Positions 1-63,424 of a DNA stretch of 63,424 nucleotides are shown piece after piece (within the stretch, counting starts at the first letter, position 1; each line of letters starts with the position of its first letter). A model generated the notes under the pieces. The model saw nothing but the letters and a program-made list of their open reading frames with translations. It did not search any database and was not told where the DNA came from. A program made the translations under genes and the position numbers. Location of the stretch: the IMG/VR virus record IMGVR_UViG_3300013093_000002, positions 1-63,424 of that record. The stretch is one strand, 5' to 3'. The DNA comes from a virus. Its lineage: Duplodnaviria > Caudoviricetes.

Positions 1-123
1 CCATGTTTTAGGCTTAAATGTGCGTGGTTTTTGTGTTGTAAGTGCTTGATTTTAAACGAGGTTCATAGGTTCGGGGTTAGTAAACTTCCGTTATTGTCCC
101 ATGAACCAAGTTTTTGAAATGGA
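1..123. repeat. Terminal direct repeat copy 1 (identical to 63302-63424); circular assembly overlap or short DTR
   Basis: The first 123 nt (ccatgttttaggc...gaaatgga) recur exactly as the last 123 nt. Confidence 0.95.
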
Positions 124-390
124 CTTAGATGTGCTAAGTATATGATTTATATATATAATATATATTTAATATAATAATAGATTGATTAAAAAATAGGCAG
201 GTTCATGAGTTCATATTGACTCACAATAGCGAATGGGTTTGGTCAAAGTAAAATACACTGCGAACTCCGTTCGCACGAAGTCCATTCTCACGAAACCTAG
301 TGTCCTATGTGTTTAAACCATGAACTTATGAACCTTCGTTTAAAATCAATAACTTAGTAAAAGTAAAACATGAACTTGTTCATGAACCAC
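39..390. other. Origin-like noncoding block: inverted repeat, ATGAAC/GTTCAT repeats, IHF-consensus sites, AT-rich core
   Basis: 40-72 and 322-355 form an imperfect inverted repeat of about 34 bp. WATCAANNNNTTR matches at 39-51 (- strand) and 344-356 (+ strand). There is an AT-only run at about 145-179. The origin role is inferred. Confidence 0.5.
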
Positions 391-448
391 ATTTAGAGCT
401 TGGTCTTATACTTAGTAACTGGTTTCTAAAAACTGGTTTCACAGGGCG

Positions 449-474
449 AAAAAAAAGCCCACCGAAGTGGGCTT
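449..474 (-). terminator. Rho-independent terminator of the 498-1160 gene
   Basis: Minus strand reads AAGCCCAC-TTCG-GTGGGCTT followed by a T run. Confidence 0.9.
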
Positions 475-497
475 AGTTTCAAACTTGATGGACTAGG

Positions 498-1160
498 TTA
501 TGCTTTGCTATATTTAGCTATAACATCATCAAAAAGTTTCTTTAATAATACAGGGTTTTCATCATCAAACTTTTCAGACTTAGTTAAAATCTTTTCAAGG
601 TCTTTTACTAGGTCAAAGGTTGCAACCTTAGGTTCGGACTCGGTTGTATCAAAAAGTTTTTTAGCTGTATCTTGAAGTCTTTTGATAACTGTATTTACCT
701 GACCAACTACTTTATCTTTTCGACTTTGTAACATACCAGCGATAGCCTTGCCATCATCTTTACCAAAATCTAAGTCACCTCTTTTTAAGGGTTTGAAATC
801 AGTAGTTGCTAACCAATTATTACTAGCATGGACTTTGTGACCTGTATGCTTTTCATAACTAGCCTTGCTAATATAAGTCCAATTGTTTTCAACCTTAGCT
901 AAATAACACTCATTAGCTTTACCCTCATCACTTTTTGAATAAGCATCAACTACGCCACTTTTCAAGCCTTGATACATCATAACAGGCAACTTGCTAGGTG
1001 TTACCATGTAAAACTCAAGACACGCATTATAACACTTAGTTGCTAAGTCCACTTTTGTGGACTCAGTTGTAAATGCTCGTTCGCCTATTGTATAAAACTG
1101 AGCAACTGATGAACCCTCTGCTAAACTTGCAATAACTTCTTTTTTTACTGATGTAACCAT
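498..1160 (-). CDS. Hypothetical early protein (220 aa), monocistronic unit
   Basis: Long ORF with an AAGGA RBS, an upstream sigma70-like promoter and its own terminator. No family recognised. Confidence 0.8.
   Translation of the reverse strand: MVTSVKKEVIASLAEGSSVAQFYTIGERAFTTESTKVDLATKCYNACLEFYMVTPSKLPVMMYQGLKSGVVDAYSKSDEGKANECYLAKVENNWTYISKASYEKHTGHKVHASNNWLATTDFKPLKRGDLDFGKDDGKAIAGMLQSRKDKVVGQVNTVIKRLQDTAKKLFDTTESEPKVATFDLVKDLEKILTKSEKFDDENPVLLKKLFDDVIAKYSKA
1046..1063. repeat. Early-region palindrome copy (inside CDS)
   Basis: AGTCCAC-TTTT-GTGGACT. Confidence 0.8.
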
Positions 1161-1217
1161 GATATGTATTTCCTTATAAAGTTAAAAAATATGTATTGAT
1201 GTTATCTCCACAATTTA

Positions 1218-1245
1218 ATTATGAACCATGTATCTATTTTGTCAA
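1218..1245 (-). promoter_or_regulatory. Sigma70-type leftward promoter
   Basis: Minus strand TTGACA-16 nt-CATAAT upstream of the 1160 start. Confidence 0.6.
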
Positions 1246-1273
1246 GCAAAGTGAGCATTGATGGACTATGTAA

Positions 1274-1295
1274 CCCACCCTATACCCACCTACCC
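1274..1295 (-). other. G-quadruplex-consensus motif
   Basis: Minus strand GGG-TAGGT-GGG-TATA-GGG-T-GGG. Confidence 0.5.
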
Positions 1296-1477
1296 AAAAG
1301 TTTAAGAAGGAGTCCCGTTGCCCTATGCACTTAGTCTTACACAAATAGTAGGCACAAATTCAAAACCCTGAAATAAAGAAGTACCCCGGTTGCTTAAAAA
1401 ATAGGCAAATCAAAAAATATTTTGCGCAAAAATTTGAAAACTCTGATAGAATGCCTTTAATACTTTGAGGAGGTTAT

Positions 1478-1783
1478 ATGCCAACCATAGAACAGTCGTT
1501 TAGAAAAAAACGTGTTAACTTAAAATTACGATATAAAATATCCTTAGAAGACTATGAAAATATGTACCATACTCAAGAAGGCTGCTGTGCTATATGTGGT
1601 AAGCACAACAAAGATAATTTCATAGGTAAAAGACAAGTAAGCCTAGCAGTAGACCACTGCCATAACTCAAATAAAATAAGAGAACTACTATGTAGTAATT
1701 GTAATCTTGTAATTGGTAATGCTAAAGAAAGTATAGAAGTATTAGAAAAGGCTATAGAGTATTTAAAGAAACATCAGATTTAA
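1478..1783 (+). CDS. Endonuclease VII-family (His-Me finger) nuclease, probably homing-type
   Basis: CAIC...LAVDHCH...RELLCSNCN..IG pattern typical of the recombination endonuclease VII family. Confidence 0.9.
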   Translation: MPTIEQSFRKKRVNLKLRYKISLEDYENMYHTQEGCCAICGKHNKDNFIGKRQVSLAVDHCHNSNKIRELLCSNCNLVIGNAKESIEVLEKAIEYLKKHQI

Positions 1784-1837
1784 AAGTGTTTGCCTGGTTT
1801 TCACTCAAAACAACAAAATACAGGCAAAGAATGAAAA

Positions 1838-2182
1838 CTAAATAGCTTTAGGGTCGAAGTTATAAACCTCTGAGTAAACATCTTTAATACGTAAGAACTT
1901 AGGTCCATGTTCATCAAAGTCTTTATCTCCTCGAACGTAGAGAGCTAAGTGAACCATCTCGTGAAGTAGGGTTTGGAATATAGTTGTAAAGTGTCCGCAT
2001 GAAGCCCTACTAATATGTATTTCCATTTCAATCTCATCAAAACATCCATAAATACCTGGGTTCTTAATCACCACAAATCTAACCTTTGAAGACTTAGGCA
2101 TTTTAAGTTTATTAAAAGGCGGCAATTGACATGCCATATTATAGAGTATCTCTAAGTTCTTTGGAGTGAGCGTTGTTTTCAT
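1838..2182 (-). CDS. SprT-like zinc metalloprotease
   Basis: TLLHEMVH (HEXXH) followed by HGPKF. Confidence 0.8.
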   Translation of the reverse strand: MKTTLTPKNLEILYNMACQLPPFNKLKMPKSSKVRFVVIKNPGIYGCFDEIEMEIHISRASCGHFTTIFQTLLHEMVHLALYVRGDKDFDEHGPKFLRIKDVYSEVYNFDPKAI

Positions 2183-2210
2183 AGGTTTTACTCTTGTGGG
2201 GGATGAATAT

Positions 2211-2257
2211 ATTATACCAAATTAAACATTGTATGGTACTACATTATTGGTTATATT
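2211..2257. promoter_or_regulatory. Back-to-back promoters (SprT-like gene leftward, terminase operon rightward)
   Basis: Minus strand extended -10 TGGTATAAT at 2211-2219. Plus strand TTGTAT-17 nt-TATATT at 2229-2257. Confidence 0.45.
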
Positions 2258-2303
2258 ATGTCAATAGCTGCAAAATTCTATTCAAAGGTGTAATCAGCGA
2301 CAC

Positions 2304-2903
2304 ATGGTAAGTAAAAAGATACAAGAAGTTCCCGAAGACGACGGATTTAATTCAGTAATCATGATGCCTGACATCGATGAGGACGTCCCTTTACCTAAAA
2401 ATGCTTCTGATGCTATGCCCGAACTAAGTGTCGATGAAGAAATTAAAATGCGAGCCAGTACTATAAAGTTAATATCAGATTTAAAAGGTGAGAATATAGA
2501 ACCTGATAAGAACGATATTAGAGAAGCAACTAGGTTAGCACAAGAGATGATAAGTAATCCTGATATAAGACCTGAGTTTGCCCACTACCCAAATGAAACG
2601 ATGGCGTTCCTAGCAGGACTCGTTGCACAAAGTAACTGTATGATTGTGAAAGACTTAGCAGAATTTAAGATGTACGTCGTTAATAATTTAGTCCGCTTGG
2701 CAGAGGGAGCTAAGAATGATAAGGATAAGATTGCTGCGTTAAAAGCGATTGGTGAAGTAGACGGTGTAGATGCGTTTAAACGTAAATCAGAAATTACACA
2801 CATATCTAAATCTATGGAAGAAGTAGAAGACAGTCTATTAAAAACATTAGCAAGTATTGAAGGCAAGATTATAGATGTAGAAGAAGTTGTTGATGAAGAA
2901 TAG
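2304..2903 (+). CDS. Putative terminase small subunit
   Basis: Directly upstream of and overlapping terL; helical 199-aa protein. Function assigned by synteny. Confidence 0.6.
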   Translation: MVSKKIQEVPEDDGFNSVIMMPDIDEDVPLPKNASDAMPELSVDEEIKMRASTIKLISDLKGENIEPDKNDIREATRLAQEMISNPDIRPEFAHYPNETMAFLAGLVAQSNCMIVKDLAEFKMYVVNNLVRLAEGAKNDKDKIAALKAIGEVDGVDAFKRKSEITHISKSMEEVEDSLLKTLASIEGKIIDVEEVVDEE

Positions 2904-4428
2904 AAAGTTAACACCTGAAGATATTATTAAATTAAAGAATGCGCTTCCTCATATGACTGAGGAAATGAAACGCAAGACTGAATTAGAGTTAGCAGAGTAC
3001 GATAAGAAGTTAACACAAAAAGTAGGAAAGGTTAGGTTTTTAGATTTTGTTAAACATGTATATCCTGGTTATAAAGTTGGTGCACACCATAAGCACTTGG
3101 CTCAAATCTTTGAAGACATTGCTGCAGGCAAAAAGAAGAGAGTCATTGTTAACATTGCTCCAAGGCACGGGAAGTCTGAGCTTATATCATATCTTGCTCC
3201 TGCCTGGTTTCTGGGAAAGTACCCAGATAAGAAAATTATTATGGCGTCACATACTGCTGACCTTGCTGTTAACTTTGGACGCCGTGTGCGTAACCTTGTT
3301 GGTAGTGAGTTGTATAAAGATATATTTCCTACAGTAGAGTTACAGGCGGATAGTAAAAGTGCATCACGATGGGGGACTAATTTTAATGGCGAGTACTTTG
3401 CTATCGGTGTGGGGGGCGCTCTTGCTGGGCGCGGCGCCGATCTTTTTATTATCGATGATCCTCATTCAGAACAGGATGCGAAGCTTGGACGTCCGGATGT
3501 TTTTCTACCTGCTTATGAGTGGTTTCAGTCTGGTCCTCTTCAGCGTCTTATGCCTGGTGGAGCGATTATTGTAGTAATGACAAGATGGTCTAAGTTAGAT
3601 TTAACTGGGCAGATTGTTAATCAGATGGTAAAGAATGAAGGATCGGAAGAGTGGGAAGTAGTAGAGTTCCCAGCGATCATAGAAAATAAAGATGGTGAAG
3701 AAAAAAGTTTATGGCCTGAGTTCTGGCCACTAGAAGAATTATTAGCTAAGAAACAAGCACTTGATGTACGTTACTGGAATGCGCAGTATTTACAAAACCC
3801 TACATCAGAAGAAGGTGCACTAATTAAAAGAGAATGGTGGAACATATGGGAGAAAGATATGCCTCCTCAATGCGAGTTCACCATCATGAGTTTAGACGCA
3901 GCACAAGAAGCAAACAATAGAGCGGACTATAACGCGCTCACGACTTGGGGCGTCTTCTTTAATGAAGAGACAAATAACTATAACATTATTCTTTTAAACT
4001 CTATTAAGGAACGGTTGGAGTATCCTGAGTTAAAAGATTTAGTGATACGTGAATATAAAGATTGGGAACCTGATGCATTCATTGTGGAAAAGAAATCTAA
4101 CGGTGCTGTACTTTATCAAGAGATGCGTCGCATGGGTATACCTGTGGGTGAATTTACTCCTGGTAAAGGGCAAGACAAAATATCAAGAGTTAATGCAGTA
4201 TCAGATCTTTTCAGATCAGGAATTGTTTGGATTCCCGATAGACGATGGGCAAAAGAAGTTGTAGAAGAATGTAATGACTTTCCAAGTGGTGCTAATGATG
4301 ACTTGGTTGACTCGACAACACTAGCATTAATGCGGTTTAGACAAGGTGGGTTTATTAGATTACCAAGTGATGAACCTGAAGATATAGCAAGTTATAAAGG
4401 TAATAGGAATAGGTTGTACTTAGTATGA
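2887..4428 (+). CDS. terL: Terminase large subunit
   Basis: Walker A IAPRHGKS, Walker B IIDDP, coupling motif MTRW, RNase H-like nuclease domain with SLDAA and NDDLVDS. Confidence 0.97.
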   Translation: MLMKNRKLTPEDIIKLKNALPHMTEEMKRKTELELAEYDKKLTQKVGKVRFLDFVKHVYPGYKVGAHHKHLAQIFEDIAAGKKKRVIVNIAPRHGKSELISYLAPAWFLGKYPDKKIIMASHTADLAVNFGRRVRNLVGSELYKDIFPTVELQADSKSASRWGTNFNGEYFAIGVGGALAGRGADLFIIDDPHSEQDAKLGRPDVFLPAYEWFQSGPLQRLMPGGAIIVVMTRWSKLDLTGQIVNQMVKNEGSEEWEVVEFPAIIENKDGEEKSLWPEFWPLEELLAKKQALDVRYWNAQYLQNPTSEEGALIKREWWNIWEKDMPPQCEFTIMSLDAAQEANNRADYNALTTWGVFFNEETNNYNIILLNSIKERLEYPELKDLVIREYKDWEPDAFIVEKKSNGAVLYQEMRRMGIPVGEFTPGKGQDKISRVNAVSDLFRSGIVWIPDRRWAKEVVEECNDFPSGANDDLVDSTTLALMRFRQGGFIRLPSDEPEDIASYKGNRNRLYLV

Positions 4429-4664
4429 AACCTGAATATAGCGAAGAATTTAAATGGTGGTATGAAAGAGTATTTTTACAAAGCCCTAGTATGTGTGAAC
4501 TTAAATACGACGATGAAAAGATGTGGGAAGCTTGGAAAGAAGGATATAAGTTAGGTCGTAACAATGCTTATAAAAGAAAAGATATCCCTATTGAAATTTT
4601 TACTATACCAAAAGAAAAACATATACACGCGATGAATAAAGATAAGGATAAGGATAAAGAATGA
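4425..4664 (+). CDS. Hypothetical protein
   Basis: ORF overlapping both neighbours in operon style. Confidence 0.6.
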   Translation: MKPEYSEEFKWWYERVFLQSPSMCELKYDDEKMWEAWKEGYKLGRNNAYKRKDIPIEIFTIPKEKHIHAMNKDKDKDKE

Positions 4665-5293
4665 AAATCTATTTTAATAAACCTAAAGATAATTGGATAT
4701 CACCTTACACAATTATTGAGAAGATAATCTTTTGGCGTGAGATTAACTATGATGAGCCATTAGTTGAGAACATAATCAAGTATACACATCTTGACTTCTT
4801 TTGCTCAATCTTATTTGATATACGTCAGTTCTTTAATAGAGATATTCGCTACGTTAAGATTGATAAGTGGGATACATGGTCCATGGATAGCACACTCACT
4901 CGTATTATCTTACCTATGCTTAAACAACTTAAGAAGGATAAGCATGGTGCACCTCATGTAGATAACGAAGACGTGCCAGCAAACCTACGAGATAAACGTA
5001 GAGTGTTACCAAAGAACGGTGAAACAGACAAAAACTGGTTCAAACGTTGGGACCATGTGTTAAACGAGATGATATGGTCATTCACCGAACTAAACAAACC
5101 TGATTGGGCTGACCAATTCTGGACAGGTAAAATAGACCATAAATGGATTAAAAAGGATGATGGTAATTATGAATTGAAAAAAGGTCCTAAGCACACATTG
5201 AAATTTGATAAGAAAGGACATGCTAAACATTGGGCTCGTATTCAAAATGGTCTAAGACTATTTGGAAAATATTATACGGCGTTGTGGGACTAA
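4661..5293 (+). CDS. Conserved phage hypothetical protein
   Basis: DTWSMDSTL...PMLKQLK...EMIWSF...GLRLFGKYY..LWD pattern recalled from phage hypothetical proteins. Confidence 0.75.
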   Translation: MKIYFNKPKDNWISPYTIIEKIIFWREINYDEPLVENIIKYTHLDFFCSILFDIRQFFNRDIRYVKIDKWDTWSMDSTLTRIILPMLKQLKKDKHGAPHVDNEDVPANLRDKRRVLPKNGETDKNWFKRWDHVLNEMIWSFTELNKPDWADQFWTGKIDHKWIKKDDGNYELKKGPKHTLKFDKKGHAKHWARIQNGLRLFGKYYTALWD

Positions 5294-5297
5294 GATA

Positions 5298-6278
5298 ATG
5301 ATTTCAATTAAAGACAATGTAATATCACGTGATAAATTAAAACTATGTCATGCATGGTTAGACAAAGCTAACTGGGTTTATGGTTGGCCATCTAATACAG
5401 ATATGCAGTTTGGACATTGGAATGTAGACATTGCTAAAACGGCTATTACAAATACAACAGAAATAAAAGATAGATTGCCACAAGCATTTAAAGAAGTATG
5501 GAAAGATTTAAATAATAAACTATATAAAGATAAAGCAACACTTATCCGCTGCTATTCTAATCGACATACATTTGGTACAGAAGGCTATATTCATACAGAT
5601 ACTAAACGTAAAGAGGATCATACTATAGTAATTTACTTAGATGATTGGAATGCAAATTGGGGTGGCGAGACAATGTTCTATGACCCACTTAAAACAGAAA
5701 TTATTAAATCAGTTATACCTAGTTATGGCAAAGTAGTTTCATTCCCAGGAACTATACCCCACAAAGCGGCAGCTATATCTAGGATATGTAGTAAAGTTAG
5801 AACGACGTTAATGTTTAAAGCAACGATAGACCCCAAAGCAATCTATGAAGCTGAAGAATTATTAACAGAGTTCTTAAAAGAAATTGGTGCTGATAAGAAG
5901 CCTCATAAGAACGGATCGTTGATGGATCACTTGATACGGGTGTTTCACATACTAAAATCTGTAGGGGCTAATGATATACTAGCGCTAGCTGGCGGTTTAC
6001 ATTCTATATATGGAACAAATGCTTACAAGACTGGGTGTTTATCATACACAAGTTGGAAAGTAGAACAAACATTTGGACCTGAAGTAGATAGATTAGTAAA
6101 ACTATTTAGTAAATTAGATAGACCCAATGCATTAGAAAATCCGGACGGTTCATTAAGCGAGTTAGACTTATTCTTAATGAGATCAATAGAGTGCGCAAAT
6201 CTATACGATCAAAGTGAACTAGACGCAGAAAAATACCCTAACTTGCATGAATTCGTGAAAATATTTAAAAAAGGATAA
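5298..6278 (+). CDS. 2OG-Fe(II) oxygenase fused to a DUF6817/HD-like domain
   Basis: HTD...WGGETMF...VSFPGTIPH...R in the N-half; HKNGSLMDHL...AGGLHSIYGT in the C-half. Start placed at the ATG just after the upstream stop. Confidence 0.8.
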   Translation: MISIKDNVISRDKLKLCHAWLDKANWVYGWPSNTDMQFGHWNVDIAKTAITNTTEIKDRLPQAFKEVWKDLNNKLYKDKATLIRCYSNRHTFGTEGYIHTDTKRKEDHTIVIYLDDWNANWGGETMFYDPLKTEIIKSVIPSYGKVVSFPGTIPHKAAAISRICSKVRTTLMFKATIDPKAIYEAEELLTEFLKEIGADKKPHKNGSLMDHLIRVFHILKSVGANDILALAGGLHSIYGTNAYKTGCLSYTSWKVEQTFGPEVDRLVKLFSKLDRPNALENPDGSLSELDLFLMRSIECANLYDQSELDAEKYPNLHEFVKIFKKG

Positions 6279-6281
6279 CGT

Positions 6282-8852
6282 ATGGCAAATATAGATAAAG
6301 GTTTATACCAAGCACCTCAAGGTTTAGAACAATTAGCACAAGGTCAACCTGATATTGAAATCGAGGTTGTAGATCCAGAAGCAGTGCACATCGGCATTGA
6401 CGGAATGGAAATTGATATTGGACGTCAACAAGAAACGTCTGAAGACTTTAATGATAACTTAGCTGAACATCTTGACGAAGGTGTATTAGAAGAATTATCA
6501 GGTGATTTACTCGGTGAATACGAAGCAGATATCTCAGCTCGTAAAGATTGGCTAGATACTTACGTAGATGGACTTGAACTACTTGGTATGAAAGTAGAAG
6601 ATAGAACAGAACCATGGCCAGGTGCATGCAATGTGTACCATCCGTTAATGACTGAGGCATTAGTTAAATTCCAAGCAGAGACTATGATGGAAACGTTTCC
6701 AGCGGCAGGTCCTGTAAAGACAAAGATTGTAGGTAAAGATACCCCAGAAAAAGAAGATGCGGCAGAACGTGTTAAAGAAGATATGAACTATCAGTTAACC
6801 GAGAAGATGCCAGAGTACAGACCTGAACATGAACGTATGTTATGGGGACTAGGGTTAGCAGGTAATGCGTTCAAGAAAATTTATTTTGATCCATCATTGG
6901 ATCGTCAAGCAGCTGTGTTTATTCCAGCAGAAGATATCGTCGTTCCATATGGCGCGTCTAATTTAGAAACAGCAGAACGTGTAACACATAGAATGCGTAA
7001 GACTAAGAATGAGTTACGTAAACTTATGGTTGCTGGGTTCTATCGTGATATTGACTTAGGTGAACCTGCAAACGATATTGATGAAGTTGAGAAAAAGATT
7101 GCAGAGAAGATGGGATTCAATGCGTCTAACGATGACCGATACCAAATCTTAGAGATGCATGTTAACCTAGACTTAGAAGGTTTTGAAGATGTAGACAAAG
7201 ACGGACATCCAACGGGTATTGCACTACCATACGTAGTGACAATTGAAAAAGGTACAGGCGCTATATTATCTATTCGTCGTAACTGGGACCCTGAAGATGA
7301 GATGATGTTAAAACGTCAACACTTCGTCCATTATGGTTACATACCAGGTTTTGGCTTTTATTGTTTTGGTTTAATCCACTTAATCGGAGCATTTGCTAAG
7401 TCAGGTACAATGATACTTCGTCAGTTAGTAGATGCAGGTACACTAAGTAATTTACCTGGTGGTCTCAAGTCACGTGGGCTACGAATTAAAGGCGATGATA
7501 CACCTATTGCTCCAGGTGAGTTTAGGGATGTGGATGTGCCAAGTGGTTCTATCAGAGATAACATCTTACCTCTTCCATACAAAGAACCAAGTCAAGTATT
7601 AAGTATGTTAATGAACCAAATCATTGACGAAGGTAGACGGTTTGCAAGTGCAGCTGATTTACAAGTATCCGATATGTCAGCAAACTCTCCAGTAGGTACA
7701 ACACTAGCAATTCTAGAACGTACTTTAAAAGTGATGAGCGCTGTTCAAGCTCGTATTCACTATGCTATGAAACAAGAGTTTAAATTACTTGCAGGCATTA
7801 TCCGTGATTATACGCCTAGAGAATATAGCTATGATCCTGATGTAGGAGATAGAAAAGCTAAACAATCAGATTACGACTGTGTAGAAGTTATACCTGTATC
7901 TGATCCAAACGCTGCAACAATGTCACAGAAAGTAGTTCAATATCAAGCGGTCATGCAAATGGCACAAGCAAATCCACAAATCTATGATATGGTCGAACTC
8001 AATAAGCAAATGTTAGAAGTGTTGGGCGTTAAGAATATTGGTAAACTTATTCCTGCAGCGGATGAACAACTACCGCACGATCCTGTATCTGAGAACATGG
8101 CTATATTTAATTTAAAACCAGTTAAGGCATTTATATACCAAGACCATCAAGCTCATATTCAAGTGCACCAAGCTGCAATGCAAGATCCTATCATTATGCA
8201 ATCACTTGGTCAAAACCCACAGGCACAAGCAATGATGGCAGCAGCACAAGCTCATATTGCAGAACATATTGGCTTTGAATATAGAAAACAAATTGAACAA
8301 CAGTTAGGTGTAGGACTTCCAGCTCCTGATAAGAAATTATCTCCTGATGAAGAAGTTCAGTTATCTCAACTCATATCTAAAGCGGCTTCACAGTTATTAC
8401 AAAATAACCAAGCACAACAACAGCAACAACAAGCTCAGCAACAAGCTCAAGATCCGTTGATTCAAATGCAACAACAAGAACTTCAAATTAAGCAACAAGA
8501 AGTTCAAATCAAGGCTCAACAAGTTCAAGCTCAAATTCAGATGGAACAACAAAAACTCCAAACTGAAATCCAACATGAACAACAAAAAATTGAGTTAGAG
8601 AAAATGAAATTAACTTCTCAAGAGAAAATTGCTGGTGCTACATTAGGCGCTAAGGTTGTTATGGATAATAAGAAAACTGACACTCAAGTAGCTATGGACC
8701 AAGCTAAGATTAAAACTCAAATGTTACATGAAGGTATGAAGTTTGGTGCTGAGCAAGTACATAAAAATACTGAGCATCAGTTATCTTTAGCACAAATGAA
8801 ACATGAAAAGGAAATCCAAGATAGTATAAATAAACAACAACCTAAGGAGTAA
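6282..8852 (+). CDS. Portal protein (P22-like) with Q-rich coiled-coil C-terminus
   Basis: Size, position after terL, PWPGACNVYHP...KFQAE and GFYCFGL motifs, long C-terminal barrel. Confidence 0.9.
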   Translation: MANIDKGLYQAPQGLEQLAQGQPDIEIEVVDPEAVHIGIDGMEIDIGRQQETSEDFNDNLAEHLDEGVLEELSGDLLGEYEADISARKDWLDTYVDGLELLGMKVEDRTEPWPGACNVYHPLMTEALVKFQAETMMETFPAAGPVKTKIVGKDTPEKEDAAERVKEDMNYQLTEKMPEYRPEHERMLWGLGLAGNAFKKIYFDPSLDRQAAVFIPAEDIVVPYGASNLETAERVTHRMRKTKNELRKLMVAGFYRDIDLGEPANDIDEVEKKIAEKMGFNASNDDRYQILEMHVNLDLEGFEDVDKDGHPTGIALPYVVTIEKGTGAILSIRRNWDPEDEMMLKRQHFVHYGYIPGFGFYCFGLIHLIGAFAKSGTMILRQLVDAGTLSNLPGGLKSRGLRIKGDDTPIAPGEFRDVDVPSGSIRDNILPLPYKEPSQVLSMLMNQIIDEGRRFASAADLQVSDMSANSPVGTTLAILERTLKVMSAVQARIHYAMKQEFKLLAGIIRDYTPREYSYDPDVGDRKAKQSDYDCVEVIPVSDPNAATMSQKVVQYQAVMQMAQANPQIYDMVELNKQMLEVLGVKNIGKLIPAADEQLPHDPVSENMAIFNLKPVKAFIYQDHQAHIQVHQAAMQDPIIMQSLGQNPQAQAMMAAAQAHIAEHIGFEYRKQIEQQLGVGLPAPDKKLSPDEEVQLSQLISKAASQLLQNNQAQQQQQQAQQQAQDPLIQMQQQELQIKQQEVQIKAQQVQAQIQMEQQKLQTEIQHEQQKIELEKMKLTSQEKIAGATLGAKVVMDNKKTDTQVAMDQAKIKTQMLHEGMKFGAEQVHKNTEHQLSLAQMKHEKEIQDSINKQQPKE

Positions 8853-8855
8853 TAA

Positions 8856-9047
8856 ATGGATCAAACGCTTCAACTATTAATGTCTCAGATAGAAGAACGA
8901 CGCAAACAGATGTTAGAAGGAATTGGGGACGGAGCTGCAAAAGATTTTGCTTCGTACCAACATGCATGTGGGTATATTCGAGGTCTACTCACTGTACAAG
9001 GGTTAATTGCAGATCTCGCACAAAGAATGGAGACATTTGATGAATGA
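8856..9047 (+). CDS. Small conserved head-module protein
   Basis: AGGAG RBS; lies between portal and the GroES-like gene. Confidence 0.75.
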   Translation: MDQTLQLLMSQIEERRKQMLEGIGDGAAKDFASYQHACGYIRGLLTVQGLIADLAQRMETFDE

Positions 9048-9492
9048 TAACGTGCTTACGTTAAATCAAGGGTTAATTGGTCCAGATGGCCGACCCCTTG
9101 CAGTACCAAAGATTGATGCAGCACCAGCACCAGAAGATATACCAATTGAAGAAAGAGGTTTACAACTTCCTATTCCAAAAGGTTATAGACTTTTATGTGC
9201 TATTCCAGAAGCATCAGACTTTTTAGGAAAATCAGGTTTAATTAAATCAGAAGCTACTAAGAAGGTGGAAGAAAACTCTACTGTTGTTTTATTTGTATTA
9301 GCAGTAGGTGACATGGCTTATAAGGATGAAACAAGATTCCCTACAGGTCCATGGTGTAAAGAAGGTGACTTTATTTTGACACGTGCATATGCAGGTACAA
9401 GATTTATGATCCACGGAAGAGAATTTAGAATCATTAACGATGATACCGTTGAGGGTGTAGTTTTAGATCCTCGTGGTTACACACGCGCATAG
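9040..9492 (+). CDS. groES: GroES/Cpn10-like co-chaperonin
   Basis: PKGYRLL...SGLI...VLAVGD...KEGDFI...YAGTRF...EFRIINDD; GGAG RBS before ATG 9040. Confidence 0.85.
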   Translation: MNDNVLTLNQGLIGPDGRPLAVPKIDAAPAPEDIPIEERGLQLPIPKGYRLLCAIPEASDFLGKSGLIKSEATKKVEENSTVVLFVLAVGDMAYKDETRFPTGPWCKEGDFILTRAYAGTRFMIHGREFRIINDDTVEGVVLDPRGYTRA

Positions 9493-9501
9493 GAGAAACA
9501 T

Positions 9502-10500
9502 ATGGCAGAGCAAAAAGATGGAGATATTGTATTTGAGATTCCAGAAGAATTGGAAGATAATCAAGTGCAAATCCAAGACAAAGACGAAGTCGTAAATGTT
9601 AATGTTAAGGAAAAAGCTAAAGAAGTTGATATCGAGATAGAGGATGATACGCCTCCACAAGATAGAAACCGTGAACCTTTACCTAAAGAAATTGTAGATG
9701 AGCTAGAACAAGATGACTTATCAGAATACTCTGAAAGAGTTAGAGAAAGAATGGCTCAACTTAAAAAAGGTTATCACGATGAACGTAGAATTAAAGAAGC
9801 TGCAGAACGTGAAAGAGAAGAAGCTTTACGCTTTGCTCAACAAATAGCAGCTGAGAACAAAAGACTTAAAACTACTTTAAGTTCTGGTGAAGAAACTTAT
9901 ATTAAAACTATAGCTTCTGCACTACAACAACAACTAGAAGTAGCTAAACAAGACTATCGTAATGCTTATAATGCAGGTGAAGCAGATAAGATCATTGAAG
10001 CCCAAACTAAAATGAACGATGCTCAGTTTAGATTGTCTCAGGTTGAAAATTACCAACCTAAGTTTAAAAACACTTTACACGAGGACGATCCTAGTGTATA
10101 TTCACAATCATCACAGCCTCAAGTACAAAAACCAGACCAAAGAGCCTTAAGATGGCAAGATAACAATAAATGGTTTGGATCAGATGAGGAAATGACTAGT
10201 TTAGCTTTGGGGCTGCATGAAAAACTAGTTAGGTCAGGCGTTGACCCTACATCTGATGAATATTACCGTCGTATAGATAGTACGATGCGCAAAAGATTCC
10301 CAGAATACTGGGATGACTCATCGCTGGAACAGGAAACACCTGCCCCGCGCACATCTAAACCTTCAACTGTAGTTGCTCCGGCTACGCGCTCAACCGCGCC
10401 TAAAAAAATCAAGATTACAAAAACTGCTGCTGCTTTAGCACGCAAACTTGGTATTTCGCCTGAACAATATGCTCTTGAAACTTTAAAATTGGAGAATTAA
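9502..10500 (+). CDS. Capsid scaffolding protein
   Basis: Acidic N-terminus, coiled coil, C-terminal ARKLGISPEQYA; position before the capsid genes. Confidence 0.75.
   Translation: MAEQKDGDIVFEIPEELEDNQVQIQDKDEVVNVNVKEKAKEVDIEIEDDTPPQDRNREPLPKEIVDELEQDDLSEYSERVRERMAQLKKGYHDERRIKEAAEREREEALRFAQQIAAENKRLKTTLSSGEETYIKTIASALQQQLEVAKQDYRNAYNAGEADKIIEAQTKMNDAQFRLSQVENYQPKFKNTLHEDDPSVYSQSSQPQVQKPDQRALRWQDNNKWFGSDEEMTSLALGLHEKLVRSGVDPTSDEYYRRIDSTMRKRFPEYWDDSSLEQETPAPRTSKPSTVVAPATRSTAPKKIKITKTAAALARKLGISPEQYALETLKLEN
10074..10102 (+). promoter_or_regulatory. Possible internal promoter for the capsid genes
   Basis: TTTACA-17 nt-TATATT inside the scaffold linker region. Confidence 0.3.
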
Positions 10501-10501
10501 T

Positions 10502-10951
10502 ATGGAAACAACAAGATTAGACCGTGAATTAGACACTCGTAAAGAATTTCAACGAGCAGAACAATGGCAACCTACTGCAACTTTACCAGAACCAAAGAAA
10601 CAACCTGGTTGGGAATACAGATGGATTAGAACAAGCCTACTTAATCAACAAGACTCCATAAACGTCTCCAATAGTATGCGTGAAGGTTGGGAACCTGTAA
10701 AAGCAAGTGACCATCCTGAAATGAAGTTTATACCAGACCCTAATTCAAGATTTAAAGACAGTATTGAAATTGGTGGTTTGTTATTATGTAAGATCCCAGA
10801 AGAGTTTATTGCACAACGTAGAGCTTATTATGACAACATGACTAAGTCTCAAACTCAAGCCGTTGACAATAACTTCTTAAAAGAAAATGATGCTCGTATG
10901 CCTGTATTTTCAGACAAAAAAAGTACGACTTCATTTGGTAAAGGTAAGTAA
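10502..10951 (+). CDS. Conserved head-module protein
   Basis: YRWIR...REGWEPV...GGLLLCKIP motif; GGAG RBS. Confidence 0.8.
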   Translation: METTRLDRELDTRKEFQRAEQWQPTATLPEPKKQPGWEYRWIRTSLLNQQDSINVSNSMREGWEPVKASDHPEMKFIPDPNSRFKDSIEIGGLLLCKIPEEFIAQRRAYYDNMTKSQTQAVDNNFLKENDARMPVFSDKKSTTSFGKGK

Positions 10952-10977
10952 TTTATTAATTATTAAGGAGAAATATT

Positions 10978-11574
10978 ATGGCATCAGTTGCTGCCCCATA
11001 CGGTCTCCGTCCTGTTAACTTAATCGGTGGTCAAGTATTTGCGGGTTCTACTCGTCAAATCGCGATTGCTTCAGGATATGCGACCAACATTTTTTACGGT
11101 GACATCGTAGCTGTTAACAGCTCAGGCGTTGTTGTAAAAGTAACAACATTAGGTACTGCTGCTTCCCAATTCGGAAACGGTGTTATCGGCGTATTTTTAG
11201 GTTGTACTTATACAGATCCTAACTTAAAATACAAAGTAAACAAACAATACTGGCCTACTGGTACAGTTGCATCAGATGCACAAGCATACATTTGTGATGA
11301 TCCAGACACAGTATTCCAAGCACAAGCTAACGGTTCTGTTGCTCAAACAGCTTTAGGTAACAACATTGGTGTTGTACAAACTGCTGGTTCTACAACTACT
11401 GGTGATTCAGCTATCGCTTTAGATACAACAACAATCAATACAACTAGCACTATCGGTTTACGTATTGTTGACTTTGTGAATGGTCCATTTTCATCAGTTG
11501 GTGATGCATACACTGATGTCCTCGTTAAATTTAATTTCGGACAGCATTCATATTACAATGCTACCGGTGTATAA
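10978..11574 (+). CDS. Minor capsid / decoration protein
   Basis: PYGLRP...IFYGD...GVFLGC..DDPD pattern, highly biased codon use, directly before the major capsid gene. Confidence 0.7.
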   Translation: MASVAAPYGLRPVNLIGGQVFAGSTRQIAIASGYATNIFYGDIVAVNSSGVVVKVTTLGTAASQFGNGVIGVFLGCTYTDPNLKYKVNKQYWPTGTVASDAQAYICDDPDTVFQAQANGSVAQTALGNNIGVVQTAGSTTTGDSAIALDTTTINTTSTIGLRIVDFVNGPFSSVGDAYTDVLVKFNFGQHSYYNATGV

Positions 11575-11586
11575 GGAGAATAACAC

Positions 11587-12498
11587 ATGGCTATTTCACG
11601 CGCTCAACTATTAAAAGAATTGCTCCCAGGACTTAACGCGCTATTCGGTCTCGAATATAAACGTTACGGCGAAGAGCACAAAGAAATCTACGAAACTGAA
11701 GCTTCAGAACGTAGCTTTGAAGAAGAAACAAAACTATCAGGTTTCTCAGCAGCACCTGTTAAAAACGAAGGCAATGCTATCGCTTATGACAATGCTCAAG
11801 AAGCTTGGACAGCTCGCTATGTTCACAACACAATCGCTTTAGGCTTCAGCTTAACTGAAGAAGCTATCGAAGATAACTTGTATGACACTTTATCTGCACG
11901 ATACACTAAAGCTCTTGCTCGTGGTATGGCATATTCAAAACAAGTATTTGCAGCTAACGTATTAAACAACGGCTTCAACACTGGCGGTAATTATAACGGT
12001 GGTGATGGTGTTTCATTATTTAATACTGCTCACCCACTTGTTTCTGGCGGTACAAACAGCAACACATCATCAACTTCAGCAGACTTAAATGAAACTTCAC
12101 TTGAGTCAGCAGTTATTCAAATCGCTGCATGGACTGATGAACGTGGTCTTTTGATCGCTGCTAAACCTCGTAAATTAGTTGTTCCACCTAACTTAATGTT
12201 CGTTGCAACTCGCTTGCTCGAAACAGAGTTAAGAGTTGGTACAGCTGATAACGATATCAATGCTATCAAGAATAATGGTTCAATCCCAGAAGGTTACACA
12301 GTTAACCACTTCTTGACAAACAACTTAGCATGGTTCTTAACAACAGATGTGCCTAATGGTCTCAAACACTTTGTTCGTACACCATTAACAACATCTATGG
12401 ATGGCGACTTCGACACAGGTAACGTACGTTACAAAGCTCGTGAACGTTATTCATTCGGTTGGTCAGATCCTCTCGGTATCTACGGTTCACAAGGATAA
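11587..12498 (+). CDS. Major capsid protein (Mu gpT-like family)
   Basis: MAISRAQLLKELLPGLNALFG...GGDGVSLF...HPL...KLVVPP...DFDTGNVRYKARERY; strong RBS; followed by a terminator. Confidence 0.95.
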   Translation: MAISRAQLLKELLPGLNALFGLEYKRYGEEHKEIYETEASERSFEEETKLSGFSAAPVKNEGNAIAYDNAQEAWTARYVHNTIALGFSLTEEAIEDNLYDTLSARYTKALARGMAYSKQVFAANVLNNGFNTGGNYNGGDGVSLFNTAHPLVSGGTNSNTSSTSADLNETSLESAVIQIAAWTDERGLLIAAKPRKLVVPPNLMFVATRLLETELRVGTADNDINAIKNNGSIPEGYTVNHFLTNNLAWFLTTDVPNGLKHFVRTPLTTSMDGDFDTGNVRYKARERYSFGWSDPLGIYGSQG

Positions 12499-12513
12499 TA
12501 TCCTTGTTCTTGG

Positions 12514-12542
12514 AAAACCCAGTTTCGGCTGGGTTTTTCTTT
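12514..12542 (+). terminator. Rho-independent terminator after the capsid gene
   Basis: AAAACCCAGT-TTCG-GCTGGGTTTT followed by a T-rich tail. Confidence 0.9.
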
Positions 12543-12587
12543 ATCTAAACTTAATGATTTTCTCTATCTTATATGTATATAAATGGG

Positions 12588-12649
12588 TATAATATAAACA
12601 TATACACAATAACGTGTATACAAAATAGCAAAATATAAACATATAGGAG
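12588..12649 (+). promoter_or_regulatory. Putative pqqA -10 box and RBS
   Basis: TATAAT at 12588-12593 (no clear -35); AGGAG at 12645-12649, 6 nt before the ATG. Confidence 0.5.
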
Positions 12650-12655
12650 AATATT

Positions 12656-12727
12656 ATGTGGACAACCCCATCAGCAACTGAAATGAGATTTGGTTTTGAA
12701 GTAACTATGTACGTAATGAATAAGTAG
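12656..12727 (+). CDS. pqqA: Pyrroloquinoline quinone precursor peptide PqqA (23 aa, absent from the ORF track)
   Basis: Translates to MWTTPSATEMRFGFEVTMYVMNK: WxxP leader, RFGFE, and the E-x3-Y core (EVTMY) that defines PqqA. Confidence 0.97.
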   Translation: MWTTPSATEMRFGFEVTMYVMNK

Positions 12728-12745
12728 TTAATACGTGCATTTATT

Positions 12746-12768
12746 AGGGGGCCTAGCGCCCCCTTTTT
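12746..12768 (+). terminator. Rho-independent terminator after pqqA
   Basis: AGGGGGC-CTAGC-GCCCCCT followed by TTTT. Confidence 0.88.
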
Positions 12769-12787
12769 ATTATATAATTATCTTATT

Positions 12788-12857
12788 CCGGGAATTCACC
12801 GGTTTATTAGACTGTCCCGGCAGACGCATATAAGACTAATAAGCTTAACTTTATATG
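12788..12857 (+). ncRNA. Candidate pseudoknotted RNA (possibly the Mu-gpT-DE motif)
   Basis: Three interleaved helices: 12788-93 with 12815-20, 12801-10 with 12836-45, 12827-34 with 12850-57. Located downstream of a gpT-like capsid gene. Confidence 0.55.
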
Positions 12858-12870
12858 AAGGAAAATTATC

Positions 12871-13350
12871 ATGGCAAGAACCGTATTCACCGGCCCATTA
12901 AAAGCTGGTACAAATCGTTATCCACAATACCAAAACGTAGGTACTGCAACATTATTTCAAGATGTAGTACTTAATGTAACTTCAGGTTTAACAAGCTCAC
13001 AAACACTATACATTCCAGCAGGTTGTCAAATCTTAGAAATTATCGTTGATACTACAGTTGCATATAATGCAGGTACATCAACAACAGTTACAATAGGTAA
13101 TCTATCAACTGCAGCTCAATATGCAGGTGGCGTATCAGCACAAACTACTGGTCGTGTTTACCCAACATTTACTGCAGCTCAATTAGCTAACTTACAATCT
13201 ACAACATCAGATGTATATGGCCCAACAAATATTGCTAGCTCAGCTATTGTATGTACAGCTACTTCAGTTGGTACACAACCTACAACAGGTCAAGTATACG
13301 TATCAATCTTATACTTACAAAACGATACTAACGCAGTTACATCTAACTAA
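12871..13350 (+). CDS. Putative virion structural protein
   Basis: MARTVFTGPLKAG start, T/S/A-rich beta-type sequence, AAGGA RBS. Confidence 0.7.
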   Translation: MARTVFTGPLKAGTNRYPQYQNVGTATLFQDVVLNVTSGLTSSQTLYIPAGCQILEIIVDTTVAYNAGTSTTVTIGNLSTAAQYAGGVSAQTTGRVYPTFTAAQLANLQSTTSDVYGPTNIASSAIVCTATSVGTQPTTGQVYVSILYLQNDTNAVTSN

Positions 13351-13357
13351 TTAGTCT

Positions 13358-13380
13358 AGGGGACTTCGGTCCCCTTTCTT
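13358..13380 (+). terminator. Rho-independent terminator
   Basis: AGGGGAC-TTCG-GTCCCCT followed by TTCTT. Confidence 0.85.
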
Positions 13381-13399
13381 AAACACAAGGAGATTAATT

Positions 13400-13909
13400 A
13401 TGACAATGCAATATGATGTAAAAAGCTCGCATGCTTCAGGCTCAGGCCAAATGGTATTAGGTAGAGCACGTTTAAAAAACTTAATTTATTTAGGTACAGG
13501 CACTGCAGGTAGTATTGATTTATATGATACTACGACTGCTCCTGTAACAACATCTACATATGCTAGATCAGGTAATACAGTTACAGTAACTTCTACAGCT
13601 CATGGCTTAACTACAGGTCAAGTTATTGGTATTACTTATGGTGTAGCTTCAGGTAATTCTGCAGTTGCAGGTAATTATCCAGTTACAGTTACAGGCGCTA
13701 ATACATTTACTATTACAGATATTGGTTCAGGTACTATTGCAGGCGGAACTGCATGTGCTTATACAACAGGTAAATGGTTAACAAGCTATAATACAGGTAC
13801 AAACGTAACCCCTTTCCAAGTTATTTTTGCAGGTGAAGGTGTATTAGCTTTAAACGGTATCTGGGTAGTAGTATCTAATATTAACTATCAAACAATTCAG
13901 TACGGTTAG
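13400..13909 (+). CDS. Putative virion protein with an inserted beta-rich domain
   Basis: MQYDVK start; VTVTSTAHGLTTGQ...YPVTVTGANTFTIT insert, which resembles a segment of the 28237 protein. Confidence 0.7.
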   Translation: MTMQYDVKSSHASGSGQMVLGRARLKNLIYLGTGTAGSIDLYDTTTAPVTTSTYARSGNTVTVTSTAHGLTTGQVIGITYGVASGNSAVAGNYPVTVTGANTFTITDIGSGTIAGGTACAYTTGKWLTSYNTGTNVTPFQVIFAGEGVLALNGIWVVVSNINYQTIQYG

Positions 13910-13917
13910 GAATAAAA

Positions 13918-14109
13918 ATGCTACATAATATGGATCAACATACAAAAACAGCAGTAGATATAGCGTCAACAGTAACCGTTTTAGGAACAGTCATGAACCT
14001 TTTACCAGCAATTGCAGCTTTATGGACTATTATATGGACTACAATTCGTATTTATGAGACAAAAACAGTGCAAGATTTGTTAAAAAAATTAAAAAAACAT
14101 GGCAACTAA
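13918..14109 (+). CDS. Small membrane protein (holin-like?)
   Basis: Hydrophobic segment LPAIAALWTIIWTTIRIYET with a basic tail. Confidence 0.6.
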   Translation: MLHNMDQHTKTAVDIASTVTVLGTVMNLLPAIAALWTIIWTTIRIYETKTVQDLLKKLKKHGN

Positions 14110-14368
14110 GAGTAAAAAAGCTGGAGTTTCATTAGCTGTAGGTCGTGGTGAGAAATTACCAGTATCAAAAGGTGCTGGACTTACTGCAAAAGGTCGTGCA
14201 AAGTATAATAAAGCGACTGGATCACACTTAAAAGCTCCTCAACCACAAGGTGGACCGCGTAAAAAGTCATTTTGTGCAAGAATGAGTGGTATGCCAGGCC
14301 CTATGAAAGATGAAAAAGGCCGTCCTACTCGAAAAGCTGCATCACTAAAACGTTGGAACTGTAAATAA
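14099..14368 (+). CDS. Small basic phage protein (DUF6321-like)
   Basis: GLTAKGRAKYN...LKAP...RKKSFCARMSG...RWNC. Confidence 0.7.
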   Translation: MATKSKKAGVSLAVGRGEKLPVSKGAGLTAKGRAKYNKATGSHLKAPQPQGGPRKKSFCARMSGMPGPMKDEKGRPTRKAASLKRWNCK

Positions 14369-14377
14369 AGGGTAAAT

Positions 14378-15010
14378 ATGCCAAGTGTATCTAAAAAACA
14401 ACATAATTTTATGGCTGCAATAGCTAAAAACCCTGGGTTTGCTAAAAAAGTTGGTATTAAACAGAGCGTTGGTGAGGAATTTCTCCAAGCTGACAAAGGT
14501 AAACATTTTAAAGAAGGTGGATATATGAAAAAAATTAAACTTAAAGAAACAATGGGTCCTAGAACTATGTCAGAAGACATAGAAAAAGGTTCTAATAAAC
14601 TACGTAAATTTGGCGAAGCTAAAGTACAAAAAAGAGAAGCAACAAAAGGTAGAAATCTTGGTGATACAGGTGCTACAGTTGCTGATATGCGTGGCGGTAT
14701 GAAAAAAGGCGGTAAAGTTAAAAAATATGCTGCAGGTGGTTCAATTGAAAAAACTAAAGCTGGTAAATCAACACCATCATATAAAGAAATGGGTTCAATG
14801 AATATGAAAAAAGGTGGCGAAGTAGAAACTAAATCAGAAGCTATGAAAGAAGAAAAAGAAATTAAGTCTATTAAAAAAGAACTTAAACATCACGAACACA
14901 TGAAAGCTGGTAAAGCACATCATGGTTTAAAACACGGTGGCAAAGTTAAGAAATATGCACGTGGTGGTGGCATTGAATCTAAAGGTAAAACTAAAGGACG
15001 TTTCTGCTAA
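14378..15010 (+). CDS. Lys-rich protein with repeated (M/Y/F/L)xxGG motifs
   Basis: FKEGG, MKKGG twice, YAAGG, LKHGG, YARGG; ends in GIESKGKTKGRFC. Confidence 0.75.
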   Translation: MPSVSKKQHNFMAAIAKNPGFAKKVGIKQSVGEEFLQADKGKHFKEGGYMKKIKLKETMGPRTMSEDIEKGSNKLRKFGEAKVQKREATKGRNLGDTGATVADMRGGMKKGGKVKKYAAGGSIEKTKAGKSTPSYKEMGSMNMKKGGEVETKSEAMKEEKEIKSIKKELKHHEHMKAGKAHHGLKHGGKVKKYARGGGIESKGKTKGRFC

Positions 15011-15012
15011 TC

Positions 15013-15318
15013 ATGGAAGCAATTAAAAAACTTACGGCTAAAATGGTAGAGGAAGCAGTTAAAAAAAGAAATCAACCAATGGGTAAACCTCCTAAAGGTG
15101 GAATGCCTTTTGAAGATGATATGGGTCCTTTGCCTGTTAAAACTGCTCCAGCTCCAACACCTAATCCAGCACCAGCTCCTGCAGTTGCTCCTGCTATGAA
15201 AAAAGGTGGTAAAGTAAAAGCTAAAGCTAAACCTAAAGCTAAAAAAATGGCTTCAGGCGGTAAAGTACGTGGCTGTGGCTGTGAATCAAAAGGTAAAACA
15301 AAAGGTAGATTTATTTAA
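15013..15318 (+). CDS. Lys/Pro-rich small protein with xxGG motifs
   Basis: PAPA linker, MKKGG, MASGG; ends in GCESKGKTKGRFI. Confidence 0.75.
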   Translation: MEAIKKLTAKMVEEAVKKRNQPMGKPPKGGMPFEDDMGPLPVKTAPAPTPNPAPAPAVAPAMKKGGKVKAKAKPKAKKMASGGKVRGCGCESKGKTKGRFI

Positions 15319-15328
15319 GGAGAAGTAT

Positions 15329-15526
15329 ATGAAAGAAATGGAACATAAAGAACCAAATATGGTACATGAACATAAACATCACGTTCACCACATGGAAAAA
15401 CATGAAGTGGATGGTCACGTACATCATCATAAACATTATTCTAAACATGCAGCTGGCCATATGGTACATCATGAACACGTTAAAAAAATGTGTGGTGGCG
15501 GTTACATGGGTAAGAAAGGTAAATAA
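15329..15526 (+). CDS. Histidine-rich small protein (65 aa, 18 His)
   Basis: AAGGAG RBS before ATG 15329; MKEMEHKEPNMVHEHKHHVHH...MCGGGYMGKKGK. Confidence 0.75.
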   Translation: MKEMEHKEPNMVHEHKHHVHHMEKHEVDGHVHHHKHYSKHAAGHMVHHEHVKKMCGGGYMGKKGK

Positions 15527-15528
15527 TC

Positions 15529-15921
15529 ATGGCAAACGGTGGACAAGGCGGAATACCGTCAACATCGCAACAACCTGTACAAAATACAGCTAATTTAAGA
15601 TCACAATCAGATTTGCGTAACCAGATGTTGGGTTTACCTTTATCTCAACAACCTATGCAACATCCAGGCATGATGCAACATCCAGGTATTCCAGGTCAAC
15701 CTCAAGCAGGTAAAGGTCCAGGTCAACCACAAGTAATGCCAACGCAACAACCAGGTATACCAGGTCAATATCCAACAGCATTTGTACCTTCTGTTAATCC
15801 TATGGTAAATCCTACAAACCCAGGAATACCTTTAGCTCCAACAGGTTTAGGTCAATTACCTCCACAAGGTTTAGCTTCATTACCACCGGCAGCGGGAACA
15901 TATCCTAGTAGAACTGTATAA
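15529..15921 (+). CDS. Pro/Gln/Gly-rich low-complexity protein
   Basis: QHPG and PGQP repeats; tight operon spacing. Confidence 0.7.
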   Translation: MANGGQGGIPSTSQQPVQNTANLRSQSDLRNQMLGLPLSQQPMQHPGMMQHPGIPGQPQAGKGPGQPQVMPTQQPGIPGQYPTAFVPSVNPMVNPTNPGIPLAPTGLGQLPPQGLASLPPAAGTYPSRTV

Positions 15922-16202
15922 TGAGACCAAGTCGTGGCATGGGAATTATGAATGAGAAAAAGATTCCTGGTAGGAAGCCTAAGGTAATAACACGTAAAGA
16001 CGATCCTAATAAGGTTGATGTATATACAGAAGGTGGCAAGGTTAACGCTGCTGGTAACTACACAAAACCTACTTTACGTAAAAAAATTGTGGCAGAAGTA
16101 AAAGCCGCGGCAGTACAAGGTACAGGTGCTGGTCAATGGTCAGCTCGTAAAGCACAATTAGTTGCTAAGAAATATAAAGCTGCAGGTGGCGGATATAAAT
16201 GA
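15921..16202 (+). CDS. Small basic phage protein
   Basis: MRPSRGMG...GNYTKP...GQWSARKAQL...YKAAGGGYK. Confidence 0.75.
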   Translation: MRPSRGMGIMNEKKIPGRKPKVITRKDDPNKVDVYTEGGKVNAAGNYTKPTLRKKIVAEVKAAAVQGTGAGQWSARKAQLVAKKYKAAGGGYK

Positions 16203-16450
16203 GTGCTTTAGCTAAGTCACAACGCTCTTTAAAAGCATGGGGTGACCAAAAGTGGAGAACTAAGTCAGGTAAAAAGTCTAGTGAAACAGGCGAAAGATAC
16301 TTACCAGAAAAAGCAATCAAAGCTTTAAGTCCTCAAGAATATGCTGCAACAACAAAAGCAAAACGTGCAGGTAAAGCTAAAGGTAAACAGTTTGTAGCTC
16401 AACCAAAAAGTATTAAACAAAAAGTAAAACCTTATAGAAAGGTATCATAA
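16199..16450 (+). CDS. Small basic phage protein (DUF5872-like)
   Basis: QRSLKAW..QKWRTKSGK.S..TGERYLP. Confidence 0.7.
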   Translation: MSALAKSQRSLKAWGDQKWRTKSGKKSSETGERYLPEKAIKALSPQEYAATTKAKRAGKAKGKQFVAQPKSIKQKVKPYRKVS

Positions 16451-16451
16451 C

Positions 16452-16631
16452 ATGGCAGAAAAGTGGATTCAAAAAGCAATTAAAAAACCAGGTGCATTAA
16501 AGTCAGAACTTGGTGTTAAAAAAGGTGAAAAGATTCCTGCTAAGAAGTTAGCAGCAGCTGCAAAGAAACCAGGTAAACTTGGTCAACGTGCACGTCTAGC
16601 TGAAACTTTAAAAGGACTTAAGAAAAAATAA
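16452..16631 (+). CDS. Small basic protein (59 aa, absent from the ORF track)
   Basis: MAEKWIQKAIKKPGALKSELGVKKGEKIPAKKL...GQRARLAETLKGLKKK; fills the gap exactly, with a TAATG overlap into the next gene. Confidence 0.85.
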   Translation: MAEKWIQKAIKKPGALKSELGVKKGEKIPAKKLAAAAKKPGKLGQRARLAETLKGLKKK

Positions 16632-17566
16632 TGTCAGTAGCTAATCCATCACCAAGTGGTACCTCGTCATTTAATCCTGACGTAAATTATATTGTAGAAG
16701 ACGCATTTGAACGATGCGGACATGAATTACGTACAGGTTATGATTTAAGAACTGCAAGACGTAGTTTAAACTTACTTACTATTGAGTGGGCAAATCGTGG
16801 TATTAATCTTTGGACAATTGAAGAAGGTTATATTCCGTTAGTACCAGGTCAAATACAATATCCATTACCTACTGATACGATTGATTTACTTGATATGGTG
16901 ACACGTACAGGCACAGGACAAAATCAACAAGATATTAATATTAACCGTATTAGTGAATCAACATACTCAACAATACCTAATAAAAATGCTAATGGACGTC
17001 CTATTCAAGTTTGGATTCAAAGACTTTCTGGATTAACTTATCCTACAACAGCTACATTAAGTACAACAATTGGTGCTACAGATACATTAATTACAGTGTC
17101 GAATGCATCAAACTTAGCTTATGGTGGTTATATTCAGTTAGATTCTGAAATCATAAATTACCAAGGTATTATTGGAAACCAGTTACAAAACTGTGTTAGA
17201 GGTCAAGCTAATACAATAGCTGCTGGTCATACAGCGGGCGCTGCAGTTTCTGTACCACAATTACCTAATATATCTGTATGGCCAACTCCAGACGCAGCTA
17301 CAACATATACATTTGTATATTGGAGATTAAGACGTATTAATGACGCAGGTCAAGGTTATGATACACAAGATGTACCATTTAGATTTATACCAGCTATGGT
17401 TGCAGGATTAGCTTCATATTTAAGTATTAAGTTACCTAATGTAGATCCTTTAAGAATACAATATTTAAAACAAGAATATGAACAAGCATTCCAATTAGCA
17501 GCAGACGAGGATAGAGAAAAGGCAAGTGTTAGATTTGTGCCTCGTGAAATGTTTTATCACGGATAA
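16631..17566 (+). CDS. Putative head-tail adaptor / tail tubular A-like protein
   Basis: ARRSLNLL..EWANRGINLW...GRP...WPTPD...P.RF.PAM..GLA pattern and position. Confidence 0.65.
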   Translation: MSVANPSPSGTSSFNPDVNYIVEDAFERCGHELRTGYDLRTARRSLNLLTIEWANRGINLWTIEEGYIPLVPGQIQYPLPTDTIDLLDMVTRTGTGQNQQDININRISESTYSTIPNKNANGRPIQVWIQRLSGLTYPTTATLSTTIGATDTLITVSNASNLAYGGYIQLDSEIINYQGIIGNQLQNCVRGQANTIAAGHTAGAAVSVPQLPNISVWPTPDAATTYTFVYWRLRRINDAGQGYDTQDVPFRFIPAMVAGLASYLSIKLPNVDPLRIQYLKQEYEQAFQLAADEDREKASVRFVPREMFYHG

Positions 17567-17570
17567 TTAA

Positions 17571-17948
17571 ATGCCAACCAAGTATTCTAGTGGTAAGTTT
17601 GCAATTGCCCAGTGTGATCGTTGTGGCTTTAGATATAAGCTAAAACAACTAAAGCAGTTGGTAATTAAGACAAAAAATGTTAATATACTGGTATGTCCAG
17701 AATGCTGGGAACCAGATCAACCGCAGTTAAGTTTAGGTTTATACCCAGTTAACGATGCGCAAGCAGTAAGAAATCCACGTCCTGATTTAGGTTATTATGC
17801 ATCAGGTACAGGCGGTGATGGTGGTAGTAGAGTTATAGAATATGGATGGAACCCTGTTGGTGGAGCAAGAGCTAATGATTCAGGCTTAACTCCTAATAAT
17901 TTAGTTTCAATAGGTAACGTTGGATCAGTAACAGTATCATATACATAG
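17571..17948 (+). CDS. Conserved CxxC protein
   Basis: CDRCGF...VCPECWEPDQPQL...DAQAVRNPRPD. Confidence 0.75.
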   Translation: MPTKYSSGKFAIAQCDRCGFRYKLKQLKQLVIKTKNVNILVCPECWEPDQPQLSLGLYPVNDAQAVRNPRPDLGYYASGTGGDGGSRVIEYGWNPVGGARANDSGLTPNNLVSIGNVGSVTVSYT

Positions 17949-17958
17949 GAGAAGTAAA

Positions 17959-18153
17959 ATGGGATTTAAATCAGGTGCTCAAGGCATTAATCAAAAAGGT
18001 AAAACTAAAGGTACTAACTTAGGCGATGACGGCGCTAAATTAGGTATCGAAGGTGGTAAAGGTTCTAAAGGTGCTACAACAGTTAAGTCTATCGACATGA
18101 AAAAGTATGGACGTAATGTAGCTCGTGCAATGAATCAAAAGAAAGGTAAATAA
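17959..18153 (+). CDS. Small basic protein
   Basis: AGGAG RBS; GINQKGKTKG motif shared with the 14378 and 15013 proteins. Confidence 0.7.
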   Translation: MGFKSGAQGINQKGKTKGTNLGDDGAKLGIEGGKGSKGATTVKSIDMKKYGRNVARAMNQKKGK

Positions 18154-18154
18154 T

Positions 18155-18424
18155 ATGGCTAAAGAAGTTCCAGCAACAAGCGTAGATAGCCCAGCAATTA
18201 CATTAGGTAACGCTAAAAACAATAAGGATGCACAAGAATATAGCATGAAGTTTTTCTCTGCTGACGAAGCTAATCCGATTGGTAAATATACACAACCTAA
18301 AGAATATACAGTCGACTTATCTAATAATGGTTACCCACAAACTGATGTAAAAGAAGATGGTGTAGAGTTTCGTGGAGCAGGTGCTGCAACTAAAGCACGT
18401 AAATCTAGGGGTCCATTAGTTTAG
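18155..18424 (+). CDS. Small protein
   Basis: Ends in RGAGAATKARKSRGP. Confidence 0.7.
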   Translation: MAKEVPATSVDSPAITLGNAKNNKDAQEYSMKFFSADEANPIGKYTQPKEYTVDLSNNGYPQTDVKEDGVEFRGAGAATKARKSRGPLV

Positions 18425-18585
18425 TGGTTAAAAGTCCTTGCGTAGGAGTGTGTCGTCTATATGATGATATATGTGCAGGGTGTAATAGAACGGTAGATGA
18501 AGTTGTTGAATGGTACAACATGTCTGATGAAGATAAACAAAAGGTTATAGATAGAATAAATGAACTACGCACAACTAGTAACTGA
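18424..18585 (+). CDS. DUF1289-family (predicted Fe-S) protein, 53 aa, absent from the ORF track
   Basis: GTG start overlapping the previous stop; SPCVGVC....ICAGCNRTVDEVVEWYNMSDEDK. Confidence 0.8.
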   Translation: MVKSPCVGVCRLYDDICAGCNRTVDEVVEWYNMSDEDKQKVIDRINELRTTSN

Positions 18586-19195
18586 GATTCAGGATTATAC
18601 CGAGAATACGTTTCAAACCGTAGATATAAACACATTTATACAACAAGCTGAACAACGTATATATAATACGGTTCAGTTACCAGCACTACGTAAAAATGTA
18701 ACAGGTAATTGCACTGCAGGTAATAAATACTTAGATACACCTACAGACTGGTTATCTACATTTAGTATAGCTATTATTAACTCTAATAATGAATATTTAT
18801 ATTTGTTAAATAAAGATGTTAACTTTATAAGAGAGTCCTATAAAGATACGGATAGTACATTTTATGGTGAACCTGAATATTATGCTGTATTTGATAATAA
18901 TTCATTTATATTGGGACCAACGCCAGATCAGAACTATGCAGTAGAGTTACATTATTTTTATTATCCTACTTCTATTGTGACAGCAGGTACATCATGGTTA
19001 GGTAATAATTTTGATTCAGTATTATTATATGGTTCACTACTAGAGGCTTACACTTATATGAAGGGTGAAGCAGATGTTATTGCAGAGTATCAGAAGCGTT
19101 ATGATGAAGCATTAGCATTATTGAAACAACTTGGTGATGGTAAAAATAGACAAGATTCTTATAGAAGTGGCCAAGTTAGAGATGCAGTTAGATAA
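18560..19195 (+). CDS. Head-tail adaptor protein
   Basis: MNYAQL...FIQQAEQRIY...GEPEYYA...GPTPD...LLYGSLLEA pattern. Confidence 0.7.
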   Translation: MNYAQLVTEIQDYTENTFQTVDINTFIQQAEQRIYNTVQLPALRKNVTGNCTAGNKYLDTPTDWLSTFSIAIINSNNEYLYLLNKDVNFIRESYKDTDSTFYGEPEYYAVFDNNSFILGPTPDQNYAVELHYFYYPTSIVTAGTSWLGNNFDSVLLYGSLLEAYTYMKGEADVIAEYQKRYDEALALLKQLGDGKNRQDSYRSGQVRDAVR

Positions 19196-19620
19196 TGGCT
19201 ATTTACCAAACACAATGTACTATATTTAAGTATAACTTACTTGCTGGGTTAGAAGACTTTAATCCTCCTAGTTCTTATACTTATAAAATTGCTTTATATA
19301 CCTCAAATGCTAGTTTAAGTAGTGCAACAACTGCCTATAGTACTACAAACGAAATAACAGGTACAGGATATACAGTAGGGGGTTTAGTTTTAACTCCATC
19401 TATAGCACTTGATAATACAGCTAACGCTGCATATGTAACGTTTAATAATGTAACTTGGAATCCTGCGAATTTTAGTACAGCAGGTGCTTTGATATATAAT
19501 AGCACTACAGGAGCAGCAGTTGCAGTATTAAACTTTGGGCAAACAATAAATGCAGTAAATACTTTTACAATAACATTCCCAACGGCTAGTGCATCATCTG
19601 CTGTTATAAGAATTAATTAA
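19195..19620 (+). CDS. Virion structural protein
   Basis: YKIALYT...TTAY..NE..GTGY..GG...GALIYN motif. Confidence 0.7.
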   Translation: MAIYQTQCTIFKYNLLAGLEDFNPPSSYTYKIALYTSNASLSSATTAYSTTNEITGTGYTVGGLVLTPSIALDNTANAAYVTFNNVTWNPANFSTAGALIYNSTTGAAVAVLNFGQTINAVNTFTITFPTASASSAVIRIN

Positions 19621-19629
19621 GGAGATAAT

Positions 19630-20241
19630 ATGATTAAAGAAACACAAGGTTCAGGCGATTTTGCAATCGCTACATTAAATACAAGCGGAATTACTAGTGA
19701 AGAATTTGGTCTTCATGGTCACTACCACGTTTTATGTCATGATAAAGATGGCAATTTAAAATGGGAAGAACATTTTGATAACCAAGTAGTTCAAATTGGT
19801 AAACAGCTTATGATGGATACTCTTTTAAGAGGTTCAGCTTATACAGTTGTAGGTCCATTCTTAGGTTTAGTATCAGGATCAAGTAATACATTTTCACCTA
19901 CCGATACAATGACTTCACATGCTGGTTGGACAGAGTTTATTAACTATACAGTAGGCGGATCAGCAGTTAGAGGTACAGCAGTATTTGCAGCTTCTACAGG
20001 TAATAATAATACTACACCAGGTTCTAACGTAGTAACTTCATCAGCTACTGCAATTACATATACAATTACAGGTGCTGGTGGTACAGTTGGTGGATGCTTT
20101 ATTGTAACAGGTACAGGTGCAGTAAGTACTCAATCTTCTACAGCAGGTACATTATATAGTGCTGGTGCGTTTGGTACAGCTAAGACTACAACCGCAGGCG
20201 ATACAGTCGCAGTAACATACTCTACTACAGCAACTAGCTAA
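19630..20241 (+). CDS. Virion structural protein
   Basis: T/G/S-rich; DKDGNLKW...N.VV..G; AGGAG RBS. Confidence 0.7.
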   Translation: MIKETQGSGDFAIATLNTSGITSEEFGLHGHYHVLCHDKDGNLKWEEHFDNQVVQIGKQLMMDTLLRGSAYTVVGPFLGLVSGSSNTFSPTDTMTSHAGWTEFINYTVGGSAVRGTAVFAASTGNNNTTPGSNVVTSSATAITYTITGAGGTVGGCFIVTGTGAVSTQSSTAGTLYSAGAFGTAKTTTAGDTVAVTYSTTATS

Positions 20242-20250
20242 GGAGCTTAA

Positions 20251-21156
20251 ATGGCTCTTCAGTTATTTGATAGAGTTCAAGTAACAGCTACAGCAAATAC
20301 TACAGTTAGTTTTACACTGGGTACTGCCGTAGCTGGATATCAGTCATTCTCTGTAATGACAAACGGTAATACTACTTACTATGGTTCTTCTGATGGAACG
20401 AACTGGGAAGTTGGTATTGGTACTTATTCGTCTACAGGACCTACATTAACTCGTACCACAATATTATCTTCAAGTAATGCAGGAGCAGCAGTTACTTTTA
20501 CTGGAACTCCTAATGTATGGATTGACTATCCTTCGTCACAATCTGTTTATCTAAATAATAACGTTGTTTCTGTTCCTACTTATGTAGCTACTCAAACAGT
20601 ATCAGGTTCTAGTTCAACTGGAGCCTATTCCTACGGTACTTTAAATGGCTCTGATACAGGAGTTATGGCATCATTTCAAACAAGTATTGCAGGTTATGGT
20701 TATGTAGCTATACAAAATACCAGCTCAAATTCAGCGGCAACAACAGACTTTACTTTATATAATGATACTGCTTCATTAGGTAGGTATTTTGACATTGGTA
20801 TTAATTCAACTACATATACAGGAACAGGTAACTTTTCTCTTGCGAATGCTAGTTATATATACTCATATGGCGGTGATTTATCAATAGGTACCTATACATC
20901 AAACGCTATCCACTTTATTATTAATAACGGTGCTACTGATGCTTTAACCATATCTACAGCAGGCAATGTTACCACACCTAACGTTTTGACAGGCGCTGAA
21001 GTTGTAGCTTCAAATGGATTAATTTTAAATAACAAAACAGTATCTAATTCTTATACAATTCCTACTGGGTATAATGCAATTGCTGTAGGCCCTGTTACTG
21101 TGGCTTCCGGTGCGGCTGTAACTATACCATCAGGATCACGCTGGGTAGTATTATAA
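20251..21156 (+). CDS. Tail fibre-like protein
   Basis: DRV...WEVGIGTY...LTRTTILSSSN anchor; C-terminal TIPSGSRWVVL module. Confidence 0.7.
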   Translation: MALQLFDRVQVTATANTTVSFTLGTAVAGYQSFSVMTNGNTTYYGSSDGTNWEVGIGTYSSTGPTLTRTTILSSSNAGAAVTFTGTPNVWIDYPSSQSVYLNNNVVSVPTYVATQTVSGSSSTGAYSYGTLNGSDTGVMASFQTSIAGYGYVAIQNTSSNSAATTDFTLYNDTASLGRYFDIGINSTTYTGTGNFSLANASYIYSYGGDLSIGTYTSNAIHFIINNGATDALTISTAGNVTTPNVLTGAEVVASNGLILNNKTVSNSYTIPTGYNAIAVGPVTVASGAAVTIPSGSRWVVL

Positions 21157-21157
21157 G

Positions 21158-22606
21158 ATGTTTGGGTTAAGTCCACTATCATCAAAGCCTTTCGTTGCTT
21201 TAGGTACTAATAGTTATGCATTTACTAGAACAGAAAACGTAACATTAGCTGATGCAAGTACTCAAGTTTTTGCGGCACTACAATCTATATCAGAAAACGT
21301 AACCTTAGCTGATAGTAATTCTCAAGTATTTAATGCACTACAATCTATAACAGAAAACGTAACCTTAGCTGATAGTAATTCTCAAGTATTTAATGCACTA
21401 CAATCTATAACAGAAAACGTAACTTTAAACGATACACCAAGTATTGCAGCACAATTTATAGTAAGTGATACAGAGAACTTAACTTTAAATGATTCAAGTA
21501 CCCAAGTATTTAATGCGTTACAATCTATAACAGAAAATGCATTATTTAATGACACACCTACAATATCAGCTCAATTTGCAGTTGCATTTACTGATAATAC
21601 CGGAGTTACAGATGTTATAACTATTACTGCTCAGTTTATTGTAAGTGATACAGAAAATGTAAGTCTAAATGACTCAAGTACGCAAACATATAATTTCTTA
21701 GTTTCAATTAGTGAAAACGTAGTTTTATTTGATATTAATTCTGAGTTATCTACATTTATAGAAACACTATCAGAACCTATGACTTTAGCTGATTTTAGCA
21801 TTCAGTTATCTACATTCTTAGAGTCATTAAGTGAAAACGTGGTATTAAATGATACAAATTCAACAACATTTAATTTCCCACAAAGCTTTACTGATAATGT
21901 AATTTTAAATGATGTTAATTCTATAACTGCTAACTTCCCACAAAGCTTTACTGATAATACAACTTTAGCTGATACTGAATCTATTAATGCTAACTTCCCA
22001 CAATCAAGAACAGAGAATGTAACTTTAGCTGATAGTAGTACGCAACAATCTAACTTTAATCAATCGGCTACTGAAAATAGTAATTTAAATGATTCAAGCA
22101 CACAACAGTCTAATTTCTTACAATCTATTACTGAAAACTTTACAGTAGCTGAGTTAGAGTCGATTGTAGGTAATTTTGTAACAAGTATTGCTGAAGCTTT
22201 AACGCTTAACGATATAGAAACTATTACTACTGCCTTTATATTTACAATTACTGAAAATAGCCAATATGCTGATAGTTCAGCGGCCTCAAAACAAATACTA
22301 TATTCAATACTAGAAAACATAAATGTAGCGGACACAAATAGTATTAGAGCTCAGTTCATAGTATCTATACTTGAAAATGTTAAGTTATTAGATTTTGCAG
22401 TAACACACGGTTGGATAAGAATTGATGATTCACAAATACCTAATTGGTCTACTATAAATGATTCACAAACACCGAATTGGACTATGATTAATAGTGCACA
22501 AACACCTAACTGGACTATAATTAATGATTCACAAGGATCAGGTTGGACTGTAATTAACGTGTCACAGAGCCCAAATTGGACAATTATCAATGATTTACAA
22601 CCCTAA
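21158..22606 (+). CDS. Repetitive fibre-like protein (20-aa repeats plus 11-aa Trp repeats)
   Basis: About 20 copies of an ENVTLxDxxxxxxxxxxSIT-type unit, then five W(S/T)xINxxQ units. Confidence 0.8.
   Translation: MFGLSPLSSKPFVALGTNSYAFTRTENVTLADASTQVFAALQSISENVTLADSNSQVFNALQSITENVTLADSNSQVFNALQSITENVTLNDTPSIAAQFIVSDTENLTLNDSSTQVFNALQSITENALFNDTPTISAQFAVAFTDNTGVTDVITITAQFIVSDTENVSLNDSSTQTYNFLVSISENVVLFDINSELSTFIETLSEPMTLADFSIQLSTFLESLSENVVLNDTNSTTFNFPQSFTDNVILNDVNSITANFPQSFTDNTTLADTESINANFPQSRTENVTLADSSTQQSNFNQSATENSNLNDSSTQQSNFLQSITENFTVAELESIVGNFVTSIAEALTLNDIETITTAFIFTITENSQYADSSAASKQILYSILENINVADTNSIRAQFIVSILENVKLLDFAVTHGWIRIDDSQIPNWSTINDSQTPNWTMINSAQTPNWTIINDSQGSGWTVINVSQSPNWTIINDLQP
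21291..21423 (+). repeat. Exact 60-bp tandem repeat inside the CDS
   Basis: 21301-21360 is identical to 21361-21420, with degenerate copies on both sides. Confidence 0.95.
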
Positions 22607-22608
22607 TT

Positions 22609-22618
22609 ATGATACAAT
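22609..22618 (+). promoter_or_regulatory. Possible extended -10 promoter
   Basis: ATGATACAAT in the intergenic gap; a similar ATGGTACAAT sits at 30801-30810. Confidence 0.4.
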
Positions 22619-22643
22619 ATAAATAACTAGATTAAGGATTTTT

Positions 22644-23606
22644 ATGGCATCTACCTATTCAACCAGTTTACGACTTAACCTTATGGGTACCGGCGATCAG
22701 TCAGGTACTTGGGGTACAACTACAAACGTAAATTTAGGTACTTTATTAGAGCAAGGTATTACAGGTGTAGCCACTATATCCATAGCGGGTTTAACTTCAT
22801 ATCCTTTAACTGCTAACAATGGAGCTACAGACCAATCAAGAAACGCCGCTATTATTTTTACAGGAACTTTAACAGGTAACTGTACTATATTAACTCCGAC
22901 AGGCGCTTCAAAACTATATATTATAGCTAATACTACATCAGGCGGATATAGTTTAGTGATGCAAGTAAATGGTAGTTCAGGTGCTACTATAACAATACCT
23001 AATGGCAAAACTGTCATGGTGTATACAGACGCTACTAACTTCTATCAAGGTCCTGACTATGTAGGTCCTTTAGGTACGATGTCTACACAAAATGCTAGCT
23101 CAGTAGCTATTACTGGTGGTACAATAGCAGGTACAACAATATCAACATCATCTGTATCAACATCAAGTTTAACAGGTACAGGGGGTACAATTGATAATAC
23201 GCCTATTGGAGGTACAACAGCAGCTGCAGGTTCATTTACAACTTTGGGTGCAACAGGCGCTGTAACTTTTGGTAATAGTACACTTAATATACCAACAACT
23301 TTTACTTTAAATAGTACGGGCGCAGTTGTTTTACCTAAAGGTACTACGGCTCAAGAACCAACTGGCGTTGCTGGTATGATTAGGTTTAATAGCCAAACAG
23401 GTAACTTTGAAGGTTATAACGGATTAGTATGGGGTTCTATTGGTGGTGGTGCTTCAGCTAATGGTGCCGTATACGAAAATACACAGATTATTAGCAATAA
23501 TTATACAATGACTACAGGTAACAATGGCGAATCTGTAGGACCAATAACAGTTAATTCAGGCATTACAGTTACCATACCAAGCGGATCACGCTGGTTGGTT
23601 TTATAG
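22644..23606 (+). CDS. Tail fibre-like protein
   Basis: MASTYS..LRL...GDQSGTWG.TTN anchor; PKGTTAQ.P...GMIRFN...FEGYNG; C-terminal TIPSGSRWLVL. Confidence 0.75.
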   Translation: MASTYSTSLRLNLMGTGDQSGTWGTTTNVNLGTLLEQGITGVATISIAGLTSYPLTANNGATDQSRNAAIIFTGTLTGNCTILTPTGASKLYIIANTTSGGYSLVMQVNGSSGATITIPNGKTVMVYTDATNFYQGPDYVGPLGTMSTQNASSVAITGGTIAGTTISTSSVSTSSLTGTGGTIDNTPIGGTTAAAGSFTTLGATGAVTFGNSTLNIPTTFTLNSTGAVVLPKGTTAQEPTGVAGMIRFNSQTGNFEGYNGLVWGSIGGGASANGAVYENTQIISNNYTMTTGNNGESVGPITVNSGITVTIPSGSRWLVL

Positions 23607-23615
23607 GAGATATAG

Positions 23616-24386
23616 ATGGCAAATTTAATTACAGGTGTAACCTCAGGTACTGGTGGCTTATCAACCACTGCTGATAATTCAGGGCAAATAGCTTTACAAA
23701 CTAATAATGGTACTACAGCATTAACATTAGATAACTCACAAAACGCTACCTTTGCTGCTAACATCTCAACCCCAACTGGTACAGTAACAGCATCTAGCTT
23801 TATTGGTAACGGTGCATCATTAACTGGTATTGCTGGTGGTTTTTCTAACATGACAGTATTTACCTCTCCAGGAACTTTCACAACTCCATCTAGTACAACT
23901 AAAATTAAAGTGACTGTTGTGGGTGGTGGTGGAGGTTCAGGCGGAAATACTAATCCATCAGTAGGTGGAACTGGTGGAACTTCATCATTTAGCACATTAG
24001 CTTCAGCAACAGGTGGTAGTGGGGGTAATCCTAGTGTTGGACAAGCTTCTGGTAATGGTGGAGCAGGAACAGCAGGTACATTACAAATAAAAGGAAGTGC
24101 AGGCGGTATTGCTTCAAACTATGCTCCTGGCGAAACTGCATCTATTGGAGGACCTTCTTATTTAGGTGGTGGTGGTTCAGGAAATACTCCAGGAGCAGGC
24201 GGTAATTATGGAGGTGGAGCTGGCAGTCCTTATGCTGCTGGTAGTGGAGGTGGAGGCGGTGCAGCTATTTATGTTGGACCTGTAACTGCTTCAACACCTT
24301 ATGCGGTGACAGTTGGCTCTAGTGGAACTGCTGGAAATCCAACTGCTTTTGCTGGTGGAATTGGTGTTGTAATCGTAGAATACTAA
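23616..24386 (+). CDS. Glycine-rich fibre/receptor-binding protein, paralog 1
   Basis: FTSPGTFTTP...KVTVVGGGGG...GVVIVEY glycine-rich domain. Confidence 0.75.
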   Translation: MANLITGVTSGTGGLSTTADNSGQIALQTNNGTTALTLDNSQNATFAANISTPTGTVTASSFIGNGASLTGIAGGFSNMTVFTSPGTFTTPSSTTKIKVTVVGGGGGSGGNTNPSVGGTGGTSSFSTLASATGGSGGNPSVGQASGNGGAGTAGTLQIKGSAGGIASNYAPGETASIGGPSYLGGGGSGNTPGAGGNYGGGAGSPYAAGSGGGGGAAIYVGPVTASTPYAVTVGSSGTAGNPTAFAGGIGVVIVEY

Positions 24387-24404
24387 TTAAAGGAATTATA
24401 GAAT

Positions 24405-25166
24405 ATGTCAAACATTCAAATAGCAGGCGATACCTCTGGATCAGTAACATTACAAGCTCCCGCTACGGCAGGGTCTACCACACTTACTTTACCTGCAACA
24501 TCAGGCACAGTATTAACAAGTGCAAGTTCAATTGCTACATCACAATTAGGTACAGGACCAGCTACATCATCTACTTATTTAAGAGGTGATTCTACATGGG
24601 CTACAGCAGGAGGCGGTCAAATACAAACACAATTATTTACTTCGCCTGGTACATTTACTACACCTTCATCTGTTACTCAAGTAAGAGTGACTGTAATTGG
24701 TGGTGGTGGTGGTGGTATATATGCCTCTACTGCTCCAGGTGATGGAGGCTATGGAGGTTTAGCATCTGCAATTTGTCCTGTAACAGCAGGAGTTCCTATA
24801 TCTGTTACTATAGGTTCTGGAGGTACTGGAGGTAATGGTGCTGGAGGACAAACATCAGGTGCAACTTCTTCTTTTGGTTCATTAGTTTCTGCTACTGGGG
24901 GAGGTACTTCTGGAGGTGCTGGTAGTGCAGGATCACCAGGATCAGGAACAGTAACAACAGGAACAGCAATTAAAACAGGTAATATGTCACCAGGAAATTT
25001 TAGTCAAATACAAGGAAGTAATAAAAATCCTACAGGACCTGCAGCTGTATCATATTCAACATCTATTGCATATATTGCTGGTGGTAGCGGTGCTTACAGC
25101 ACCGTTCCCTATGCTTTTGGCGGAGGTGGTATAGGTGGAGCTGTTGTAGTAGAATTTGTAGGTTAA
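24405..25166 (+). CDS. Glycine-rich fibre/receptor-binding protein, paralog 2
   Basis: GDTSGSVTLQAP..AG..TLTLP N-terminus; FTSPGTFTTP...GAVVVEF. Confidence 0.75.
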   Translation: MSNIQIAGDTSGSVTLQAPATAGSTTLTLPATSGTVLTSASSIATSQLGTGPATSSTYLRGDSTWATAGGGQIQTQLFTSPGTFTTPSSVTQVRVTVIGGGGGGIYASTAPGDGGYGGLASAICPVTAGVPISVTIGSGGTGGNGAGGQTSGATSSFGSLVSATGGGTSGGAGSAGSPGSGTVTTGTAIKTGNMSPGNFSQIQGSNKNPTGPAAVSYSTSIAYIAGGSGAYSTVPYAFGGGGIGGAVVVEFVG

Positions 25167-25195
25167 TATTTAATTTAACAGAAAGGAAATAAAAC

Positions 25196-25480
25196 ATGGC
25201 AAATAACGCATTAGTAAGTCCTAACGAACCAAGAGAATCTGGTTATCGTGTGGCTCAGGTAGAACCTGATGGTCAAACATTTGAGGTAGGTGCTCCATTA
25301 GAGTGGATTCCTTGCCCAGATAACATTGTAGCAGATCAATTCTGGTATGACCCAGTAGCAAAAGCATTCAACGCAATGCCGGAACCTACTCCTGTACCAG
25401 CACCTGCTACACCAACAGCAGCAGAACTTGCAGCTCAGTTAGCAGCACTACAAGCTCAAATCGCAGCTTTACCTAAATAA
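25196..25480 (+). CDS. Putative fibre assembly chaperone
   Basis: Small acidic protein between fibre genes, ending in an LAAQLAALQAQI coil. Confidence 0.55.
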   Translation: MANNALVSPNEPRESGYRVAQVEPDGQTFEVGAPLEWIPCPDNIVADQFWYDPVAKAFNAMPEPTPVPAPATPTAAELAAQLAALQAQIAALPK

Positions 25481-25492
25481 TAGGAGTATAAA

Positions 25493-26287
25493 ATGTCTTT
25501 AACACTTGACGGTACCCTTGGGGAAACCTTACCTACCTGGACTACGGCAACACGCCCAGCATCCCCAACAACTGGTTTAACTGGTTACAACACTACACTT
25601 AACATTAGGGAAGTGTGGAATGGTTCTGCATGGACTGCGGATAGCTTACCAGCCGCAGGTACTTCAGGTAATGTATTAAAGTCTGATGGTACTAATTGGA
25701 CTTCAGGTGCGGCAGCAGCAGGTGGGTTCTCTAACATGACAGTATTCACTTCACCCGGTACTTTTACAACCCCTGCTACAACCACACAAATTAAAGTGAC
25801 TGTTGTGGGTGGCGGTGGTAGTGGTGGATCAGGGTCTTTGCCATCAGGTAATGCCGGTGACGGAGGCGGCGGCGGTGGCGGCGCTATTTATGTAGGTCCA
25901 GTAAGTGCTTCGACTCCTTATGCGGTAACTGTGGGAACTGCTGGTAATACCTCTTCTTTTGGTGCTTTAGCATCTGCTACTGGCGGCTCTGGTGGAGGAT
26001 CAGGAGGTCCATCTCTTCCCTCAAATGGTGCTGGTGGAGCAGGGGGAGCTGGTTCTGCTGGAACATTACAATTTGCTGGTGGAGGAGGAAATGGTGGAGG
26101 TACCAGTACTAGTGCTTTCGGAGGCGCAGGTGGAAGTTCATTATTTGGTGGTGGTGCTGCATCTATTAATGGAGGTGGTGCTGGAAATGCAGGTAGAGCT
26201 TATGGCGGCGGCGGTGGCGGTGGAGGTGCTGTAGGACCTGGTAGTGGTGGTTCAGGTGCTGCAGGTGTAGTAGTCGTAGAATACTAA
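25493..26287 (+). CDS. Glycine-rich fibre/receptor-binding protein, paralog 3
   Basis: WTTATRPASP..G..GYNTT; GGFSNMTVFTSPGTFTTP shared with paralog 1. Confidence 0.75.
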   Translation: MSLTLDGTLGETLPTWTTATRPASPTTGLTGYNTTLNIREVWNGSAWTADSLPAAGTSGNVLKSDGTNWTSGAAAAGGFSNMTVFTSPGTFTTPATTTQIKVTVVGGGGSGGSGSLPSGNAGDGGGGGGGAIYVGPVSASTPYAVTVGTAGNTSSFGALASATGGSGGGSGGPSLPSNGAGGAGGAGSAGTLQFAGGGGNGGGTSTSAFGGAGGSSLFGGGAASINGGGAGNAGRAYGGGGGGGGAVGPGSGGSGAAGVVVVEY

Positions 26288-26296
26288 TTCTCAAAA

Positions 26297-26740
26297 ATGA
26301 AAAACTTAATACTTGCTTTACTTTGCTTTGTAACATACGCAATAAGTGGAGAATTACCAAATCCAAAAATAACACCAGGTTACATGCGTGATGTATCTGT
26401 AACAGAGCTTTGTACTACATCAACTTCATTAGTGCGTAATGTGCCAGAGTCATTAAAAAAAGATGTGTTTAGTAATTATGGTTTAAAAGGTAATGATAGA
26501 TCAGTATGTAAAGAAGGTTATGAAATAGACCACTTAGTTAGCTTAGAGTTGGGTGGTGCAAACGATATTAAAAACTTATGGCCACAAAGCTATTGTGGGT
26601 CACCTTATAATGCACATATTAAAGATAAGTTAGAAAACGAATTACATCGAAGAGTATGCAAAAATGAAATAACTTTAAAAGCAGCTCAAGATTGTATTAG
26701 TAGTAATTGGACTTTATGTTATACACAAACTTTTAAATAG
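26297..26740 (+). CDS. HNH-type nuclease-like protein with a signal peptide
   Basis: MKNLILALLCFVTYAISG signal-like N-terminus; EIDHLVSLELGGANDIKNLWPQ His-Me finger. Confidence 0.75.
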   Translation: MKNLILALLCFVTYAISGELPNPKITPGYMRDVSVTELCTTSTSLVRNVPESLKKDVFSNYGLKGNDRSVCKEGYEIDHLVSLELGGANDIKNLWPQSYCGSPYNAHIKDKLENELHRRVCKNEITLKAAQDCISSNWTLCYTQTFK

Positions 26741-26749
26741 GAGAAAAAT

Positions 26750-26956
26750 ATGAAACAAAAACTTAATGAACTTAAAGACTTTTTGATTGTAGTATTACTA
26801 TTTGTATTTAGAGTTTTAATCAGATGGTCAGAAGCTTTACTTGATGAAGCTCATACTGTTGTATATGCATTAGATGTTTTAATTAATAACGAATTAGTAA
26901 AAGAAGAAGCAGTTGTTAAGGTAGATCAATCAGCATCAACACCGCCAGCTGCCTGA
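26750..26956 (+). CDS. Small membrane protein
   Basis: AGGAG RBS; one hydrophobic segment. Confidence 0.65.
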   Translation: MKQKLNELKDFLIVVLLFVFRVLIRWSEALLDEAHTVVYALDVLINNELVKEEAVVKVDQSASTPPAA

Positions 26957-26977
26957 ATCCTAATAGGAGTTATTTCA

Positions 26978-27391
26978 TTGGGATTGTTTAGTTTTAACTG
27001 GCTATTAAGTATTTTACCAACATGGTTACCTTTGTTGGTTATGGCTATAGGAATTGCATTATTTATATTTGAATGTGTAGTTGGGTTTTTTAGTACAACC
27101 GCTGAAGGACCTAGATTTATACTTAAATGTTTAGCATTAGTTATATTTGCGTATGGTGCTTATATTAAAGGTAGACAAGATGTATTAGTTGAATATAAAC
27201 ATGCAATAGATAAAATTAAAGTAGCTCAAAATGTAGCTACATCTAAGATTAAAGTAACGTATGATAAACAAATTAAAACAATTAGAGCTAAAAATGAAGC
27301 CCTTAAAAGTCAAATTAATAATAAAGATAATGCTAATTGTGAGCTTCCTGAGTCTTTTATCAGGTTGCACAACGACGCAGCTAAGGACTGA
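26978..27391 (+). CDS. Inner-membrane spanin (Rz-like)
   Basis: TTG start after AGGAG; TM segments, coiled coil, C-terminal CELPESFIRLHNDAA; overlaps a lipoprotein gene. Confidence 0.65.
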   Translation: MGLFSFNWLLSILPTWLPLLVMAIGIALFIFECVVGFFSTTAEGPRFILKCLALVIFAYGAYIKGRQDVLVEYKHAIDKIKVAQNVATSKIKVTYDKQIKTIRAKNEALKSQINNKDNANCELPESFIRLHNDAAKD

Positions 27392-27572
27392 TTTCCCTAC
27401 ACCTCCAGGGGAATTAATGTTATTACCTCCTAAGTTAAATACGTTGCCCGATAAAGCACCATTAGATAAAGCTGAACAGACTATTGTAGATAATTACACT
27501 ACATATCATGAAGTTTCACAACAATTAATAGACTTAGAAAACTGGATCAAAGAACAAAGTAAAATAAAATGA
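27330..27572 (+). CDS. Outer-membrane spanin lipoprotein (Rz1-like)
   Basis: Lipobox LSGC followed by Pro-rich FPTPPGELM..PP. Start is uncertain (27294 or 27330). Confidence 0.75.
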   Translation: MLIVSFLSLLSGCTTTQLRTDFPTPPGELMLLPPKLNTLPDKAPLDKAEQTIVDNYTTYHEVSQQLIDLENWIKEQSKIK

Positions 27573-27802
27573 TACCAAATTTAAAACATTTAGTGACTGG
27601 AAAAGATAATGAAACACATGATATTGCTAGATGGTCTTGGCTTGTTACAACACTTGTTGTGATTGCGGGAGCTTTATATGACGCTTATATTGGTAATATG
27701 TTTAATATTAAAGATTTCGCTCAGTCTATTGGAGTAATTGCTGGTGCTCATGGTGCGGCAGTTATGATGAAAAAGGATACAGAACCTAATGAAAGCAAGT
27801 GA
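27569..27802 (+). CDS. Putative holin
   Basis: Two hydrophobic segments; directly upstream of the lysozyme. Confidence 0.6.
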   Translation: MIPNLKHLVTGKDNETHDIARWSWLVTTLVVIAGALYDAYIGNMFNIKDFAQSIGVIAGAHGAAVMMKKDTEPNESK

Positions 27803-28235
27803 AAATGCTGTTAATCTTATTAAACGCTTTGAAGGTTGCCGTTTTAGTCCTTATCGTGACGCTGGCGGTCTTTGGACTATTGGTTATGGTCATCTTATCG
27901 GGGATGGGAAATCGCTTCCTGCAAACATTAATAGAAATTTCACAGAAGAAGAAATAAATGCTTTACTTATTGAGGACGTTGCTAGGTTTGAACGAGGACT
28001 CAATATGTGTCTTGTTGTGCCTGTTACCCAAAATCAGTTTGATGCTTGTATTAGTTGGGTGTTTAATTTGGGGCTTGCAGAATTCAAAAAATATATAGCA
28101 CCATGTATTAATGGTGGTGATGACCCAGAAGAAATTGTTGCAGAAATGGTTAAGTTCCATTTTGTAGGAAAGACTAGCTTAAAAGGTCTTGTAGATAGAC
28201 GAGAAGCTGAAAAAGAACTATTTTTAAAAGACTAA
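27789..28235 (+). CDS. Endolysin, GH24 phage lysozyme
   Basis: FEG...YRD....WTIGYGH (E-x8-D-x5-T), QNQFDA..S..FNLG, GL..RR.AE. Confidence 0.95.
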   Translation: MKASENAVNLIKRFEGCRFSPYRDAGGLWTIGYGHLIGDGKSLPANINRNFTEEEINALLIEDVARFERGLNMCLVVPVTQNQFDACISWVFNLGLAEFKKYIAPCINGGDDPEEIVAEMVKFHFVGKTSLKGLVDRREAEKELFLKD

Positions 28236-28236
28236 T

Positions 28237-30231
28237 ATGCCATTACAAAAACTTATATTAAATCCAGGAATTGTTAGAGATACAACTGATCTTGCTAATA
28301 AAGGCGGATGGTATGATGGTCAACTTATTCGGTTTAGAAATGGATTTCCTGAAAAGTTTGGTGGCTGGCAAGTTCAATCACAACAACAATATATTGGTTC
28401 CGCTAGAACTATTTATACTTATACTACAACTGATGGTAATGCATTAGCAGGCATAGGTACAAATCAAAAGATTTATGTAGGTGCAGGTACTAATATATAT
28501 GACATCACGCCTATCCGTGTAACTTATACCCATTCAACAACGCCCACAACAGATAACTGCTTTACTACATCTTCTTCGTCTAACGTTGTTACTGTAACTT
28601 TAGTAGGACATGGTGCAGTTAATGGGGACTCAGTTACATTTAGTGGTGTTACAGGAACTATAGGTGGTGTTGCTGCAAGCTATTTTAATACTCAGTTCCA
28701 AGTCTTTAATGTCACGGGTAATACATTTCAAATTACTATAGGTACAAGTGCCGCTTCAGGTGCTACAGGTGGTGGTACAGCAATCACTGCAGTATTTCAA
28801 ATTAATTCAGGTTACGCACTAAATACAGCAGGTTATGGCTGGGGTGTAGGAAGTTGGGGTCGAAACGGTTGGGGTACAGGGGCTACAACACCTATCTATT
28901 ATCCAGCTCGCTTTGTCTTTATGCAAAACTTTGGTAATGACATGATATTTAATACTACCTACGACTCAATCAATAATGCTGGCGGTATCATATATTATTG
29001 GACCTATAATAGTTCTTTCTCAAACGTAGCTATACCGTTACAATCTACAACAGGTGCTATAGCCGTACCACAAAATGTAACTCGTATATTATTTAGTTCA
29101 ACCACAGGATTCTTAATTGCATTTGGATGTACGGCGTATGACCCAACCCAAAGCTCAAATAATTATCTAGGTGCTTATAATCCACTTCTTATTCGTTGGT
29201 CTAATGTCGATCCAACTTATGGCCCACAACCAGGTGTATGGCAACCTACAGCTACTAACTTAGCAGGTGATTTACAAGTTCAAGCAGGTTCTAAAATTGT
29301 AACTGCAATTAATACCAAACAGGAAATTCTTGTATTCACTAATATATCTTTAAACTCTATGCAGTTTTTAGGTACACAACTTGTATTTGGTATATCTGAA
29401 CTATCACATAATATATCTATTATGGGTCCTAATGCCGTGACTGCAATTAATAATACAGTTTATTGGATGGGACGAGATAGGTTCTATGTTTATAACGGTG
29501 TGGTTAATACATTACCTTGCCCAATTAGAAAATATATATTTGATAGTAATGTTTCAACAGGCGTTAACTACACTCAATCTTCTATTATCTTTGCAGGTGT
29601 TAATAATAAGTTTAATGAGATTATTTGGTTCTACGCATCAAATGCTTCTACAACAGGCGAAATAGATACCTATGTAATTTATAACTTCCAAGATCAGATT
29701 TGGTACTATGGTAATTTAAGCAGAACAACTTGGATTGATGCAGGAGATTATTCATACCCACTAGCAGCTTCAAACGGATGGATATATACTCATGAAAATG
29801 GTACTGATGATGGTCAACCATTAGGTACATCTCCAAACCCAATTACTTCTTATATTACTTCATCTGACATTGATATTAATGAGGGCGACAAGTTTAGCTT
29901 AATACGTCGAGTTATTCCTGACGTTGACTTTACTGGGTCTGAACCTTCTAACCCTGTGACTGGAGCTCCATTATCACCTAATATTAATATTACAGTGGGC
30001 GTACGTAATTTCCCTGGTGCTGTTGCCGCTACAACAAATGCTGAAGGCGTAGCTACTGTACAAAATATAACTACTACAACAAGTGCTACTATTAGCCCTT
30101 ATACAAATCAAGTCTTTATTCGTGCACGTGGTCGTCAAATGTACTTTACTATAGGATCTAATACTTTAGGTACTCAATGGCAAATAGGTGCATTTAGATT
30201 TGATGCAAGAGAAGACGGAAGAAGGAACTAA
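28237..30231 (+). CDS. Tail nozzle / P22 gp10-like protein
   Basis: MPLQKL..PG...RFRNG.PEK.GGW start, beta-propeller-like body, RARGRQ end; lies before the ejection genes. Confidence 0.7.
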   Translation: MPLQKLILNPGIVRDTTDLANKGGWYDGQLIRFRNGFPEKFGGWQVQSQQQYIGSARTIYTYTTTDGNALAGIGTNQKIYVGAGTNIYDITPIRVTYTHSTTPTTDNCFTTSSSSNVVTVTLVGHGAVNGDSVTFSGVTGTIGGVAASYFNTQFQVFNVTGNTFQITIGTSAASGATGGGTAITAVFQINSGYALNTAGYGWGVGSWGRNGWGTGATTPIYYPARFVFMQNFGNDMIFNTTYDSINNAGGIIYYWTYNSSFSNVAIPLQSTTGAIAVPQNVTRILFSSTTGFLIAFGCTAYDPTQSSNNYLGAYNPLLIRWSNVDPTYGPQPGVWQPTATNLAGDLQVQAGSKIVTAINTKQEILVFTNISLNSMQFLGTQLVFGISELSHNISIMGPNAVTAINNTVYWMGRDRFYVYNGVVNTLPCPIRKYIFDSNVSTGVNYTQSSIIFAGVNNKFNEIIWFYASNASTTGEIDTYVIYNFQDQIWYYGNLSRTTWIDAGDYSYPLAASNGWIYTHENGTDDGQPLGTSPNPITSYITSSDIDINEGDKFSLIRRVIPDVDFTGSEPSNPVTGAPLSPNINITVGVRNFPGAVAATTNAEGVATVQNITTTTSATISPYTNQVFIRARGRQMYFTIGSNTLGTQWQIGAFRFDAREDGRRN

Positions 30232-30233
30232 CA

Positions 30234-30458
30234 ATGACAACTTCAACCCAAGCCAATCAGATTATAAGTGCTCCGCTTACTACAACAAAAGCACCAGCAT
30301 TGCCTATTGCTCCTTTAACTTATGATTCACCTTATCAAAATCAAAATAATAACTCATTACGTATTTATTTTAATCAAATTGATTTATTTAACGTAGATAC
30401 TATACAACAAGTAAATAGTCTTAATACTTTAAACTGGTTAGGTACAGGTGGATTTTAA
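30234..30458 (+). CDS. Small virion protein
   Basis: APALP.AP..Y...LRIYFNQID. Confidence 0.65.
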   Translation: MTTSTQANQIISAPLTTTKAPALPIAPLTYDSPYQNQNNNSLRIYFNQIDLFNVDTIQQVNSLNTLNWLGTGGF

Positions 30459-30797
30459 ATGTCAAACTATCAAAACATAATCGGTAATCAACTAGCTCAA
30501 GCAGCTATTACAGGAACTTTAGCTACAGTATATACTGTGCCCGCTAATACTAGAACCTATGTAAAAGACATTAATATATGTAATACTACTGGAACAGCTA
30601 TCACAGTTAATATACATTTAGTACCTAGTGGTGGTACGGCTGGAACTGGAAATGCCTTATTATATGGGTATTCTGTAGCTGCTAATTCTATATATCACTG
30701 GACAGGTACTCAAATTATGTTAACCGCTGGATTTATATCGGTAAGTGCTTCTACAACAGGTGCTACAGTTACTATTTCGGGTGGTGAGGCAACATAG
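30459..30797 (+). CDS. Small virion protein
   Basis: VYTVPA..T.VK.I.ICN beta-sandwich pattern. Confidence 0.7.
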   Translation: MSNYQNIIGNQLAQAAITGTLATVYTVPANTRTYVKDINICNTTGTAITVNIHLVPSGGTAGTGNALLYGYSVAANSIYHWTGTQIMLTAGFISVSASTTGATVTISGGEAT

Positions 30798-30832
30798 TAT
30801 ATGGTACAATTAAGCAAATTTAAGGACTTTCT

Positions 30833-32122
30833 ATGATTCATTCTCAAGCATCAGGTTTAGCATCTTTAGGTCGCAATGGCGATACTATGATTATGCACGT
30901 TAGTCCAAGCGAAGTCGCTGGATTACAAGCTTTAGCTAAATCTCAAGGAACCTCTTTAACAGTTAACCCACATACAGGTATGCCAGAAGCCTTCAGTTTA
31001 GGTGGTTTTTTTAGCTCATTATTGCCATTAGCTGCCGGTATTATGTTAGGACCCGCTGGATTTGGCGTATTTGATAGTGCTTTAACTACAGGTTTAGCAG
31101 TGGGTGCAGGTACAGCTTTAGCTACAGGTAATCCTGTTTCAGGTCTTATGGCAGGTTTAGGTGGTGCAGGTGGTTATGATATCAGTGGTGCTTTAAATAA
31201 TACATTAAGTGGACTTGGTGGTGCATCAACGATGGCTGCTCCAGTAGCTAATAATATTGGATCTACAGTAGGATATGTAGAAAACCCTATAACCGGCGCT
31301 TCAGAACTTGCTTCTAGCTCAGGAGCTCCTGGTATTACTACTTCTGATTTCATAAATGCATCTAATGGTGTTGGTTCACAAGGTATTCAATTATCACAAG
31401 ATGCTTTAAATGCAGGGGCTAATACTGCAGCAGATTCTAGTATGTTATCTAAAGCTACTAATTTTGGATCTGACTTTGCATCTAATTTAGCAAAACAAAC
31501 AGGTTCTTCTTCACCAACTATGGCATTAGGTAAAAGTTTAGGATTACCTTTAGTTGGCGCTTTATATAGTGGTGGAGCTTTCACACCTAATACTAATTTA
31601 GGTACAAACCCAGCTGAAGCATATAATCCTAACTTTAGACTTAATTTAAAAAATCAACAACCAGGTCAAATACCTTTAATATTAAATCAAAATAATCCTG
31701 GTGGTTTAGGTCAAAATATACAGTTAGGTAACTATCAAACTCCATATGTAGGTGGTCCTATTGATCCTAACGCAGGTTATGGTTATGCTGCAGGTGGTGT
31801 TGCTGAACTTAGTGGACTTAAAAATGATACTGGATTAACTGGGTTATTTAGATCTATCAGTGCTAAATCAGGTGGATACCTTGATGGACCTGGTGATGGT
31901 ATGAGTGACTCTATTCATGCAACTATTGATAATAAACAACCTGCAAGATTAGCTGATGGTGAATTTGTAATTCCAGCTGATGTAGTTTCTCATTTAGGTA
32001 ACGGATCATCAAAAGCAGGTTCACAAAGATTATATTCTATGTTAGATAAAGTACGTAAAGCTCGTACAGGACATACTAAACAAGGTCACGAAATTAACGC
32101 AGAGAAATACTTACCTGCATGA
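30833..32122 (+). CDS. Internal virion / ejection protein
   Basis: GRNGDTMIMHV...NPHTGMPE and GPGDGMSDSI...LADGEFVIPADVVS..GNGSS motifs; Gly/Ala hydrophobic stretch. Confidence 0.7.
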   Translation: MIHSQASGLASLGRNGDTMIMHVSPSEVAGLQALAKSQGTSLTVNPHTGMPEAFSLGGFFSSLLPLAAGIMLGPAGFGVFDSALTTGLAVGAGTALATGNPVSGLMAGLGGAGGYDISGALNNTLSGLGGASTMAAPVANNIGSTVGYVENPITGASELASSSGAPGITTSDFINASNGVGSQGIQLSQDALNAGANTAADSSMLSKATNFGSDFASNLAKQTGSSSPTMALGKSLGLPLVGALYSGGAFTPNTNLGTNPAEAYNPNFRLNLKNQQPGQIPLILNQNNPGGLGQNIQLGNYQTPYVGGPIDPNAGYGYAAGGVAELSGLKNDTGLTGLFRSISAKSGGYLDGPGDGMSDSIHATIDNKQPARLADGEFVIPADVVSHLGNGSSKAGSQRLYSMLDKVRKARTGHTKQGHEINAEKYLPA

Positions 32123-32529
32123 AACAAATACAAATAGTTGACCCTAATCATGTTTATGCGATGTGGGATACACTAAAACCGTTTTTTGAAAAATCTGAAA
32201 TGTATGGCGCAGGAGATTCAACTGCTGACCAAATGAAAGTAAGTTTAGCTCGTAATTATCAAATTTTATTTGTAGTTACAGAAGATTCAAAAGTTATTGG
32301 AGCATTTGCAGTAGAATTAATAAACTATTCTAATCATAGAGTAGCACATACAGTAGCAATGGGTGGTCGAGGTTTATTTGATAAAGATACAGTAAGTCAA
32401 TATGAAACTTGGGCTAGATCACAAGGTGTCACAAAAATTAGAGCTTGGGCTAAAGATGCACAGGCAAGATTATATCGAATGAAACTAGGACTTGAAAAGT
32501 CTATGAATGTTGTGGAGAAGCTTTTATGA
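32119..32529 (+). CDS. GNAT-fold acetyltransferase-like protein
   Basis: Size, position among ejection genes, WARSQGVTKI...ARLY..LG pattern. Confidence 0.55.
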   Translation: MKQIQIVDPNHVYAMWDTLKPFFEKSEMYGAGDSTADQMKVSLARNYQILFVVTEDSKVIGAFAVELINYSNHRVAHTVAMGGRGLFDKDTVSQYETWARSQGVTKIRAWAKDAQARLYRMKLGLEKSMNVVEKLL

Positions 32530-33626
32530 AAATGATTAACTTATTTAACTGGGTACAAAACCTTGTTGGATTCTTTACCTTTTGGAGTGATGGCGGTGGT
32601 GGTGGTGGTTCTACTACACAAACTTCATACTCTACTAACTTACCCCAATATGCACAACCATATTATGAACAACTATTAAACTCTGTTGGTAACCAAGTAT
32701 TTACTACAGATTCATCAGGTAATGTTACAGGTGTTCAACCAGGTACAAATTTACCACAACAACAAGTAGCTCAATTTAATCCATTACAACAACAAGCTCA
32801 AACAGAAGCAGCTAATTTAACTACACCTGCTCAATTCCAACAAGCAACTCAAGGACTTCAAAATAGTCAAAACTTAGGTAATGCTATAGCTGGTGCTGGT
32901 ATTAATCAAGCATTAAGTTACGATCCGTCACAAATTACTGCACAACAATGGAATAATCAAACAGCTCAACAATACATGAGCCCATATTTAATGCAGTCAT
33001 TGTTACCACAATTACAATACCAACAACAAGTATATGGTGAACAAAACGCAGGTAATGCAGCACAATCTATAGGACAAGGTACATTTAGTGGTTCTAGAGA
33101 AGCATTACAACAAGCACAAAACCAACAAAACCAAAATATGAACCTAGCTAATATTCTAGGTCAAGGTTTAAATACAGGTTATCAAAATGCTCAGACTGCA
33201 TTTAATGCTCAGAACCAAGCTAACTTAGCAGCTCAACAAGCAACAGCTCAAGGTCAACAATATGCAGCTAATTTAGGTGCACAGTTAGGTCAAGCTGGAT
33301 TACAAACAGGTGAAACTGCAGCTCAAGGTATTGGTGCTTTAGGTACTGCTCAAAATCAAGCTAACTTGGCTAATCTTGGTGCGCAAACTGCAGCAGGTCA
33401 ACAACAGCAACAATTGGCTCAACAAAACCTCAATACTGCTTACCAAAATGCAATGGCTCAGTATTACTACCCACAACAACAATTACAATACTACAGTGAC
33501 ATTCTTCGTGGTAATGCTAATGCATTAGGTTCTTCACAAGTTCAATACGCACCAGCACCATCTATGGCATCTCAAGTTGCAGGTTTAGGTTTAGGTGCAT
33601 TAGGCTTAGCTAAAGCTACAAGTTAA
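32526..33626 (+). CDS. DNA ejection/pilot protein
   Basis: Q/A/N-rich; YMSPY, GTFSGSR, C-terminal GLGLGALG. Confidence 0.7.
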   Translation: MKMINLFNWVQNLVGFFTFWSDGGGGGGSTTQTSYSTNLPQYAQPYYEQLLNSVGNQVFTTDSSGNVTGVQPGTNLPQQQVAQFNPLQQQAQTEAANLTTPAQFQQATQGLQNSQNLGNAIAGAGINQALSYDPSQITAQQWNNQTAQQYMSPYLMQSLLPQLQYQQQVYGEQNAGNAAQSIGQGTFSGSREALQQAQNQQNQNMNLANILGQGLNTGYQNAQTAFNAQNQANLAAQQATAQGQQYAANLGAQLGQAGLQTGETAAQGIGALGTAQNQANLANLGAQTAAGQQQQQLAQQNLNTAYQNAMAQYYYPQQQLQYYSDILRGNANALGSSQVQYAPAPSMASQVAGLGLGALGLAKATS

Positions 33627-33639
33627 TAAGGAAAACAAT

Positions 33640-35247
33640 ATGTATAGTCCGTTAAATGCAGCAGGTATATCACCAACGATTCCAGCTTCTAAAGATCAAC
33701 TTATTAGAGTAATGCAAGATCCAAACTATGCAGCTGCCGTAGGTATACCACAATATAAAGCTATGGTTATGTTGCAAGAGATGAATAAAAAAGCTCCTGC
33801 TCAACCTCAAACACAAACAGTAGCTCAACAACTTGTAGCTCAAGCTGAACCACATCCACAACAAGCTGGTCTATCACAACTACCTGTTGGTGACCATATG
33901 TTCCAAGAAAAAAACTATGCAGGAGGCGGCATTATTGCATTTACTCCTGGCGGTGGTGTTGGGGATGACGGTATGACTGATGCACAACGTAAAGCTGATG
34001 AAGCTTATCAAGAGTGGTTAAAAACTGCTGGTCCAGATTTCCCTAAACCTAATTATGATTACCCTAATTCTGTATTAAATGAATTTGGTATTCCTACTCC
34101 TAAAAAAGATGACAGTAAATTAGTATTAGGTATGCCTGGTCCTACTGCCAATATACAAAAAAATCAATTAAGCTCTATGGGTATTGATCCTAATGCTACG
34201 AATGGATTAAATTGGCAATCACAAATAAAGCCGCCAGCTCCAGCTGCTAATCCAACACCAGCCCCAACAGGTAACTTTAGTGATTATTTAAAATCTCCTG
34301 TAAGTAATGTAGCTCCTACTGGAAATAACCCTAATGTATCCCTTGCAGCAAATGCAGCAGCAGGTGCAGAACCATCTCTTGATCCAATGTCAATTATGAA
34401 TGCATCTGTAAATAGATTTGGTAAGCAGATTGATGAAAAAGGTATTAGATCCTTATATGATAATGCAAAAGTAGATTCTAAAGATATAGCTAAGAATACT
34501 GTAAATATGTTTAATGATTTAGTAGGACCTGATGAATCTACAGATAAGCTTACTGAAAAATTAAATAAAATGGCTGATAAAACTAAACATGATGAAGATA
34601 CAGCTCCATGGATGGCATTAGCTCAAGCAGGTTTTGCAATGGCTGCAGGTAAATCTAGATTTGCATTACAAAATATTGCTGAAGGTGGTACCGCAGGTCT
34701 TAAAGCATACAATGATGCTAAAGAGAAAAATGAAGCCGCTGAGTTACAACAACTTAATATTCAAAACCAACTTAATAAAGCCCAACGTGCTGAAAGGATT
34801 TCTGCTGTTACTATGGGCATTAATAGCCAACAACATATCGATGATTTAAATCATGCAACTGAATTGGCTAAGATTAATGCTGGTATTCAAATACAAAAAG
34901 ATAATAGTGATACCCTTATCAAAGCTGCAGAAACTGGTCCTAAATCTGCATATTATCTTGGCGAAGCTTATAAAGCTAAAAAAGAAGGCGATTATTATGG
35001 GTCTGGCGCTAAATTAGAAGGTAAAGGCGCGTTAACTGAAGATCAAATAGCCAAAGAATATGCATCATATCAATCTAAATTAGGATATAAAAATTATCCT
35101 CCTAATATGCCTTTAAGTCAATTTGCTGCAAAATTAAGAAGTGAATTTAGTGGTAATCAAGCTGATATTCCTACAGCTCCTACAGGTGGTAGTTTTGTTA
35201 CTGATTCAAAAACAGGTGAAGTTCATTACGTTCCAGCTACTAAATAA
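33640..35247 (+). CDS. Internal virion / ejection protein
   Basis: YAGGGIIAF motif; ALAQAGFAMAAG.S..AL.NIA.G helix. Confidence 0.65.
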   Translation: MYSPLNAAGISPTIPASKDQLIRVMQDPNYAAAVGIPQYKAMVMLQEMNKKAPAQPQTQTVAQQLVAQAEPHPQQAGLSQLPVGDHMFQEKNYAGGGIIAFTPGGGVGDDGMTDAQRKADEAYQEWLKTAGPDFPKPNYDYPNSVLNEFGIPTPKKDDSKLVLGMPGPTANIQKNQLSSMGIDPNATNGLNWQSQIKPPAPAANPTPAPTGNFSDYLKSPVSNVAPTGNNPNVSLAANAAAGAEPSLDPMSIMNASVNRFGKQIDEKGIRSLYDNAKVDSKDIAKNTVNMFNDLVGPDESTDKLTEKLNKMADKTKHDEDTAPWMALAQAGFAMAAGKSRFALQNIAEGGTAGLKAYNDAKEKNEAAELQQLNIQNQLNKAQRAERISAVTMGINSQQHIDDLNHATELAKINAGIQIQKDNSDTLIKAAETGPKSAYYLGEAYKAKKEGDYYGSGAKLEGKGALTEDQIAKEYASYQSKLGYKNYPPNMPLSQFAAKLRSEFSGNQADIPTAPTGGSFVTDSKTGEVHYVPATK

Positions 35248-35249
35248 TT

Positions 35250-38200
35250 ATGCCTAAAATAAACGTACAGGGTTATGGACCTGTAAACTTTCCGGACGAT
35301 ATGTCCCAAGAACAGATTGCTAATGTAATCGAAAACGAATATATCCCACATATGAAACAGCATATCGCTAAGGAAGGTTTTATTCCTGGCGTTAAAGCTG
35401 GTTTACAATCAGGGTTAGGTAATGTAGAAACATTCTTAGGTGAGAATCTAGGTATGCCTTCATTATCTGAAGCTGGTAAACAAAATAAAGCAGAAGCTGC
35501 TACTAAGTATGAAGAACCTTATGCTGGTGAAACTGCCGCTGCATTTCAACGTGGTATTTTACCTGGTGTTGGCACTGCTATATCAAATGTAACAGGTCCT
35601 GTTGGTAATATCTTAGGTACATTTGGTCCTACTGCATTAACAGGTGTTGCTGCTGCTCCTTTACTTCCTGAAGAACTTGCTGGTCTAACTCTAAGCACAG
35701 CTACTCGACGTGCAATTGGTACTACTGTAGCTAACGGGTTTGAAGAAGCTGGTCAAAATATTGATAAACAAAAAGATTTACATCCCGATCAAAAAGTAAA
35801 CTTACTCGCTGCTGATTTAACAGGTCTTATTCAAGGTGCTATTGATACTATTGGTGTGCCTGGACTAGGTAAATTAAGTAATAAATTAGCTCCTCAATTA
35901 GAAAACCAAGCTACTAAATTATCTAAACAAATCGTAGATGGTGAAATAACACACGCAGAAGCTGCTAAAAGCTTATCAAGTAAATGGACTGAATATCTAG
36001 GTTCTACTGCGTCTAACTTTGCTTCAGGTGCTGGTATGATGACTGCAGACGAAGCATTACGTCGTGCACAAGCTGGCGAAGATGTAACAAGTCCTGAAGC
36101 CTTAGAATCTTATAAACATGATATTGGTAGCGCATTATTAATGTCACCTGTATTTGGTGCATATCACGTTCTTACAGGTAGTGGTCGTGGTGAAGCTAAT
36201 AGAAAACTAGATGAAGCCCAAGCTACTAAAACTGCAAAAGACCAAGCTATTGCTGATGCTCAAGCTAAACGTGAGATGGATATTAAAACTGGGGTTATGC
36301 AACAACAACCTATGTTTACTGAAGAGCAAGCACCAAGTCCAGCAGGTCCACCAGCCCCAGAAGCACAAGGTCCATCAACGCTTACACAAGCAGAACCCGA
36401 TCAAATAAATAAAGTTGAGCAATTACAAAAACAACAAGAAGCTGAAGCTGCGGGTCAACAATCTTTATTTGATGAAAAAGGTAAACCTACTCCTGAAATA
36501 GAACAAGAGCAAGCTAAGAGTCGTGTTCAACAAAATCAAGAAAAAGTTAATACATTGTTAGCTACGCCAGAAGGCACTAAGCAAGTAATTGATAATATCA
36601 AGGATTATTTCTTTGACTATACAAAAGCTGACCAAAACAAAATTAGAACTCAGTTACAACAACGCATGAAAGCGTTTACTTTAAAAGACGAAGATGTGCT
36701 AAGTCAAAAACAAAAAGAATATGAACAACTATTCTCTGTTATCGAGCCTGTACCTGAACACGAATTAACTTCACAAAAATTACAAGAAGCAGGCATCAAA
36801 GGTTCTCTTGCAGCGCAATTAAAAGATAAGAGTTTGAAAGACCCGGCGGTATATAATAAAGTTGCAGATGTAGCTAATGATTTAAAAAATACAAATGCAT
36901 CTGCAGCAGCTAAACTATTAGATGGTATTCAAGCACCAGAAGGAGTAAAAAATGTTAAAAGAACTAAGTCCGCAACAGCTGGAGAAAGCGATGCAGTATC
37001 TCTCAAATCCGAAGATGAAACTGACACCGGAACTAGCAGAGATATCAAATCTACAATGGGTTTCAATCGAGTTGATAATGGTAGAGCTCTTGAAGGAGCA
37101 AAAGATGTCAACGCTGCATTAAAAGAAGCTAAGATATATGAAACTAAAGATGAAAGCGGTCAAGAGTATTTAGGTCTTGGTGAGAAGAAAGAAGAAGTAG
37201 CTAAAGAAGAAAAAGCTGCTAAGACTCCTGAAGAAATTAAACAAGCAGAGCTTGATCGTAAAGCCTTATTAGAAAGAGAACAAAAACTATCTAAGAAACT
37301 TCATAAAGCTGGTGAAGAAGCTTCTGATATCTACGCTTCACAAAAAGAAGGTGAAGAAAATAAAAACCTAGATTTATCTACTACAACTCCTGCAGAATTA
37401 ACTGAAGGTTCAACATTCCAAAGAAAATTCAAGAATGCAAAAACACTAGGTGATGCATTAAAAACTCTCAAGAAGATGCCTATTAGTAAAGGTCAACAAG
37501 CCCTTGCTAATTTATTACTCAATACCAAAAATATTTCAGACGTAGCATTTGAAACAGCTAAACATCCACAACCTAAAGATATACGCAAAAAAGGTCCTAA
37601 GACTTACATCGGAGAATTTACTGGTGAAAAGCGTACTATGGGAGAAGAAGCCTCTAAAAAACTAATCAACTATGAGAAGTTTACAGGTGAATATGACTCT
37701 TCCGAAAATAAAGCTAGACTTTATCAATCAGGTAATGCTGAGAGTTTATTACATGAAGGCATTCACGCCGCTACTGCACACGAAATAGATAAACATATTG
37801 ACCATGTACCTGACCCAAGAGGTGCTGCATACGGTGTAACTCCAGTTGCAAAACCTAACTCAGTTATAGGTAAACGTTGGGTAAGAATGTTTAACGCCGC
37901 AAAAGAAGCAGCTAAGAATAGAAATGAAGATTACTATGGTCTAGATGACATACATGAATTCGTAGCAGAAGCTCTTAACCCACATGATAATAAATTTAGA
38001 CAACTATTAAAGAATACAGCACCTACTTCAAAAGCTAAACCAAGAGGTAGACTACCATCACTATTTACTGAATTTATTCAGAACATAATGGACTTATTAG
38101 GTGTTCCACAAAAATATGAAAGTCTATTCCACGAAATATTAGATCATAGTTCTGAACTATTCAAAGGTCCTGATCTATCAATAGATAAAGATGTAGCTAA

Positions 38201-40973
38201 ATTACAAGCTGCTATTGAGGGTAAACCAGCAACTTATGTTGACGCAGGTAAAGGTTTACTACAAAAAGTTAAACACTTCTCTATTATTACAGACTCTCCA
38301 GGACGTGAGCATGATGTAGAAGAATTATTATCATCACCTAATGCCATACTAGATAAACTTCCTGAGTTTGATAATACATTTAAAGATAAAGCACTAAATT
38401 GGTATTCTAAAGCAACAGAAGGCATGCGTAAGTATTGGTTAGGTGCATTAGAATTATCTAAATTACATATGTTGTATGGTAAAGAACTACCTTCTATTAA
38501 AACATTAGAAACAGCAGTTAAAGATAGAAATCATTTCCACGTAATAGAAAGAAAGCATATAGATAATCTTGCTAATAAAGGCATTATTGCTATCCAGAAA
38601 TATTCTAAACCTATTGTAGATAAATTTAATAATACTATACATGAATTATCTCGCTTAGATATTGATCCTAGAGACCCTAAAAATAAAGACCATGAGTTAG
38701 TAAAATCATTTAATTCTTTACCAGAAGAACTAAAATCTTTAGCTAAAGATATTGTTAATAGTTATGAAGATTATAGAAATAAATATGTAGACTTTGTAGC
38801 TAATGCAGTGCCAAGCAAGTCTATGCAGATTAGGAAAAAGTTTGAGTCCTCTCAAAAACCGTTTTATGTACCGTTATTACGTAGAGGTCAATACTGGTTG
38901 CAATATATGAATCCTAATGGTGAAATGACTTCTATTGCTAAAGATTCTCCTAGAGAAATAAATATGATTAAGGATGCCTTAGTAAAACAAGGTATGAATC
39001 CTAAAGATATTAAACTCTATTCTAAATTACAAGATATTAGTCATAGAACTGCGCCTCCATCAGGTTTTGTAGCCGACGTATTAAAGATTATGAAAGAAGG
39101 TGGTGCAACTGAGAAGTCAATGGATGATATGTACCATACCTATTTATCATTATTCCCAACAGAATCTATTAGACAATCATTTAATCAAAGACGTGGTGAC
39201 TTAGGATATATTCAAGATTTAGTTCAAGGCTATGCAAGGACAGCTCCTAAGATGGCTAGTCAATTAGCTAATTTAAAATATGCCCCAGAAATTGATAAAG
39301 CTTATTCTAATTTAAAAGAAGATTTTATTAAAAGTGGTGAGAATAAAGTAGCTTCAGATGTTATGCATGAACTTATGGAAAGACGTAAATTCATTGATAA
39401 TCCATCTGCTGAATGGTGGGCTTATCGTGCAAGCCAAGCTAACTTCTTAATGAGTATTGCAGGTAACATATCATCTGCATTAGTGAATACTACAGCTGTT
39501 CCTATGGTAGCTTTACAACATATTGCCGTAGATAAAAATGGTAATTATAATTATACTAGAGCTAGTGAGGCTATTGCTAAAGCTACTAAGATGTTCTTCC
39601 AAGGCGGATATGATGATAGCAAAGAGTATTTAGGTAAAATATATAGAATTAGGACATTTGGTGTTAATGACAAGTTATCTCCTGAATATAAAGATTTGCA
39701 TGATAAATTATTAAAAAGCGGTGTATTAACCTATAGTATTGGTCGAGAATTACATAGTATGGCTGAAGCACCATCTGACAAATACCAACTTTGGAAAGAT
39801 AAAGCTAATACATTATTAGGCCTTACATTTGAAGGTACAGAAAGATTTAATAGAGAAGTAACTGCATTAGCAGCATATGATGTTGCTCGTCAAGACGGAT
39901 ATACTCATGAGCAAGCTATACAAAAAGCTATTGACCTTACAGCTAGAGTTCATACGGAAGCTATACCAGAAGCAGGTCCACGTTGGTTACAGGGTCAAGG
40001 TGCTATTGGTGGACTACAAAAAATTGCATTAACATTTAAACGCTTTACATTAGCACAGATTCTTAATATGGGTATGTTGTCTAGAGATATGTTTAAAGAT
40101 GCTAAAACTGCTGATGAACTTATGGCTAAAAAGATTGCAGTTAAACAATTATTAGGTATCTTAGGTGCTACTTATATGTTTGCAGGATTACAAGGATTAC
40201 CTGGTTATGGTCTAGTAAACGCAGCAGCAAACTTCTTTGGTAGCGATTCTGATGAACCGTTTGATCTTGATGAATATATTAGAAATGCTTATGGTGATAT
40301 TGGCTTAACAGGTCCAATCAATGCAGCTACAGGTATTGATATAGCTTCTAGAACTGGTTTCAATGGAGCATTGTGGAGAGAAGATAAGAAACGTTTAGCT
40401 GATGTAGGTTATGTTGCATATGCTATGGAAAACCTAATGGGTCCTACTTTCTCTAATTTAGAGAATATGGAAAAAGGTGTTAAGCAAATGACAGAAGGTC
40501 AGTATGAACGCGGTCTAGAAAAGATGGTACCTTCTCCAGTAAGAAATGTTATGAAAGCTTTTAGGTTCTCTGCTGAAGGTGCGTTAAATCCTAATGGTGC
40601 TCCAGTAATTGATAACGTAAGTGATTGGAATAAGTTTATGCAAGTATTTGGCTTTAGTGATGCAGAACTTACAGAACAATATGCTAGATCAAGTGCTATG
40701 AAATCAATGGAGAAAACTATCTTAGATAGAAGGAAAGCATTATTAGATTCAATGTTCCTAGCATTAAGTAATGGTGATGAAAGTGCTCAAACTAGTGTAA
40801 CAGAATTAATTAGTAAGTTTAATGAGAAACACCCAGAGATTGCTATTACTGCTCAAACAATACAGTCATCTTATAAAAATAGAGAACGTGCAATTAATGA
40901 AAGTGTAGGCGGTGTACACTTTAATAGAAAACTATTACCTGAACTTCAAGAGATGTATAAAGAAGAAGAGTAA
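35250..40973 (+). CDS. Giant internal virion (polyvalent) protein with zincin and PLxRFG-like domains
   Basis: 1907 aa; LLHEGIH...HEFVAEA; YVPLLRRGQY; last gene of the late arm. Confidence 0.8.
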   Translation: MPKINVQGYGPVNFPDDMSQEQIANVIENEYIPHMKQHIAKEGFIPGVKAGLQSGLGNVETFLGENLGMPSLSEAGKQNKAEAATKYEEPYAGETAAAFQRGILPGVGTAISNVTGPVGNILGTFGPTALTGVAAAPLLPEELAGLTLSTATRRAIGTTVANGFEEAGQNIDKQKDLHPDQKVNLLAADLTGLIQGAIDTIGVPGLGKLSNKLAPQLENQATKLSKQIVDGEITHAEAAKSLSSKWTEYLGSTASNFASGAGMMTADEALRRAQAGEDVTSPEALESYKHDIGSALLMSPVFGAYHVLTGSGRGEANRKLDEAQATKTAKDQAIADAQAKREMDIKTGVMQQQPMFTEEQAPSPAGPPAPEAQGPSTLTQAEPDQINKVEQLQKQQEAEAAGQQSLFDEKGKPTPEIEQEQAKSRVQQNQEKVNTLLATPEGTKQVIDNIKDYFFDYTKADQNKIRTQLQQRMKAFTLKDEDVLSQKQKEYEQLFSVIEPVPEHELTSQKLQEAGIKGSLAAQLKDKSLKDPAVYNKVADVANDLKNTNASAAAKLLDGIQAPEGVKNVKRTKSATAGESDAVSLKSEDETDTGTSRDIKSTMGFNRVDNGRALEGAKDVNAALKEAKIYETKDESGQEYLGLGEKKEEVAKEEKAAKTPEEIKQAELDRKALLEREQKLSKKLHKAGEEASDIYASQKEGEENKNLDLSTTTPAELTEGSTFQRKFKNAKTLGDALKTLKKMPISKGQQALANLLLNTKNISDVAFETAKHPQPKDIRKKGPKTYIGEFTGEKRTMGEEASKKLINYEKFTGEYDSSENKARLYQSGNAESLLHEGIHAATAHEIDKHIDHVPDPRGAAYGVTPVAKPNSVIGKRWVRMFNAAKEAAKNRNEDYYGLDDIHEFVAEALNPHDNKFRQLLKNTAPTSKAKPRGRLPSLFTEFIQNIMDLLGVPQKYESLFHEILDHSSELFKGPDLSIDKDVAKLQAAIEGKPATYVDAGKGLLQKVKHFSIITDSPGREHDVEELLSSPNAILDKLPEFDNTFKDKALNWYSKATEGMRKYWLGALELSKLHMLYGKELPSIKTLETAVKDRNHFHVIERKHIDNLANKGIIAIQKYSKPIVDKFNNTIHELSRLDIDPRDPKNKDHELVKSFNSLPEELKSLAKDIVNSYEDYRNKYVDFVANAVPSKSMQIRKKFESSQKPFYVPLLRRGQYWLQYMNPNGEMTSIAKDSPREINMIKDALVKQGMNPKDIKLYSKLQDISHRTAPPSGFVADVLKIMKEGGATEKSMDDMYHTYLSLFPTESIRQSFNQRRGDLGYIQDLVQGYARTAPKMASQLANLKYAPEIDKAYSNLKEDFIKSGENKVASDVMHELMERRKFIDNPSAEWWAYRASQANFLMSIAGNISSALVNTTAVPMVALQHIAVDKNGNYNYTRASEAIAKATKMFFQGGYDDSKEYLGKIYRIRTFGVNDKLSPEYKDLHDKLLKSGVLTYSIGRELHSMAEAPSDKYQLWKDKANTLLGLTFEGTERFNREVTALAAYDVARQDGYTHEQAIQKAIDLTARVHTEAIPEAGPRWLQGQGAIGGLQKIALTFKRFTLAQILNMGMLSRDMFKDAKTADELMAKKIAVKQLLGILGATYMFAGLQGLPGYGLVNAAANFFGSDSDEPFDLDEYIRNAYGDIGLTGPINAATGIDIASRTGFNGALWREDKKRLADVGYVAYAMENLMGPTFSNLENMEKGVKQMTEGQYERGLEKMVPSPVRNVMKAFRFSAEGALNPNGAPVIDNVSDWNKFMQVFGFSDAELTEQYARSSAMKSMEKTILDRRKALLDSMFLALSNGDESAQTSVTELISKFNEKHPEIAITAQTIQSSYKNRERAINESVGGVHFNRKLLPELQEMYKEEE

Positions 40974-41174
40974 TTATTTAACTCGCCAAACTCTTACGCC
41001 TAAGCACCCTTCTTTCATACATACAAAACATTTAACTCTTATCTCTGCACGTTTAGCCCCTGTTTCTACGGCATAAATTAATGGTGCAGTTTTGAGAGTG
41101 GGGACAAAGAAGCTATCCCCGACACTCATACCCTCAAATGGAAACACCCATTCTATTTCATCATGCAGTTTCAG
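40974..41174 (-). CDS. Small conserved phage protein (66 aa), probable CTG start, absent from the ORF track
   Basis: EIEWVFPFEGMSVGDSFFVP...GCLGVRVWRVK; AAGGA 7 nt before CTG; in-frame stop five codons upstream. Confidence 0.75.
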   Translation of the reverse strand: MKLHDEIEWVFPFEGMSVGDSFFVPTLKTAPLIYAVETGAKRAEIRVKCFVCMKEGCLGVRVWRVK

Positions 41175-44037
41175 ATGCGATTCCTTTTAGCGTGTCGCCA
41201 GAGAACTTATCGCTAGGGAATACATAGGCTTCAACATTAACTTGAGCTGTAGCATCTTTCCAACCAGCACCCATCTTCTTACGCTTCTCTATAACTTCAA
41301 TACCTTTTTGTTTCATCTTGTAGACAAACTCTCTTGTGCTTACTTGTCTATCAATTAAGAACTTTCTAAATTCAGGTTTTGATATATAGATCAACTTGCT
41401 TGCGGCTTCTACACGAATAACTAATGATGTTCTAGGTTCCATGCAATGTTTGTTATCTTCGTTAAATGCAAGAATACCTGTTTGATTTAAGTTAATAAAC
41501 TCACCAATGATAGACTCATAATCCACGCTATTAACCTTAACTACATTATCTCTAATATTAATCATTTCATGTACAATGTGGTTATAAACTCTATCTAAGT
41601 CGTAGTTTACAATACCTTCTTTAACTGCTATTTCTCCCGCAGTCATGGCAGCTGCAATTAAATTCTCATAGAACCGATAAGCTGTATCTTCACCAAAGTC
41701 CTTTTTGAATCTAATTATCCAGTTATTCATCATGGCAGATATATCAGCATAGTGGTATCCAAATAATACTTTAATAAAATCAGGACCAGCCCAACCATAG
41801 TTATATCTAAATATATCAAATATCTCTTTACCTAACTGAGCATCTGATTTAAATACTTTAGGTTTTCTAACACTAAACTCAATAAGTCTTGCTACTTCAC
41901 CATTAGGGTCTTTCTTAATAGTAGTTAACTTATCATATAATGAATGGTTAGATGTAAAGATTGCAATCAATGATGCTGACATCTCATGGTCTCTTTCCGC
42001 ATTTACAGATGCCTGCATACGTATTTTAGATTTACCTTGTGATATCTTATGAATTAACTGTGATAAGTCTTTAGGTAATATGTTACCTACTTCATCTAAT
42101 CCGAATGGTAAGTTATGTAATCCAAGATAGCGTCCAGTCATACCGTTAGCCGTAGCTTCTAATACTGATAGGTCTTTAGGATTACCCCATACTGATAGTG
42201 ATGAATATAACGCACCTGTCTTAGCTGCACCTGATTCACCTGTTAAAGATATAGTTACACCTGATGTAGAAGTCTGATCCATAAGTACTGAACCAAAACC
42301 ACATAGTAATGTAAATGCATGTAACTCTAATCCTTCCATATTTAATTTGTTAGCTGACTCTTTCCATGCTTCGTATGTTCCAAGCTGTGTCAAATGTTTT
42401 GCAATACCCTTACATAGAGGCGATGTAGGTGAAGATAATATTCTGCCATCTTTTGTTATCTCTCTATCTCCTACTACAAACGCATCATGGTCAGGTGTCC
42501 AACCCATTTGCATACGCATAATTTCAGCCGATTGTTTTGCTACTAAATACTTACCCCAATTTATAATATAACTCACTAAATGTCCTCCTTGTTTTGTTGT
42601 AGGGTCATAATATATCCCTACGCTTGATATGATTTCTTTAAATTTTTCTGTTGCATAAACATGTTTCATTGGTAATATAAACTCTCTATCAGCATCGTTA
42701 GGAAGTATTGCAACCATTAATAAACATTCACCATCAACCGTACTAAAGATTCGTTTAACAGGCCATAGGTCATATGGCGATACTAAGACTGGTGGTTTTG
42801 CTGGTAATGGGTTGCCATCATCGTCAAACGTTGTTGGTGGTTGGTAGTATATACCGCCATTGACTCCGTATTTATAAGGTTCTAGCTCTTTAGGTAACCC
42901 AGTTAATTTACGTCTAACAGGTGCAAATCCTGATGTGCTAGGTATTATTTCGTTATTAGTTTGATGCTCTACATAAGGTGCTAGTTTAAATACTTTACCT
43001 AAAGCTAACGGGTTTGTTATCTTACCCCTGCTAGGACACTTATCACATATACCAGGATTAACATTATTAAATGTTTCGCATGAATGTGGTTTACCTTGTG
43101 TAGCCTGTGCCTTTTTAATAGTAGCTTCTCTATTGTAGCCAGGGTGTTCATCTGACATCTTATGAATAGCTTCTTCACCATCAATACAATGTTGAGCTAT
43201 AGATAATCCTGAATACCAAATAGGTTCTGATAAAGTTTTAGCATTCTCTAATATATATTTAATCTGACCGCAACCATCAGTTCTACCTTCTTCTAAACTT
43301 TTGAGTGCAAGTATTTCAAACTTAGCTTCAAAGTTATCAGTCTTATACATTGTCTTTTCTTCATCTGTTAAACCCTTTTGAGCTTGTTGAAGTATAGACT
43401 CTAATGATTGATTGACTTCTATTTCACCTAAGAATTGTTTAAACTCATCAAAGTTATATACAGGTAATTCTTCTTGACGGTATACATATGTTCTACTAGG
43501 TGGGTCTGATTTATAATTAAATGTATCAGGTGCTCGTAAGATACGAGCTACGTCCGCAGTAACTACTGGGTCAATCTTTAAGTTATTATCTAAGCAATAG
43601 TTTTTAAACTTCTCAGCATAAGGCTTCCACTCATGTATAGGAATATCTTTATCAAACATCCAGTATGCATGAATCCCATTACCTGAATCAATTACAACAG
43701 GTGGAGGAAGTTGTGCTTTCTTTATAAATACGTCTAATTCAATAAGCGCATCTGATTTAGATTTATATTCTTTTGATTCACCCACATCTAGGTCTAAAAA
43801 GAATGACCTCGCAAATATAGCATCATCTGCTTTACGGCTATGTCCGTTGAATGAACTTAATGCTACAAAGATATTAACCTTGTTCTTTGCTAATTGGTTA
43901 ATAGTATCTTCAATATCGTCAAGTGATTCTACAAACTTATGTCTTGTTCTTTTATCGCCTGTTGGTTCTATTGTAGCAATACAATAAACACCTTGTGATG
44001 GTAGTGCTTTTTTATAAAATTCTTTTATCACATCCAT
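41161..44037 (-). CDS. Primase-helicase (RepB-like primase, Cys cluster, DUF927/Cch-like ATPase)
   Basis: FFLDLD, DSGNGIHAYW, DVARILRAP; C...CDKC; Walker A GESGAAKT and Walker B LDE. Confidence 0.88.
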   Translation of the reverse strand: MDVIKEFYKKALPSQGVYCIATIEPTGDKRTRHKFVESLDDIEDTINQLAKNKVNIFVALSSFNGHSRKADDAIFARSFFLDLDVGESKEYKSKSDALIELDVFIKKAQLPPPVVIDSGNGIHAYWMFDKDIPIHEWKPYAEKFKNYCLDNNLKIDPVVTADVARILRAPDTFNYKSDPPSRTYVYRQEELPVYNFDEFKQFLGEIEVNQSLESILQQAQKGLTDEEKTMYKTDNFEAKFEILALKSLEEGRTDGCGQIKYILENAKTLSEPIWYSGLSIAQHCIDGEEAIHKMSDEHPGYNREATIKKAQATQGKPHSCETFNNVNPGICDKCPSRGKITNPLALGKVFKLAPYVEHQTNNEIIPSTSGFAPVRRKLTGLPKELEPYKYGVNGGIYYQPPTTFDDDGNPLPAKPPVLVSPYDLWPVKRIFSTVDGECLLMVAILPNDADREFILPMKHVYATEKFKEIISSVGIYYDPTTKQGGHLVSYIINWGKYLVAKQSAEIMRMQMGWTPDHDAFVVGDREITKDGRILSSPTSPLCKGIAKHLTQLGTYEAWKESANKLNMEGLELHAFTLLCGFGSVLMDQTSTSGVTISLTGESGAAKTGALYSSLSVWGNPKDLSVLEATANGMTGRYLGLHNLPFGLDEVGNILPKDLSQLIHKISQGKSKIRMQASVNAERDHEMSASLIAIFTSNHSLYDKLTTIKKDPNGEVARLIEFSVRKPKVFKSDAQLGKEIFDIFRYNYGWAGPDFIKVLFGYHYADISAMMNNWIIRFKKDFGEDTAYRFYENLIAAAMTAGEIAVKEGIVNYDLDRVYNHIVHEMINIRDNVVKVNSVDYESIIGEFINLNQTGILAFNEDNKHCMEPRTSLVIRVEAASKLIYISKPEFRKFLIDRQVSTREFVYKMKQKGIEVIEKRKKMGAGWKDATAQVNVEAYVFPSDKFSGDTLKGIASETA

Positions 44038-44330
44038 ATCCCATCTAAATATTCTTTTGCCTGTTTTAAAGTTTGGGCGGGCAATTCACCAGTATCTAAA
44101 CTTTTTTCAATTTCAGATATTAAACCTTTTATTTGTTCTCTATGAGCAGGTCTTATTTTCCCGCCTCTAAACCAACTATATACACTTCTTGTATCTACTC
44201 CAAATTTATCTGCAACATAAAGTGAAGGAAGGTTAGCCTTAACACATAACTTGGCTAACCTTACCCCTACCGACCTAGACTCTGTCTTTGTTAAAGAGAT
44301 TAGGAACTGTTCACTATATGGTCTTGCCAT
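44028..44330 (-). CDS. Helix-turn-helix DNA-binding protein
   Basis: VADKFGVDTRSVYSWFRG. Confidence 0.75.
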   Translation of the reverse strand: MARPYSEQFLISLTKTESRSVGVRLAKLCVKANLPSLYVADKFGVDTRSVYSWFRGGKIRPAHREQIKGLISEIEKSLDTGELPAQTLKQAKEYLDGIWM

Positions 44331-45232
44331 TAAGTTTTAGTAGACCACTTCTTAACAATATCACTAACATCATTTACCTTTTGTGTAGGTGCTGAGTTAG
44401 CATTTTGTAATACAGGTTCTTCAATAGCTACATCAGTTACAGGTTGTGCTGTCTGTGCTTGCGTTACAGTAGCTGTTACCACAGGTTGTGCAGGTGTAAA
44501 CTCTTCGCCTTCTTCACTACCTTGATATACAGTTAACTTAACTGCTTGTTCCGCCGCAGGAGATTTAGCTTGACGTTGTAGAATTTCCATTTCATCTACA
44601 GATACTGCCGCTGCGGGAGAGAATAATAACTTAGGCGATTCTGATTTAGTATCAAACTGCATCTTAGTTACAACTCTACCTGCACTAATATTATTATTAG
44701 CAAGCATTTGAATGTATGGTCTGAATGGCCATTTACCTGTTTCTTCTTTACCGAAACATGACTTAGCTGGTATAACTAACTGCATAACGTCACCACTTGG
44801 GTCATTAGGTAATACAACTGCTGTTCTCCATGATAGACGGCAAGCTGCGCCTGTGCCTGTAGCCCCTGAGCCTTTAGCACTAAACTGACATGTTTCACAT
44901 GCTGATGATTGTGGTGTCTTTACTTCTTTATCAGGTGTTCTTGAATCTGATGACCAGCATGTAGGAACAGTCTTTTCACCTTCTTTATAGTTAGCAGAAT
45001 AAAACATTCTAGATGCGTTATGTGCCATCTTTACAAAGATAACATTCATATATCTATCTTCAATAGCACTAACTTCTTTACCACCTACATACTTACGGAA
45101 TACACCGCCTTTGATTGAGATTCTCTTAGTAGCATTTTGCGAATTACCTGCAACGGCTCTAGTATCATCGTCAAGTCCTGTTTGAATAATCTGAGGATTA
45201 TTCTGTAAAATATTCATTAACTCATTACTCAT
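44330..45232 (-). CDS. Putative ssDNA-binding / annealing protein
   Basis: RISIKGGVFR...PTCWS.D...CETC...GS...ACR with an acidic disordered tail; replication-module position. Confidence 0.55.
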   Translation of the reverse strand: MSNELMNILQNNPQIIQTGLDDDTRAVAGNSQNATKRISIKGGVFRKYVGGKEVSAIEDRYMNVIFVKMAHNASRMFYSANYKEGEKTVPTCWSSDSRTPDKEVKTPQSSACETCQFSAKGSGATGTGAACRLSWRTAVVLPNDPSGDVMQLVIPAKSCFGKEETGKWPFRPYIQMLANNNISAGRVVTKMQFDTKSESPKLLFSPAAAVSVDEMEILQRQAKSPAAEQAVKLTVYQGSEEGEEFTPAQPVVTATVTQAQTAQPVTDVAIEEPVLQNANSAPTQKVNDVSDIVKKWSTKT

Positions 45233-45246
45233 ATACTTCTCCTTGA

Positions 45247-45654
45247 TTAAGTTTTAGTAGGCTTTTTAACAGTAATAGTAAACTTTCTCATAGTACTAAT
45301 TCCTGGTGGTAAGCCTTCTTCTTTGCGACTATTAACAAACTCTTTAAAATTGCCTTGATGTATGCGTTGTTGCAATAACTCTATGGCTTGATTCTCCATA
45401 ATAAACTCTTTAAAGTTATTCCAATCTCCACACACATAATCTTCTTTTAAAGATTTAACTATCGTTCCGCTTTCAGTACGAATACTTTCCGCTTGTATTT
45501 CATTGCAAGCACTTAATAGCACTTGTTCTAACGCATCTAACTCCAATACTAATTCAGCATCTCTTGCTTCAAAGTCCCGTGTTATCTTTTCACGTTCACT
45601 TCTTATTGTCAAGTATGTCTGAACTAGTTCGTCTAGTTTTAGGTCTCCCGACAT
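45247..45654 (-). CDS. Conserved replication-module protein
   Basis: LV..Y..IR coil...SIRT..GT...DW..F..FI...LL..RI...LPPG. Confidence 0.7.
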   Translation of the reverse strand: MSGDLKLDELVQTYLTIRSEREKITRDFEARDAELVLELDALEQVLLSACNEIQAESIRTESGTIVKSLKEDYVCGDWNNFKEFIMENQAIELLQQRIHQGNFKEFVNSRKEEGLPPGISTMRKFTITVKKPTKT

Positions 45655-46057
45655 TTTTAGTTCCCCTTTTCTTTATTATTCTTCCTGATTTAGTTCTTGC
45701 TACACCTTCTATTCGTTTCCTACCACGTTTCTTTTTAGGTGCCATAGGTTCTCTGCCTAATTTAATTAACGCATCAAACTTAACTTCACCTAATTCGTTT
45801 TTAATTACTTTTTCTAGTGTATCATCATGTATTCCTAAAAGCAACATAGCGATTTGTTTTGTAGGAGTATCCTCATAAAATAACCATTTCACCGCAGCTT
45901 TCTTTTCTTCTTTGTTTTTTGAATACACCATATCACTAATAGCTGACGCAAATATATTAATCATAAGTTTACCCTCTGGAGTGAAGGCATACCTAGACCA
46001 ATTCATTTTTATATTGAATAGGCTTTCTTTCTTAGCAGTATTTCTTTTACGAGGCAT
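45596..46057 (-). CDS. Hypothetical protein with very basic, AT-hook-like tail
   Basis: KKKRGRKR and VGRPKTRR segments. Confidence 0.65.
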   Translation of the reverse strand: MPRKRNTAKKESLFNIKMNWSRYAFTPEGKLMINIFASAISDMVYSKNKEEKKAAVKWLFYEDTPTKQIAMLLLGIHDDTLEKVIKNELGEVKFDALIKLGREPMAPKKKRGRKRIEGVARTKSGRIIKKRGTKNVGRPKTRRTSSDILDNKK

Positions 46058-47615
46058 CTATTTCTTCTTTATATAAGTCAACGAGTTTAGTGTGTAAGTC
46101 AATCTTACCTTGCAACATCTTATACATCTTACGTTCAATATCTGAACCTTGTAAATGAACGACTGTCATTTTATGTTGTTGTCCATATCTATCCATACGG
46201 GCTATACATTGTAAATAAGTTTCTACACCCATAACTGGAGACCAGAATACTACAACATTTGCTCTAGTCAGCGTCACTCCGTGCGAAGCTGATTGTGGTT
46301 GAATAATTAAAACTCTAGGTTCATCCATTGTTTGAAACCTACTAATGATGCTTGCTCTGTCTGTTGCTGATACTGCACCGTTAATAATTTCATTAGATAT
46401 ATTATTCTTTGATAAGTGTTTAGATACCAATTCAATCGTATGTTTATAAGGCACAAACACAATAACTTTCTGTTCAGTTTCATCAATAACTTCATCTAAC
46501 GCTGATAGACGCGGTGACACATCAAACTGAACTACTTCTTTTGTATCGGTATATACTGCACCACCTGATATCTGTAATAGTTTATTTAAGTTGGCTGCTG
46601 CATTTACTGCCGTAATCTGTTCACCCGCAGCTTGAATTAGCATTTCATTCTTTAGGGCTTTGTAATACTTTTCAACTTGAGGTGTCAATGGTATATCTCT
46701 TGTTTGATACATGACATCAGGTAAATCTAAGCATTCATCTTTTGAAAACCTAATAGCAGGTTGTAGAGCTTTGAACACATCGTCTTTCGCTGATGTGCGA
46801 GGTATCCACTTAAATCTAGATTGTTGAAACATAACCTTATCACGCCAAGCTGCTGAAAATTTAGGCACTCTTTGTGGACTTACTAACTTAGCTAGACCAT
46901 ATGCATCAACAGGTGATTGCGATGCGGGAGTTCCTGTAAGCATCCAAAGACGAGTCTCAGGTCTTAATATTTTAGCTAGGGTTTTCCAACGAGCCGTACT
47001 TGGTGTTTTATAAGCGTTAGCTTCATCAATAACAATTAAATCAAACTTAGATGATTCAATAGCTTCACGAACTACACCTACACCATCGTAGTTAATAATA
47101 ACTATTTCATATTCACCCTTAATAATCTTTTCTCTTTTATCTGCCGTTCCATGTGCAACCCCGATAGTTCTATGCATAGCTGTATTAAATACATCAGCCT
47201 GCCAAGCAGAATACATAATAGATAACGGACATATAATTAAAACGCGTTTAACTTCTTTCTGTGTCATTAGATAATCTATAGCCCAAATGACTGATGATGT
47301 TTTGCCTGTGCCTGCTTCGTTAAAACAAAAGGCTCTTTGATGTATGCTTAAAAATTCAGCAGTTGTTCGTTGATGTGCGAAGGGTTTATACAATCCTGGC
47401 CAATTATAATCTCGTACAATAGGCGAAGGTAAGTTCTTACGGAATGCAATTAACTGATTAAGGCGTGTCATTTCTTGGACACCCCAATAGACCATGACTT
47501 CTGCTAGGTTGCCTTTACGTTCAACAACTTCGCTTTTCTCAATGTTATCTGTAATGTGCGGAACAATATGTTCAGGCACAGTTAATTTAATAGCCGTGTT
47601 TTGTATAATTTCCAT
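46047..47615 (-). CDS. SNF2-family helicase
   Basis: EAGTGKT, IIDEA, LTGTP, HGVTL, QCIARMDRYGQ. Confidence 0.93.
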   Translation of the reverse strand: MEIIQNTAIKLTVPEHIVPHITDNIEKSEVVERKGNLAEVMVYWGVQEMTRLNQLIAFRKNLPSPIVRDYNWPGLYKPFAHQRTTAEFLSIHQRAFCFNEAGTGKTSSVIWAIDYLMTQKEVKRVLIICPLSIMYSAWQADVFNTAMHRTIGVAHGTADKREKIIKGEYEIVIINYDGVGVVREAIESSKFDLIVIDEANAYKTPSTARWKTLAKILRPETRLWMLTGTPASQSPVDAYGLAKLVSPQRVPKFSAAWRDKVMFQQSRFKWIPRTSAKDDVFKALQPAIRFSKDECLDLPDVMYQTRDIPLTPQVEKYYKALKNEMLIQAAGEQITAVNAAANLNKLLQISGGAVYTDTKEVVQFDVSPRLSALDEVIDETEQKVIVFVPYKHTIELVSKHLSKNNISNEIINGAVSATDRASIISRFQTMDEPRVLIIQPQSASHGVTLTRANVVVFWSPVMGVETYLQCIARMDRYGQQHKMTVVHLQGSDIERKMYKMLQGKIDLHTKLVDLYKEEIDAS

Positions 47616-47620
47616 ATAGC

Positions 47621-47649
47621 TATTCTAGACTAACTAGAATAAATGTCAA
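47621..47649 (-). promoter_or_regulatory. Promoter with embedded inverted repeat; probably leaderless helicase mRNA
   Basis: TTGACA-16 nt-TAGAAT; TATTCTAG-N5-CTAGAATA at 47621-47641; the ATG lies 7 nt after the -10 box. Confidence 0.55.
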
Positions 47650-47982
47650 CTATTTTTTCTTTGGTTTGGAAGTTTTTTTACGTTCTTTCGTGCTTATTTC
47701 TGACACTAAGTTTCCTTTAGAGTCACGCTTGAAAGACCTATTTGCGGAAGCACTTTGAATGAAGACACCGTTCTTGTTAGAACCGCCTTTATCTAATGCC
47801 TTTTTATGAGCTACATCTTTTCCTTCTCTTGCATCTGCCTTGCCGTTATTATTACGGTCAGGTAATTTTTTATCTAAAGCACGTCTAGCACGTTGTCTTT
47901 CTGCACGACGAGGTTCTTCATCGCGAGCAAGCTGTTGCTGATATTCTTTCTTATATGGACGTGGTTTATTTACGTAAGGCAT
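47650..47982 (-). CDS. Small HNH-like protein
   Basis: GKDVAHKK.L..GGSN......S.SANRS. Confidence 0.65.
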   Translation of the reverse strand: MPYVNKPRPYKKEYQQQLARDEEPRRAERQRARRALDKKLPDRNNNGKADAREGKDVAHKKALDKGGSNKNGVFIQSASANRSFKRDSKGNLVSEISTKERKKTSKPKKK

Positions 47983-47996
47983 GTGCGTATTATACC

Positions 47997-48653
47997 TTAT
48001 TCTTTATGAAACTCACAATCTTTTACTGGACAATATTTACATAGAGGGGAAGGGTTTGCTATCCAAGTGTTTGTATCATATGAGTTATCTAGCCTTGCTA
48101 GCGGTTGTTCAAACTGTTTCCATGAGGCTTCTATACCAGACCTATGATACTCTTCGGGTAAGAAACTATTCTTCATTAGGAACAATAAACCTGCCTTAAT
48201 TTTAATCACTTGTGGGAAGTGAGCATATGTCATCAAAGCCATAAGCCTTAATTGTTTAGGGTCAGGGTATCTATTGCTTCCTGTTTTATAGTCTATGATG
48301 AAAGCGGTATCACCATCCACAATGAGCAAGTCCACAATTCCGCGAACCCAACGATTATCAGCATCGAAAGCACAAGGCGTTTTATCACGCGTAAGAGCCA
48401 TTTCATATTCACAGTATTTGTCTCCTGGTATTTTAATTAATTCATCGACAACATCTTTAAAGCGTTCATAATTTTTAGCTAGTTCAATCTTATCTCTTAC
48501 ATAATCTTCTAATGCCTTATGAACTTCTTTACCATATATAGTCTGAGGTGTATCTTGAAATACATAGTTCTTAGCTACTTTTAATTCATAATACTTCTTA
48601 GGACATTTTGTATATTCACTTAAGGCAGAATAAGACCATGTATAGTTAGCCAT
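47997..48653 (-). CDS. PD-(D/E)XK exonuclease (Cas4/RecB-like, Fe-S cysteines)
   Basis: WSYS....CP...G..VH...RGIVDL...IDYKTG...QL..A...CKYCP...C. Confidence 0.9.
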   Translation of the reverse strand: MANYTWSYSALSEYTKCPKKYYELKVAKNYVFQDTPQTIYGKEVHKALEDYVRDKIELAKNYERFKDVVDELIKIPGDKYCEYEMALTRDKTPCAFDADNRWVRGIVDLLIVDGDTAFIIDYKTGSNRYPDPKQLRLMALMTYAHFPQVIKIKAGLLFLMKNSFLPEEYHRSGIEASWKQFEQPLARLDNSYDTNTWIANPSPLCKYCPVKDCEFHKE

Positions 48654-48667
48654 TTATAATCCTTATG

Positions 48668-49822
48668 TTATTTAAAATATGGTCCGACCATCCATGTAAC
48701 TACAGTATATCTTTGACCTTTAGTGACAGGCTCTACGCCATGCACCATGAATGATGGGAATACTATAATATCACCTTTCTCTTGTGGCGGATATATCTTA
48801 TCATGGCTATTCATTATATAAAACTTACCACCTTCAAAGTCATCATTAAGAATAGCTAGTGCAGTAAGTTTTCTTGTTTCTGTTCCGTGCATATGAAAGG
48901 TATCTACATGAGCTTCATACTTACCACCTACACCATACATTAAAAACTCTGTTTGATTTGAGTGAGTAATATCATATTTCCAGTACTGATGATTTATATT
49001 TAAAGCACATGATGTAAGTGTTGCACCAATGCCTTGGTTCATTGGAAGTGGTAGTCTTAATACATTTCTGATATTTAAATTAATATTTTTTTCTAAATCT
49101 CTACCCTCACCTATAAATGGTTGTTCTTTTTCTACCTCTGGCTTAGAATATTCTTCAATCAACTTATCACAAAAACCATCTGATATTGCTTTCTTCATTA
49201 CATAGGCTACATCTAAATGTGGTGTTTGATTGTTAGGCTCAACTACTGTTTTGCTTATCCCTAAAGATTCTCTCTTATCATACTTCCATTCTGCATGCGG
49301 TCCATCTTGGTCTACATAATGTAAGAATACTTGTGCCTGCCATTTACCTTCTGTATATTTTTCACGCCAATGATATTTATCACATCCACGATAAGCAACT
49401 GCATCGCCTATATTCATTTTAATTTCAGAGCCACCTGACTTATCTTCATTGTCGCCCATATAGATAGCCCATACATCACCTTCAAAACCTAATGTTAAAG
49501 TAGCCGATATTTCACAAGCTGGTCTGTCTCTATGAATAGCAAGTTCTTCACCCTGAGTATCGTATAATCTAGCATATGAATAAGTGGGAAATAGTTTAAG
49601 CCCTAAAGCCTTTTCAAAGTAAGGTGTGCAATAATCTAATAGTTTATCAAAAGCTTCTGCACCATGTACTGCTTGCGATAAAGGACATTGTGGGTCTTTA
49701 GTAGTTTTCTTTTCTTCTACTAATCTTTTAAGTTCAGTAACTAATTCTTCACATGAATGCTTAGGTAAGAAATCTTTTAATAATACATATCCACTATCTT
49801 TAAATTGTTGTGCTGTATTCAT
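48668..49822 (-). CDS. Tandem two-domain 2OG-Fe(II) oxygenase
   Basis: Domain 1: HRDRPACEIS...HWRE. Domain 2: HVD...RKL...FEGG...VFPSF.HGVEPVTKG.R. Confidence 0.88.
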   Translation of the reverse strand: MNTAQQFKDSGYVLLKDFLPKHSCEELVTELKRLVEEKKTTKDPQCPLSQAVHGAEAFDKLLDYCTPYFEKALGLKLFPTYSYARLYDTQGEELAIHRDRPACEISATLTLGFEGDVWAIYMGDNEDKSGGSEIKMNIGDAVAYRGCDKYHWREKYTEGKWQAQVFLHYVDQDGPHAEWKYDKRESLGISKTVVEPNNQTPHLDVAYVMKKAISDGFCDKLIEEYSKPEVEKEQPFIGEGRDLEKNINLNIRNVLRLPLPMNQGIGATLTSCALNINHQYWKYDITHSNQTEFLMYGVGGKYEAHVDTFHMHGTETRKLTALAILNDDFEGGKFYIMNSHDKIYPPQEKGDIIVFPSFMVHGVEPVTKGQRYTVVTWMVGPYFK

Positions 49823-50085
49823 TATTCACTCTCTTTCTTTTGGACTTCGCCTGTTGATTTATTAAGTTCGTATTCATAGTGTAACCCTTCATTACCATTC
49901 TGTCCTACTACATCAATCCTTGAAGGTTCAGGTCTTAATATTTTATGTGGTGTTTCTTTTGGTAATGGGTCTACTGTTTTTTGTTTACCAAATATTAAAT
50001 CCCAATTCTTTTCAAACATTTCACTATTAGGTTTAGATTGTATCCAATCTCCTGTTATATCATTACGTGCGGTATTCTTACTCAT
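49822..50085 (-). CDS. Hypothetical protein
   Basis: ARNDITGD.I.SK....F..NWD.IF. Confidence 0.65.
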   Translation of the reverse strand: MSKNTARNDITGDWIQSKPNSEMFEKNWDLIFGKQKTVDPLPKETPHKILRPEPSRIDVVGQNGNEGLHYEYELNKSTGEVQKKESE

Positions 50086-50581
50086 AGTTAGCCATCACTT
50101 CCTTTAATAAGTCTTCATAAGTTAATTCATCTTTATCTTTAGTAAATTCAACACTCATTAAGTATCTAGTCGTTTCAAAATTATACACCGTATGAGGTAC
50201 TTGGGTATTAAATAAATAATAAGTGTTAGGTTTATATTTTAACTCTTCTATTTTAAATACGTATTGATCTGAATCAACTTTAAATAAACAAGCGTTTCTT
50301 TGAGTGGGAGGAGTCAGTAACATATTAATACCGACACCGCGTCTAGTATCTGTGTGCCAATCATAGCAAACGTATGGGTCTAGCTTGAGTATGCCGGCTA
50401 CAAAACTATAACGATGAGATAACCATACAAAGAATTCATCTTGAAATATAATCTCTGGCGGAATACGCTTAGCATCAAAATTATAATAGGGTGTCCAGTC
50501 TGATGGACTAAAAGCAAAGTCTTGTAAGTCCTTGTATATACTAGACTTTTTACTTATTTCATAATAGGGTTTCATTAGCAT
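50078..50581 (-). CDS. Double-stranded beta-helix (2OG-Fe(II)/cupin-like) oxygenase
   Basis: DWHTD...INM...LFNTQVPHTV.N...R. Confidence 0.7.
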   Translation of the reverse strand: MLMKPYYEISKKSSIYKDLQDFAFSPSDWTPYYNFDAKRIPPEIIFQDEFFVWLSHRYSFVAGILKLDPYVCYDWHTDTRRGVGINMLLTPPTQRNACLFKVDSDQYVFKIEELKYKPNTYYLFNTQVPHTVYNFETTRYLMSVEFTKDKDELTYEDLLKEVMANYE

Positions 50582-52443
50582 TCACCATAACTTGCACCGT
50601 GATGTGTTTCACATGCCACAGGTAGTCCTTTAGCCCAGTCAGGTGGTGTTGACATTACATCTGTAATATATCTTACTGCATTATCAACATCATCATCTTT
50701 AGCCACACAAACTACTGCATCATGCACTGTTAATACTGGTTTATATTTCTCATTGATACTTATCATCTGTTCACCTACAATAATTCTAGCTAATGCCTGC
50801 ACGACGTTCTCGACGACAGACCCACCCCATATAGATGTAAACCCATTTCTAGCACGATATACAAACTTACTCTTAGACTCTGATGTATCCCATGTAAGAC
50901 CTGGATAATAAATATATAAGCCATTGGGTAGCTTAATTCCTTTTTCTGTGACTTGTAATACATTATGTTTACCGATGTAATACGGTTCTTTACCTTGTTT
51001 CCATGAAGCTAAGTCTTGTAAAGCATCGTCACACTCACGCCACAATTCAATAACTTTATCATTAACTTCTCTATAAACTCTGACAAGCCTTTGACATTCA
51101 TCATCTGATAAGTTAGCGTTAGGTGGTTGAGTCTTTAGTGTATGTTGTAGCTTAGCCCACCCTGTGCCATAGCCTAGTCCTAATGTGCAAGTCTTACCTA
51201 CGAACCTTTCAACTGTATCTTTCTTAGTTATGGGTCGTTCATAAACTTTACTTGCAAACTCAGAATAAACATCTCGACCATCTTTATACCATTGGACTAT
51301 GTCATCTTGTCCTGCAAGCCATACTAAGACACGAGCTTCAATCTGCGAAGAGTCACAGTTAATAATCTTATGACCCATAGGTGGAACAATAGCATTCTTT
51401 AATGCTTTCTTTTTCTTATCTCGTGCAGGTAAGTTTTGGAAGTTAACCTTATCTAAGCCTGACCATCTGCCTGTATGTGCGCCGTAATACTTTAATGGAA
51501 TAGGTAGCTTACCCTTATTGCGTTTACCTATATCTATAAATCTCTCTATCCTTGACTCTTCAAGTGTAGACTTAGTGCCTAGTCTTACTCGACATAGTTC
51601 TTGTATAAATACATCTTCACTCTCAGATAATGCAATAAATCCTACATCATTCTTAGCTAAAGCATAAGTATCTTTGCCTGTAGTCGGACTTACTTTCATA
51701 GGTGGCTCTATGCCTAGCTCTATAAGTAACTCAGCAAATTGTTTATTAGATGCTAACTTAGCACGGACTTCTTCTGTAGTTTTACAGTCTAACCGTATCA
51801 TCAGTCCTGTAAGTAATTCAGCTTTTAAGTTCTTAACTTCTTCTAATCGTTCTACAAGTAAAGCATCGTCTACTTCAAGTGTAGGCTCGGTATACATGCG
51901 AAGAGTTATATCAATAAGTTTAACTTCATTCTCATTAAACTGTGGTGCTAAGACTTGGAATAGTTTATAGGTTAAGTCAACGTCATTTTTACAATAACCA
52001 CCGTATCTATCTAACTCAGCAGGCGTAAAGTTTTCTAGTCGCTTACCTTTAGCATCTATAACTTCTGTGCCTTTTGTGCCTAAATTATATCTTTCTACAA
52101 GTGTAGCTAACGAACCGCCCGCATTAGTGCCGTGTATAGCCCTAGCCATGCAGAGAGTATCGAAATACATAGAAGGAACAATCCCAAAACTAAAAGATAA
52201 AATACCACCGTCAAACAACATGTTATGACAGAGTAAGGCAGAGTTAGGAATGTCATAAGAGTCGAGTATAGTTTTAATTTCTTGATGCGTTCCAGTATGC
52301 CATTTAGTTTCTTCATCATTTACTTTAACTCCTACTCCAATTACTTGAAATTGTGGTGACCTTATATACTCTTCAGTAGTAAGGCTTGATAAGGTAAAAC
52401 CTACATCATAGTAAGTTTCAAAGTCTAAGGTTATGAGTTTCAT
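50575..52443 (-). CDS. DNA polymerase, family A, with 3'-5' exonuclease
   Basis: LDFET, HNMLFD, YCKND exo motifs; HTGRWS, DSSQIEAR (motif A), RFVGKTCTLGLGYG (motif B), TVHDA (motif C). Confidence 0.96.
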   Translation of the reverse strand: MKLITLDFETYYDVGFTLSSLTTEEYIRSPQFQVIGVGVKVNDEETKWHTGTHQEIKTILDSYDIPNSALLCHNMLFDGGILSFSFGIVPSMYFDTLCMARAIHGTNAGGSLATLVERYNLGTKGTEVIDAKGKRLENFTPAELDRYGGYCKNDVDLTYKLFQVLAPQFNENEVKLIDITLRMYTEPTLEVDDALLVERLEEVKNLKAELLTGLMIRLDCKTTEEVRAKLASNKQFAELLIELGIEPPMKVSPTTGKDTYALAKNDVGFIALSESEDVFIQELCRVRLGTKSTLEESRIERFIDIGKRNKGKLPIPLKYYGAHTGRWSGLDKVNFQNLPARDKKKKALKNAIVPPMGHKIINCDSSQIEARVLVWLAGQDDIVQWYKDGRDVYSEFASKVYERPITKKDTVERFVGKTCTLGLGYGTGWAKLQHTLKTQPPNANLSDDECQRLVRVYREVNDKVIELWRECDDALQDLASWKQGKEPYYIGKHNVLQVTEKGIKLPNGLYIYYPGLTWDTSESKSKFVYRARNGFTSIWGGSVVENVVQALARIIVGEQMISINEKYKPVLTVHDAVVCVAKDDDVDNAVRYITDVMSTPPDWAKGLPVACETHHGASYGEC

Positions 52444-52467
52444 TAGTTGCTTTCTAATTTTAATTTG

Positions 52468-52639
52468 CGCTATCTTATGCAAACGACAGATAGCGGGTGC
52501 CGTATTTTGTCTTTAACTATGGTTATCAAGCACAGTTAACCTACTTGCATTATAGGACGTTGGTGGGCTACTCACGGTTTATATAAATGCAAAAATACCG
52601 TCTAAATAATTTAACATACATATAAAAGTGCTTTCGCCC
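52468..52639 (-). ncRNA. Candidate structured RNA leader of the DNA polymerase gene
   Basis: GGGC-GAA..AGUA-GCCC loop-E-like stem (52565-52639), followed by three hairpins with pseudoknot and loop-loop complementarity (52468-52558). Confidence 0.55.
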
Positions 52640-52659
52640 TTTGCGTTTACTGCAAATTC

Positions 52660-52863
52660 TTATTTGTCTTTTGCGTGTCGTGCAAATTCATCACGACATA
52701 TTACCGAACACCAACGACGAGTATCCTTAACAGGTTCATCACACCATATACATTTACCTGTTGTGTTAACAGGTGTTTTAGCTTTATTATGGGCATTGGT
52801 GACTGCCGTATCAATCATTTGTTGTAGATATTCGTTAGCGACATCTACTTCGTCGTTCATCAT
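52660..52863 (-). CDS. TraR/DksA-like C4 zinc-finger protein
   Basis: N-terminal DEVDVA (DxxDxA) helix plus CIWC...CSVIC. Confidence 0.7.
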   Translation of the reverse strand: MMNDEVDVANEYLQQMIDTAVTNAHNKAKTPVNTTGKCIWCDEPVKDTRRWCSVICRDEFARHAKDK

Positions 52864-53108
52864 GCAGTTGCTCTTTCTATTGGTTTACTATACATTGTGA
52901 AACTTCTACGCCATGCTTTACCTCTTGGTTCAGGTGTAGGAAGTTTAACTAATCCTTGTTTTTCTAAATCTCTAATTCTACTTTCATTACCTAATGTATT
53001 TAGTATAACTTTGTATCTGCCTGCATTAGGAAACTTAGTCATATATTCTAACGCACTATTAATAATTTCTTGGTCAGTAAATCGTTTATAAGCTCTCAAA
53101 ATAAACAC
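52860..53108 (-). CDS. Hypothetical protein
   Basis: ORF overlapping its neighbours. Confidence 0.6.
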   Translation of the reverse strand: MFILRAYKRFTDQEIINSALEYMTKFPNAGRYKVILNTLGNESRIRDLEKQGLVKLPTPEPRGKAWRRSFTMYSKPIERATA

Positions 53109-53281
53109 TCTCCTACTAATTCATATAAATTTTCTTTGACAACTATCGGTTTATCTAGTTTTATTACTATAACATCTTTATTATTTTCTGTAAACCATTT
53201 CGCTTCTTTTTGACTCCATCTATACTTTCTAATAATTTCTCCATCATCATCTAAAGTAGCATGAGTAAAAGGTAAAGACAT
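53096..53281 (-). CDS. Hypothetical protein
   Basis: ORF in operon. Confidence 0.6.
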   Translation of the reverse strand: MSLPFTHATLDDDGEIIRKYRWSQKEAKWFTENNKDVIVIKLDKPIVVKENLYELVGECLF

Positions 53282-53347
53282 TTAATCAATCCCCCAAAAA
53301 AATAAAGCATAGCCACGATGACTATGCCGTCTATAACAGGTTGTGTC

Positions 53348-53533
53348 CTATTCAATAGGTGTTCGTCGAATAATTTCTTTTGCAATCTTGGCACGTTTTT
53401 TACCACCTTCTTTAAACTTATCTAACATTTCGTATAAGACTTTAATGGACAATGCCTTAAGTCTATCTTTGCCTGTCTTAGTTTTAAATGGATTGGCATG
53501 TCGTTTGCTTTTATGAACTTGTTGTGTTGCCAT
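53348..53533 (-). CDS. Small basic hypothetical protein
   Basis: GGAGG RBS; TAATG coupling. Confidence 0.65.
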   Translation of the reverse strand: MATQQVHKSKRHANPFKTKTGKDRLKALSIKVLYEMLDKFKEGGKKRAKIAKEIIRRTPIE

Positions 53534-53769
53534 TATAATCCTCCAAATGCTTCTGCTAATTTTTTACTACTATATTTATTCTCTTTGTTATACTCTTGAG
53601 ATTGAGCTTCGTTTTTATACATGGGTGTAATAACTATATGATGCACATCTTTTAAATTAGAAAAATACTTTAAGTCGTCAGGTAGAAAAGTCCATACATG
53701 TCTAGCCCTTAAATTATTATTTGTGTCATATTCTTTATATTCCCAAGCATCAGGTTTAGTTGCTTGCAT
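53533..53769 (-). CDS. Hypothetical protein
   Basis: ORF in operon with GAGG RBS. Confidence 0.6.
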   Translation of the reverse strand: MQATKPDAWEYKEYDTNNNLRARHVWTFLPDDLKYFSNLKDVHHIVITPMYKNEAQSQEYNKENKYSSKKLAEAFGGL

Positions 53770-54145
53770 ATTTAGTCGCCTCTTGTTTATAAAATATTAT
53801 ATGAGACCATTGTATAGCTTGTTGCAATTTCCACCATGACTTAGGCTTAGATATACTTGTATCATGGAACGATGTAGCACCATAACTATAATCAGGTTCT
53901 AGCTTGTGCATTATACGCCATGCGAGCTGATAATAGTAAGGATTTATTTCATTCGGTTCGGGTGGCTTTACTTTTCCATACCAACTGAACTGAGATGGTC
54001 GTTTCATTTCATAGCAAACATTCTTTGGATTAAAGTCTGCTCGTCTCATCAATACATATCCTACGGCAATTTGGGCTTGTTGTGGTTCTATGCTACTTTC
54101 CATAAATATGGTTGTGGCTAGACACGCCAATGCTTGGTCTATCAT
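53756..54145 (-). CDS. SleB/Hydrolase_2-family cell wall hydrolase
   Basis: CLA.TIFMES..EP...QIAV..V.M.R...VC...QFSW...GATSFH...HIIFY. Confidence 0.85.
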   Translation of the reverse strand: MIDQALACLATTIFMESSIEPQQAQIAVGYVLMRRADFNPKNVCYEMKRPSQFSWYGKVKPPEPNEINPYYYQLAWRIMHKLEPDYSYGATSFHDTSISKPKSWWKLQQAIQWSHIIFYKQEATKYASN

Positions 54146-54184
54146 AATGACCCTCCTTAAAAACTGAAACCAGTTTTATTTAGA

Positions 54185-54445
54185 TTATTTTTTTGATTTT
54201 AGATATTCTTGAATGTCTCTAGCATACCATTCTATTTTGCCTGCTTCTTGAATAGGGTCGTCTTTGTCACCTAAACGACTAGCATATGCTATAAGAGTGC
54301 CTTTGATATAACCACAATATTCCTCTGTGGTTAGTTTTGCTTTGATGTAATCTGATGTTTCTATGCCACCTTTTGTGTAGTGAGATGGGCTATTTACCAT
54401 ATCAGATGTTATGGGTTTTGCTCCTGCGCCTTGTGTTTCTGTCAT
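54185..54445 (-). CDS. DUF3310-family protein
   Basis: DMVNSPSHYTKGGIE..DYI...GY..G...K..WY. Confidence 0.85.
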   Translation of the reverse strand: MTETQGAGAKPITSDMVNSPSHYTKGGIETSDYIKAKLTTEEYCGYIKGTLIAYASRLGDKDDPIQEAGKIEWYARDIQEYLKSKK

Positions 54446-54729
54446 TATAGTCCTTTCATTAGGGTTATAAGTTCTTCTATATTACTCTCATTTACCACGA
54501 TTGCCAAGCCTTTATTATTGTTTATTAGGTTGATGTTGTGTTTTTGCAACTCAGTAAGTTTGTTATTACCTGCCTTACATTCTATCCCTATAAACTTTCC
54601 CTTATGACATACAACGATGTCAGGCACACCACTACTGCCATATCCACCTGTCTGTGGGAAAAAATAATAACATCCGACAATATCTAAAATTCTTTTAACT
54701 TGTTTCTTTACTTTGGCTTCGGGTGTCAT
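54445..54729 (-). CDS. VRR-NUC / Holliday junction resolvase-like nuclease
   Basis: TPEAKVK...GVPDIV...FIGIECKA...TELQ. Confidence 0.88.
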   Translation of the reverse strand: MTPEAKVKKQVKRILDIVGCYYFFPQTGGYGSSGVPDIVVCHKGKFIGIECKAGNNKLTELQKHNINLINNNKGLAIVVNESNIEELITLMKGL

Positions 54730-54912
54730 TTATATATTTCTTTCTATAAACTCTTTCATATCAATTATTTGTTTCCGTAAGGCTTCAACTTCATATCGCA
54801 TTGGTCTTAGCTGTCTATTAATTATTTCTATTCTTATAGACTCATGTAATTCTTCTAAATCAATTAATGGTATTCTTTTTAAATCAAAATAATGCTTAGA
54901 CCCCTCCATCAT
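54730..54912 (-). CDS. Hypothetical protein
   Basis: ORF in operon. Confidence 0.55.
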   Translation of the reverse strand: MMEGSKHYFDLKRIPLIDLEELHESIRIEIINRQLRPMRYEVEALRKQIIDMKEFIERNI

Positions 54913-55132
54913 TTTTCTCCTCTGCTTTATCTAAAGCCTCGTTATAGTTTGCTATCTGTGTTGATGCAAAGTGAATACCTCTGATGATGCCCAATCTAAA
55001 TGCATAGTAAAACATCTTGGCATCTTTCTCAGACCTTACACCTTTAGTATCATCTACATATTTATAATAATTAGGGACGGCTACTTCAATGATATCCTGT
55101 TCAAGTTTTTGTTTCTGTTCTTCTTGGTTCAT
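54896..55132 (-). CDS. Hypothetical protein
   Basis: ORF in operon. Confidence 0.6.
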   Translation of the reverse strand: MNQEEQKQKLEQDIIEVAVPNYYKYVDDTKGVRSEKDAKMFYYAFRLGIIRGIHFASTQIANYNEALDKAEEKNDGGV

Positions 55133-55286
55133 ATATTCTACTTACTCCTTCAAAGATACCTAATAAATCATTAGGCTTAAAATCATTCTTGTTAAATGAG
55201 AATGGTGACTTTCTACCATTAGCGTGCTTGATATACCCTGTGACTACAATTTGTTCTACGATAATTTGTTTCTCTTTAGTTACCAT
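55101..55286 (-). CDS. Hypothetical protein
   Basis: ORF in operon. Confidence 0.55.
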   Translation of the reverse strand: MVTKEKQIIVEQIVVTGYIKHANGRKSPFSFNKNDFKPNDLLGIFEGVSRIYEPRRTETKT

Positions 55287-55632
55287 CTTTTACACCTTTT
55301 AGTTCGTTGAGTTGCTCTTCATCTAAGATAACTATATAGAATGACTTTGATGCTCGCCAACCTATATACTCCATATTTTTAACAGGACAATTATACATTT
55401 GAAATTCAAACAAATCTCTATCCTCTGCTACTTTGTCAGGCGATGATGCCTTTGCAAATGTAAGTTTAGCTTTAATATAATTAGGCAAAGTGTGTTCGTT
55501 AAATATTCTACGATGTCCTCTGCCTACAAACACATTATACTCATCACTTACATACACAGGAACTTTGTATAAGATTTCTGTCCTAGAAGTTTCTATGGGT
55601 TCTATAACTTCTATTATAAGATTTTGAAACAT
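55276..55632 (-). CDS. Hypothetical protein
   Basis: AAGGA RBS just downstream of a palindrome copy. Confidence 0.7.
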   Translation of the reverse strand: MFQNLIIEVIEPIETSRTEILYKVPVYVSDEYNVFVGRGHRRIFNEHTLPNYIKAKLTFAKASSPDKVAEDRDLFEFQMYNCPVKNMEYIGWRASKSFYIVILDEEQLNELKGVKDGN

Positions 55633-55647
55633 ACATTCCTTTGGTTG

Positions 55648-55666
55648 AGTCTACATGATGTAGACT
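55648..55666. repeat. Early-region palindrome copy (intergenic)
   Basis: AGTCTACA-TGA-TGTAGACT. Confidence 0.9.
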
Positions 55667-56688
55667 TATTGTAATTGAACTAAGATATTTCCTTTGGTGT
55701 CACGAACTTCTATACCCCATCTAGAGTCGGGATAGTTTTTATCAAAGTCCCAGTATTTTACTTTAGTAAATGTATTATGTAAAGTCTTGAGCCTATCACT
55801 AAATTTCTTTTTAAAGAATTGAAAATATATTATTGGTTTATATCTTGAAGGGTTATTATTACTAGCTATCCAATACATATCATGAATACCGAACCCAATC
55901 ATATATAAATAACTTGCCGATACATAATCAGTTTGCCATAACTCATCAGCTTTATTTAATATAACTTCACTATGATAATTATCTGCATTATCATTAGATA
56001 CATACTCATTAAATACATCTCTAACAGTATCAGCAAAGGATTCATTGTCCAATGTATGCATAAATGATTTAATTATATTAAGTCTTTCTTTCTCAGTTTT
56101 CATGACTACATTAGACTTAGCTCTATCTACATAGGGTATATCTATTGAATACCTTGATGACTCATGCAATTCAAATGTATCTATATTATATCTAAAGCCT
56201 TTGAATACAGGTATTTTAAGATTATGCACATAAGACTTGATAATATTGCCACCAGCTCTAGATGATTTCATGGCAAATACTCTATGAGGTAAGTATTGAC
56301 TCCATATCATATTTGAACCTTGATGCAAACTATTATGAGTTAGCTCTGCCGTATTATCATCTCTAACGATAAATATTGGTTTTTTATCATGGTTCCATAT
56401 AGAGTAATAAGGTATGTTAGCCATGTTTTTCCATCGGTATCCTAAGGCTGAATGATATTTATCAAACTTTTCAGGGTCATGTTCTTTCATCTGTTCAGCT
56501 TCATATGGGTCAAGATAATCTTCTACGAACCCACCCCAATAGTAAAGATGATATTCAATCTTACCATCAACTTCTACGACTTTAAAGTATTTATGTCTAT
56601 GAGTTCTACTAGCATACGGATACTCATCAGTATTCCGATAAGGTTTTGTGTTTGCTACTATTTCTTGTAAGGTTTTATAGCTTATCAT
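55666..56688 (-). CDS. Hypothetical early protein (340 aa)
   Basis: Long ORF; no family recognised. Confidence 0.8.
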   Translation of the reverse strand: MISYKTLQEIVANTKPYRNTDEYPYASRTHRHKYFKVVEVDGKIEYHLYYWGGFVEDYLDPYEAEQMKEHDPEKFDKYHSALGYRWKNMANIPYYSIWNHDKKPIFIVRDDNTAELTHNSLHQGSNMIWSQYLPHRVFAMKSSRAGGNIIKSYVHNLKIPVFKGFRYNIDTFELHESSRYSIDIPYVDRAKSNVVMKTEKERLNIIKSFMHTLDNESFADTVRDVFNEYVSNDNADNYHSEVILNKADELWQTDYVSASYLYMIGFGIHDMYWIASNNNPSRYKPIIYFQFFKKKFSDRLKTLHNTFTKVKYWDFDKNYPDSRWGIEVRDTKGNILVQLQ

Positions 56689-57900
56689 TTAGTCTTCCTT
56701 TCTAATAACTTTACCATAGGTTGTAGGGAAATTACTTCGTTGCGTTATTAACCACAATGTCGGTGATGTGATGTTCCATTTAATATCATCTTCAACATAG
56801 CCGTCGGTAAATACAATGACTGCCTCAGTTTGTATCTTATGTTTATTTATATATTCACTCACACTTGATACATGAGTTCCACCACCACCTTCGGGTTTTA
56901 GTAATGACGCAATAGCATTGTATTGACTAGGTTCAAACACTTGCATCGAATGGACTTCGGTATCCCACCATAACACACGAACTTTTGATGGACTACTTAC
57001 TTCACAAATCGTCACCAGTTCCGTTGCAAACTCTGTAAGCTCTACGCTACCTATTGAACCTGATGTATCAATCGCTACAATTAATTCACCCATACTCTCG
57101 TTCTCAATAGATGGCATATAAATATCATTGACCATAAGTCTTTTGTTAAACCTTCGCCAAGTATATTCATCACTACCACGAGTCGCACTAGATATGAACT
57201 CACGCAATACCTCACGCCAATTAACTTTTGGTGTAAGTAAGTCTTGTATGGTTCTTGGTATCTTAGCACCGAGCCTGCCTGCCAATAGACTACCTTGCCT
57301 TATTGCATTGTCTATCTTACTTGCTTGCTCTGCTACTTGTTCAGGTGACATTGTTTGTGCGTTCTCAAAGTCGTGGTCATCTAATGTTTTCATATCTGAT
57401 ACATCGGGCTGACCATTACCATTGAGTCCACTACCTGTAGACTCACCCTTAGATTTCTTATCTTGTTGCTCTTTCTGTTTTTGTTTAAGATAGTTATATA
57501 CTTCACGCACAGACCAATTATGAAACTTTGCATCATACAATGCATCATCGGGCAACTTAACTATGTTAGGGTTAAGTTGCTTAATAACATCGTTCACAAC
57601 ATAGTCGGCGGCGACATTAACTAAGTGAGGCTCTGCCTTAAACTCTTTGGTAAATCGTTGTATGTGTTTGAATGCGACATGAAGGTTCTCATGCATCACT
57701 AAGCCACATAACTCTTGGTCGGTTAGACCTTCAATAAACTTTCTACCATACTTCTTATTGACGCCGTCGGTGTATGCAGTAATATCTTTATCCTCAACAC
57801 TACTCTTACCCATAAGGATAACACCCGAATACAATGCCGTGTCAGTATAGTTGAGCAAGGCAACATGAGCCTTCTTTAACCTCATCTCTTGACTAGCCAT
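56689..57900 (-). CDS. Metallopeptidase-vWA protein (DUF2201-like)
   Basis: TAYTDG, MHENLH (HEXXH), NVAADYVVN; MIDAS IDTSGS, GGGT, FTDGY. Confidence 0.9.
   Translation of the reverse strand: MASQEMRLKKAHVALLNYTDTALYSGVILMGKSSVEDKDITAYTDGVNKKYGRKFIEGLTDQELCGLVMHENLHVAFKHIQRFTKEFKAEPHLVNVAADYVVNDVIKQLNPNIVKLPDDALYDAKFHNWSVREVYNYLKQKQKEQQDKKSKGESTGSGLNGNGQPDVSDMKTLDDHDFENAQTMSPEQVAEQASKIDNAIRQGSLLAGRLGAKIPRTIQDLLTPKVNWREVLREFISSATRGSDEYTWRRFNKRLMVNDIYMPSIENESMGELIVAIDTSGSIGSVELTEFATELVTICEVSSPSKVRVLWWDTEVHSMQVFEPSQYNAIASLLKPEGGGGTHVSSVSEYINKHKIQTEAVIVFTDGYVEDDIKWNITSPTLWLITQRSNFPTTYGKVIRKED
57425..57443. repeat. Early-region palindrome copy (inside CDS linker)
   Basis: AGTCCACT-ACC-TGTAGACT. 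Confidence 0.8.
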
Positions 57901-57912
57901 ATTTCCTCCTTG

Positions 57913-57930
57913 AGTCTACAAGTGTAGACT
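57913..57930. repeat. Early-region palindrome copy (intergenic)
   Basis: AGTCTACA-AG-TGTAGACT. Confidence 0.9.
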
Positions 57931-57935
57931 TGTTA

Positions 57936-59009
57936 TTAAAATAACTCATGGTTCTCTGATGCCCACTTCGTAATCTCTAGATTACTACGAGCTAGCTTTC
58001 TAGTCTTATCACTACGGATAATCATAGTAAAGAATATCGCTTGTATCTCAGAGCTATCAATACGCTTAACAAACTTCATGAATGATGATAGTTCATCTTG
58101 AGTCTTGAGTCTATCTGTCGCTTGGAACATTAACATGAGTTGACCTGCCATATCCTCTGGAATATTAATATCCATTGGGTTCTCAATAATCTTGTCAAAC
58201 TCTGGTAATTGCTTATCAAGTTTAAGGAACGCACTCATATCTGCACTTGCACTCGCACCGATAGTCCCTGCCAATGCACACATCGTCGCATTATCACCAA
58301 TGACATCTTGGTTATCTACAATGACTGACGCTTTAGCTAATGAACGAGGGCTACAGAAAGATAGCACAGGCTTACTAGGATTAAAGATATATGGGTTATC
58401 CTCTTGACCTACATCAAGATAACTATTCAATGCTCTTGGGAACATATACACCCATGCTCTAATCAACGGATTGATATTGTTATTGCCTGCCCACTTGAGC
58501 CATGTATCCACATCGGGCTTTTGCATTTTCAATATACACACACGATTGCCTGCATGAGCTAACATCGTATCACCTACACCATCACTTGCATTGTTACTTG
58601 TGCCGAACACGATTGAGCCTTGTGGTAACTCTACATCACCGACACATCTCTCTAGCATTAACCTAGTAAAGATAACTTGTAATAACTTCGGTGACTTCAT
58701 GAACTCGTCTAGTAAGATAACCTTAGGCTTTGGACTATCTAGTTTAAACAAATTACCGACATAGCTCTCTAGTGTTTTGCTTTCGTGGTTCGGAATAGTC
58801 ATAGATATATCTGACATATCTTTCACAGGGCAATCTACATAGATATAATCATAGCTATCACCTAAGTCTTGCTCAATCATTTTGAGTAATGATGTCTTAC
58901 CACAACCTGGCTCTGATTGAATGATTGGTGTTAATTCTTTACCGATAGTTGGAATTATTTTTCTTAACTCGTCTATCGTTACACTTGCTACATTACTTAT
59001 TGTCGCCAT
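57936..59009 (-). CDS. MoxR-like AAA+ ATPase
   Basis: SEPGCGKTS, ILLDEF, TSN...DGV, NR, SPRS; adjacent vWA partner gene. Confidence 0.88.
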   Translation of the reverse strand: MATISNVASVTIDELRKIIPTIGKELTPIIQSEPGCGKTSLLKMIEQDLGDSYDYIYVDCPVKDMSDISMTIPNHESKTLESYVGNLFKLDSPKPKVILLDEFMKSPKLLQVIFTRLMLERCVGDVELPQGSIVFGTSNNASDGVGDTMLAHAGNRVCILKMQKPDVDTWLKWAGNNNINPLIRAWVYMFPRALNSYLDVGQEDNPYIFNPSKPVLSFCSPRSLAKASVIVDNQDVIGDNATMCALAGTIGASASADMSAFLKLDKQLPEFDKIIENPMDINIPEDMAGQLMLMFQATDRLKTQDELSSFMKFVKRIDSSEIQAIFFTMIIRSDKTRKLARSNLEITKWASENHELF

Positions 59010-59187
59010 GTTTATCTCCTCTAGTTTGTTTTAAAATACTTTCTGCCGTTGCTTGTATAATTTTACTTCTATCTCGTTCTGACATTCGTTTTAATTCTCT
59101 TTGCATACGAAGATGATGGACAATCTCAATGGTCTTGGCACAAAGAAACCCACACCCAAACCCTACTGCTAATGCTAGATACTGCAT
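58993..59187 (-). CDS. Small membrane-anchored protein
   Basis: AGGAG RBS; hydrophobic N-terminus. Confidence 0.6.
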   Translation of the reverse strand: MQYLALAVGFGCGFLCAKTIEIVHHLRMQRELKRMSERDRSKIIQATAESILKQTRGDKHGDNK

Positions 59188-59197
59188 ATGCTACTCC

Positions 59198-60118
59198 TTA
59201 TAGTTTAAATTTATTTAAGATACCTTCTACATCTGACTTCACTTTCTCACGAACTGCATCACTCTCTCGTAAGACTTCTGAGTCTACACCTTGTAGACTA
59301 TACTCCAACTTGTTGACTGCGTCGCTAAGCCGTTTAGTCATCTCATTGTCTACGGGTTTAAATGCTTTAAATGTGTTACATAACTCTTTAGCTTTTTCGA
59401 TTGTGGTATCATATATTTTGCGTTTCTTCGTTTTAGTTTCGCCTGTGACGGCGTCGGTAGTTTCTGACACTCCACAGCAATAGCTGATACTTTCCATAAC
59501 TTCTGTAATCCGTTCCACTTGGTCTTGAATGACATGATTGATAATCCCTTCTGCTTGCTTTTCGTATTGTTGTTTTAAATCATCAGCGATATCGTTAGAG
59601 ATACTGCATCGCCAATCATGACTCGGCACTTCACTTACATATAACTTGATACCGAACTTGCTACGGACTTCATTGACATCGGGATAATCATGCCTATTAA
59701 ACATATCGCCTTGCTTAAATGCCATGTTACCTACGATTGTAGAATAGTTGTTTACAAAACTATCAAGTAACCTATTGAACTCTACCTCATGCTCAGTATA
59801 TTCTTGTTTGAACTTGGTGAGATTAACTACGGGTAATAAGTCTTGAGAGTTGTTCCACCTAAATGTGCTACGCTTCAACCAATTATATATAGTCTGACGA
59901 TAATTAGATAAACGCTTGTGGAATTGGTCATCAGCTAAAAGGTTCTTCACAAATCTGCCTGCACTTGCGTCGGCTTTCTTGAGACTAGTTACCTCGTCTG
60001 ATATACCTCTGTCTTGCTTTGTTGCTGACCACACATTCACATCAACGGACACCAATACTGCCGATGTCGCTAAAGAAATGATATGGTTCGGTTGTTCCAT
60101 TTCAAATGATAGTTCCAT
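59198..60118 (-). CDS. Conserved early protein accompanying AAA/vWA modules (DUF3150-like)
   Basis: AVLV.V...WSA.K.D...K.LL...LLP...F...DYP...LRE...R pattern. Confidence 0.65.
   Translation of the reverse strand: MELSFEMEQPNHIISLATSAVLVSVDVNVWSATKQDRGISDEVTSLKKADASAGRFVKNLLADDQFHKRLSNYRQTIYNWLKRSTFRWNNSQDLLPVVNLTKFKQEYTEHEVEFNRLLDSFVNNYSTIVGNMAFKQGDMFNRHDYPDVNEVRSKFGIKLYVSEVPSHDWRCSISNDIADDLKQQYEKQAEGIINHVIQDQVERITEVMESISYCCGVSETTDAVTGETKTKKRKIYDTTIEKAKELCNTFKAFKPVDNEMTKRLSDAVNKLEYSLQGVDSEVLRESDAVREKVKSDVEGILNKFKL
59281..59299. repeat. Early-region palindrome copy (inside CDS)
   Basis: AGTCTACA-CCT-TGTAGACT. Confidence 0.9.
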
Positions 60119-60137
60119 ACTGCTCTCCTAGTTAATG

Positions 60138-60156
60138 AGTCTACACCATGTAGACT
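60138..60156. repeat. Early-region palindrome copy (intergenic)
   Basis: AGTCTACA-CCA-TGTAGACT. Confidence 0.9.
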
Positions 60157-60199
60157 CTACATAAATGCTATACACACTTTTCCCATCGTCTAATATATA

Positions 60200-60228
60200 A
60201 TTATACCATAGATTACAAAAAAAGTCAA
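60200..60228 (-). promoter_or_regulatory. Strong sigma70-type early promoter
   Basis: TTGACT-17 nt-TATAAT with a TG extension. Confidence 0.85.
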
Positions 60229-60239
60229 TAGCCCCCTAC

Positions 60240-60689
60240 TTAAACATTAAACTCAAAACTTCTATTTATATTCATTAAACTATACCCATCATCACCACCA
60301 TACTCTTCTTCAAAGTCATTTATCTCTTCACCAATTCTTATCTTGGCATATGATATGGGAAGGCTAATTAAGTCCTCTGTATTGTCATACATATCTGAAT
60401 ACTCTTGTGCTAATACTATTAAAGACTCATGACACTTAACATCATCAAACGAGTCATACCATTTCACATCATAGGCACTATACTTTATAAAGCACTCACC
60501 TTGATTGATAGTTAGTAAGTCCCAATCACTTTCTTCAAAGCAATCTTTTGTATCCTCTCTTGACTTGGCATCAGCTAAGAATACATTGAATAAACCTTCT
60601 TTAGTGACTCGTTTATCTATTGGTGTGTCATCTTTATACTTAGGCTCATGAAATTGGATAACATAGCCTACATCTGAACGATAGCCCAT
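60240..60689 (-). CDS. Acidic early protein
   Basis: MGYRSDV...VKWY..F.DV...RIGEE..D pattern recalled from phage early genes. Confidence 0.75.
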   Translation of the reverse strand: MGYRSDVGYVIQFHEPKYKDDTPIDKRVTKEGLFNVFLADAKSREDTKDCFEESDWDLLTINQGECFIKYSAYDVKWYDSFDDVKCHESLIVLAQEYSDMYDNTEDLISLPISYAKIRIGEEINDFEEEYGGDDGYSLMNINRSFEFNV

Positions 60690-60690
60690 T

Positions 60691-61005
60691 TTAAATATCC
60701 TTTGGTGTAATTAGTTTCTCGGCATACGCTATGGCATCTTGTATGGCTTGGTCTTCAAATAATTCCTTAGGCGATACATATGTCTCAGCATGAACAGGTT
60801 CACTCGGTAAAGTTCCTAGTTCCAGTCTGATTGCGTGAAGTAGTTCCCTTGCTAATTCATAACGACCACGCACACCACTATCGTCATTGTAATCATCTAA
60901 ACCAGTTCCATTGATGCTCTCAGCGTCATACTTTAATTCACGACGCAAACTTGTTATAACTTTGTTAAGTATGCGTTCATACTTTGATGTTACTCTTTTA
61001 TTCAT
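60691..61005 (-). CDS. Hypothetical early protein
   Basis: GGAG RBS just after a palindrome copy. Confidence 0.7.
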   Translation of the reverse strand: MNKRVTSKYERILNKVITSLRRELKYDAESINGTGLDDYNDDSGVRGRYELARELLHAIRLELGTLPSEPVHAETYVSPKELFEDQAIQDAIAYAEKLITPKDI

Positions 61006-61019
61006 AATTTTCTCCGTTG

Positions 61020-61038
61020 AGTCTACAATGCGTAGACT
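61020..61038. repeat. Early-region palindrome copy (intergenic)
   Basis: AGTCTACA-ATG-CGTAGACT. Confidence 0.88.
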
Positions 61039-61040
61039 TA

Positions 61041-61250
61041 TTAAAATGCACTATTGATAACTCTTTGTGCTACTCGTTTCTTTAGCTTAGGGGTTGATAG
61101 CTTAGAATACATATCATGATAATTCCAATACTCCCTTTGAGTAGCTTTCTCGTTGTCTTTAATTCTGCCGTCGATAGTATAGTCATAGCCATGTGATGCT
61201 TTTTTAGCTAACCATTCAATCGCCTCAGCTCTGTTAAACTTAGTCATCAC
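61041..61250 (-). CDS. Hypothetical early protein
   Basis: GGAGG RBS. Confidence 0.65.
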   Translation of the reverse strand: MMTKFNRAEAIEWLAKKASHGYDYTIDGRIKDNEKATQREYWNYHDMYSKLSTPKLKKRVAQRVINSAF

Positions 61251-61533
61251 ACTTACCTCCGATACAAGTTTTATCCAAGATTTCGTTTTCCAAATCCTCC
61301 ATGATAGCTTGACTTTCTAATAACATTACTTTCATGTTGATATTTTCAAACGCATTAGGGAACGCTTCAATGACAAGACTTCTAACCATCATGCCTCTGT
61401 CTTTTAGGTTTTCACCTATCTGAGCTTTGACATAATCTTCGGGAACGACTTGCCACTCTTCTAACTCTTTAAGTCTACTTTCGTGGACTCCAACTTCTAC
61501 AACTGCGATGAACTTCTTAAACTGACTGCTCAT
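61240..61533 (-). CDS. Hypothetical early protein
   Basis: AAGGAG RBS. Confidence 0.7.
   Translation of the reverse strand: MSSQFKKFIAVVEVGVHESRLKELEEWQVVPEDYVKAQIGENLKDRGMMVRSLVIEAFPNAFENINMKVMLLESQAIMEDLENEILDKTCIGGKCDD
61472..61489. repeat. Early-region palindrome copy (inside CDS)
   Basis: AGTCTAC-TTTC-GTGGACT. Confidence 0.8.
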
Positions 61534-61640
61534 GATATTACTCCTTGTAGTTTAAATACGATTTCTGTGAATACGCAACCAAATACAAAAGCCATGATGT
61601 GCGTAGTTATAATTAGCATTACTTTATCTTTGTTACTCAT
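61530..61640 (-). CDS. 36-aa membrane peptide (absent from the ORF track)
   Basis: MSNKDKVMLIITTHIMAFVFGCVFTEIVFKLQGVIS; GAGG RBS; ATGA overlap with the next gene. Confidence 0.65.
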   Translation of the reverse strand: MSNKDKVMLIITTHIMAFVFGCVFTEIVFKLQGVIS

Positions 61641-61764
61641 ATGTTGCCTCACCTTCCATTGAATAGTATTCATCTTCAAGTTTATTTCTTTTAGCTTCAA
61701 GTTCCTCAATTTCTACATCTAATTTTATTAACTCTTGTCTTAGCTTTTCTTTTTTGTTACTCAT
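61633..61764 (-). CDS. 43-aa coiled-coil peptide (absent from the ORF track)
   Basis: MSNKKEKLRQELIKLDVEIEELEAKRNKLEDEYYSMEGEATYE; AGGAG RBS. Confidence 0.65.
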   Translation of the reverse strand: MSNKKEKLRQELIKLDVEIEELEAKRNKLEDEYYSMEGEATYE

Positions 61765-61967
61765 TTTGTTTCTCCTTTTACTTTTCGCATGACTGCAAAT
61801 GCGACTTGTTCTCTTAAAAACTTATCACTATAATTCTGATACTTAACTTTCCCAAACCAGTTCTCTATGCCTGCCTCTATGTTTTCTTGTATGCGTAGAG
61901 TTTCAACCATAGCCTCTCGTTCTTTTTTAGGTATGTAAGTTTTGCCTTCTTTACTTAGTTCTCTCAC
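61761..61967 (-). CDS. Hypothetical early protein
   Basis: GGAGG RBS; GTG start. Confidence 0.65.
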   Translation of the reverse strand: MRELSKEGKTYIPKKEREAMVETLRIQENIEAGIENWFGKVKYQNYSDKFLREQVAFAVMRKVKGETK

Positions 61968-61983
61968 TTCATATTCCTCCCCT

Positions 61984-62349
61984 TTAAAATTTTGGTGTAG
62001 TCCAACCTGAGTCTACACTATGTGGACTCAAGACCTTATCCATACAATACCCAACGATACCATAGTCTGCAATAGAAATCAATTCGTTCGTGTCTACCCA
62101 TTTAGATACATGGTCTGGTCGAGCTTGGCTTTGTTGCCTTGATGTGCTTGGTGAATACTTATCTTTATTACCTATCCACATACAAGCCACGCTATCCCAA
62201 ACATACATAGGAAAATGATAGCCATAACTATAAACTACATAGTTCTTGCCGACACCACAATTAAACCATTCACCAAACATATTACTTGCTTTAAATGGTT
62301 CTAACGCTTTAATGCTTTCAATCGCTTTTTTGTTTGATGTTCTCGTCAT
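61984..62349 (-). CDS. Conserved phage early protein
   Basis: YVVYSYG.HFP...W..N.DKYS.STSRQQ. Confidence 0.75.
   Translation of the reverse strand: MTRTSNKKAIESIKALEPFKASNMFGEWFNCGVGKNYVVYSYGYHFPMYVWDSVACMWIGNKDKYSPSTSRQQSQARPDHVSKWVDTNELISIADYGIVGYCMDKVLSPHSVDSGWTTPKF
62010..62028. repeat. Early-region palindrome copy (inside CDS)
   Basis: AGTCTACA-CTA-TGTGGACT, extended by TG/CA. Confidence 0.88.
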
Positions 62350-62561
62350 TTAACTAGCCCTCCTTTATTGTTAAGACCTTTTAAGTCTGCTTGATTAGTG
62401 ATAACCATGTAATTACTTTTGTGCATTGGTGCTATGGTATGTTTCTTTTGCTTAGCTATCTCGTCACCACATTGTAAACAGGTGTTATAGCCTAAGTCCC
62501 ACCGAGCTTGTAATACATGACTGAAACACTTAACGCATAGATTGTTATACTCATTAGCCAT
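62346..62561 (-). CDS. Small C4 zinc-finger protein
   Basis: CVKC...R..LGY..CLQCG...PMHKSNY. Confidence 0.75.
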   Translation of the reverse strand: MANEYNNLCVKCFSHVLQARWDLGYNTCLQCGDEIAKQKKHTIAPMHKSNYMVITNQADLKGLNNKGGLVK

Positions 62562-62766
62562 GACTATTCCCTTCTGCTTGTTGAAATGCTTTTTCTATCC
62601 TAAGTTGGTTGAGTAAATCGTGCAATTCGGCTATGGGCTTTTTCCACCTACGCTTGATATGCCATGCGAGTCTCTTACCTTCTTTGGTATTGGTATGAAC
62701 AAAAAACGCCTCTTTCCATATATCGTTTAAAACTTTGTTCCTTTCAATAGCGTCTTTCAATGCCAT
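62554..62766 (-). CDS. Hypothetical early protein
   Basis: Start re-assigned to MALKD (GAGGG RBS), which makes the upstream palindrome intergenic. Confidence 0.6.
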   Translation of the reverse strand: MALKDAIERNKVLNDIWKEAFFVHTNTKEGKRLAWHIKRRWKKPIAELHDLLNQLRIEKAFQQAEGNSHG

Positions 62767-62780
62767 AACTTTACCCTCTG

Positions 62781-62799
62781 AGTCTACTCGTTGTAGACT
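62781..62799. repeat. Early-region palindrome copy (probably intergenic)
   Basis: AGTCTACT-CGT-TGTAGACT. Confidence 0.85.
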
Positions 62800-62816
62800 T
62801 GAAACGCCATCACTAC

Positions 62817-63161
62817 TCACTTCAACCACCATGCGATAACAAACCCTACACAAACCCACACAAGAGCTTCAATAAATTTATCCATGAATGTCTTATCTCC
62901 CTTAAAAGATTCTAAACCAATACTATTCCTTATTTTCTTTTCTTCTGCCTGCCTTTGTTTAGCCCAATCATTTAAGCGATAATTGCGTCTGACTAATGCT
63001 TTGCGTCGTAGGTCTGCATAATTGTGGTTAGCTTCATTTAGTTTTTGGACTAGCTTGATGTTTTGATTAACATAAGCCACAGACTTTCTAACCTTGTCTA
63101 CTTCTTTCTTTTGTTCATCATCTAACAAGTGACCATAGCCACCATATTTTTTATCTTGCAT
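62817..63161 (-). CDS. Early protein with C-terminal membrane anchor
   Basis: GGAG RBS; ALVWVCVGFVIAWWLK tail. Confidence 0.75.
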   Translation of the reverse strand: MQDKKYGGYGHLLDDEQKKEVDKVRKSVAYVNQNIKLVQKLNEANHNYADLRRKALVRRNYRLNDWAKQRQAEEKKIRNSIGLESFKGDKTFMDKFIEALVWVCVGFVIAWWLK

Positions 63162-63191
63162 TTTACTATCTCCAATTAGTTTAAAAATATA

Positions 63192-63210
63192 AGTCTACAA
63201 AGTGTAGACT
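63192..63210. repeat. Early-region palindrome copy (intergenic)
   Basis: AGTCTACA-AAG-TGTAGACT. Confidence 0.9.
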
Positions 63211-63249
63211 CAACATACATCAATGGACAAAGCTCTGCCCATTATTAAC

Positions 63250-63278
63250 ATTATACCCTAGTTTAAGCCTTTTGTCAA
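63250..63278 (-). promoter_or_regulatory. Perfect-consensus sigma70 early promoter
   Basis: TTGACA-17 nt-TATAAT. Confidence 0.9.
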
Positions 63279-63301
63279 GCGTCGTGTAAGATATTCTCTA
63301 A

Positions 63302-63424
63302 CCATGTTTTAGGCTTAAATGTGCGTGGTTTTTGTGTTGTAAGTGCTTGATTTTAAACGAGGTTCATAGGTTCGGGGTTAGTAAACTTCCGTTATTGTCC
63401 CATGAACCAAGTTTTTGAAATGGA
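63302..63424. repeat. Terminal direct repeat copy 2
   Basis: Identical to 1-123. Confidence 0.95.

What the first reader, a model, noticed from the sequence alone, without database searches (positions are those of the whole stretch)
12514..12768. Phage-borne pqqA cassette: a PQQ cofactor precursor peptide inserted behind the major capsid gene
Seen: a 23-codon ORF (12656-12727, MWTTPSATEMRFGFEVTMYVMNK), too short for the ORF track, with an AGGAG RBS, an upstream TATAAT and its own terminator. The capsid terminator insulates it upstream, so it is a self-contained moron. No pqqB-E genes are visible in the genome. Established: PqqA is the ribosomal precursor whose Glu and Tyr (E-x3-Y) are cross-linked by PqqE/PqqD. 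One peptide is consumed per PQQ, and PQQ is the cofactor of MxaF/XoxF methanol dehydrogenases. The sequence closely resembles Methylophilaceae PqqA as I recall it. Inference: the host is a low-GC methylotroph (Methylopumilus/OM43-like), and the phage supplies only the stoichiometric substrate of the pathway to sustain methanol oxidation during infection. Phage pqqA may already appear in metagenomic surveys, so novelty needs a literature check.
Basis: partly seen in the sequence, partly recalled or inferred. Interest (0 to 1): 0.92.

Follow-up and report, generated by a model that had tools for sequence, protein, structure and literature searches.

The report
Phage copy of PQQ precursor gene
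A complete 63-kb lake phage carries, right behind its capsid gene, an intact 23-codon copy of pqqA, the small peptide that methanol-eating Methylophilaceae bacteria use up to make the cofactor PQQ; viral pqqA has been published once before and is widespread, but many phage copies also carry a DNA motif found in front of the hosts' own PQQ genes.

Summary
ORF 12656-12727(+) encodes a 23-residue peptide that scores about twice the curated cut-off on both PqqA models. It has an AGGAG ribosome-binding site, a TATAAT box and a hairpin terminator on each side. The window is a complete phage genome in which pqqB, pqqC, pqqD, pqqE and tyrosine-integrase models found nothing.

The peptide core is the Methylophilaceae type: 97 of 120 bacterial loci carrying it rank in that family. 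The same gene lies unannotated in the nine cultured Methylophilales/Methylophilaceae phage records that tblastn returned and in at least 120 IMG/VR contigs. All 127 viral copies are intact, and dN/dS on unforced codons is 0.16, as in bacteria.

In this capsid lineage the cassette marks a low-GC sublineage.

New here: a 17-bp palindrome precedes host pqqA, pqqB and a PqqU-like receptor gene. Phage cassettes carry it at a fixed 38-nt spacing from the -10 box. The window's own site is weak (3 mismatches).

Viral pqqA was published in 2020 (Lake Baikal virome), and this scan has noted it on other DNA many times. Expression is not shown. Verdict: a new member of a known kind.

The parts
11587..12498 (+). 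Major capsid gene (303 aa, Mu gpT-like). This is context: the cassette sits directly behind it.
   Evidence: PF10124 gives 39.9 bits against a cut-off of 20.1. At least 600 IMG/VR relatives exist, and the best 80 are 82-88% identical.
12512..12539 (+). Capsid terminator hairpin (12 pairs, 4-base loop, T-rich tail). It marks the left boundary of the insertion slot.
   Evidence: Found by the terminator scan. Fold energy is -16.8 kcal/mol, z -4.5. An equivalent hairpin follows the capsid gene in all 12 relatives inspected, with or without pqqA.
12551..12567 (+). Degenerate copy of the Methylophilaceae PQQ-gene palindrome (pattern YTMATGRTTTTMMTKAG). The left half-site is intact and there are 3 mismatches in the right half. 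It starts 37 nt before the -10 box.
   Evidence: On its own it is weak, since 28 of 366 random 200-nt windows reach 3 mismatches or fewer. Its spacing of 37 lies next to the phage-typical peak of 38, and the closest relative L085 has a 1-mismatch site at spacing 39.
12588..12593 (+). TATAAT -10 box of the cassette. There is no recognisable -35 hexamer.
   Evidence: Sequence read. It is not listed by the two-hexamer promoter scan. GTATAAT is positionally conserved at a median of -56 from the ATG in 33 of 123 viral copies.
12601..12620 (+). Leader hairpin with a 7-bp stem (12601-12607 pairs with 12614-12620) and a 6-base loop. It starts about where a transcript from the -10 box would start.
   Evidence: Energy is -6.4 kcal/mol, z -6.2 against mononucleotide shuffles. 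Leader regions fold better than shuffles (z < -1.5) in 49 of 116 viral and 49 of 117 bacterial copies.
12645..12649 (+). Shine-Dalgarno sequence AGGAG, six bases before the ATG.
   Evidence: Sequence read. An SD-like word lies 4-17 nt upstream in 116 of 121 viral and 119 of 123 bacterial copies.
12656..12727 (+). pqqA: 23 codons plus stop. The Glu-x3-Tyr pair is at residues 15 and 19.
12746..12764 (+). The cassette's own terminator hairpin (7 pairs, 6 of them G-C, then a T run).
12773..12870 (+). Context, not part of the cassette: a TATAAT box at 12773-12778 and the conserved structured leader of the next virion gene (12871-13350). Both are present in relatives with and without pqqA.
   Evidence: RNA contigs of three runs begin at 12797-12800.

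Best explanation
This is a genuine host-derived pqqA gene carried as an autonomous promoter-to-terminator cassette (a moron) in the slot behind the capsid terminator. The carrier is a lytic-type, roughly 63-kb freshwater phage that most likely infects a low-GC Methylophilaceae bacterium (Ca. Methylopumilus/LD28-like).

Shown:
- The peptide is a PqqA of the Methylophilaceae type.
- The four pqqB-E models found nothing in the phage genome.
- Viral copies are numerous, intact and under the same purifying selection as host copies.
- In this capsid lineage the cassette marks one low-GC sublineage.
- Stand-alone, multi-copy pqqA is the host family's own arrangement.
- Host PQQ genes share a 17-bp palindrome, and many phage cassettes carry it at a fixed distance from their -10 box.

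Inferred:
- In an infected cell, host RNA polymerase transcribes a short mRNA of about 170 nt with a hairpin at each end. This probably happens under whatever host factor binds the palindrome, not under the phage's own timing.
- Host PqqD/PqqE and PqqB/PqqC then convert the peptide into PQQ, one peptide consumed per cofactor.
- This keeps PQQ-dependent methanol dehydrogenase, and so energy supply, going while host transcription declines.
For: Identity: PF08042 scores 41.3 bits against a 21.1 cut-off, and the TIGR02107 equivalog scores 38.5 against 20.

Phage status: the record is complete with direct terminal repeats. It has terminase, Mu gpT-like capsid, lysozyme, DNA polymerase A and SNF2 helicase matches. 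PF00589 (tyrosine integrase) found nothing.

Host type: the core is held by at least 120 bacterial stretches, 97 of 120 ranked in Methylophilaceae. All 20 holder runs are freshwater or lake samples. The window's GC is 0.33-0.46 in 2-kb steps, mostly about 0.36.

Not an artefact: a DNA run reads through both junctions, with contigs 12289-12705 and 12676-15397. In 15 IMG/VR loci that carry a window-like capsid, pqqA lies downstream of it on the same strand.

Selection: 127 of 127 viral copies are intact (121 are 23 codons; 6 have one or two extra N-terminal residues). W2, P5 and N22 lie outside the searched pattern and are invariant despite synonymous change. dN/dS on codons 2-8 and 21-23 is 0.162 in viruses against 0.164 in bacteria, with pS about 0.5.

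Lineage: on the capsid tree 14 of 16 carriers cluster together (SH-aLRT 84) with GC 0.36-0.43. The tree needs 3 changes against 14.8 in shuffles, and 0 of 500 shuffles were as low.

Host architecture: Ca. Methylopumilus universalis (1.3 Mb) has 3 pqqA copies, all more than 100 kb from pqqBCDE. Eleven family genomes have 3-9 copies each.

Shared cis-element:
- All 5 sites in Methylopumilus with 1 mismatch or fewer precede pqqA (3 sites), pqqB, or a PqqU-like receptor gene.
- 33 of 57 sites in 11 genomes lie 92-175 nt upstream of such genes, which make up about 0.1% of the sequence.
- A site with 2 mismatches or fewer lies upstream of 90 of 115 bacterial and 61 of 122 viral copies. The reversed pattern gives 0 and 0, and random viral windows give 8 of 366.
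- The spacing from site to -10 box peaks at 38 nt in phages (19 of 52) and at 61 nt in hosts (36 of 58).

Precedent: the Lake Baikal virome reports a viral PqqA in viruses assigned to Methylophilaceae hosts.
Against: - Expression and function are not shown (see Tried and rejected for the RNA runs).
- PQQ is a stable, reusable cofactor, so it is not obvious that new synthesis is limiting within one infection.
- The host is inferred from the peptide type, GC and habitat. There is no CRISPR, tRNA or prophage link. The one 'bacterial' assembly that holds a related phage contig (G002) showed no pqqC or pqqE match.
- The window's own palindrome copy is weak at 3 mismatches, a level reached by 28 of 366 random windows. 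Regulation by a host factor is therefore a population-level inference and may not hold for this phage.
- The selection estimate rests on 10 codons and on related sequences, and the viral and bacterial sets were both collected with a pattern that fixed codons 9-20.
- Carriers and non-carriers on the capsid tree came from different searches, and L045 and L248 are the same contig.
Confidence: 0.75

Rival explanations
1. Regulatory decoy. The selected part is mainly the operator-bearing promoter. As the phage genome replicates, many copies of the palindrome would titrate the host's PQQ regulator and switch the whole host regulon (pqqA copies, pqqBCDE, PqqU-like receptor). The peptide would be a secondary benefit.
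For: The palindrome marks several PQQ transcription units in hosts and is enriched at fixed geometry in phage cassettes.
Against: The ORF itself is under strong purifying selection and intact in 127 of 127 viral copies, which a pure decoy would not need. Only 61 of 122 viral copies have a site with 2 mismatches or fewer, and the window's site has 3. Whether the bound factor is a repressor or an activator is unknown.
Confidence: 0.07
2. Receptor shielding. The phage boosts PQQ output so that PQQ-bound PqqU-like outer-membrane receptors close. This would block superinfection by phages that use that receptor.
For: In E. coli, PqqU is a phage receptor and PQQ blocks infection by a PqqU-targeting phage (PMC12124388, passages read). 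Methylophilaceae have a PqqU-like receptor gene, found in 7 of 11 genomes, and in 2 of those 7 it is preceded by the same palindrome.
Against: Nothing indicates that these phages use that receptor. The receptor scores 480-625 bits, well under the 1200-bit cut-off of the PqqU model. The idea is transferred from an E. coli system.
Confidence: 0.05
3. Passenger or artefact: a neutral, recently captured piece of host DNA, or a chimeric join made by the assembler.
For: The gene is tiny, lies in an insertion hotspot where relatives carry other cargo, and no RNA contig covers it.
Against: The same arrangement appears in 15 independent IMG/VR loci, and a DNA run reads through both junctions. Synonymous sites are near saturation among viral copies while the peptide is conserved. 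The best bacterial DNA match is only 91.7% over 72 nt, and flanks are unalignable between most carriers. Only 1 of 120 viral loci (L040) shares a neighbouring gene with a true bacterial pqqA locus; the other 17 viral loci that matched did so only through L219, itself a phage-like contig.
Confidence: 0.03
4. Integration homology. The pqqA copy would serve as an attP-like stretch for recombination into a host pqqA locus.
For: Hosts have several dispersed pqqA copies that could serve as targets.
Against: PF00589 (tyrosine integrase) found no match in the complete genome. Serine recombinases were not searched. The phage copy is a whole gene with its own ribosome-binding site, promoter box and terminator. 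Its DNA identity to host copies is at most 91.7%, with differences spread over third codon positions and no identical core.
Confidence: 0.02

Closest known systems
Virus-encoded PqqA of Lake Baikal viruses assigned to Methylophilaceae hosts (population VP_266; Coutinho et al. 2020, Microbiome 8:163, PMC7678222; passages read)
   Same: A viral copy of the PQQ precursor peptide gene, without the rest of the pathway on the same contig. The authors interpret it as an auxiliary metabolic gene supporting methanol oxidation in Methylophilaceae hosts.
   Different: Those are T4-like viruses that also encode a methanol dehydrogenase. This window is a roughly 63-kb phage with a Mu gpT-like capsid related to Pelagibacter phage HTVC023P (65.8% DNA identity over the capsid gene). 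Here pqqA is the only PQQ-pathway gene that the models found. The passages I read do not describe a cassette structure or a shared promoter element.
Stand-alone ('orphan') pqqA copies of Methylophilaceae chromosomes
   Same: Same 23-residue peptide type (the commonest bacterial form differs from the window's at one residue), same SD spacing, a leader hairpin, the same upstream palindrome, and the same separation from pqqBCDE.
   Different: In hosts the palindrome starts 61 nt before the -10 box and is followed by a further half-site. In phages it starts 38 nt before the -10 box, giving a shorter, compacted promoter.
Unannotated pqqA ORFs in cultured methylophages (P19250A, Venkman, MEP301, MEP401, MEP402, four Melnitz records) and Caudoviricetes sp. 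MW202481
   Same: Intact PqqA ORFs with the same core, 72.7-95.7% identical to the window's peptide. They are unannotated, or overlapped by an opposite-strand call.
   Different: They occur in different phage types and different genome positions: next to recombination genes, at a genome end, or between tRNA genes. Only this window's lineage places the gene behind the capsid gene.
Cyanophage psbA, and phage 'morons' in general (both recalled from general knowledge; no call here)
   Same: The logic is shared. The phage carries only the fastest-consumed component of a host energy pathway, packaged as an autonomous promoter-gene-terminator unit inserted between two genes that are adjacent in relatives.
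   Different: The product here is a 23-residue cofactor precursor that is destroyed in use, not a protein subunit. Expression during infection has not been shown for pqqA.

Membership tests
PqqA (PF08042 / TIGR02107) | Scores above the curated cut-off of the family models | tested here: met
   41.3 bits against 21.1, and 38.5 bits against 20. The six-frame search of the genome gives 39.1 bits.
PqqA (PF08042 / TIGR02107) | Conserved Glu and Tyr separated by three residues (the pair cross-linked to form PQQ), in a peptide of about 20-40 residues | tested here: met
   Glu15 and Tyr19 sit in a 23-residue peptide. The role of the pair is established knowledge, also summarised in the references quoted.
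PqqA (PF08042 / TIGR02107) | Processing enzymes PqqB, PqqC, PqqD and PqqE available in the same cell | tested here: inconclusive
   The four models found nothing in the phage. All four are present in the candidate host family: 11 of 11 genomes have pqqB, and pqqB, pqqC, pqqD and pqqE were identified in Ca. Methylopumilus. The actual host is not identified.
PqqA (PF08042 / TIGR02107) | The peptide is converted to PQQ | not testable with these tools
   This needs complementation or in-vitro PqqD/PqqE assays.
Auxiliary metabolic gene of a phage | A host-type metabolic gene inside a bona fide, complete phage genome, not host contamination | tested here: met
   The record has direct terminal repeats and is rated 100% complete. 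Phage genes lie on both sides. Only 1 of 120 viral carrier loci (L040) shares a neighbour with a true bacterial pqqA locus; the other 17 that matched did so only through the phage-like contig L219.
Auxiliary metabolic gene of a phage | Maintained by purifying selection in phages | tested here: met
   127 of 127 copies are intact, and dN/dS is 0.162 on 10 unforced codons. Caveat: the sequence is short and the copies are related.
Auxiliary metabolic gene of a phage | Expressed during infection | tested here: inconclusive
   Metatranscriptome contigs of three runs cover the flanking genes but not the cassette.
Moron (autonomous insertion cassette) | Absent between the same two genes in close relatives, with its own terminator and promoter | tested here: met
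   2 of the 80 best capsid relatives carry it, and of the loci that entered the capsid tree 65 with at least 600 nt of room lack it. Flanking hairpins are shown. The -10 box is read from the sequence, and promoter activity is inferred.
attP / integration module | An integrase in the genome and an identical core shared with a host site | tested here: not met
   PF00589 found no match. The best host DNA identity is 91.7%, with differences scattered. Serine recombinases were not searched.
Methylophilaceae PQQ-gene promoter palindrome (defined here; not a named family) | A 17-nt site matching YTMATGRTTTTMMTKAG at fixed spacing from a -10 box, upstream of the gene | tested here: inconclusive
   The window's site has 3 mismatches and a spacing of 37 nt, against the phage mode of 38. 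Its closest relative L085 has 1 mismatch. 28 of 366 random windows reach 3 mismatches or fewer.

The most novel reading that the evidence does not exclude
Phage pqqA cassettes are not just a copied gene. They are plug-ins to a host PQQ regulon that has not been described in the papers I could search. The 17-bp palindrome that precedes host pqqA copies, pqqBCDE and a PqqU-like PQQ receptor gene has been kept by unrelated phage lineages and moved to a position centred about 42 nt upstream of the presumed transcript start. A host regulator would then decide when the phage gene fires, and replicating phage genomes might in turn titrate that regulator and re-set the host's whole PQQ economy of synthesis, export and uptake.
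Probability: 0.3. Interest if true: 0.7.

Novelty: new member of a known kind. Interest (0 to 1): 0.5.

Why it matters
Methylophilaceae (OM43 in the sea, LD28/Ca. Methylopumilus in lakes) are major consumers of methanol and other one-carbon compounds, and all of that oxidation depends on PQQ. The tblastn search returned nine cultured phage records of this family and all nine carry pqqA. At least 120 uncultured viral contigs carry it too. A tiny gene with that distribution is likely to matter for these phages.

Three practical points follow:
- Gene callers miss the gene, and it is unannotated in all 10 GenBank records it hit with E ≤ 4e-4 (7 loci inspected; the rest from the hit table), so viral roles in one-carbon cycling are undercounted.
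- The Methylophilaceae-type core works as a simple host-prediction marker for viral contigs.
- The shared promoter palindrome gives a concrete, testable handle on how PQQ synthesis is regulated in these streamlined bacteria, and on whether a phage gene obeys a host regulator.

For this window alone the result is ordinary: it is one more well-preserved example of a kind already published.

Tried and rejected
I used degenerate DNA patterns and tblastn instead. The large protein libraries, structure prediction and complex prediction were not used, because the peptide is under their length limits.

2. RNA evidence. In three lake metatranscriptome runs (X5, X7, X9; three study codes, possibly one campaign) contigs cover 10089-12489 and 12797-13512 but nothing between 12490 and 12796, which holds the cassette. 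The DNA run X1 reads through that gap. Bin depths are fully explained by the listed contigs in X5 and X7. A transcript of about 170 nt is also easily lost in standard libraries. Expression therefore remains open. As a weak hint only, the stops at about 12484-12489 and the starts at 12797-12800, with no loose ends listed there, fit a capsid transcript ending near its terminator and a new transcript starting after the TATAAT at 12773-12778.

3. Rfam: no family reached its gathering score anywhere in the window. The permissive scan of 12480-12900 gave only sub-threshold matches to the terminator hairpin.

4. Host link through L219. A phage contig of this lineage sits in an assembly labelled 'Gammaproteobacteria bacterium' (G002), but no pqqC or pqqE match was found there. 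I rejected it as host evidence.

5. Co-occurring ORFs. The window ORFs that recur near pqqA in other phages are SprT-like, cell-wall hydrolase and lysozyme genes. These are ordinary phage genes and do not form a pathway.

6. My first regex for PqqA found nothing, not even the window's own copy, and was replaced.

7. My simple terminator test found a hairpin plus T-rich tail within 70 nt downstream in only 38 of 125 viral and 46 of 118 bacterial copies. This is a crude detector and I draw nothing from it.

8. Literature. Searches found only the Lake Baikal paper for viral pqqA. The main texts of the MEP401/402, MEP301 and Venkman papers hold no 'pqq' or 'pyrroloquinoline'. The Melnitz paper mentions PQQ only as a medium supplement. 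Supplements are closed and the P19250A paper did not appear in the library search, so an annotation there cannot be excluded.

9. No sigma-70 -35 element was found for the cassette.
Full report
WHAT IS THERE. The window is a whole virus record: 63,424 bases, direct terminal repeats, rated 100% complete, with no tRNA genes. On the + strand at 12656-12727 lies a 23-codon ORF encoding MWTTPSATEMRFGFEVTMYVMNK. It is preceded by AGGAG at 12645-12649 and TATAAT at 12588-12593. A 12-pair hairpin at 12512-12539 follows the capsid stop codon (12498), and a G+C-rich 7-pair hairpin with a T run at 12746-12764 follows the ORF. The peptide scores 41.3 bits on Pfam PqqA (cut-off 21.1) and 38.5 bits on the NCBIfam equivalog TIGR02107 (cut-off 20). 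The only correction is that the two-hexamer promoter scan lists no + strand promoter here, because the -10 box has no -35 partner.

THE PHAGE. The upstream gene (11587-12498) is a Mu gpT-like major capsid protein. Its DNA is 65-70% identical to the capsid genes of Pelagibacter phages HTVC023P and HTVC027P and related records. Other matches are a large terminase, a lysozyme, a cell-wall hydrolase, an SprT-like protein, DNA polymerase A, an SNF2 helicase, a DUF927 protein and a 2OG-Fe(II) oxygenase. None of the ten large ORFs scanned matched an RNA polymerase family; five of the ten matched nothing, or nothing above a family cut-off, including the 1907-residue one. PF00589 (tyrosine integrase) found nothing. 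Models for pqqB, pqqC, pqqD and pqqE found nothing at E <= 1. The PqqC model was later shown to work on a host genome.

WHOSE GENE IS IT. Of those 120 loci, 97 rank in Methylophilaceae, 20 have no family rank (labels such as Methylophilales, Nitrosomonadales, Betaproteobacteria) and 3 carry other labels, all MAGs. The best bacterial DNA match to the 72-nt gene is 91.7%, and flanks do not align, so this is not a recent capture. All 20 sequencing runs that hold the locus are freshwater or lake samples. Together with a GC of about 0.36, that points to a lake Methylophilaceae such as Ca. Methylopumilus rather than marine OM43. This is inference, and no direct host link was found. The one phage contig of this lineage inside a 'bacterial' assembly (L219/G002) sits in a genome where no pqqC or pqqE match was found.

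HOW COMMON IN PHAGES. tblastn of the peptide against 50,697 GenBank phage records hit 12:
- P19250A, Venkman, MEP301, MEP401, MEP402 and four Melnitz records. These are the nine Methylophilales/Methylophilaceae phage records the search returned.
- One uncultured Caudoviricetes record.
- Two weak hits (E 0.2) in Acinetobacter phage contigs.

I cannot list the collection by host, so 'all cultured methylophages' would rest on my recollection that these are the known isolates. In the seven loci I inspected the ORF is unannotated or overlapped by an opposite-strand call. The main texts of three isolate papers never mention PQQ, and a fourth mentions it only as a medium supplement. Viral PqqA is nevertheless in print. 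The Lake Baikal virome paper reports it for a T4-like population assigned to Methylophilaceae hosts, beside a viral methanol dehydrogenase (passages read). It was the only paper holding pqqA, viral and Methylophilaceae together. This scan has also noted phage pqqA on other DNA many times: 268 notes in at least 185 genomes, including the same behind-the-capsid arrangement in another genome.

SELECTION. All 127 viral copies (the window, 6 GenBank loci and 120 IMG/VR loci) are intact. Of these, 121 are 23 codons in register and 6 have one or two extra residues after the Met. Codons 9-20 were fixed by my search pattern and say nothing about amino-acid conservation. Outside them, W2, P5 and N22 are invariant while using 1, 3 and 2 codons respectively. 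The variable positions (4, 6, 21) are the same in viruses and bacteria. Nei-Gojobori dN/dS on codons 2-8 and 21-23 is 0.162 for 108 distinct viral sequences and 0.164 for 111 bacterial ones, with pS about 0.5. This is a rough estimate on 10 codons of related sequences, but constraint on the viral copies looks the same as on host copies.

THE INSERTION. At least 600 IMG/VR contigs encode a relative of this capsid. Of the 80 best (82-88% identical), only L039 and L248 carry pqqA, 139-155 nt after the capsid stop; the others show no PqqA-like ORF in the fetched locus. Of the capsid relatives that entered the tree, 65 have at least 600 nt of room downstream and lack it. In the relatives inspected, the capsid terminator is followed by a promoter-like stretch and a conserved leader of the next virion gene. 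Some carry a GIY-YIG-like ORF in the same slot, so this is an insertion hotspot.

Conversely, 17 of the 120 pqqA-bearing IMG/VR loci include a window-like capsid, and in 15 of them pqqA lies downstream on the same strand. On a quick maximum-likelihood capsid tree (94 rows, LG+G4) 14 of 16 carriers fall in one cluster with a single non-carrier. Support is SH-aLRT 84, which is weak. Carrier GC is 0.36-0.43, while non-carriers are mostly 0.43-0.61. The label needs 3 changes against 14.8 in shuffles, and 0 of 500 shuffles were as low. Caveats: carriers and non-carriers came from different searches, L045 and L248 are the same contig, and 13 rows were undetermined. A DNA run reads through both junctions of the cassette. 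A chimera or contamination is therefore very unlikely. Only 1 of 120 viral loci (L040) shares a neighbour with a true bacterial pqqA locus, and the other 17 that matched did so only through L219, itself a phage-like contig.

HOST ARCHITECTURE AND A SHARED PROMOTER ELEMENT. Ca. Methylopumilus universalis (1.3 Mb) has three pqqA copies at 0.416, 0.457 and 1.186 Mb, far from pqqB-C-D-E at 0.576-0.580 Mb. Eleven Methylophilaceae genomes have 3-9 copies each. Stand-alone pqqA is therefore the native arrangement, and the phage cassette copies it.

Comparing upstream regions, I found a positionally conserved word about 90 nt before viral pqqA and about 125 nt before bacterial pqqA. It resolves into a 17-bp palindrome, pattern YTMATGRTTTTMMTKAG.
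- In Ca. Methylopumilus all five sites with 1 mismatch or fewer precede a PQQ-related unit: the three pqqA genes, pqqB (followed by pqqC, pqqD, pqqE and an MFS transporter), and a TonB-dependent receptor. The receptor's best family is PqqU at 487 bits, under the 1200-bit cut-off, with the next family at 140 bits.
- In 11 family genomes (27.3 Mb) there are 57 sites against 17 for the reversed pattern. Of the 57, 33 lie 92-175 nt upstream of pqqA (30), pqqB (1) or the PqqU-like gene (2), although such positions make up about 0.1% of the sequence. 30 of 53 pqqA copies have one.
- Within 200 nt upstream of pqqA, a site with 2 mismatches or fewer occurs in 90 of 115 bacterial and 61 of 122 viral copies. 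The reversed pattern gives 0 and 0, and random windows of the same viral loci give 8 of 366.
- The geometry is discrete. Site start to -10 start peaks at 61 nt in hosts (36 of 58 with a -10 call) and at 38 nt in phages (19 of 52, plus 3 at 39).

With a -10 box at -12 to -7, the phage site would be centred near -42. That is the classical position of an activator site overlapping a missing -35 element, or of a repressor site; this reading of the position comes from general knowledge, not from a call. Among cultured phages the site has 1 mismatch in P19250A and Melnitz, 2 in Venkman and MEP301, and 4-5 in MEP402 and MEP401. The window's own site (12551-12567) has an intact left half and 3 mismatches in the right half, with spacing 37. 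Its closest relative L085 (capsid 98% identical) has 1 mismatch and spacing 39. For this window the element is suggestive only. At population level it is solid. I found no paper describing it; one search returned one irrelevant hit. The PqqU paper notes pqq-operon/pqqU synteny in four Burkholderiales genomes and suggests co-regulation there.

OTHER CASSETTE PARTS. A 7-bp hairpin at 12601-12620 begins about where a transcript from the -10 box would begin (z -6.2 against mononucleotide shuffles). Leaders fold better than shuffles (z < -1.5) in 49 of 116 viral and 49 of 117 bacterial copies. With the terminator at 12746-12764, the predicted mRNA is about 170 nt with a hairpin at each end. I read that as a design for stability; this is inference from general knowledge of 5' hairpins.

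EXPRESSION. Ten of the 20 holder runs are metatranscriptomes. In three of them, contigs cover the capsid block and the next gene but not 12490-12796. The patchy cover, compared with the even DNA run, suggests that the RNA libraries reflect transcription and that this phage is active in lakes. It leaves pqqA expression open, as detailed in Tried and rejected.

MECHANISM AND RIVALS. Best reading (0.75): a selected auxiliary gene that supplies the one component of PQQ synthesis that is consumed stoichiometrically, expressed from a host-type promoter, to keep methanol oxidation running during infection. Shown: identity, phage origin, selection, lineage distribution and the shared cis-element. Inferred: transcription, processing by host enzymes and benefit. 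Rivals are an operator decoy (0.07), PQQ-mediated shielding of a PqqU-like receptor by analogy with E. coli (0.05), a passenger or artefact (0.03) and an attP-like role (0.02). Each is listed with its evidence in the Rival explanations section.

VERDICT. It is a new member of a kind published in 2020 and found repeatedly by this scan.
- The insertion's history within an abundant capsid lineage.
- The match to the host's own orphan-gene architecture.
- A candidate PQQ-regulon palindrome shared by hosts and phage cassettes with lineage-specific geometry.

Interest is 0.5. The most novel reading, host-regulator control and possible titration, has probability about 0.3.

Noticed in passing
window 12781-12873 (+); also L248:5209-5301, L254:4971-5063, L257:1018-1110, L259:1058-1150, L264:4995-5087, L279:4968-5060, L317:4967-5059: A conserved, apparently structured leader lies in front of the virion gene that follows the capsid/pqqA locus, in relatives with and without pqqA. 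RNAalifold on 8 sequences predicts a 10-pair helix, and 9 of the 12 predicted pairs keep pairing through changes on both sides. A second helix (CCGGG/CCCGG type) also covaries by eye. No Rfam family matched.
   Followed up: partly
Ca. Methylopumilus universalis genome G001: C1:416024, 457622, 576377, 580838, 1186145; locus L328: A 17-bp palindrome (YTMATGRTTTTMMTKAG) precedes the three orphan pqqA genes, pqqBCDE plus an MFS transporter, and a PqqU-like TonB-dependent receptor gene. This makes it a candidate PQQ-regulon operator across Methylophilaceae: 33 of 57 sites in 11 genomes lie upstream of PQQ genes. The binding protein is unknown.
   Followed up: yes
L256, L261, L266, L277 (about 90-200 nt after the capsid stop): Some capsid relatives carry an ORF with a GIY-YIG-like N-terminus (read by eye, no family search) in exactly the slot where this window has pqqA. 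The position behind the capsid terminator is therefore an insertion hotspot.
   Followed up: no
window 24405-26287 (+): Two neighbouring ORFs (253 and 264 aa) match the glycine-rich domain PF21722 just above its cut-off. They coincide with the only GC bump of the genome, 0.455 in the 24001-26000 window.
   Followed up: no
window 35250-40973 (+): A 1907-residue ORF has no Pfam match at E <= 0.001. It is the largest gene of the phage and its function is unassigned.
   Followed up: no
L327 (Melnitz MZ577097.1) 2498-2569 (+); L006 (MW202481.1) 2119-2190 (+): In both GenBank records a 'hypothetical protein' is annotated on the strand opposite to an intact PqqA ORF. These are probably miscalls that hide the real gene.
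   Followed up: partly
L219 (contig 455 of assembly G002, labelled Gammaproteobacteria bacterium): A contig of this phage lineage (capsid 92% identical to that of L045, with pqqA behind it) sits inside a bacterial genome assembly where no pqqC or pqqE match was found. It looks like a binned or co-cultured phage and not a prophage of a PQQ producer.
   Followed up: partly

Follow-up and report, generated by a model that had tools for sequence, protein, structure and literature searches.

Structured regulatory RNAs specific to the DNA-replication genes of phages are few, and the operators of T4 genes 32 and 43 are the classic ones. As noted in PMC10690425 and PMC3014915, the gene 32 operator is a pseudoknot located upstream of an unstructured A/U-rich ribosome-binding site, and the operator of gene 43, which encodes the DNA polymerase, is a hairpin. 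In PMC10690425, 8,495 candidate structured RNAs from IMG/VR are reported, including leaders that lie consistently upstream of particular phage genes, as do the two elements described here (modules D1 and D2). The words polymerase, primase and helicase have no occurrence in the main text of that paper, the passages of PMC9004378 consulted do not describe the motif, and no description of D1 or D2 was found in full-text literature searches, although the supplements of PMC10690425 may list it.

In common with the T4 operators, D1 and D2 are structured and lie in the 5′ leader that precedes a replication gene, and D2, like the gene 32 operator, places a pseudoknot before an unstructured A/U-rich ribosome-binding region. 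They differ from the T4 operators in that no sequence or model similarity exists, D2 adds a loop–loop helix and an optional hairpin, and the modules are not specific to one mRNA, as operators are in the autoregulation of genes 43 and 32, but precede either a polymerase or a DUF927 primase-helicase gene. D2 also resembles the SAM-II, preQ1-II, c-di-GMP-II and ZTP aptamers (70–100 nt with an H-type pseudoknot in a 5′ UTR, a conserved core, covarying peripheral stems and occasional tandem copies) and the hammerhead, twister, pistol, hatchet and HDV-like ribozymes (compact pseudoknotted folds, optional stems, and patchy or tandem occurrence in phage DNA). The locus thus adds a covarying fold of pseudoknot and loop–loop helix and an S-turn module, both absent from Rfam and found in polymerase and primase leaders only.

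The polymerase leader

The window, i.e., the whole stretch of DNA analysed, is a complete phage genome of 63,424 bp with direct terminal repeats, originating from lake or freshwater metagenomes; matching DNA was found in 20 datasets from 19 studies, two of these entries possibly being the source itself. Cultured phages showed no DNA similarity to the window, and the identity of its polymerase to cultured phage proteins was at most 33%. The leader and its surroundings are composed as follows, all on the minus strand:

52660–52863, minus strand: upstream ORF of 67 aa, zinc-ribbon-like (C-x2-C ... C-x3-C), with no Pfam hit
52444–52659, minus strand: leader gap of 216 nt between the 67-aa ORF and the polymerase gene
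52561–52643, minus strand: module D1, 82.4 bits in the window with covariance model R2
52466–52560, minus strand: module D2, comprising hairpin 1, a variable hairpin 2, an H-type pseudoknot and a loop–loop helix
52444–52468, minus strand: A/U-rich spacer leading up to the ATG, in which AUUAGAAAGCAACUA is a weak ribosome-binding region
50575–52443, minus strand: family-A DNA polymerase gene, 622 aa, with the ATG at 52443

An ORF of the polymerase extended to a TTG (to 52482, overlapping D2) was rejected, as the N-termini of the homologues all start at the ATG (MKLITLDFET...). From the gene order, the leader is assumed to be transcribed as part of the polymerase mRNA.

An earlier note, made from the sequence alone, had proposed in this gap a two-domain structured RNA of no known family, and all the sequence elements that it listed were found on the minus strand where it had placed them. 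When the gap and its flanks were searched against Rfam 15 at E ≤ 10, the only match was 5S-like (19.9 bits, against a gathering score of 38) and lay in the upstream ORF; the whole window gave no match at the gathering score, and in eight related loci with D1, D2 and a third module, D3, the modules were unmatched at E ≤ 5 or E ≤ 1. D1 and D2 are a new pair of RNA motifs without an Rfam family. No tRNA or tmRNA gene was found in the window by ARAGORN, and a tRNA- or tmRNA-like identity was rejected; D1 does end in a stem plus ACCA, as an acceptor-like stem with NCCA would, but D2 does not. The strand order of D2 likewise misfits an HDV-like, pistol or hairpin ribozyme or a k-turn, when compared by topology.

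On the gene strand, no sigma-70 promoter (−35/−10) was found in the gap, and a promoter within D1 was rejected in the absence there of any sigma-70-like site, a consensus that may not be that of the host; with the same reservation, a Bacteroidota-type promoter motif was in no excess genome-wide (5 occurrences against 4.0 expected). Intrinsic terminators (GC hairpin and U tract) were also lacking on the gene strand of the gap, including the part after D2. The gap of the window, taken alone, folds with a minimum free energy of −45.3 kcal/mol (z = −0.85), which 41 of 200 shuffled sequences equalled or bettered; its stability by itself is not significant, and the support for the fold comes from related sequences.

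Structure of D2 and D1 in related sequences

The elements of D2, in 5′ to 3′ order of the RNA, are:

52540–52556, minus strand: hairpin 1, CCUAU/GUAGG with loop AAUGCAA
52545–52550, minus strand: AUGCAA in the loop of hairpin 1, partner of UUGCAU in the loop–loop helix
52513–52539, minus strand: hairpin 2, variable
52499–52503, minus strand: 5′ strand of pseudoknot stem S1, ACGGC, paired with GUCGU
52488–52494, minus strand: 5′ strand of pseudoknot stem S2, GCUAUCU, paired with AGAUAGC
52483–52487, minus strand: 3′ strand of S1, GUCGU, paired with ACGGC
52477–52482, minus strand: pseudoknot loop 3, UUGCAU, paired with the loop of hairpin 1
52469–52475, minus strand: 3′ strand of S2, AGAUAGC, paired with GCUAUCU

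The covariance model of D2 contained only hairpin 1, the outer part of hairpin 2 and S2, and was used to align 35 matches (34 distinct); S1 and the loop–loop helix were left out of the model and added as pseudoknots for counting. The counts favour the nested helices, to which the sequences were aligned. Standard pairs filled 98.7% of 933 cells in the 34 distinct sequences, as compared with 88.2% after column shuffling (none of 500 shuffles reached the observed value) and 27.7–47.2% when the partners were slid by 1–3 columns. Changes on both sides were seen at 14 of the 28 proposed pairs: hairpin 1 was paired in 100% of cells with four of five pairs compensatory, all five outer pairs of hairpin 2 covary, and compensatory pairs were present in S1 (2/5), S2 (2/7) and the loop–loop helix (1/6). 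Both stems of the H-type pseudoknot are supported by pairing across homologues, with 97.1% of cells paired in S1 and 97.9% in S2. Together with two of six pairs in D1 (see below), this covariation bears out the claim that the mRNA strand carries a genuine structured RNA, and the proposed UUGCAU/AUGCAA contact is supported by its one compensatory pair.

Among 50 distinct units, the terminal C-G of S1 is replaced by U-A in four (contigs L158, L171, L203 and one further), G·U alternates with G-C in the same stem (39/11), and the first loop–loop pair is A-U in 44, G-C in five and G·U in one. S2 occurs as GCUAUCU/AGAUAGC, AUUACCU/AGGUAGU, ACUACCU/AGGUAGU and ACUGUCU/AGAUGGU. Because the first pair of S1 (A-U) and the last pair of S2 are each unpaired in 5 of the 34 sequences, the core stems are taken as 4 and 6 bp. 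An S2 of eight pairs had been drawn earlier; 6–7 bp of it stand, but in most relatives C·A takes the place of the eighth pair, which is C-G in the window. The search patterns for D2 fixed GCAAGT, ACGGCAC and GYCGWTTGCAY, and the variants came from relaxed scans, so that the invariance of those columns is in part due to ascertainment. The D2 core is under strong sequence constraint: mean identity to the window over 25 contigs was 94% in the core, 70% in the adjacent polymerase DNA and 49% in hairpin 2. The 3′ ends of D2 across relatives are ACC, ACU, AUU, AAG or GCA.

Almost all canonical units form a hairpin 2, though its sequences and lengths are unrelated. It is swapped for a linker of 9–16 nt in L158, L193 and L204, and a metagenome contig (L223) has D2 without hairpins 1 and 2. 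Of 40 distinct versions, 34 have one of the words CUCC, CCUC or UCCU in the stretch from hairpin 1 to S1 (mean 10.9 and maximum 20 in 1000 shuffles), also where a linker replaces the hairpin. An anti-Shine–Dalgarno role of this word is not supported: complementarity of hairpin 2 or the linker to the ribosome-binding region did not exceed that of shuffled sequences (mean z −0.33; 13/50 below −1).

When two D2 units follow each other directly, the upstream unit differs from the downstream one in S2 (AUUACCU/AGGUAGU or ACUGUCU/AGAUGGU) and in its loop–loop pair (GUGCAA/UUGCAC), as expected if the pairings form in one RNA; distinct pairings would stop neighbouring copies from mispairing. In arrays whose D2 units are separated by D1 there is no such difference. 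D2 units of the primase type are without D1 and are closed by a covarying helix, CUAAAUAA/UUAUUUAG or AGUAAAGUU/AACUUUAUU, the 5′ strand of which overlaps the upstream stop codon.

The elements of D1 are:

52636–52639, minus strand: P1 5′ strand, GGGC, paired with 52565–52568
52628–52635, minus strand: GAAAGCAC, GAAA side of an S-turn-like internal loop and GC of P2
52576–52627, minus strand: AU-rich interior, conserved in sequence (GAYGGUAUUUUUGC ...) and not in fold
52569–52575, minus strand: GUGAGUA, GY of P2 and GAGUA side of the internal loop
52561–52568, minus strand: GCCC, the P1 3′ strand (52565–52568), followed by the ACCA tail

In 70 related sources, model R2 gave 66 confident D1 matches and a marginal one (L043, 27.4 bits, E 0.0068). 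P1 was found as GGGC/GCCC, GAGC/GCUC, GAGU/ACUC, GGGU/ACCC and GGGU/GCCC. In the 46 distinct copies, two of the six pairs show compensatory changes (5 cells) and three cells are unpaired: pair 2 of P1 changes from G-C to A-U in two copies, and pair 4 is C-G, U-A (3), U·G (1) or a C·A mismatch (3). P2 has two base pairs, in one of which G-C and G-U alternate (34/12). Of the CAC/GUG helix proposed earlier, the G-C and C-G pairs of GC/GY were retained, but the third pair was not, CAC/GCG giving an A·C mismatch in most relatives. The G-U pairs of P2 (12/46), like the G·U pairs of S1 (39/50 units), work only on the minus (mRNA) strand, as had been claimed; on the other strand they would be A·C, which argues against a function of these sequences as DNA.

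Between P1 and P2, GAAA stands opposite GAGUA, and all 46 distinct copies have the GAA/AGUA sequence that had been read as a loop E opposition; GAAAGCAC is invariant at the positions left free by the search pattern. The sarcin–ricin/loop E consensus has 5′-AGUA-3′ opposite 5′-GAA-3′ with flanking Watson–Crick pairs, and at the level of sequence D1 conforms to it; its putative sheared-pair side abuts a G-C helix, as in the ribosomal sarcin–ricin loop. The motif is a local three-dimensional one and denotes neither a family nor a function; in D1 it is embedded in an element of 60–83 nt with an AU-rich insert.

The arm UUUAUAU/AUAUAAA previously drawn in this insert was not recovered. RNAalifold gave no consensus pair in the interior, the folds of which are inconsistent between variants (mean z −0.61; 2/44 below −2), and in a short variant the interior has only 29–30 nt and the arm is absent. 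What relatives share in the interior is its sequence, AAAUUCGUGAUGGUAUUUUUGC..., and not a fold. A leader peptide in D1 was rejected: mini-ORFs occur in varying frames with varying stops or are absent (L009, short variants), and the ATG they share is lost where GAUGG varies to GACGG. A translated short ORF, which the earlier note had named as a possible refutation of its reading, thus fails to explain the region, being unconserved in frame and presence. The ACCA tail is present in all the true listed copies of D1 except two.

Distribution and gene context

Leaders were compared in 16 viral contigs with a related polymerase, obtained by a protein-guided scan. Six contigs (L001–L006) with a polymerase 98–100% identical to that of the window keep D1 and lack D2; there 13 nt separate ACCA from the ATG, and AUUAGAAAGCA from the spacer of the window directly follows D1. 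The leader of L016 equals that of the window save for a few single-base differences. At 74–76% identity, contigs have D1 with one D2 (L009, L015) or with two direct tandem D2 units (L007, L008, L010, L013), and at 65% (L011, L012) neither. In a wider set of 80 polymerase-homologue loci (60–77% identity), D2 was present in four and D1 in eight; the carriers were all at least 68% identical, and others at 72–74% had neither module.

The strict D2 pattern was found in 40 viral contigs and the D2 core pattern in 30 metagenome contigs, and two D1 patterns in 64 and 67 viral contigs. Both D1 without D2 and D2 without D1 occur, as do arrays of the types D1-D2-D2, D1-D2-D1 and D1-D2-D1-D2. Both domains of the RNA proposed earlier are thus real, but they do not form a single unit: D1 and D2 are two independent, portable modules, which occur separately and in arrays. 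Every module, D3 included, ends in (G)CAC(C/U)AA. In five complete or near-complete genomes, D2 was present at exactly one site in each, with one D1 in three and none in two. The carriers are a family of uncultured freshwater phages of roughly 60 kb.

A search of 596 Gb of bacterial and archaeal sequence with the strict D2 pattern yielded nine matches, all in diverse GC-rich genomes; they were rejected, their number being about that estimated for chance and model R1 not confirming them. A GC-rich viral match (L027, 27.9 bits), which was in the seed, is a probable chance hit.

All the D1 and D2 copies are oriented in the sense direction of the gene that follows, including the 48 strict D2 matches of the window and the 40 viral contigs. 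After strict D2 the next long ORF is, in all but L027, a polymerase of about 620 aa, a primase of about 948 aa or an HNH ORF, the last being followed by the polymerase where the locus could be read through (L021). The primase is a DUF927 primase-helicase homologous to the ORF at 41161–44037 of the window. The 33 metagenome D2 matches precede the polymerase (21), the primase (6) or an HNH ORF (3) or are upstream units of arrays (3). The gene-proximal D2 ends 24–43 nt upstream of the ATG. An HNH ORF of the homing type adjoins some of the module arrays.

For D1, 70 rows from the 64-contig scan and the window were considered. Eight lie directly before the primase, two before other ORFs and four at contig ends, and the remaining ones precede the polymerase, D2-polymerase arrays or HNH-containing arrays. 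The base helix of D1 starts about 7–20 nt past the upstream stop codon (20 nt in the window, from the stop of the 67-aa ORF) and ends 5–33 nt before the next ATG. One contig (L040) has the gene order of the window with D2 before the primase, and its polymerase is without any leader.

Possible roles of the modules

From their position it is plausible that the modules control polymerase expression. Strict autoregulation by the polymerase, which the earlier note had entertained, is unlikely because the same module precedes two different genes, the polymerase and, in other phages, the DUF927 primase-helicase; for the same reason the partner of the modules is expected to be a shared one and not the encoded enzyme. 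The explanation preferred here, to which about an even chance is given, is that the leader consists of two independent, portable RNA modules acting in cis on the mRNA of the following replication gene, probably at the level of translation. The three-helix core of D2 (pseudoknot stems of 4–5 and 6–7 bp and the 6-bp helix between loop 3 and the loop of hairpin 1), with a dispensable variable hairpin 2 that usually presents the CUCC-like word, would fold 24–43 nt before the start codon and be followed by the unstructured A/U-rich ribosome-binding region. D2 might thereby serve as an operator or aptamer-like platform which, when occupied, governs access of the 30S subunit to the polymerase or primase message or determines how stable that message is. 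Its likeliest occupant would be a trans factor common to the phages or their host, with a metabolite as second choice, since the motif was not found in the bacterial genomes searched and is confined to one phage group. Ribosomal protein S21, tried as a possible partner, is not encoded in the phage genome. D1 would be an S-turn hairpin bracketed by the upstream stop and the downstream start, and because its base helix sits between these nearby codons it could gate or couple translation.

Against cis-regulation, D2 is dispensable, being absent in the six contigs with 98–100% identical polymerases, and an expression platform, sought through complementarity to the ribosome-binding site, was not found. 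The conserved interior of D1 is not accounted for by the cis-leader model. In addition, patchy presence together with a near-identical core would also be expected of an accessory element or of one that spreads horizontally. Should D2 bind a protein, this would hint at a new circuit controlling the stoichiometry of the replisome. The natural variants (D2 absent, single, in tandem with orthogonal pairings or lacking hairpin 2; D1 long or short) constitute a genetic series.

A further proposal, tentative and rather doubtful, is that D2 is the founder of a phage-only RNA class, either a riboswitch or sensor that makes replisome synthesis depend on a signal from the cell, or a self-cleaving ribozyme, with D1 and D3 as portable members of an RNA toolkit shuffled between leaders at the CACCAA joint. 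If D2 did bind a ligand or cleave itself, it would represent a new riboswitch or ribozyme class.

Taken singly, the two forms of this proposal are improbable. As a sub-case of action in cis, D2 might be the aptamer of a new metabolite riboswitch that sets the translation of replication genes in response to, for instance, a nucleotide-related signal. Like riboswitches, D2 is conserved and structured and always sits in the 5′ leader, here of genes related in function; its pseudoknotted core is strongly conserved, with helices covarying outside it, and it occurs in tandem, an arrangement known for some riboswitch classes. Unlike the known pseudoknotted aptamers, D2 matches no Rfam model. A riboswitch role is disfavoured by the failure to find an expression platform, the absence of the strict pattern from the bacterial genomes searched and the dispensability of D2 in near-identical phages; the phage riboswitches known to us, moreover, are shared with hosts.

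The other form, held to be of comparably low probability, is that D2, alone or with D1, might be a self-cleaving ribozyme or a specific RNase processing signal cutting the operon transcript upstream of the polymerase or primase, so that the cut would leave a structured 5′ end on the cistron. A compact, doubly pseudoknotted core, whose helices are conserved in sequence and whose peripheral hairpin can be missing, would suit a ribozyme, as would confinement to phages (the nine bacterial matches being about chance), tandem copies and patchy presence with absence from near-identical genomes; the stem and ACCA end of D1 recall an RNase P substrate. Against it, no Rfam model of the known classes (hammerhead, twister, twister-sister, pistol, hatchet, HDV-like and hairpin) matches, and the helix order, compared by topology, is unlike that of HDV or pistol. 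The strict gene association and fixed orientation of D2 would also be unusual, and we know of no small ribozyme so exclusively associated, in sense orientation, with two functionally related genes.

Little weight is given to the modules being accessory or selfish RNA cassettes, which would act in trans as a decoy (e.g., against host defence) or small RNA, or spread by recombination at the CACCAA joint, and merely ride in well-expressed intergenic sites. Such cassettes would agree with a D2 core far more conserved than the adjacent polymerase DNA, the same module at two intergenic sites with gene order unchanged, presence and absence among near-identical genomes, the common end of D1, D2 and D3, and the homing-type HNH ORF beside some arrays. 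A free mover, however, would be expected elsewhere too, and D2 was at one site in all five complete genomes, always before the polymerase or primase; the tight spacing of the gene-proximal unit to the start codon and the lack of a terminator or promoter of its own are likewise against it. Module swapping, for its part, bears on the movement of regulatory RNA between phage genomes.

Finally, that the conserved sequences act as DNA, as an origin or single-strand initiation signal or, in D1, as a promoter in the AT-rich block, is very unlikely: one site per genome beside replication genes, the AT-rich interior of D1 conserved in sequence and not in fold between GC clamps, and GCGAAAGC, known as a very stable DNA mini-hairpin, would favour it, but neither module is universal (D1 is missing from two of the five complete genomes, D2 from near-identical ones), the modules always share the orientation of the gene, covariation of the pseudoknot and loop–loop helix is hard to motivate in duplex DNA, the gene strand of the gap has no site resembling the sigma-70 consensus (possibly not that of the host), the Bacteroidota-type motif is in no excess, and the D1 core word GGTATTTTTGC has no second exact copy in the window. 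Near-matches of GGTATTTTTGC with at most two mismatches numbered 39 in the window as compared with 26.1 expected, a count reached by one of 100 shuffles.

Module ends and the joint between D1 and D2

In the window (52561-52568, minus strand) and in the related loci, all the modules were found to terminate with a stem followed by an (A)CCA-like sequence, CAC(C/U)AA. In those relatives that carry only D1, the conserved module with the S-turn-like internal loop, the D1 tail is directly followed by AUUAGAAAGCA, and in the window the same AUUAGAAAGCA follows D2, the module composed of two hairpins and an H-type pseudoknot. Since AUUAGAAAGCA follows the D1 tail and D2 alike, D2 looks, from this arrangement of the sequences, like a clean insertion at the D1-tail joint.

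A third module and an HNH-type ORF

A third conserved non-coding module of about 150 nt (D3), with the core CTCTTACACTGTGCGAGGGTGTA, was matched in six viral contigs. The D3 fold contains several hairpins, and its 3′ end is CGCACCAAAU, as in D1 and D2. Rfam scans of L021 and L193 gave no match over D3. Three D3 copies and the neighbouring endonuclease ORF were located as follows.

L021:9330-9500, plus strand: D3, between the D2 array and the HNH-type ORF
L021:9555-10040, plus strand: HNH-type endonuclease ORF (160 aa, homing-endonuclease-like), inserted after the D1-D2-D1-D2 array and ahead of the polymerase gene
L193, ~7700-7810, minus strand: D3, between D1 and the second D2 of this contig
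L235, ~3500-3700, minus strand: D3, preceding an unrelated ORF

The D3 core was also matched in L031, L033 and L049, which have their array in common with L021. An HNH-type ORF insertion is likewise present in these three contigs, as well as in L221, L231 and L233.

Hairpins of D2

In related loci an anti-Shine-Dalgarno-like word (CUCC, CCUC or UCCU) sits in the loop of D2 hairpin 2 or in the linker that substitutes for this hairpin. It was found in 34 of the 40 distinct D2 versions, as compared with a mean of 10.9 after shuffling. Hairpin 2 of the window's D2 (52513-52539) is devoid of the word, and no pairing above expectation was detected between the CUCC-like word and the ribosome-binding region. 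A reduced form of D2 was observed in one metagenome contig.

L223:2240-2330, plus strand: D2 remnant

As compared with L203, its pseudoknot is intact and hairpins 1 and 2 are deleted; this D2 is a natural variant devoid of the loop-loop partner (AUGCAA of the hairpin 1 loop).

Genome layout and neighbouring genes

The genome is organised in two blocks, a rightward one (2300-41000, plus strand), whose large genes are probably structural, and a leftward one (41161-62000, minus strand) with replication and early genes. The latter include those for the family-A polymerase, a 2OG-Fe(II) oxygenase, a PD-(D/E)XK nuclease, an SNF2 helicase, a DUF927 primase-helicase, a DUF2201 metallopeptidase/VWA protein and an AAA ATPase. 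A 5S rRNA-like cmscan match at 52709-52800 (minus strand), within the upstream 67-aa ORF, scored below threshold (19.9 bits, gathering score 38; E 0.33) and was attributed to chance. The nearest cultured relatives of the polymerase, from Pseudomonas phage KPP25 and Rhizobium phages, are just ~33% identical.

What the first reader, a model, noticed from the sequence alone, without database searches (positions are those of the whole stretch)
55648..63210. Eleven copies of the palindrome AGTCYAC-N4-5-GTRGACT mark only the early region, including inside genes
Seen: copies at 55648, 57425, 57913, 59281, 60138, 61020, 61472, 62010, 62781, 63192 and, across the circular junction, 1046. That is about 8.7 kb with spacing of 0.4-1.8 kb. 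I saw none in the other ~54 kb by eye, and chance expectation is roughly 0.002 per genome assuming equal base frequencies. Six copies sit just upstream of an RBS, two of them about 35 nt after consensus promoters. Five lie within coding sequence (encoding TESTKVDL, GESTGSGL, YSLQGVDS, GVHESRL, SPHSVDS), so the motif is kept despite protein constraint. The C/T variants give a G-U pair on the mRNA in one copy (57425) but a C-A mismatch in others (61472, 62010), which favours dsDNA recognition over an RNA hairpin. Inference: a region-wide binding-site array. It could silence early genes, protect or pull in the first-injected DNA, act as parS-like loading sites, or serve as recombination points that shuffle early genes. 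Candidate binders are the HTH protein (44028-44330), an ejected virion protein or a host factor. I do not recognise it as a described element.
Basis: partly seen in the sequence, partly recalled or inferred. Interest (0 to 1): 0.85.

Follow-up and report, generated by a model that had tools for sequence, protein, structure and literature searches.

The report
Lineage-specific palindrome array in phage early arm
An uncultured lake phage marks only its early genes with eleven copies of one DNA palindrome, and its relatives mark the same gene junctions with palindromes of their own, which points to an unidentified phage protein that reads them.

Summary
All 11 copies of AGTCYAC-N4-5-GTRGACT exist (0 in 100 shuffles). 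Allowing 2 mismatches adds one chance-level hit elsewhere.

All copies lie in the leftward early arm, which has host-type promoters.

Of 36 relatives with enough flank, 24 carry such an array. Each clade has its own stem (TTCGAC, CCTGAC, CGTGGG, CCTAGA, CGTATY, TTCAC, CCCACG), often at equivalent stop-to-RBS junctions. In five larger contigs checked, the array is confined to one 9-10 kb span.

Tests favour a dyad-symmetric dsDNA site over an mRNA hairpin:
- Single-mismatch copies give C·A 11, G·U 2, transversions 18.
- Flanks are symmetric without extra pairing.
- Spacers show no orientation bias, 32 vs 31.
- One relative's first site lies upstream of its first promoter.

My best reading (about 0.5) is a stoperator-like operator array read by a co-evolving phage dimer.

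Closest published analogue: the 17-bp dyad repeats of Cluster O mycobacteriophages, function unknown.

This scan has noted similar arrays on other phage DNA.

The parts
63192..63210 (.). Palindrome copy in the 5' leader of the first early operon. Its centre lies about +42 from the promoter, and it is 30 nt before the start of gene 62817-63161.
62781..62799 (.). Palindrome copy 17 nt after the stop of gene 62817-63161 and 14 nt before an ATG with an AGAGGG RBS. By the longest-ORF rule it would lie inside the GTG-started frame 62554-62859.
62010..62028 (.). Palindrome copy in the last codons of gene 61984-62349 (peptide SPHSVDS), 42 nt before the next start. It has a C·A arm mismatch on the mRNA strand. 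The ~98% identical strain L065 has a perfect copy here with a different spacer.
61472..61489 (.). Palindrome copy (4-nt spacer) inside gene 61240-61533 at aa 15-21 (GVHESRL). It has a C·A arm mismatch on the mRNA strand.
61020..61038 (.). Palindrome copy in an intergenic spacer, 2 nt after a stop and 14 nt before the start of gene 60691-61005.
60138..60156 (.). Palindrome copy in the leader of the internal early operon. Its centre lies about +46 from the promoter, and it is 19 nt before the 306-aa gene. The arrangement is orthologous in L131, L175, L182 and L187, each with its own palindrome.
59281..59299 (.). Palindrome copy inside the 306-aa gene at aa 274-280 (SLQGVDS), 83 nt before its stop.
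57913..57930 (.). Palindrome copy (4-nt spacer) between the AAA ATPase stop (5 nt away) and the DUF2201/VWA gene start (12 nt away). Most relatives have no site at this junction; several have their own.
57425..57443 (.). Palindrome copy inside the DUF2201/VWA gene (ESTGSGL), in a hypervariable linker. The sister clade (L131, L134) has its own palindrome at the same point. It has a U·G arm pair on the mRNA strand.
55648..55666 (.). Last palindrome copy. It overlaps the stop of the 340-aa gene and lies 15 nt before the 118-aa gene.
1046..1063 (.). Palindrome copy (both arms the C/G variant, 4-nt spacer) inside the head-of-array gene at aa 33-39 (ESTKVDL). Its centre lies about +156 from the gene's promoter.
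498..1160 (-). Head-of-array gene (220 aa), monocistronic. It is nearly lineage-specific and is predicted to form a symmetric homodimer.
1218..1245 (-). Sigma70-type promoter (11/12 match) of the head-of-array gene.
455..474 (-). Intrinsic terminator (UUCG loop plus T run) closing the head-of-array gene.
63250..63278 (-). Consensus sigma70 promoter (12/12) of the first early operon.
60200..60228 (-). Sigma70-type promoter (11/12 with TG extension) of the internal early operon.
54445..54729 (-). VRR-NUC/Hjc-like small nuclease gene. In eight relatives' loci (L131, L161, L175, L181, L182, L187, L195, L205) the last site of the array abuts its orthologue, so it marks the downstream border of the array. 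In this window the last site lies about 900 nt upstream of it.

Best explanation
The eleven palindromes are dyad-symmetric double-stranded DNA sites, an operator array. A phage-encoded protein, probably a dimer, reads them, and its specificity co-evolves with the sites.

The array covers exactly the host-RNA-polymerase-transcribed early arm: the head gene, the control region and the first ~9 kb of early operons. Binding most likely shuts down or gates early transcription. It would do so partly at promoters or leaders (sites at about +42 to +54, or next to a -35 box) and partly as roadblocks inside the operons, as stoperators do in Cluster A mycobacteriophages.

Shown:
- the sites, their restriction to the early arm, and their nucleotide-level conservation;
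- clade-specific turnover of the sequence, with several junctions shared between clades and others gained or lost;
- the statistical signatures of dyad rather than hairpin conservation.

Inferred: that a protein binds, that it is phage-encoded and dimeric, and that the effect is repression. The monocistronic, lineage-specific head-of-array protein (498-1160) is only a weak candidate.
For: 1. Non-random and region-restricted. There are 11 copies against 0 in 100 shuffles, and only 1 chance-level near-match elsewhere. Given uniform placement, 10 further copies falling in the same 8.7 of 63.3 kb has probability about 2e-9 (my arithmetic).

2. Kept at the nucleotide level. The five intragenic copies are read in three frames. 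The DUF2201 copy sits in a hypervariable linker.

3. Same architecture, different sequence in relatives. 81 loci were found through the DUF2201 protein (80 relatives plus the window). 45 were dropped for having under 5 kb upstream or under 3.5 kb downstream. Of the remaining 36, 24 have at least 5 copies of one stem (shuffle maximum 1-3), 5 have 3-4 copies and 7 have none. The 36 include three near-identical or identical pairs. Types are clade-specific on the protein tree: 13 changes against a shuffled mean of 24.9, as low in 0 of 200. The sister clades' half-sites are related (gTCTAC vs tTCGAC).

4. Confined genome-wide to one 9-10 kb span. G003 (97% complete) has 5 sites in 31061-40588. G007 has 7 in 29696-39600. 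G006 has 9, and G011 and G012 have 11 each. The TTCGAC motif has 0 matches in three contigs of other lineages.

5. dsDNA rather than mRNA hairpin.
(a) Among 31 single-mismatch copies in the 29 loci that had a core (of 78 loci examined), 2 are G·U, 11 are C·A and 18 are transversions. This count includes orthologous duplicates and 3 copies of an unrelated G-rich hairpin in L140.
(b) Flank positions are conserved symmetrically without an excess of Watson-Crick pairs. Window -1/+1 gives WC 3 vs 5.5 expected, L131 gives 1 vs 3.6, and L195 gives 1 vs 3.3.
(c) Spacers show no orientation bias relative to transcription: 32 purine-rich vs 31 pyrimidine-rich of 85 sites in 10 lineages. 16 spacers are self-complementary, and spacers are 75% A+T.
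(d) In L163 the first site lies 5 nt upstream of the -35 box of the first early promoter, in a divergent intergenic region with no sizeable upstream + strand gene.
(e) Relatives that lack palindromes use classical UUCG/GNRA RNA hairpins between early genes, which is a different element.

6. Promoter-linked placement. The site centre is at +42 to +54 from the strong internal promoter in the window, L131, L175, L182 and L187.

7. Phage-intrinsic. No repeat family appeared in one genome per species: 69 loci, 68 with a single site and one with two.

8. Weak support for a dimeric lineage-specific factor. The head-of-array protein has only 4 homologues among 1.84 billion representatives. The homodimer model scored 0.78, with the best of 3 controls at 0.00. 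The runs agree in at least 96% of contacts, and partner pLDDT is at least 80. That mark was reached by 20 of 30 proteins solved as pairs of one chain and 1 of 23 solved as single chains. These counts hold only roughly because my own alignment was used.

9. Published precedent for such arrays: PMC4351075, PMC9283540 (abstract in the listing) and PMC6550527.
Against: - No binding protein is identified. No early-arm protein scanned has a Pfam or PHROGs DNA-binding domain that reaches its cut-off.
- The head-of-array gene also exists, by position and size, in palindrome-less lineages. Profile comparison does not show that the lineages' head proteins are homologous (probabilities below 1%).
- All window copies lie in transcribed DNA. 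Six lie just 5' of an RBS, and each would fold as an RNA hairpin of about -8 to -11 kcal/mol that leaves the RBS free. An RNA-level role therefore remains possible.
- Spacer length varies within this genome: 4 nt in 3 copies and 5 nt in 8. A rigid dimer on B-DNA would tolerate that poorly.
- L195/L205 have a one-sided 'AG' flank, and L194 shows copy-specific stem extension. Both hint at strand-specific or hairpin features.
- The C·A over G·U excess is larger than the 1:1 expected for pure dsDNA. It could point to a template-strand hairpin.
- 7 of 36 relatives do without any array.
- There are no expression or binding data.
Confidence: 0.5

Rival explanations
1. RNA-level element. The palindromes act as hairpins in the early mRNAs and are read by a lineage-specific phage RNA-binding protein or endoribonuclease. 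That protein would process, stabilise or translationally gate individual early cistrons.
For: All 11 window copies are in transcribed DNA, and 6 lie 12-30 nt before a start codon. The typical place in relatives is stop codon, hairpin, then RBS. Predicted RNA hairpins leave the RBS free. Spacer length varies (4 or 5 nt), which a stem reader tolerates. Palindrome-less relatives fill similar early junctions with ordinary UUCG RNA hairpins. L194 shows copy-specific stem extension, and L195/L205 have a one-sided flank.
Against: G·U is not favoured on the mRNA strand: 2 G·U vs 11 C·A and 18 transversions. There is no pairing excess in the flanks. Spacers show no orientation preference (32 vs 31), and many are self-complementary and AT-rich, unlike stable RNA loops. 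Intragenic copies far from any RBS are unexplained. The L163 first site lies upstream of the first promoter. No Rfam family matches at the sites. No RNA-binding or RNase domain was found.
Confidence: 0.22
2. Structure-dependent DNA element. The sites extrude as cruciforms or template-strand hairpins. They would be used by a structure- or site-specific nuclease, primase or similar DNA-transaction enzyme, for example the conserved VRR-NUC/Hjc-like protein, the PD-(D/E)XK nuclease or endonuclease VII. The purpose would be replication or recombination initiation, or nicking of the early arm.
For: C·A on the mRNA strand is G·T on the template strand, and it is the commoner mismatch (11 vs 2). AT-rich centres favour extrusion (established knowledge). 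In eight relatives' loci the last site abuts the VRR-NUC-like gene. The genome encodes Endonuclease_7 (1478-1783), VRR-NUC/Hjc-like (54445-54729) and PDDEXK_1 (47997-48653) proteins.
Against: These nucleases also occur in palindrome-less lineages, and their families are structure-selective rather than sequence-selective. Nothing explains why only the early arm is marked. There is no virion or phage RNA polymerase to read hairpin promoters. There is no pairing excess beyond the invariant core.
Confidence: 0.1
3. Cassette joints. The repeats serve mainly as short homologies that shuffle early genes between co-infecting relatives, like the PeSLs of T4-type phages.
For: Sites flank small, fast-turning-over early genes and are gained or lost junction by junction. 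One strain breakpoint lies 23 nt from site 63192. PeSL precedent: PMC2839356 (abstract read).
Against: 4 of 5 breakpoints between ~98% identical strains are not at sites, and the one gene-sized indel (54730-54912) lies outside the array. Homology-driven exchange needs no dyad symmetry, yet symmetry is what survives complete sequence turnover. The sites carry no promoter-plus-terminator unit, and there is no T run after the stems.
Confidence: 0.06
4. Host-factor sites. The palindromes bind or titrate a host regulator or nucleoid protein, and differ between clades because the hosts differ.
For: An unrelated 64-kb phage (G001) carries 3 exact copies and 1 one-mismatch copy with the same arms at stop-start junctions. 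That could reflect a shared host factor. Earlier notes of this scan report host-operator arrays in other phages (unchecked notes).
Against: No bacterial or archaeal representative genome holds more than two copies of the 8-N3-8 form (69 loci). Sister clades at 68% protein identity already have different half-sites, and CGTATC vs CGTATT differ within one clade. Such turnover seems too fast for a conserved host regulator (my inference). The motifs match no host operator that I could name (recall only, not tested).
Confidence: 0.05

Closest known systems
17-bp dyad repeats of Cluster O mycobacteriophages (Corndog: TGTTCGG-N3-CCGAACA), PMC4351075, passages read
   Same: Both have 7-bp invariant inverted arms with a short variable spacer, in many copies. 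In both, many copies lie in short intergenic regions and about a third lie inside genes. Neither shows an orientation bias of the spacer relative to transcription. The phages are not obviously temperate. The authors infer a dimeric DNA-binding protein, and the function is unknown.
   Different: The Cluster O repeats are spread through the whole genome (34 copies, denser at one end), whereas here 11 copies are confined to the early arm. The five Cluster O genomes share one repeat, whereas here each clade of relatives has its own. This genome has spacers of 4-5 nt.
Stoperators of Cluster A mycobacteriophages (L5 gp71-type repressors), PMC9283540 (abstract, listing) and PMC6550527 (passages)
   Same: There are many copies of one short site inside transcription units (the papers read; the typical place between a stop codon and the next start is my recall). 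Site motif and reader specificity diverge together between related phages. Stoperators act on transcription elongation as well as at promoters.
   Different: Stoperators are asymmetric 13-bp sites in one orientation and are read by a monomeric repressor of a temperate phage. They lie across both arms of the genome. Here the sites are dyad-symmetric and orientation-free, only in the early arm, and no integrase or repressor was found among the proteins scanned.
KorB-OB operators of plasmid RK2 (ParB-family CTPase clamp), PMC11790492 (abstract read)
   Same: One palindromic operator is repeated across a replicon and used for multi-operon silencing, including action at a distance from promoters.
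   Different: No ParB/KorB-like domain was detected in any protein scanned here. The plasmid system has a known reader and partner (KorA).
PeSL (promoter-early stem-loop) cassettes of T4-type phages, PMC2839356 (abstract read)
   Same: Repeated short elements with a stem-loop punctuate arrays of small early genes.
   Different: A PeSL is a sigma70 promoter plus a terminating stem-loop, and it mediates recombination. Here there is no promoter or terminator in the unit, and strain breakpoints mostly miss the sites.
Hairpin early promoters of coliphage N4 read by the virion RNA polymerase (recalled, no paper read)
   Same: Short DNA hairpins (5-7 bp stem, 3-nt loop) lie in the early region of a podovirus. 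A template-strand hairpin would fit the C·A over G·U bias.
   Different: N4 has about three such promoters and a giant virion RNA polymerase. Here there are 11 sites, host-type promoters upstream, an RBS that often abuts the stem, and no RNA polymerase detected.

Membership tests
Cluster O-type dyad repeat arrays (descriptive class, function unknown) | Invariant short inverted arms with a variable short spacer, in many copies in one phage genome | tested here: met
   11 copies. 17 of 22 arms are the T/A form (AGTCTAC / GTAGACT); the other 5 carry the C/G variant at arm position 5.
Cluster O-type dyad repeat arrays (descriptive class, function unknown) | A mix of intergenic and intragenic copies, with no spacer orientation bias relative to transcription | tested here: met
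   6 intergenic and 5 intragenic copies. 32 purine-rich vs 31 pyrimidine-rich spacers over 10 lineages.
Cluster O-type dyad repeat arrays (descriptive class, function unknown) | Distribution throughout the genome | tested here: not met
   All copies lie in one 8.7-kb arm. The same holds in the relatives' larger contigs.
Stoperators (Cluster A mycobacteriophages) | Asymmetric site in one orientation relative to transcription | tested here: not met
   The sites are dyad-symmetric and their spacers show no orientation bias.
Stoperators (Cluster A mycobacteriophages) | Sites inside operons, typically in short stop-to-start spacers | tested here: met
Stoperators (Cluster A mycobacteriophages) | Read by the phage immunity repressor; the phage is temperate | tested here: inconclusive
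   No repressor or integrase domain appears among the proteins scanned.
N4-type hairpin promoters | A virion-packaged RNA polymerase that reads them | tested here: not met
   The largest virion protein (1907 aa) matches polyvalent/internal-core-type clusters. It has no PDB sequence hit and no RNAP family match.
REP/REPIN-like host repeats | Many copies in a cellular genome, with an associated RAYT transposase | tested here: not met
   69 loci in 185,579 species' genomes, 68 with a single site and one with two. The scan used only the 8-N3-8 form of the motif.
PeSL cassettes | The unit contains a sigma70 promoter and a terminating stem-loop, and recombination breakpoints fall at the units | tested here: not met
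   No promoter or T run belongs to the unit. 1 of 5 strain breakpoints is near a site.
Protein-read RNA hairpins (boxB/N type, coat-protein operator type) | Pairing is maintained on the transcribed strand: G·U is tolerated, C·A is avoided, and the loop is read in one orientation | tested here: not met
   G·U 2 vs C·A 11. No spacer orientation bias.
ParB/KorB-type operator systems | A ParB-family CTPase is encoded with the sites | tested here: not met
   No ParB-like hit in any scanned protein. Remote homologues cannot be excluded.

The most novel reading that the evidence does not exclude
Virulent aquatic podoviruses carry an immunity-like 'early-arm lock'. It consists of a fast-evolving phage dimer plus about ten dyad operators that gate the whole early programme. 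Its specificity diversifies clade by clade because related phages compete inside the same cells, so a phage already in the cell silences the early arm of a superinfecting relative of the same type. This would be heteroimmunity without lysogeny. It would explain both the rapid co-turnover of sites and the repeated loss of the system.
Probability: 0.13. Interest if true: 0.8.

Novelty: new variant of a known kind. Interest (0 to 1): 0.6.

Why it matters
If the reading holds, a large and widespread group of uncultured freshwater and marine podoviruses controls its whole early programme through one repeated operator. That operator's sequence is rewritten in every clade.

This would be a natural series of orthogonal protein-site pairs. 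It would also give a handle for predicting early regions, and possibly cross-exclusion groups, directly from metagenomic phage genomes.

It would also give a testable function to the 'orphan' dyad repeats published for Cluster O mycobacteriophages, and to similar arrays this scan has noted on unrelated phages.

What is still missing is the reader protein and any binding or expression data.

Tried and rejected
- N4-style hairpin promoters. No RNA polymerase was found. The 1907-aa virion protein resembles polyvalent/internal-core proteins, and the RBS often abuts the stem.

- Host REP-like family. The genome-contig scan gave 69 scattered loci. Only the 8-N3-8 form was scanned.

- RNA evidence. 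No RNA holder is listed for this stretch. Read laying was not used, because contigs of DNA runs cannot show RNA ends.

- Rfam. There is no match at the sites. The one sub-threshold hit (mcrA, 18.5 bits vs a gathering score of 57.6) lies elsewhere.

- Reader search by phyletic pattern. The first hit, the VRR-NUC/Hjc-like 94-aa protein (10 of 17 positive vs 0 of 6 negative loci), was an artefact of my ORF calling. tblastn finds the gene in nearly all loci. The tblastn-based repeat gave no clean candidate. Its top hits look like shadow-frame ORFs.

- Fast-evolving early proteins (340 aa and 118 aa). The models are confident (pLDDT 89.6 and 87.5), but Foldseek found no PDB match (best E 0.63 and 0.59). 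The Atlas search with the 118-aa protein gave no usable hit, and the word-index search with the 340-aa protein found only 6 relatives without names. Both proteins also occur in palindrome-less lineages.

- HTH 44028-44330 as reader: rejected by co-variation.

- Head-of-array proteins as one family: not shown (hhalign probabilities below 1%; no Pfam domain). A gene of the same size and position also exists in palindrome-less lineages.

- Substitute asymmetric repeats in palindrome-less lineages: none found by 10-mer counts.

- Recombination joints: 1 of 5 strain breakpoints is near a site.

- Terminator scan upstream of the first site in L161: inconclusive.

- Literature. Searches found no description of this array in this phage group. 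PMC4331800 was checked and is not comparable. Supplementary files were not consulted.

Full report
**What is there.** None occurred in 100 dinucleotide-preserving shuffles, and none with the backwards control pattern. Allowing two mismatches adds a single hit outside the array (51555), which is what chance gives. The record is a virus genome with a 123-bp terminal repeat, so copy 1046 continues the array across the junction.

**Gene context.** Genes from about 41 kb to 63 kb, plus 498-1160 and 1838-2182, are on the minus strand, and the structural genes are on the plus strand. On the coding strand the unit reads R-AGTCYAC-(4-5 nt)-GTRGACT-Y-A. Three strong sigma70-type promoters drive the minus-strand arm (63278-63250, 60228-60200, 1245-1218), and a clean terminator follows gene 498-1160. 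No phage RNA polymerase was found. The sites therefore lie in DNA transcribed by the host polymerase. Six copies sit 12-30 nt before a start codon, and two of these lie in promoter leaders at about +42 and +46. Five are inside genes, read in three different frames. The motif is thus kept at the nucleotide level.

**Relatives.** GenBank phages share no nucleotide similarity with the early arm. One virion protein finds only distant podovirus relatives. The holders among public runs are lake and freshwater metagenomes. Searching viral contigs with the early DUF2201/VWA protein gave 80 loci at 47-100% identity.

Relatives carry recurrent palindromes too, but each lineage has a different one. Examples are TTCGAC-atat-GTCGAA (11 copies), CCTGAC(A)-N3-(T)GTCAGG (9-10), CGTGGG-attt-CCCACG, CCTAGA-aaat-TCTAGG, CGTATC/CGTATT and CGTGTC. 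TTCAC and CCCACG types also occur.

They sit at equivalent places. These are directly after a stop codon and before the next RBS, in the leader of the orthologous internal promoter (+42 to +54), and inside the hypervariable linker of the DUF2201 protein (window, L131 and L134). Individual junctions gain and lose sites.

Of the 36 loci with enough flank (45 of 81 dropped), 24 have an array, 5 are borderline and 7 have none. On a tree of the DUF2201 protein each type forms its own clade, and 'none' is scattered. The window's clade is sister to the TTCGAC clade, and the two half-sites share four of six positions (gTCTAC against tTCGAC). In the larger contigs each motif is confined to one 9-10 kb span, and one lineage's motif is absent from the others.

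**What this implies.** Dyad symmetry, copy number, and the extent and approximate placement of the array persist, while the sequence is replaced. The sites must therefore be read by something that changes with them. A host factor is unlikely. No representative bacterial or archaeal genome has more than two copies, and sister clades already differ. A phage-encoded reader is the economical inference.

**DNA or RNA?** Five tests were possible.
1. Among single-mismatch copies, pairs that stay paired in the mRNA (G·U) are rare: 2, against 11 C·A and 18 transversions. This count includes orthologous duplicates. After collapsing them by eye it is roughly 9 to 2.
2. Positions flanking the invariant core are conserved symmetrically but not complementarily. 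In the window, for example, there is a purine at -1 and a pyrimidine at +1, with A/C combinations four times.
3. Spacers are AT-rich, often self-complementary, and show no orientation preference relative to transcription (32 vs 31).
4. In L163 the first site lies 5 nt upstream of the -35 box of the first early promoter, in a divergent intergenic region. At least that site is probably not in the early mRNA.
5. Relatives without palindromes have ordinary UUCG or GNRA RNA hairpins between their first early genes. This shows what RNA-level hairpins look like in this group.

These results favour a dyad-symmetric dsDNA site.

Several points count against this. Spacer length varies within this genome. 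L195/L205 have a one-sided flank, and L194 has copy-specific stem extension. The hairpins would fold in RNA. The C·A excess itself could mean a template-strand hairpin.

**Who reads it?** This was not settled.
- An apparent association with a small VRR-NUC/Hjc-like nuclease was an artefact. The last site does abut this gene in eight relatives' loci.
- Two fast-evolving early proteins have confident but unmatched folds, and they also occur in palindrome-less lineages.
- The most suggestive candidate is the gene at the head of the array. Nine lineage representatives checked have a 180-260-aa ORF there, with the first site about 110-140 nt upstream of its start or inside its 5' part. In the window it is monocistronic, with its own promoter and terminator. 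It has only 4 homologues among 1.84 billion representatives.
- The homodimer model for this protein scored 0.78, with the best of 3 controls at 0.00. The runs agree in at least 96% of contacts, and pLDDT is at least 80. The mark was reached by 20 of 30 proteins solved as pairs of one chain and 1 of 23 solved as single chains. These counts are only rough because I used my own alignment.
- However, the lineages' head proteins are not demonstrably homologous and have no known domain. A gene of the same size and place also exists where there is no array.

**Mechanism proposed.** A phage dimer binds the operators and gates host-polymerase transcription of the early arm, at leaders and promoters and as roadblocks within operons. 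Only the anatomy and its evolution are shown. Binding, dimer-site matching and the direction of the effect are inferred.

**Comparison with what is known.** The nearest published description is the 17-bp dyad repeat of Cluster O mycobacteriophages. It has 7-bp arms and a 3-bp spacer in 34 copies, about a third of them in genes, with no orientation bias and an unknown function (PMC4351075). It differs in being genome-wide and shared by all five genomes.

Stoperators share the position inside operons and the co-divergence with a reader. They are asymmetric, oriented, monomer-bound and belong to temperate phages. KorB/OB and PeSLs are looser analogies.

This scan's own earlier notes describe similar early-arm palindrome arrays on unrelated phages and on two relatives of this window. 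I re-found those two independently. My literature searches found no description for this phage group. Supplementary files were not consulted.

**Verdict.** It is best classed as a new variant of a known but functionally unsolved kind of phage repeat. The new elements are restriction to the early arm and clade-by-clade rewriting of the palindrome, often at equivalent junctions.

Noticed in passing
L124 (G001:C1) 955-973, 1907-1925, 2431-2449, 4635-4653: An unrelated 64-kb phage shares one small DUF6321 protein with the window. It carries 3 exact copies and 1 one-mismatch copy of AGTCTAC-TCCGA-GTAGACT, the same arms as the window. The copies at 1907, 2431 and 4635 lie at stop-to-start junctions of a small-gene array; the context of 955 was not resolved.
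   Followed up: partly
L141 2383-3367; L145 3880-4324; L136 3557-4437; L186 3202-4540; L184 3622-5156: Relatives without palindrome arrays have GC-rich UUCG or GNRA-loop hairpins (GGGG[GA]C-ttcg-G[CT]CCCC followed by TTCTT) between their first early genes. These are RNA-type hairpins or weak terminators in the same stop-to-RBS niche.
   Followed up: partly
window 55666-56688 (-) and 55276-55632 (-): Two widely conserved early proteins (340 aa and 118 aa) evolve much faster than their neighbours (median 27% and 33% identity vs 55-72%). Their models are confident (pLDDT 89.6 and 87.5) with no PDB fold match. Many orthologues of the 118-aa family end in a basic DTRSKSK tail.
   Followed up: partly
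window 1478-1783 (+) and 1838-2182 (-): An Endonuclease_7 (T4 endo VII-type) gene lies on the opposite strand inside the leftward arm, next to a SprT-like HExxH protein. It may be a homing-type insertion.
   Followed up: no
window 54730-54912 (-): This 60-aa ORF is present in the window but absent from three ~98% identical strains (L065, L101, L128). It has no homologue in any of the 77 relatives searched.
   Followed up: no
window 61740-63065: This tract is only 92.8% identical (with 36 gap columns) to strain L065, while the flanks are ~99% identical. It is a mosaic replacement covering the first early genes, and the palindrome arms inside it are kept while the spacers change.
   Followed up: partly
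window 63221-63244 (-): A second 10-bp hairpin lies at the very 5' end of the transcript predicted from the consensus promoter, just before the palindrome copy. The leader folds at -20.9 kcal/mol (z = -3.7).
   Followed up: no
window 35250-40973 (+): This 1907-aa virion protein has a C-terminal part that matches DarB-like antirestriction PHROG 10089. The Atlas places it among LPD38/39 and MuF_C polyvalent or internal-core clusters. It is probably an injected multi-domain protein.
   Followed up: no
window 56689-57900 (-), residues ~140-175: The linker between the DUF2201 metallopeptidase-like and VWA domains is hypervariable in length and composition across relatives (from about 10 to more than 60 residues).
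   Followed up: partly
window 62346-62561 (-): This 71-aa early protein is conserved in 51 of 77 relatives' loci. It has sub-threshold zinc-ribbon matches (DksA/TraR C4 type), so it may be an RNA-polymerase-directed factor.
   Followed up: no
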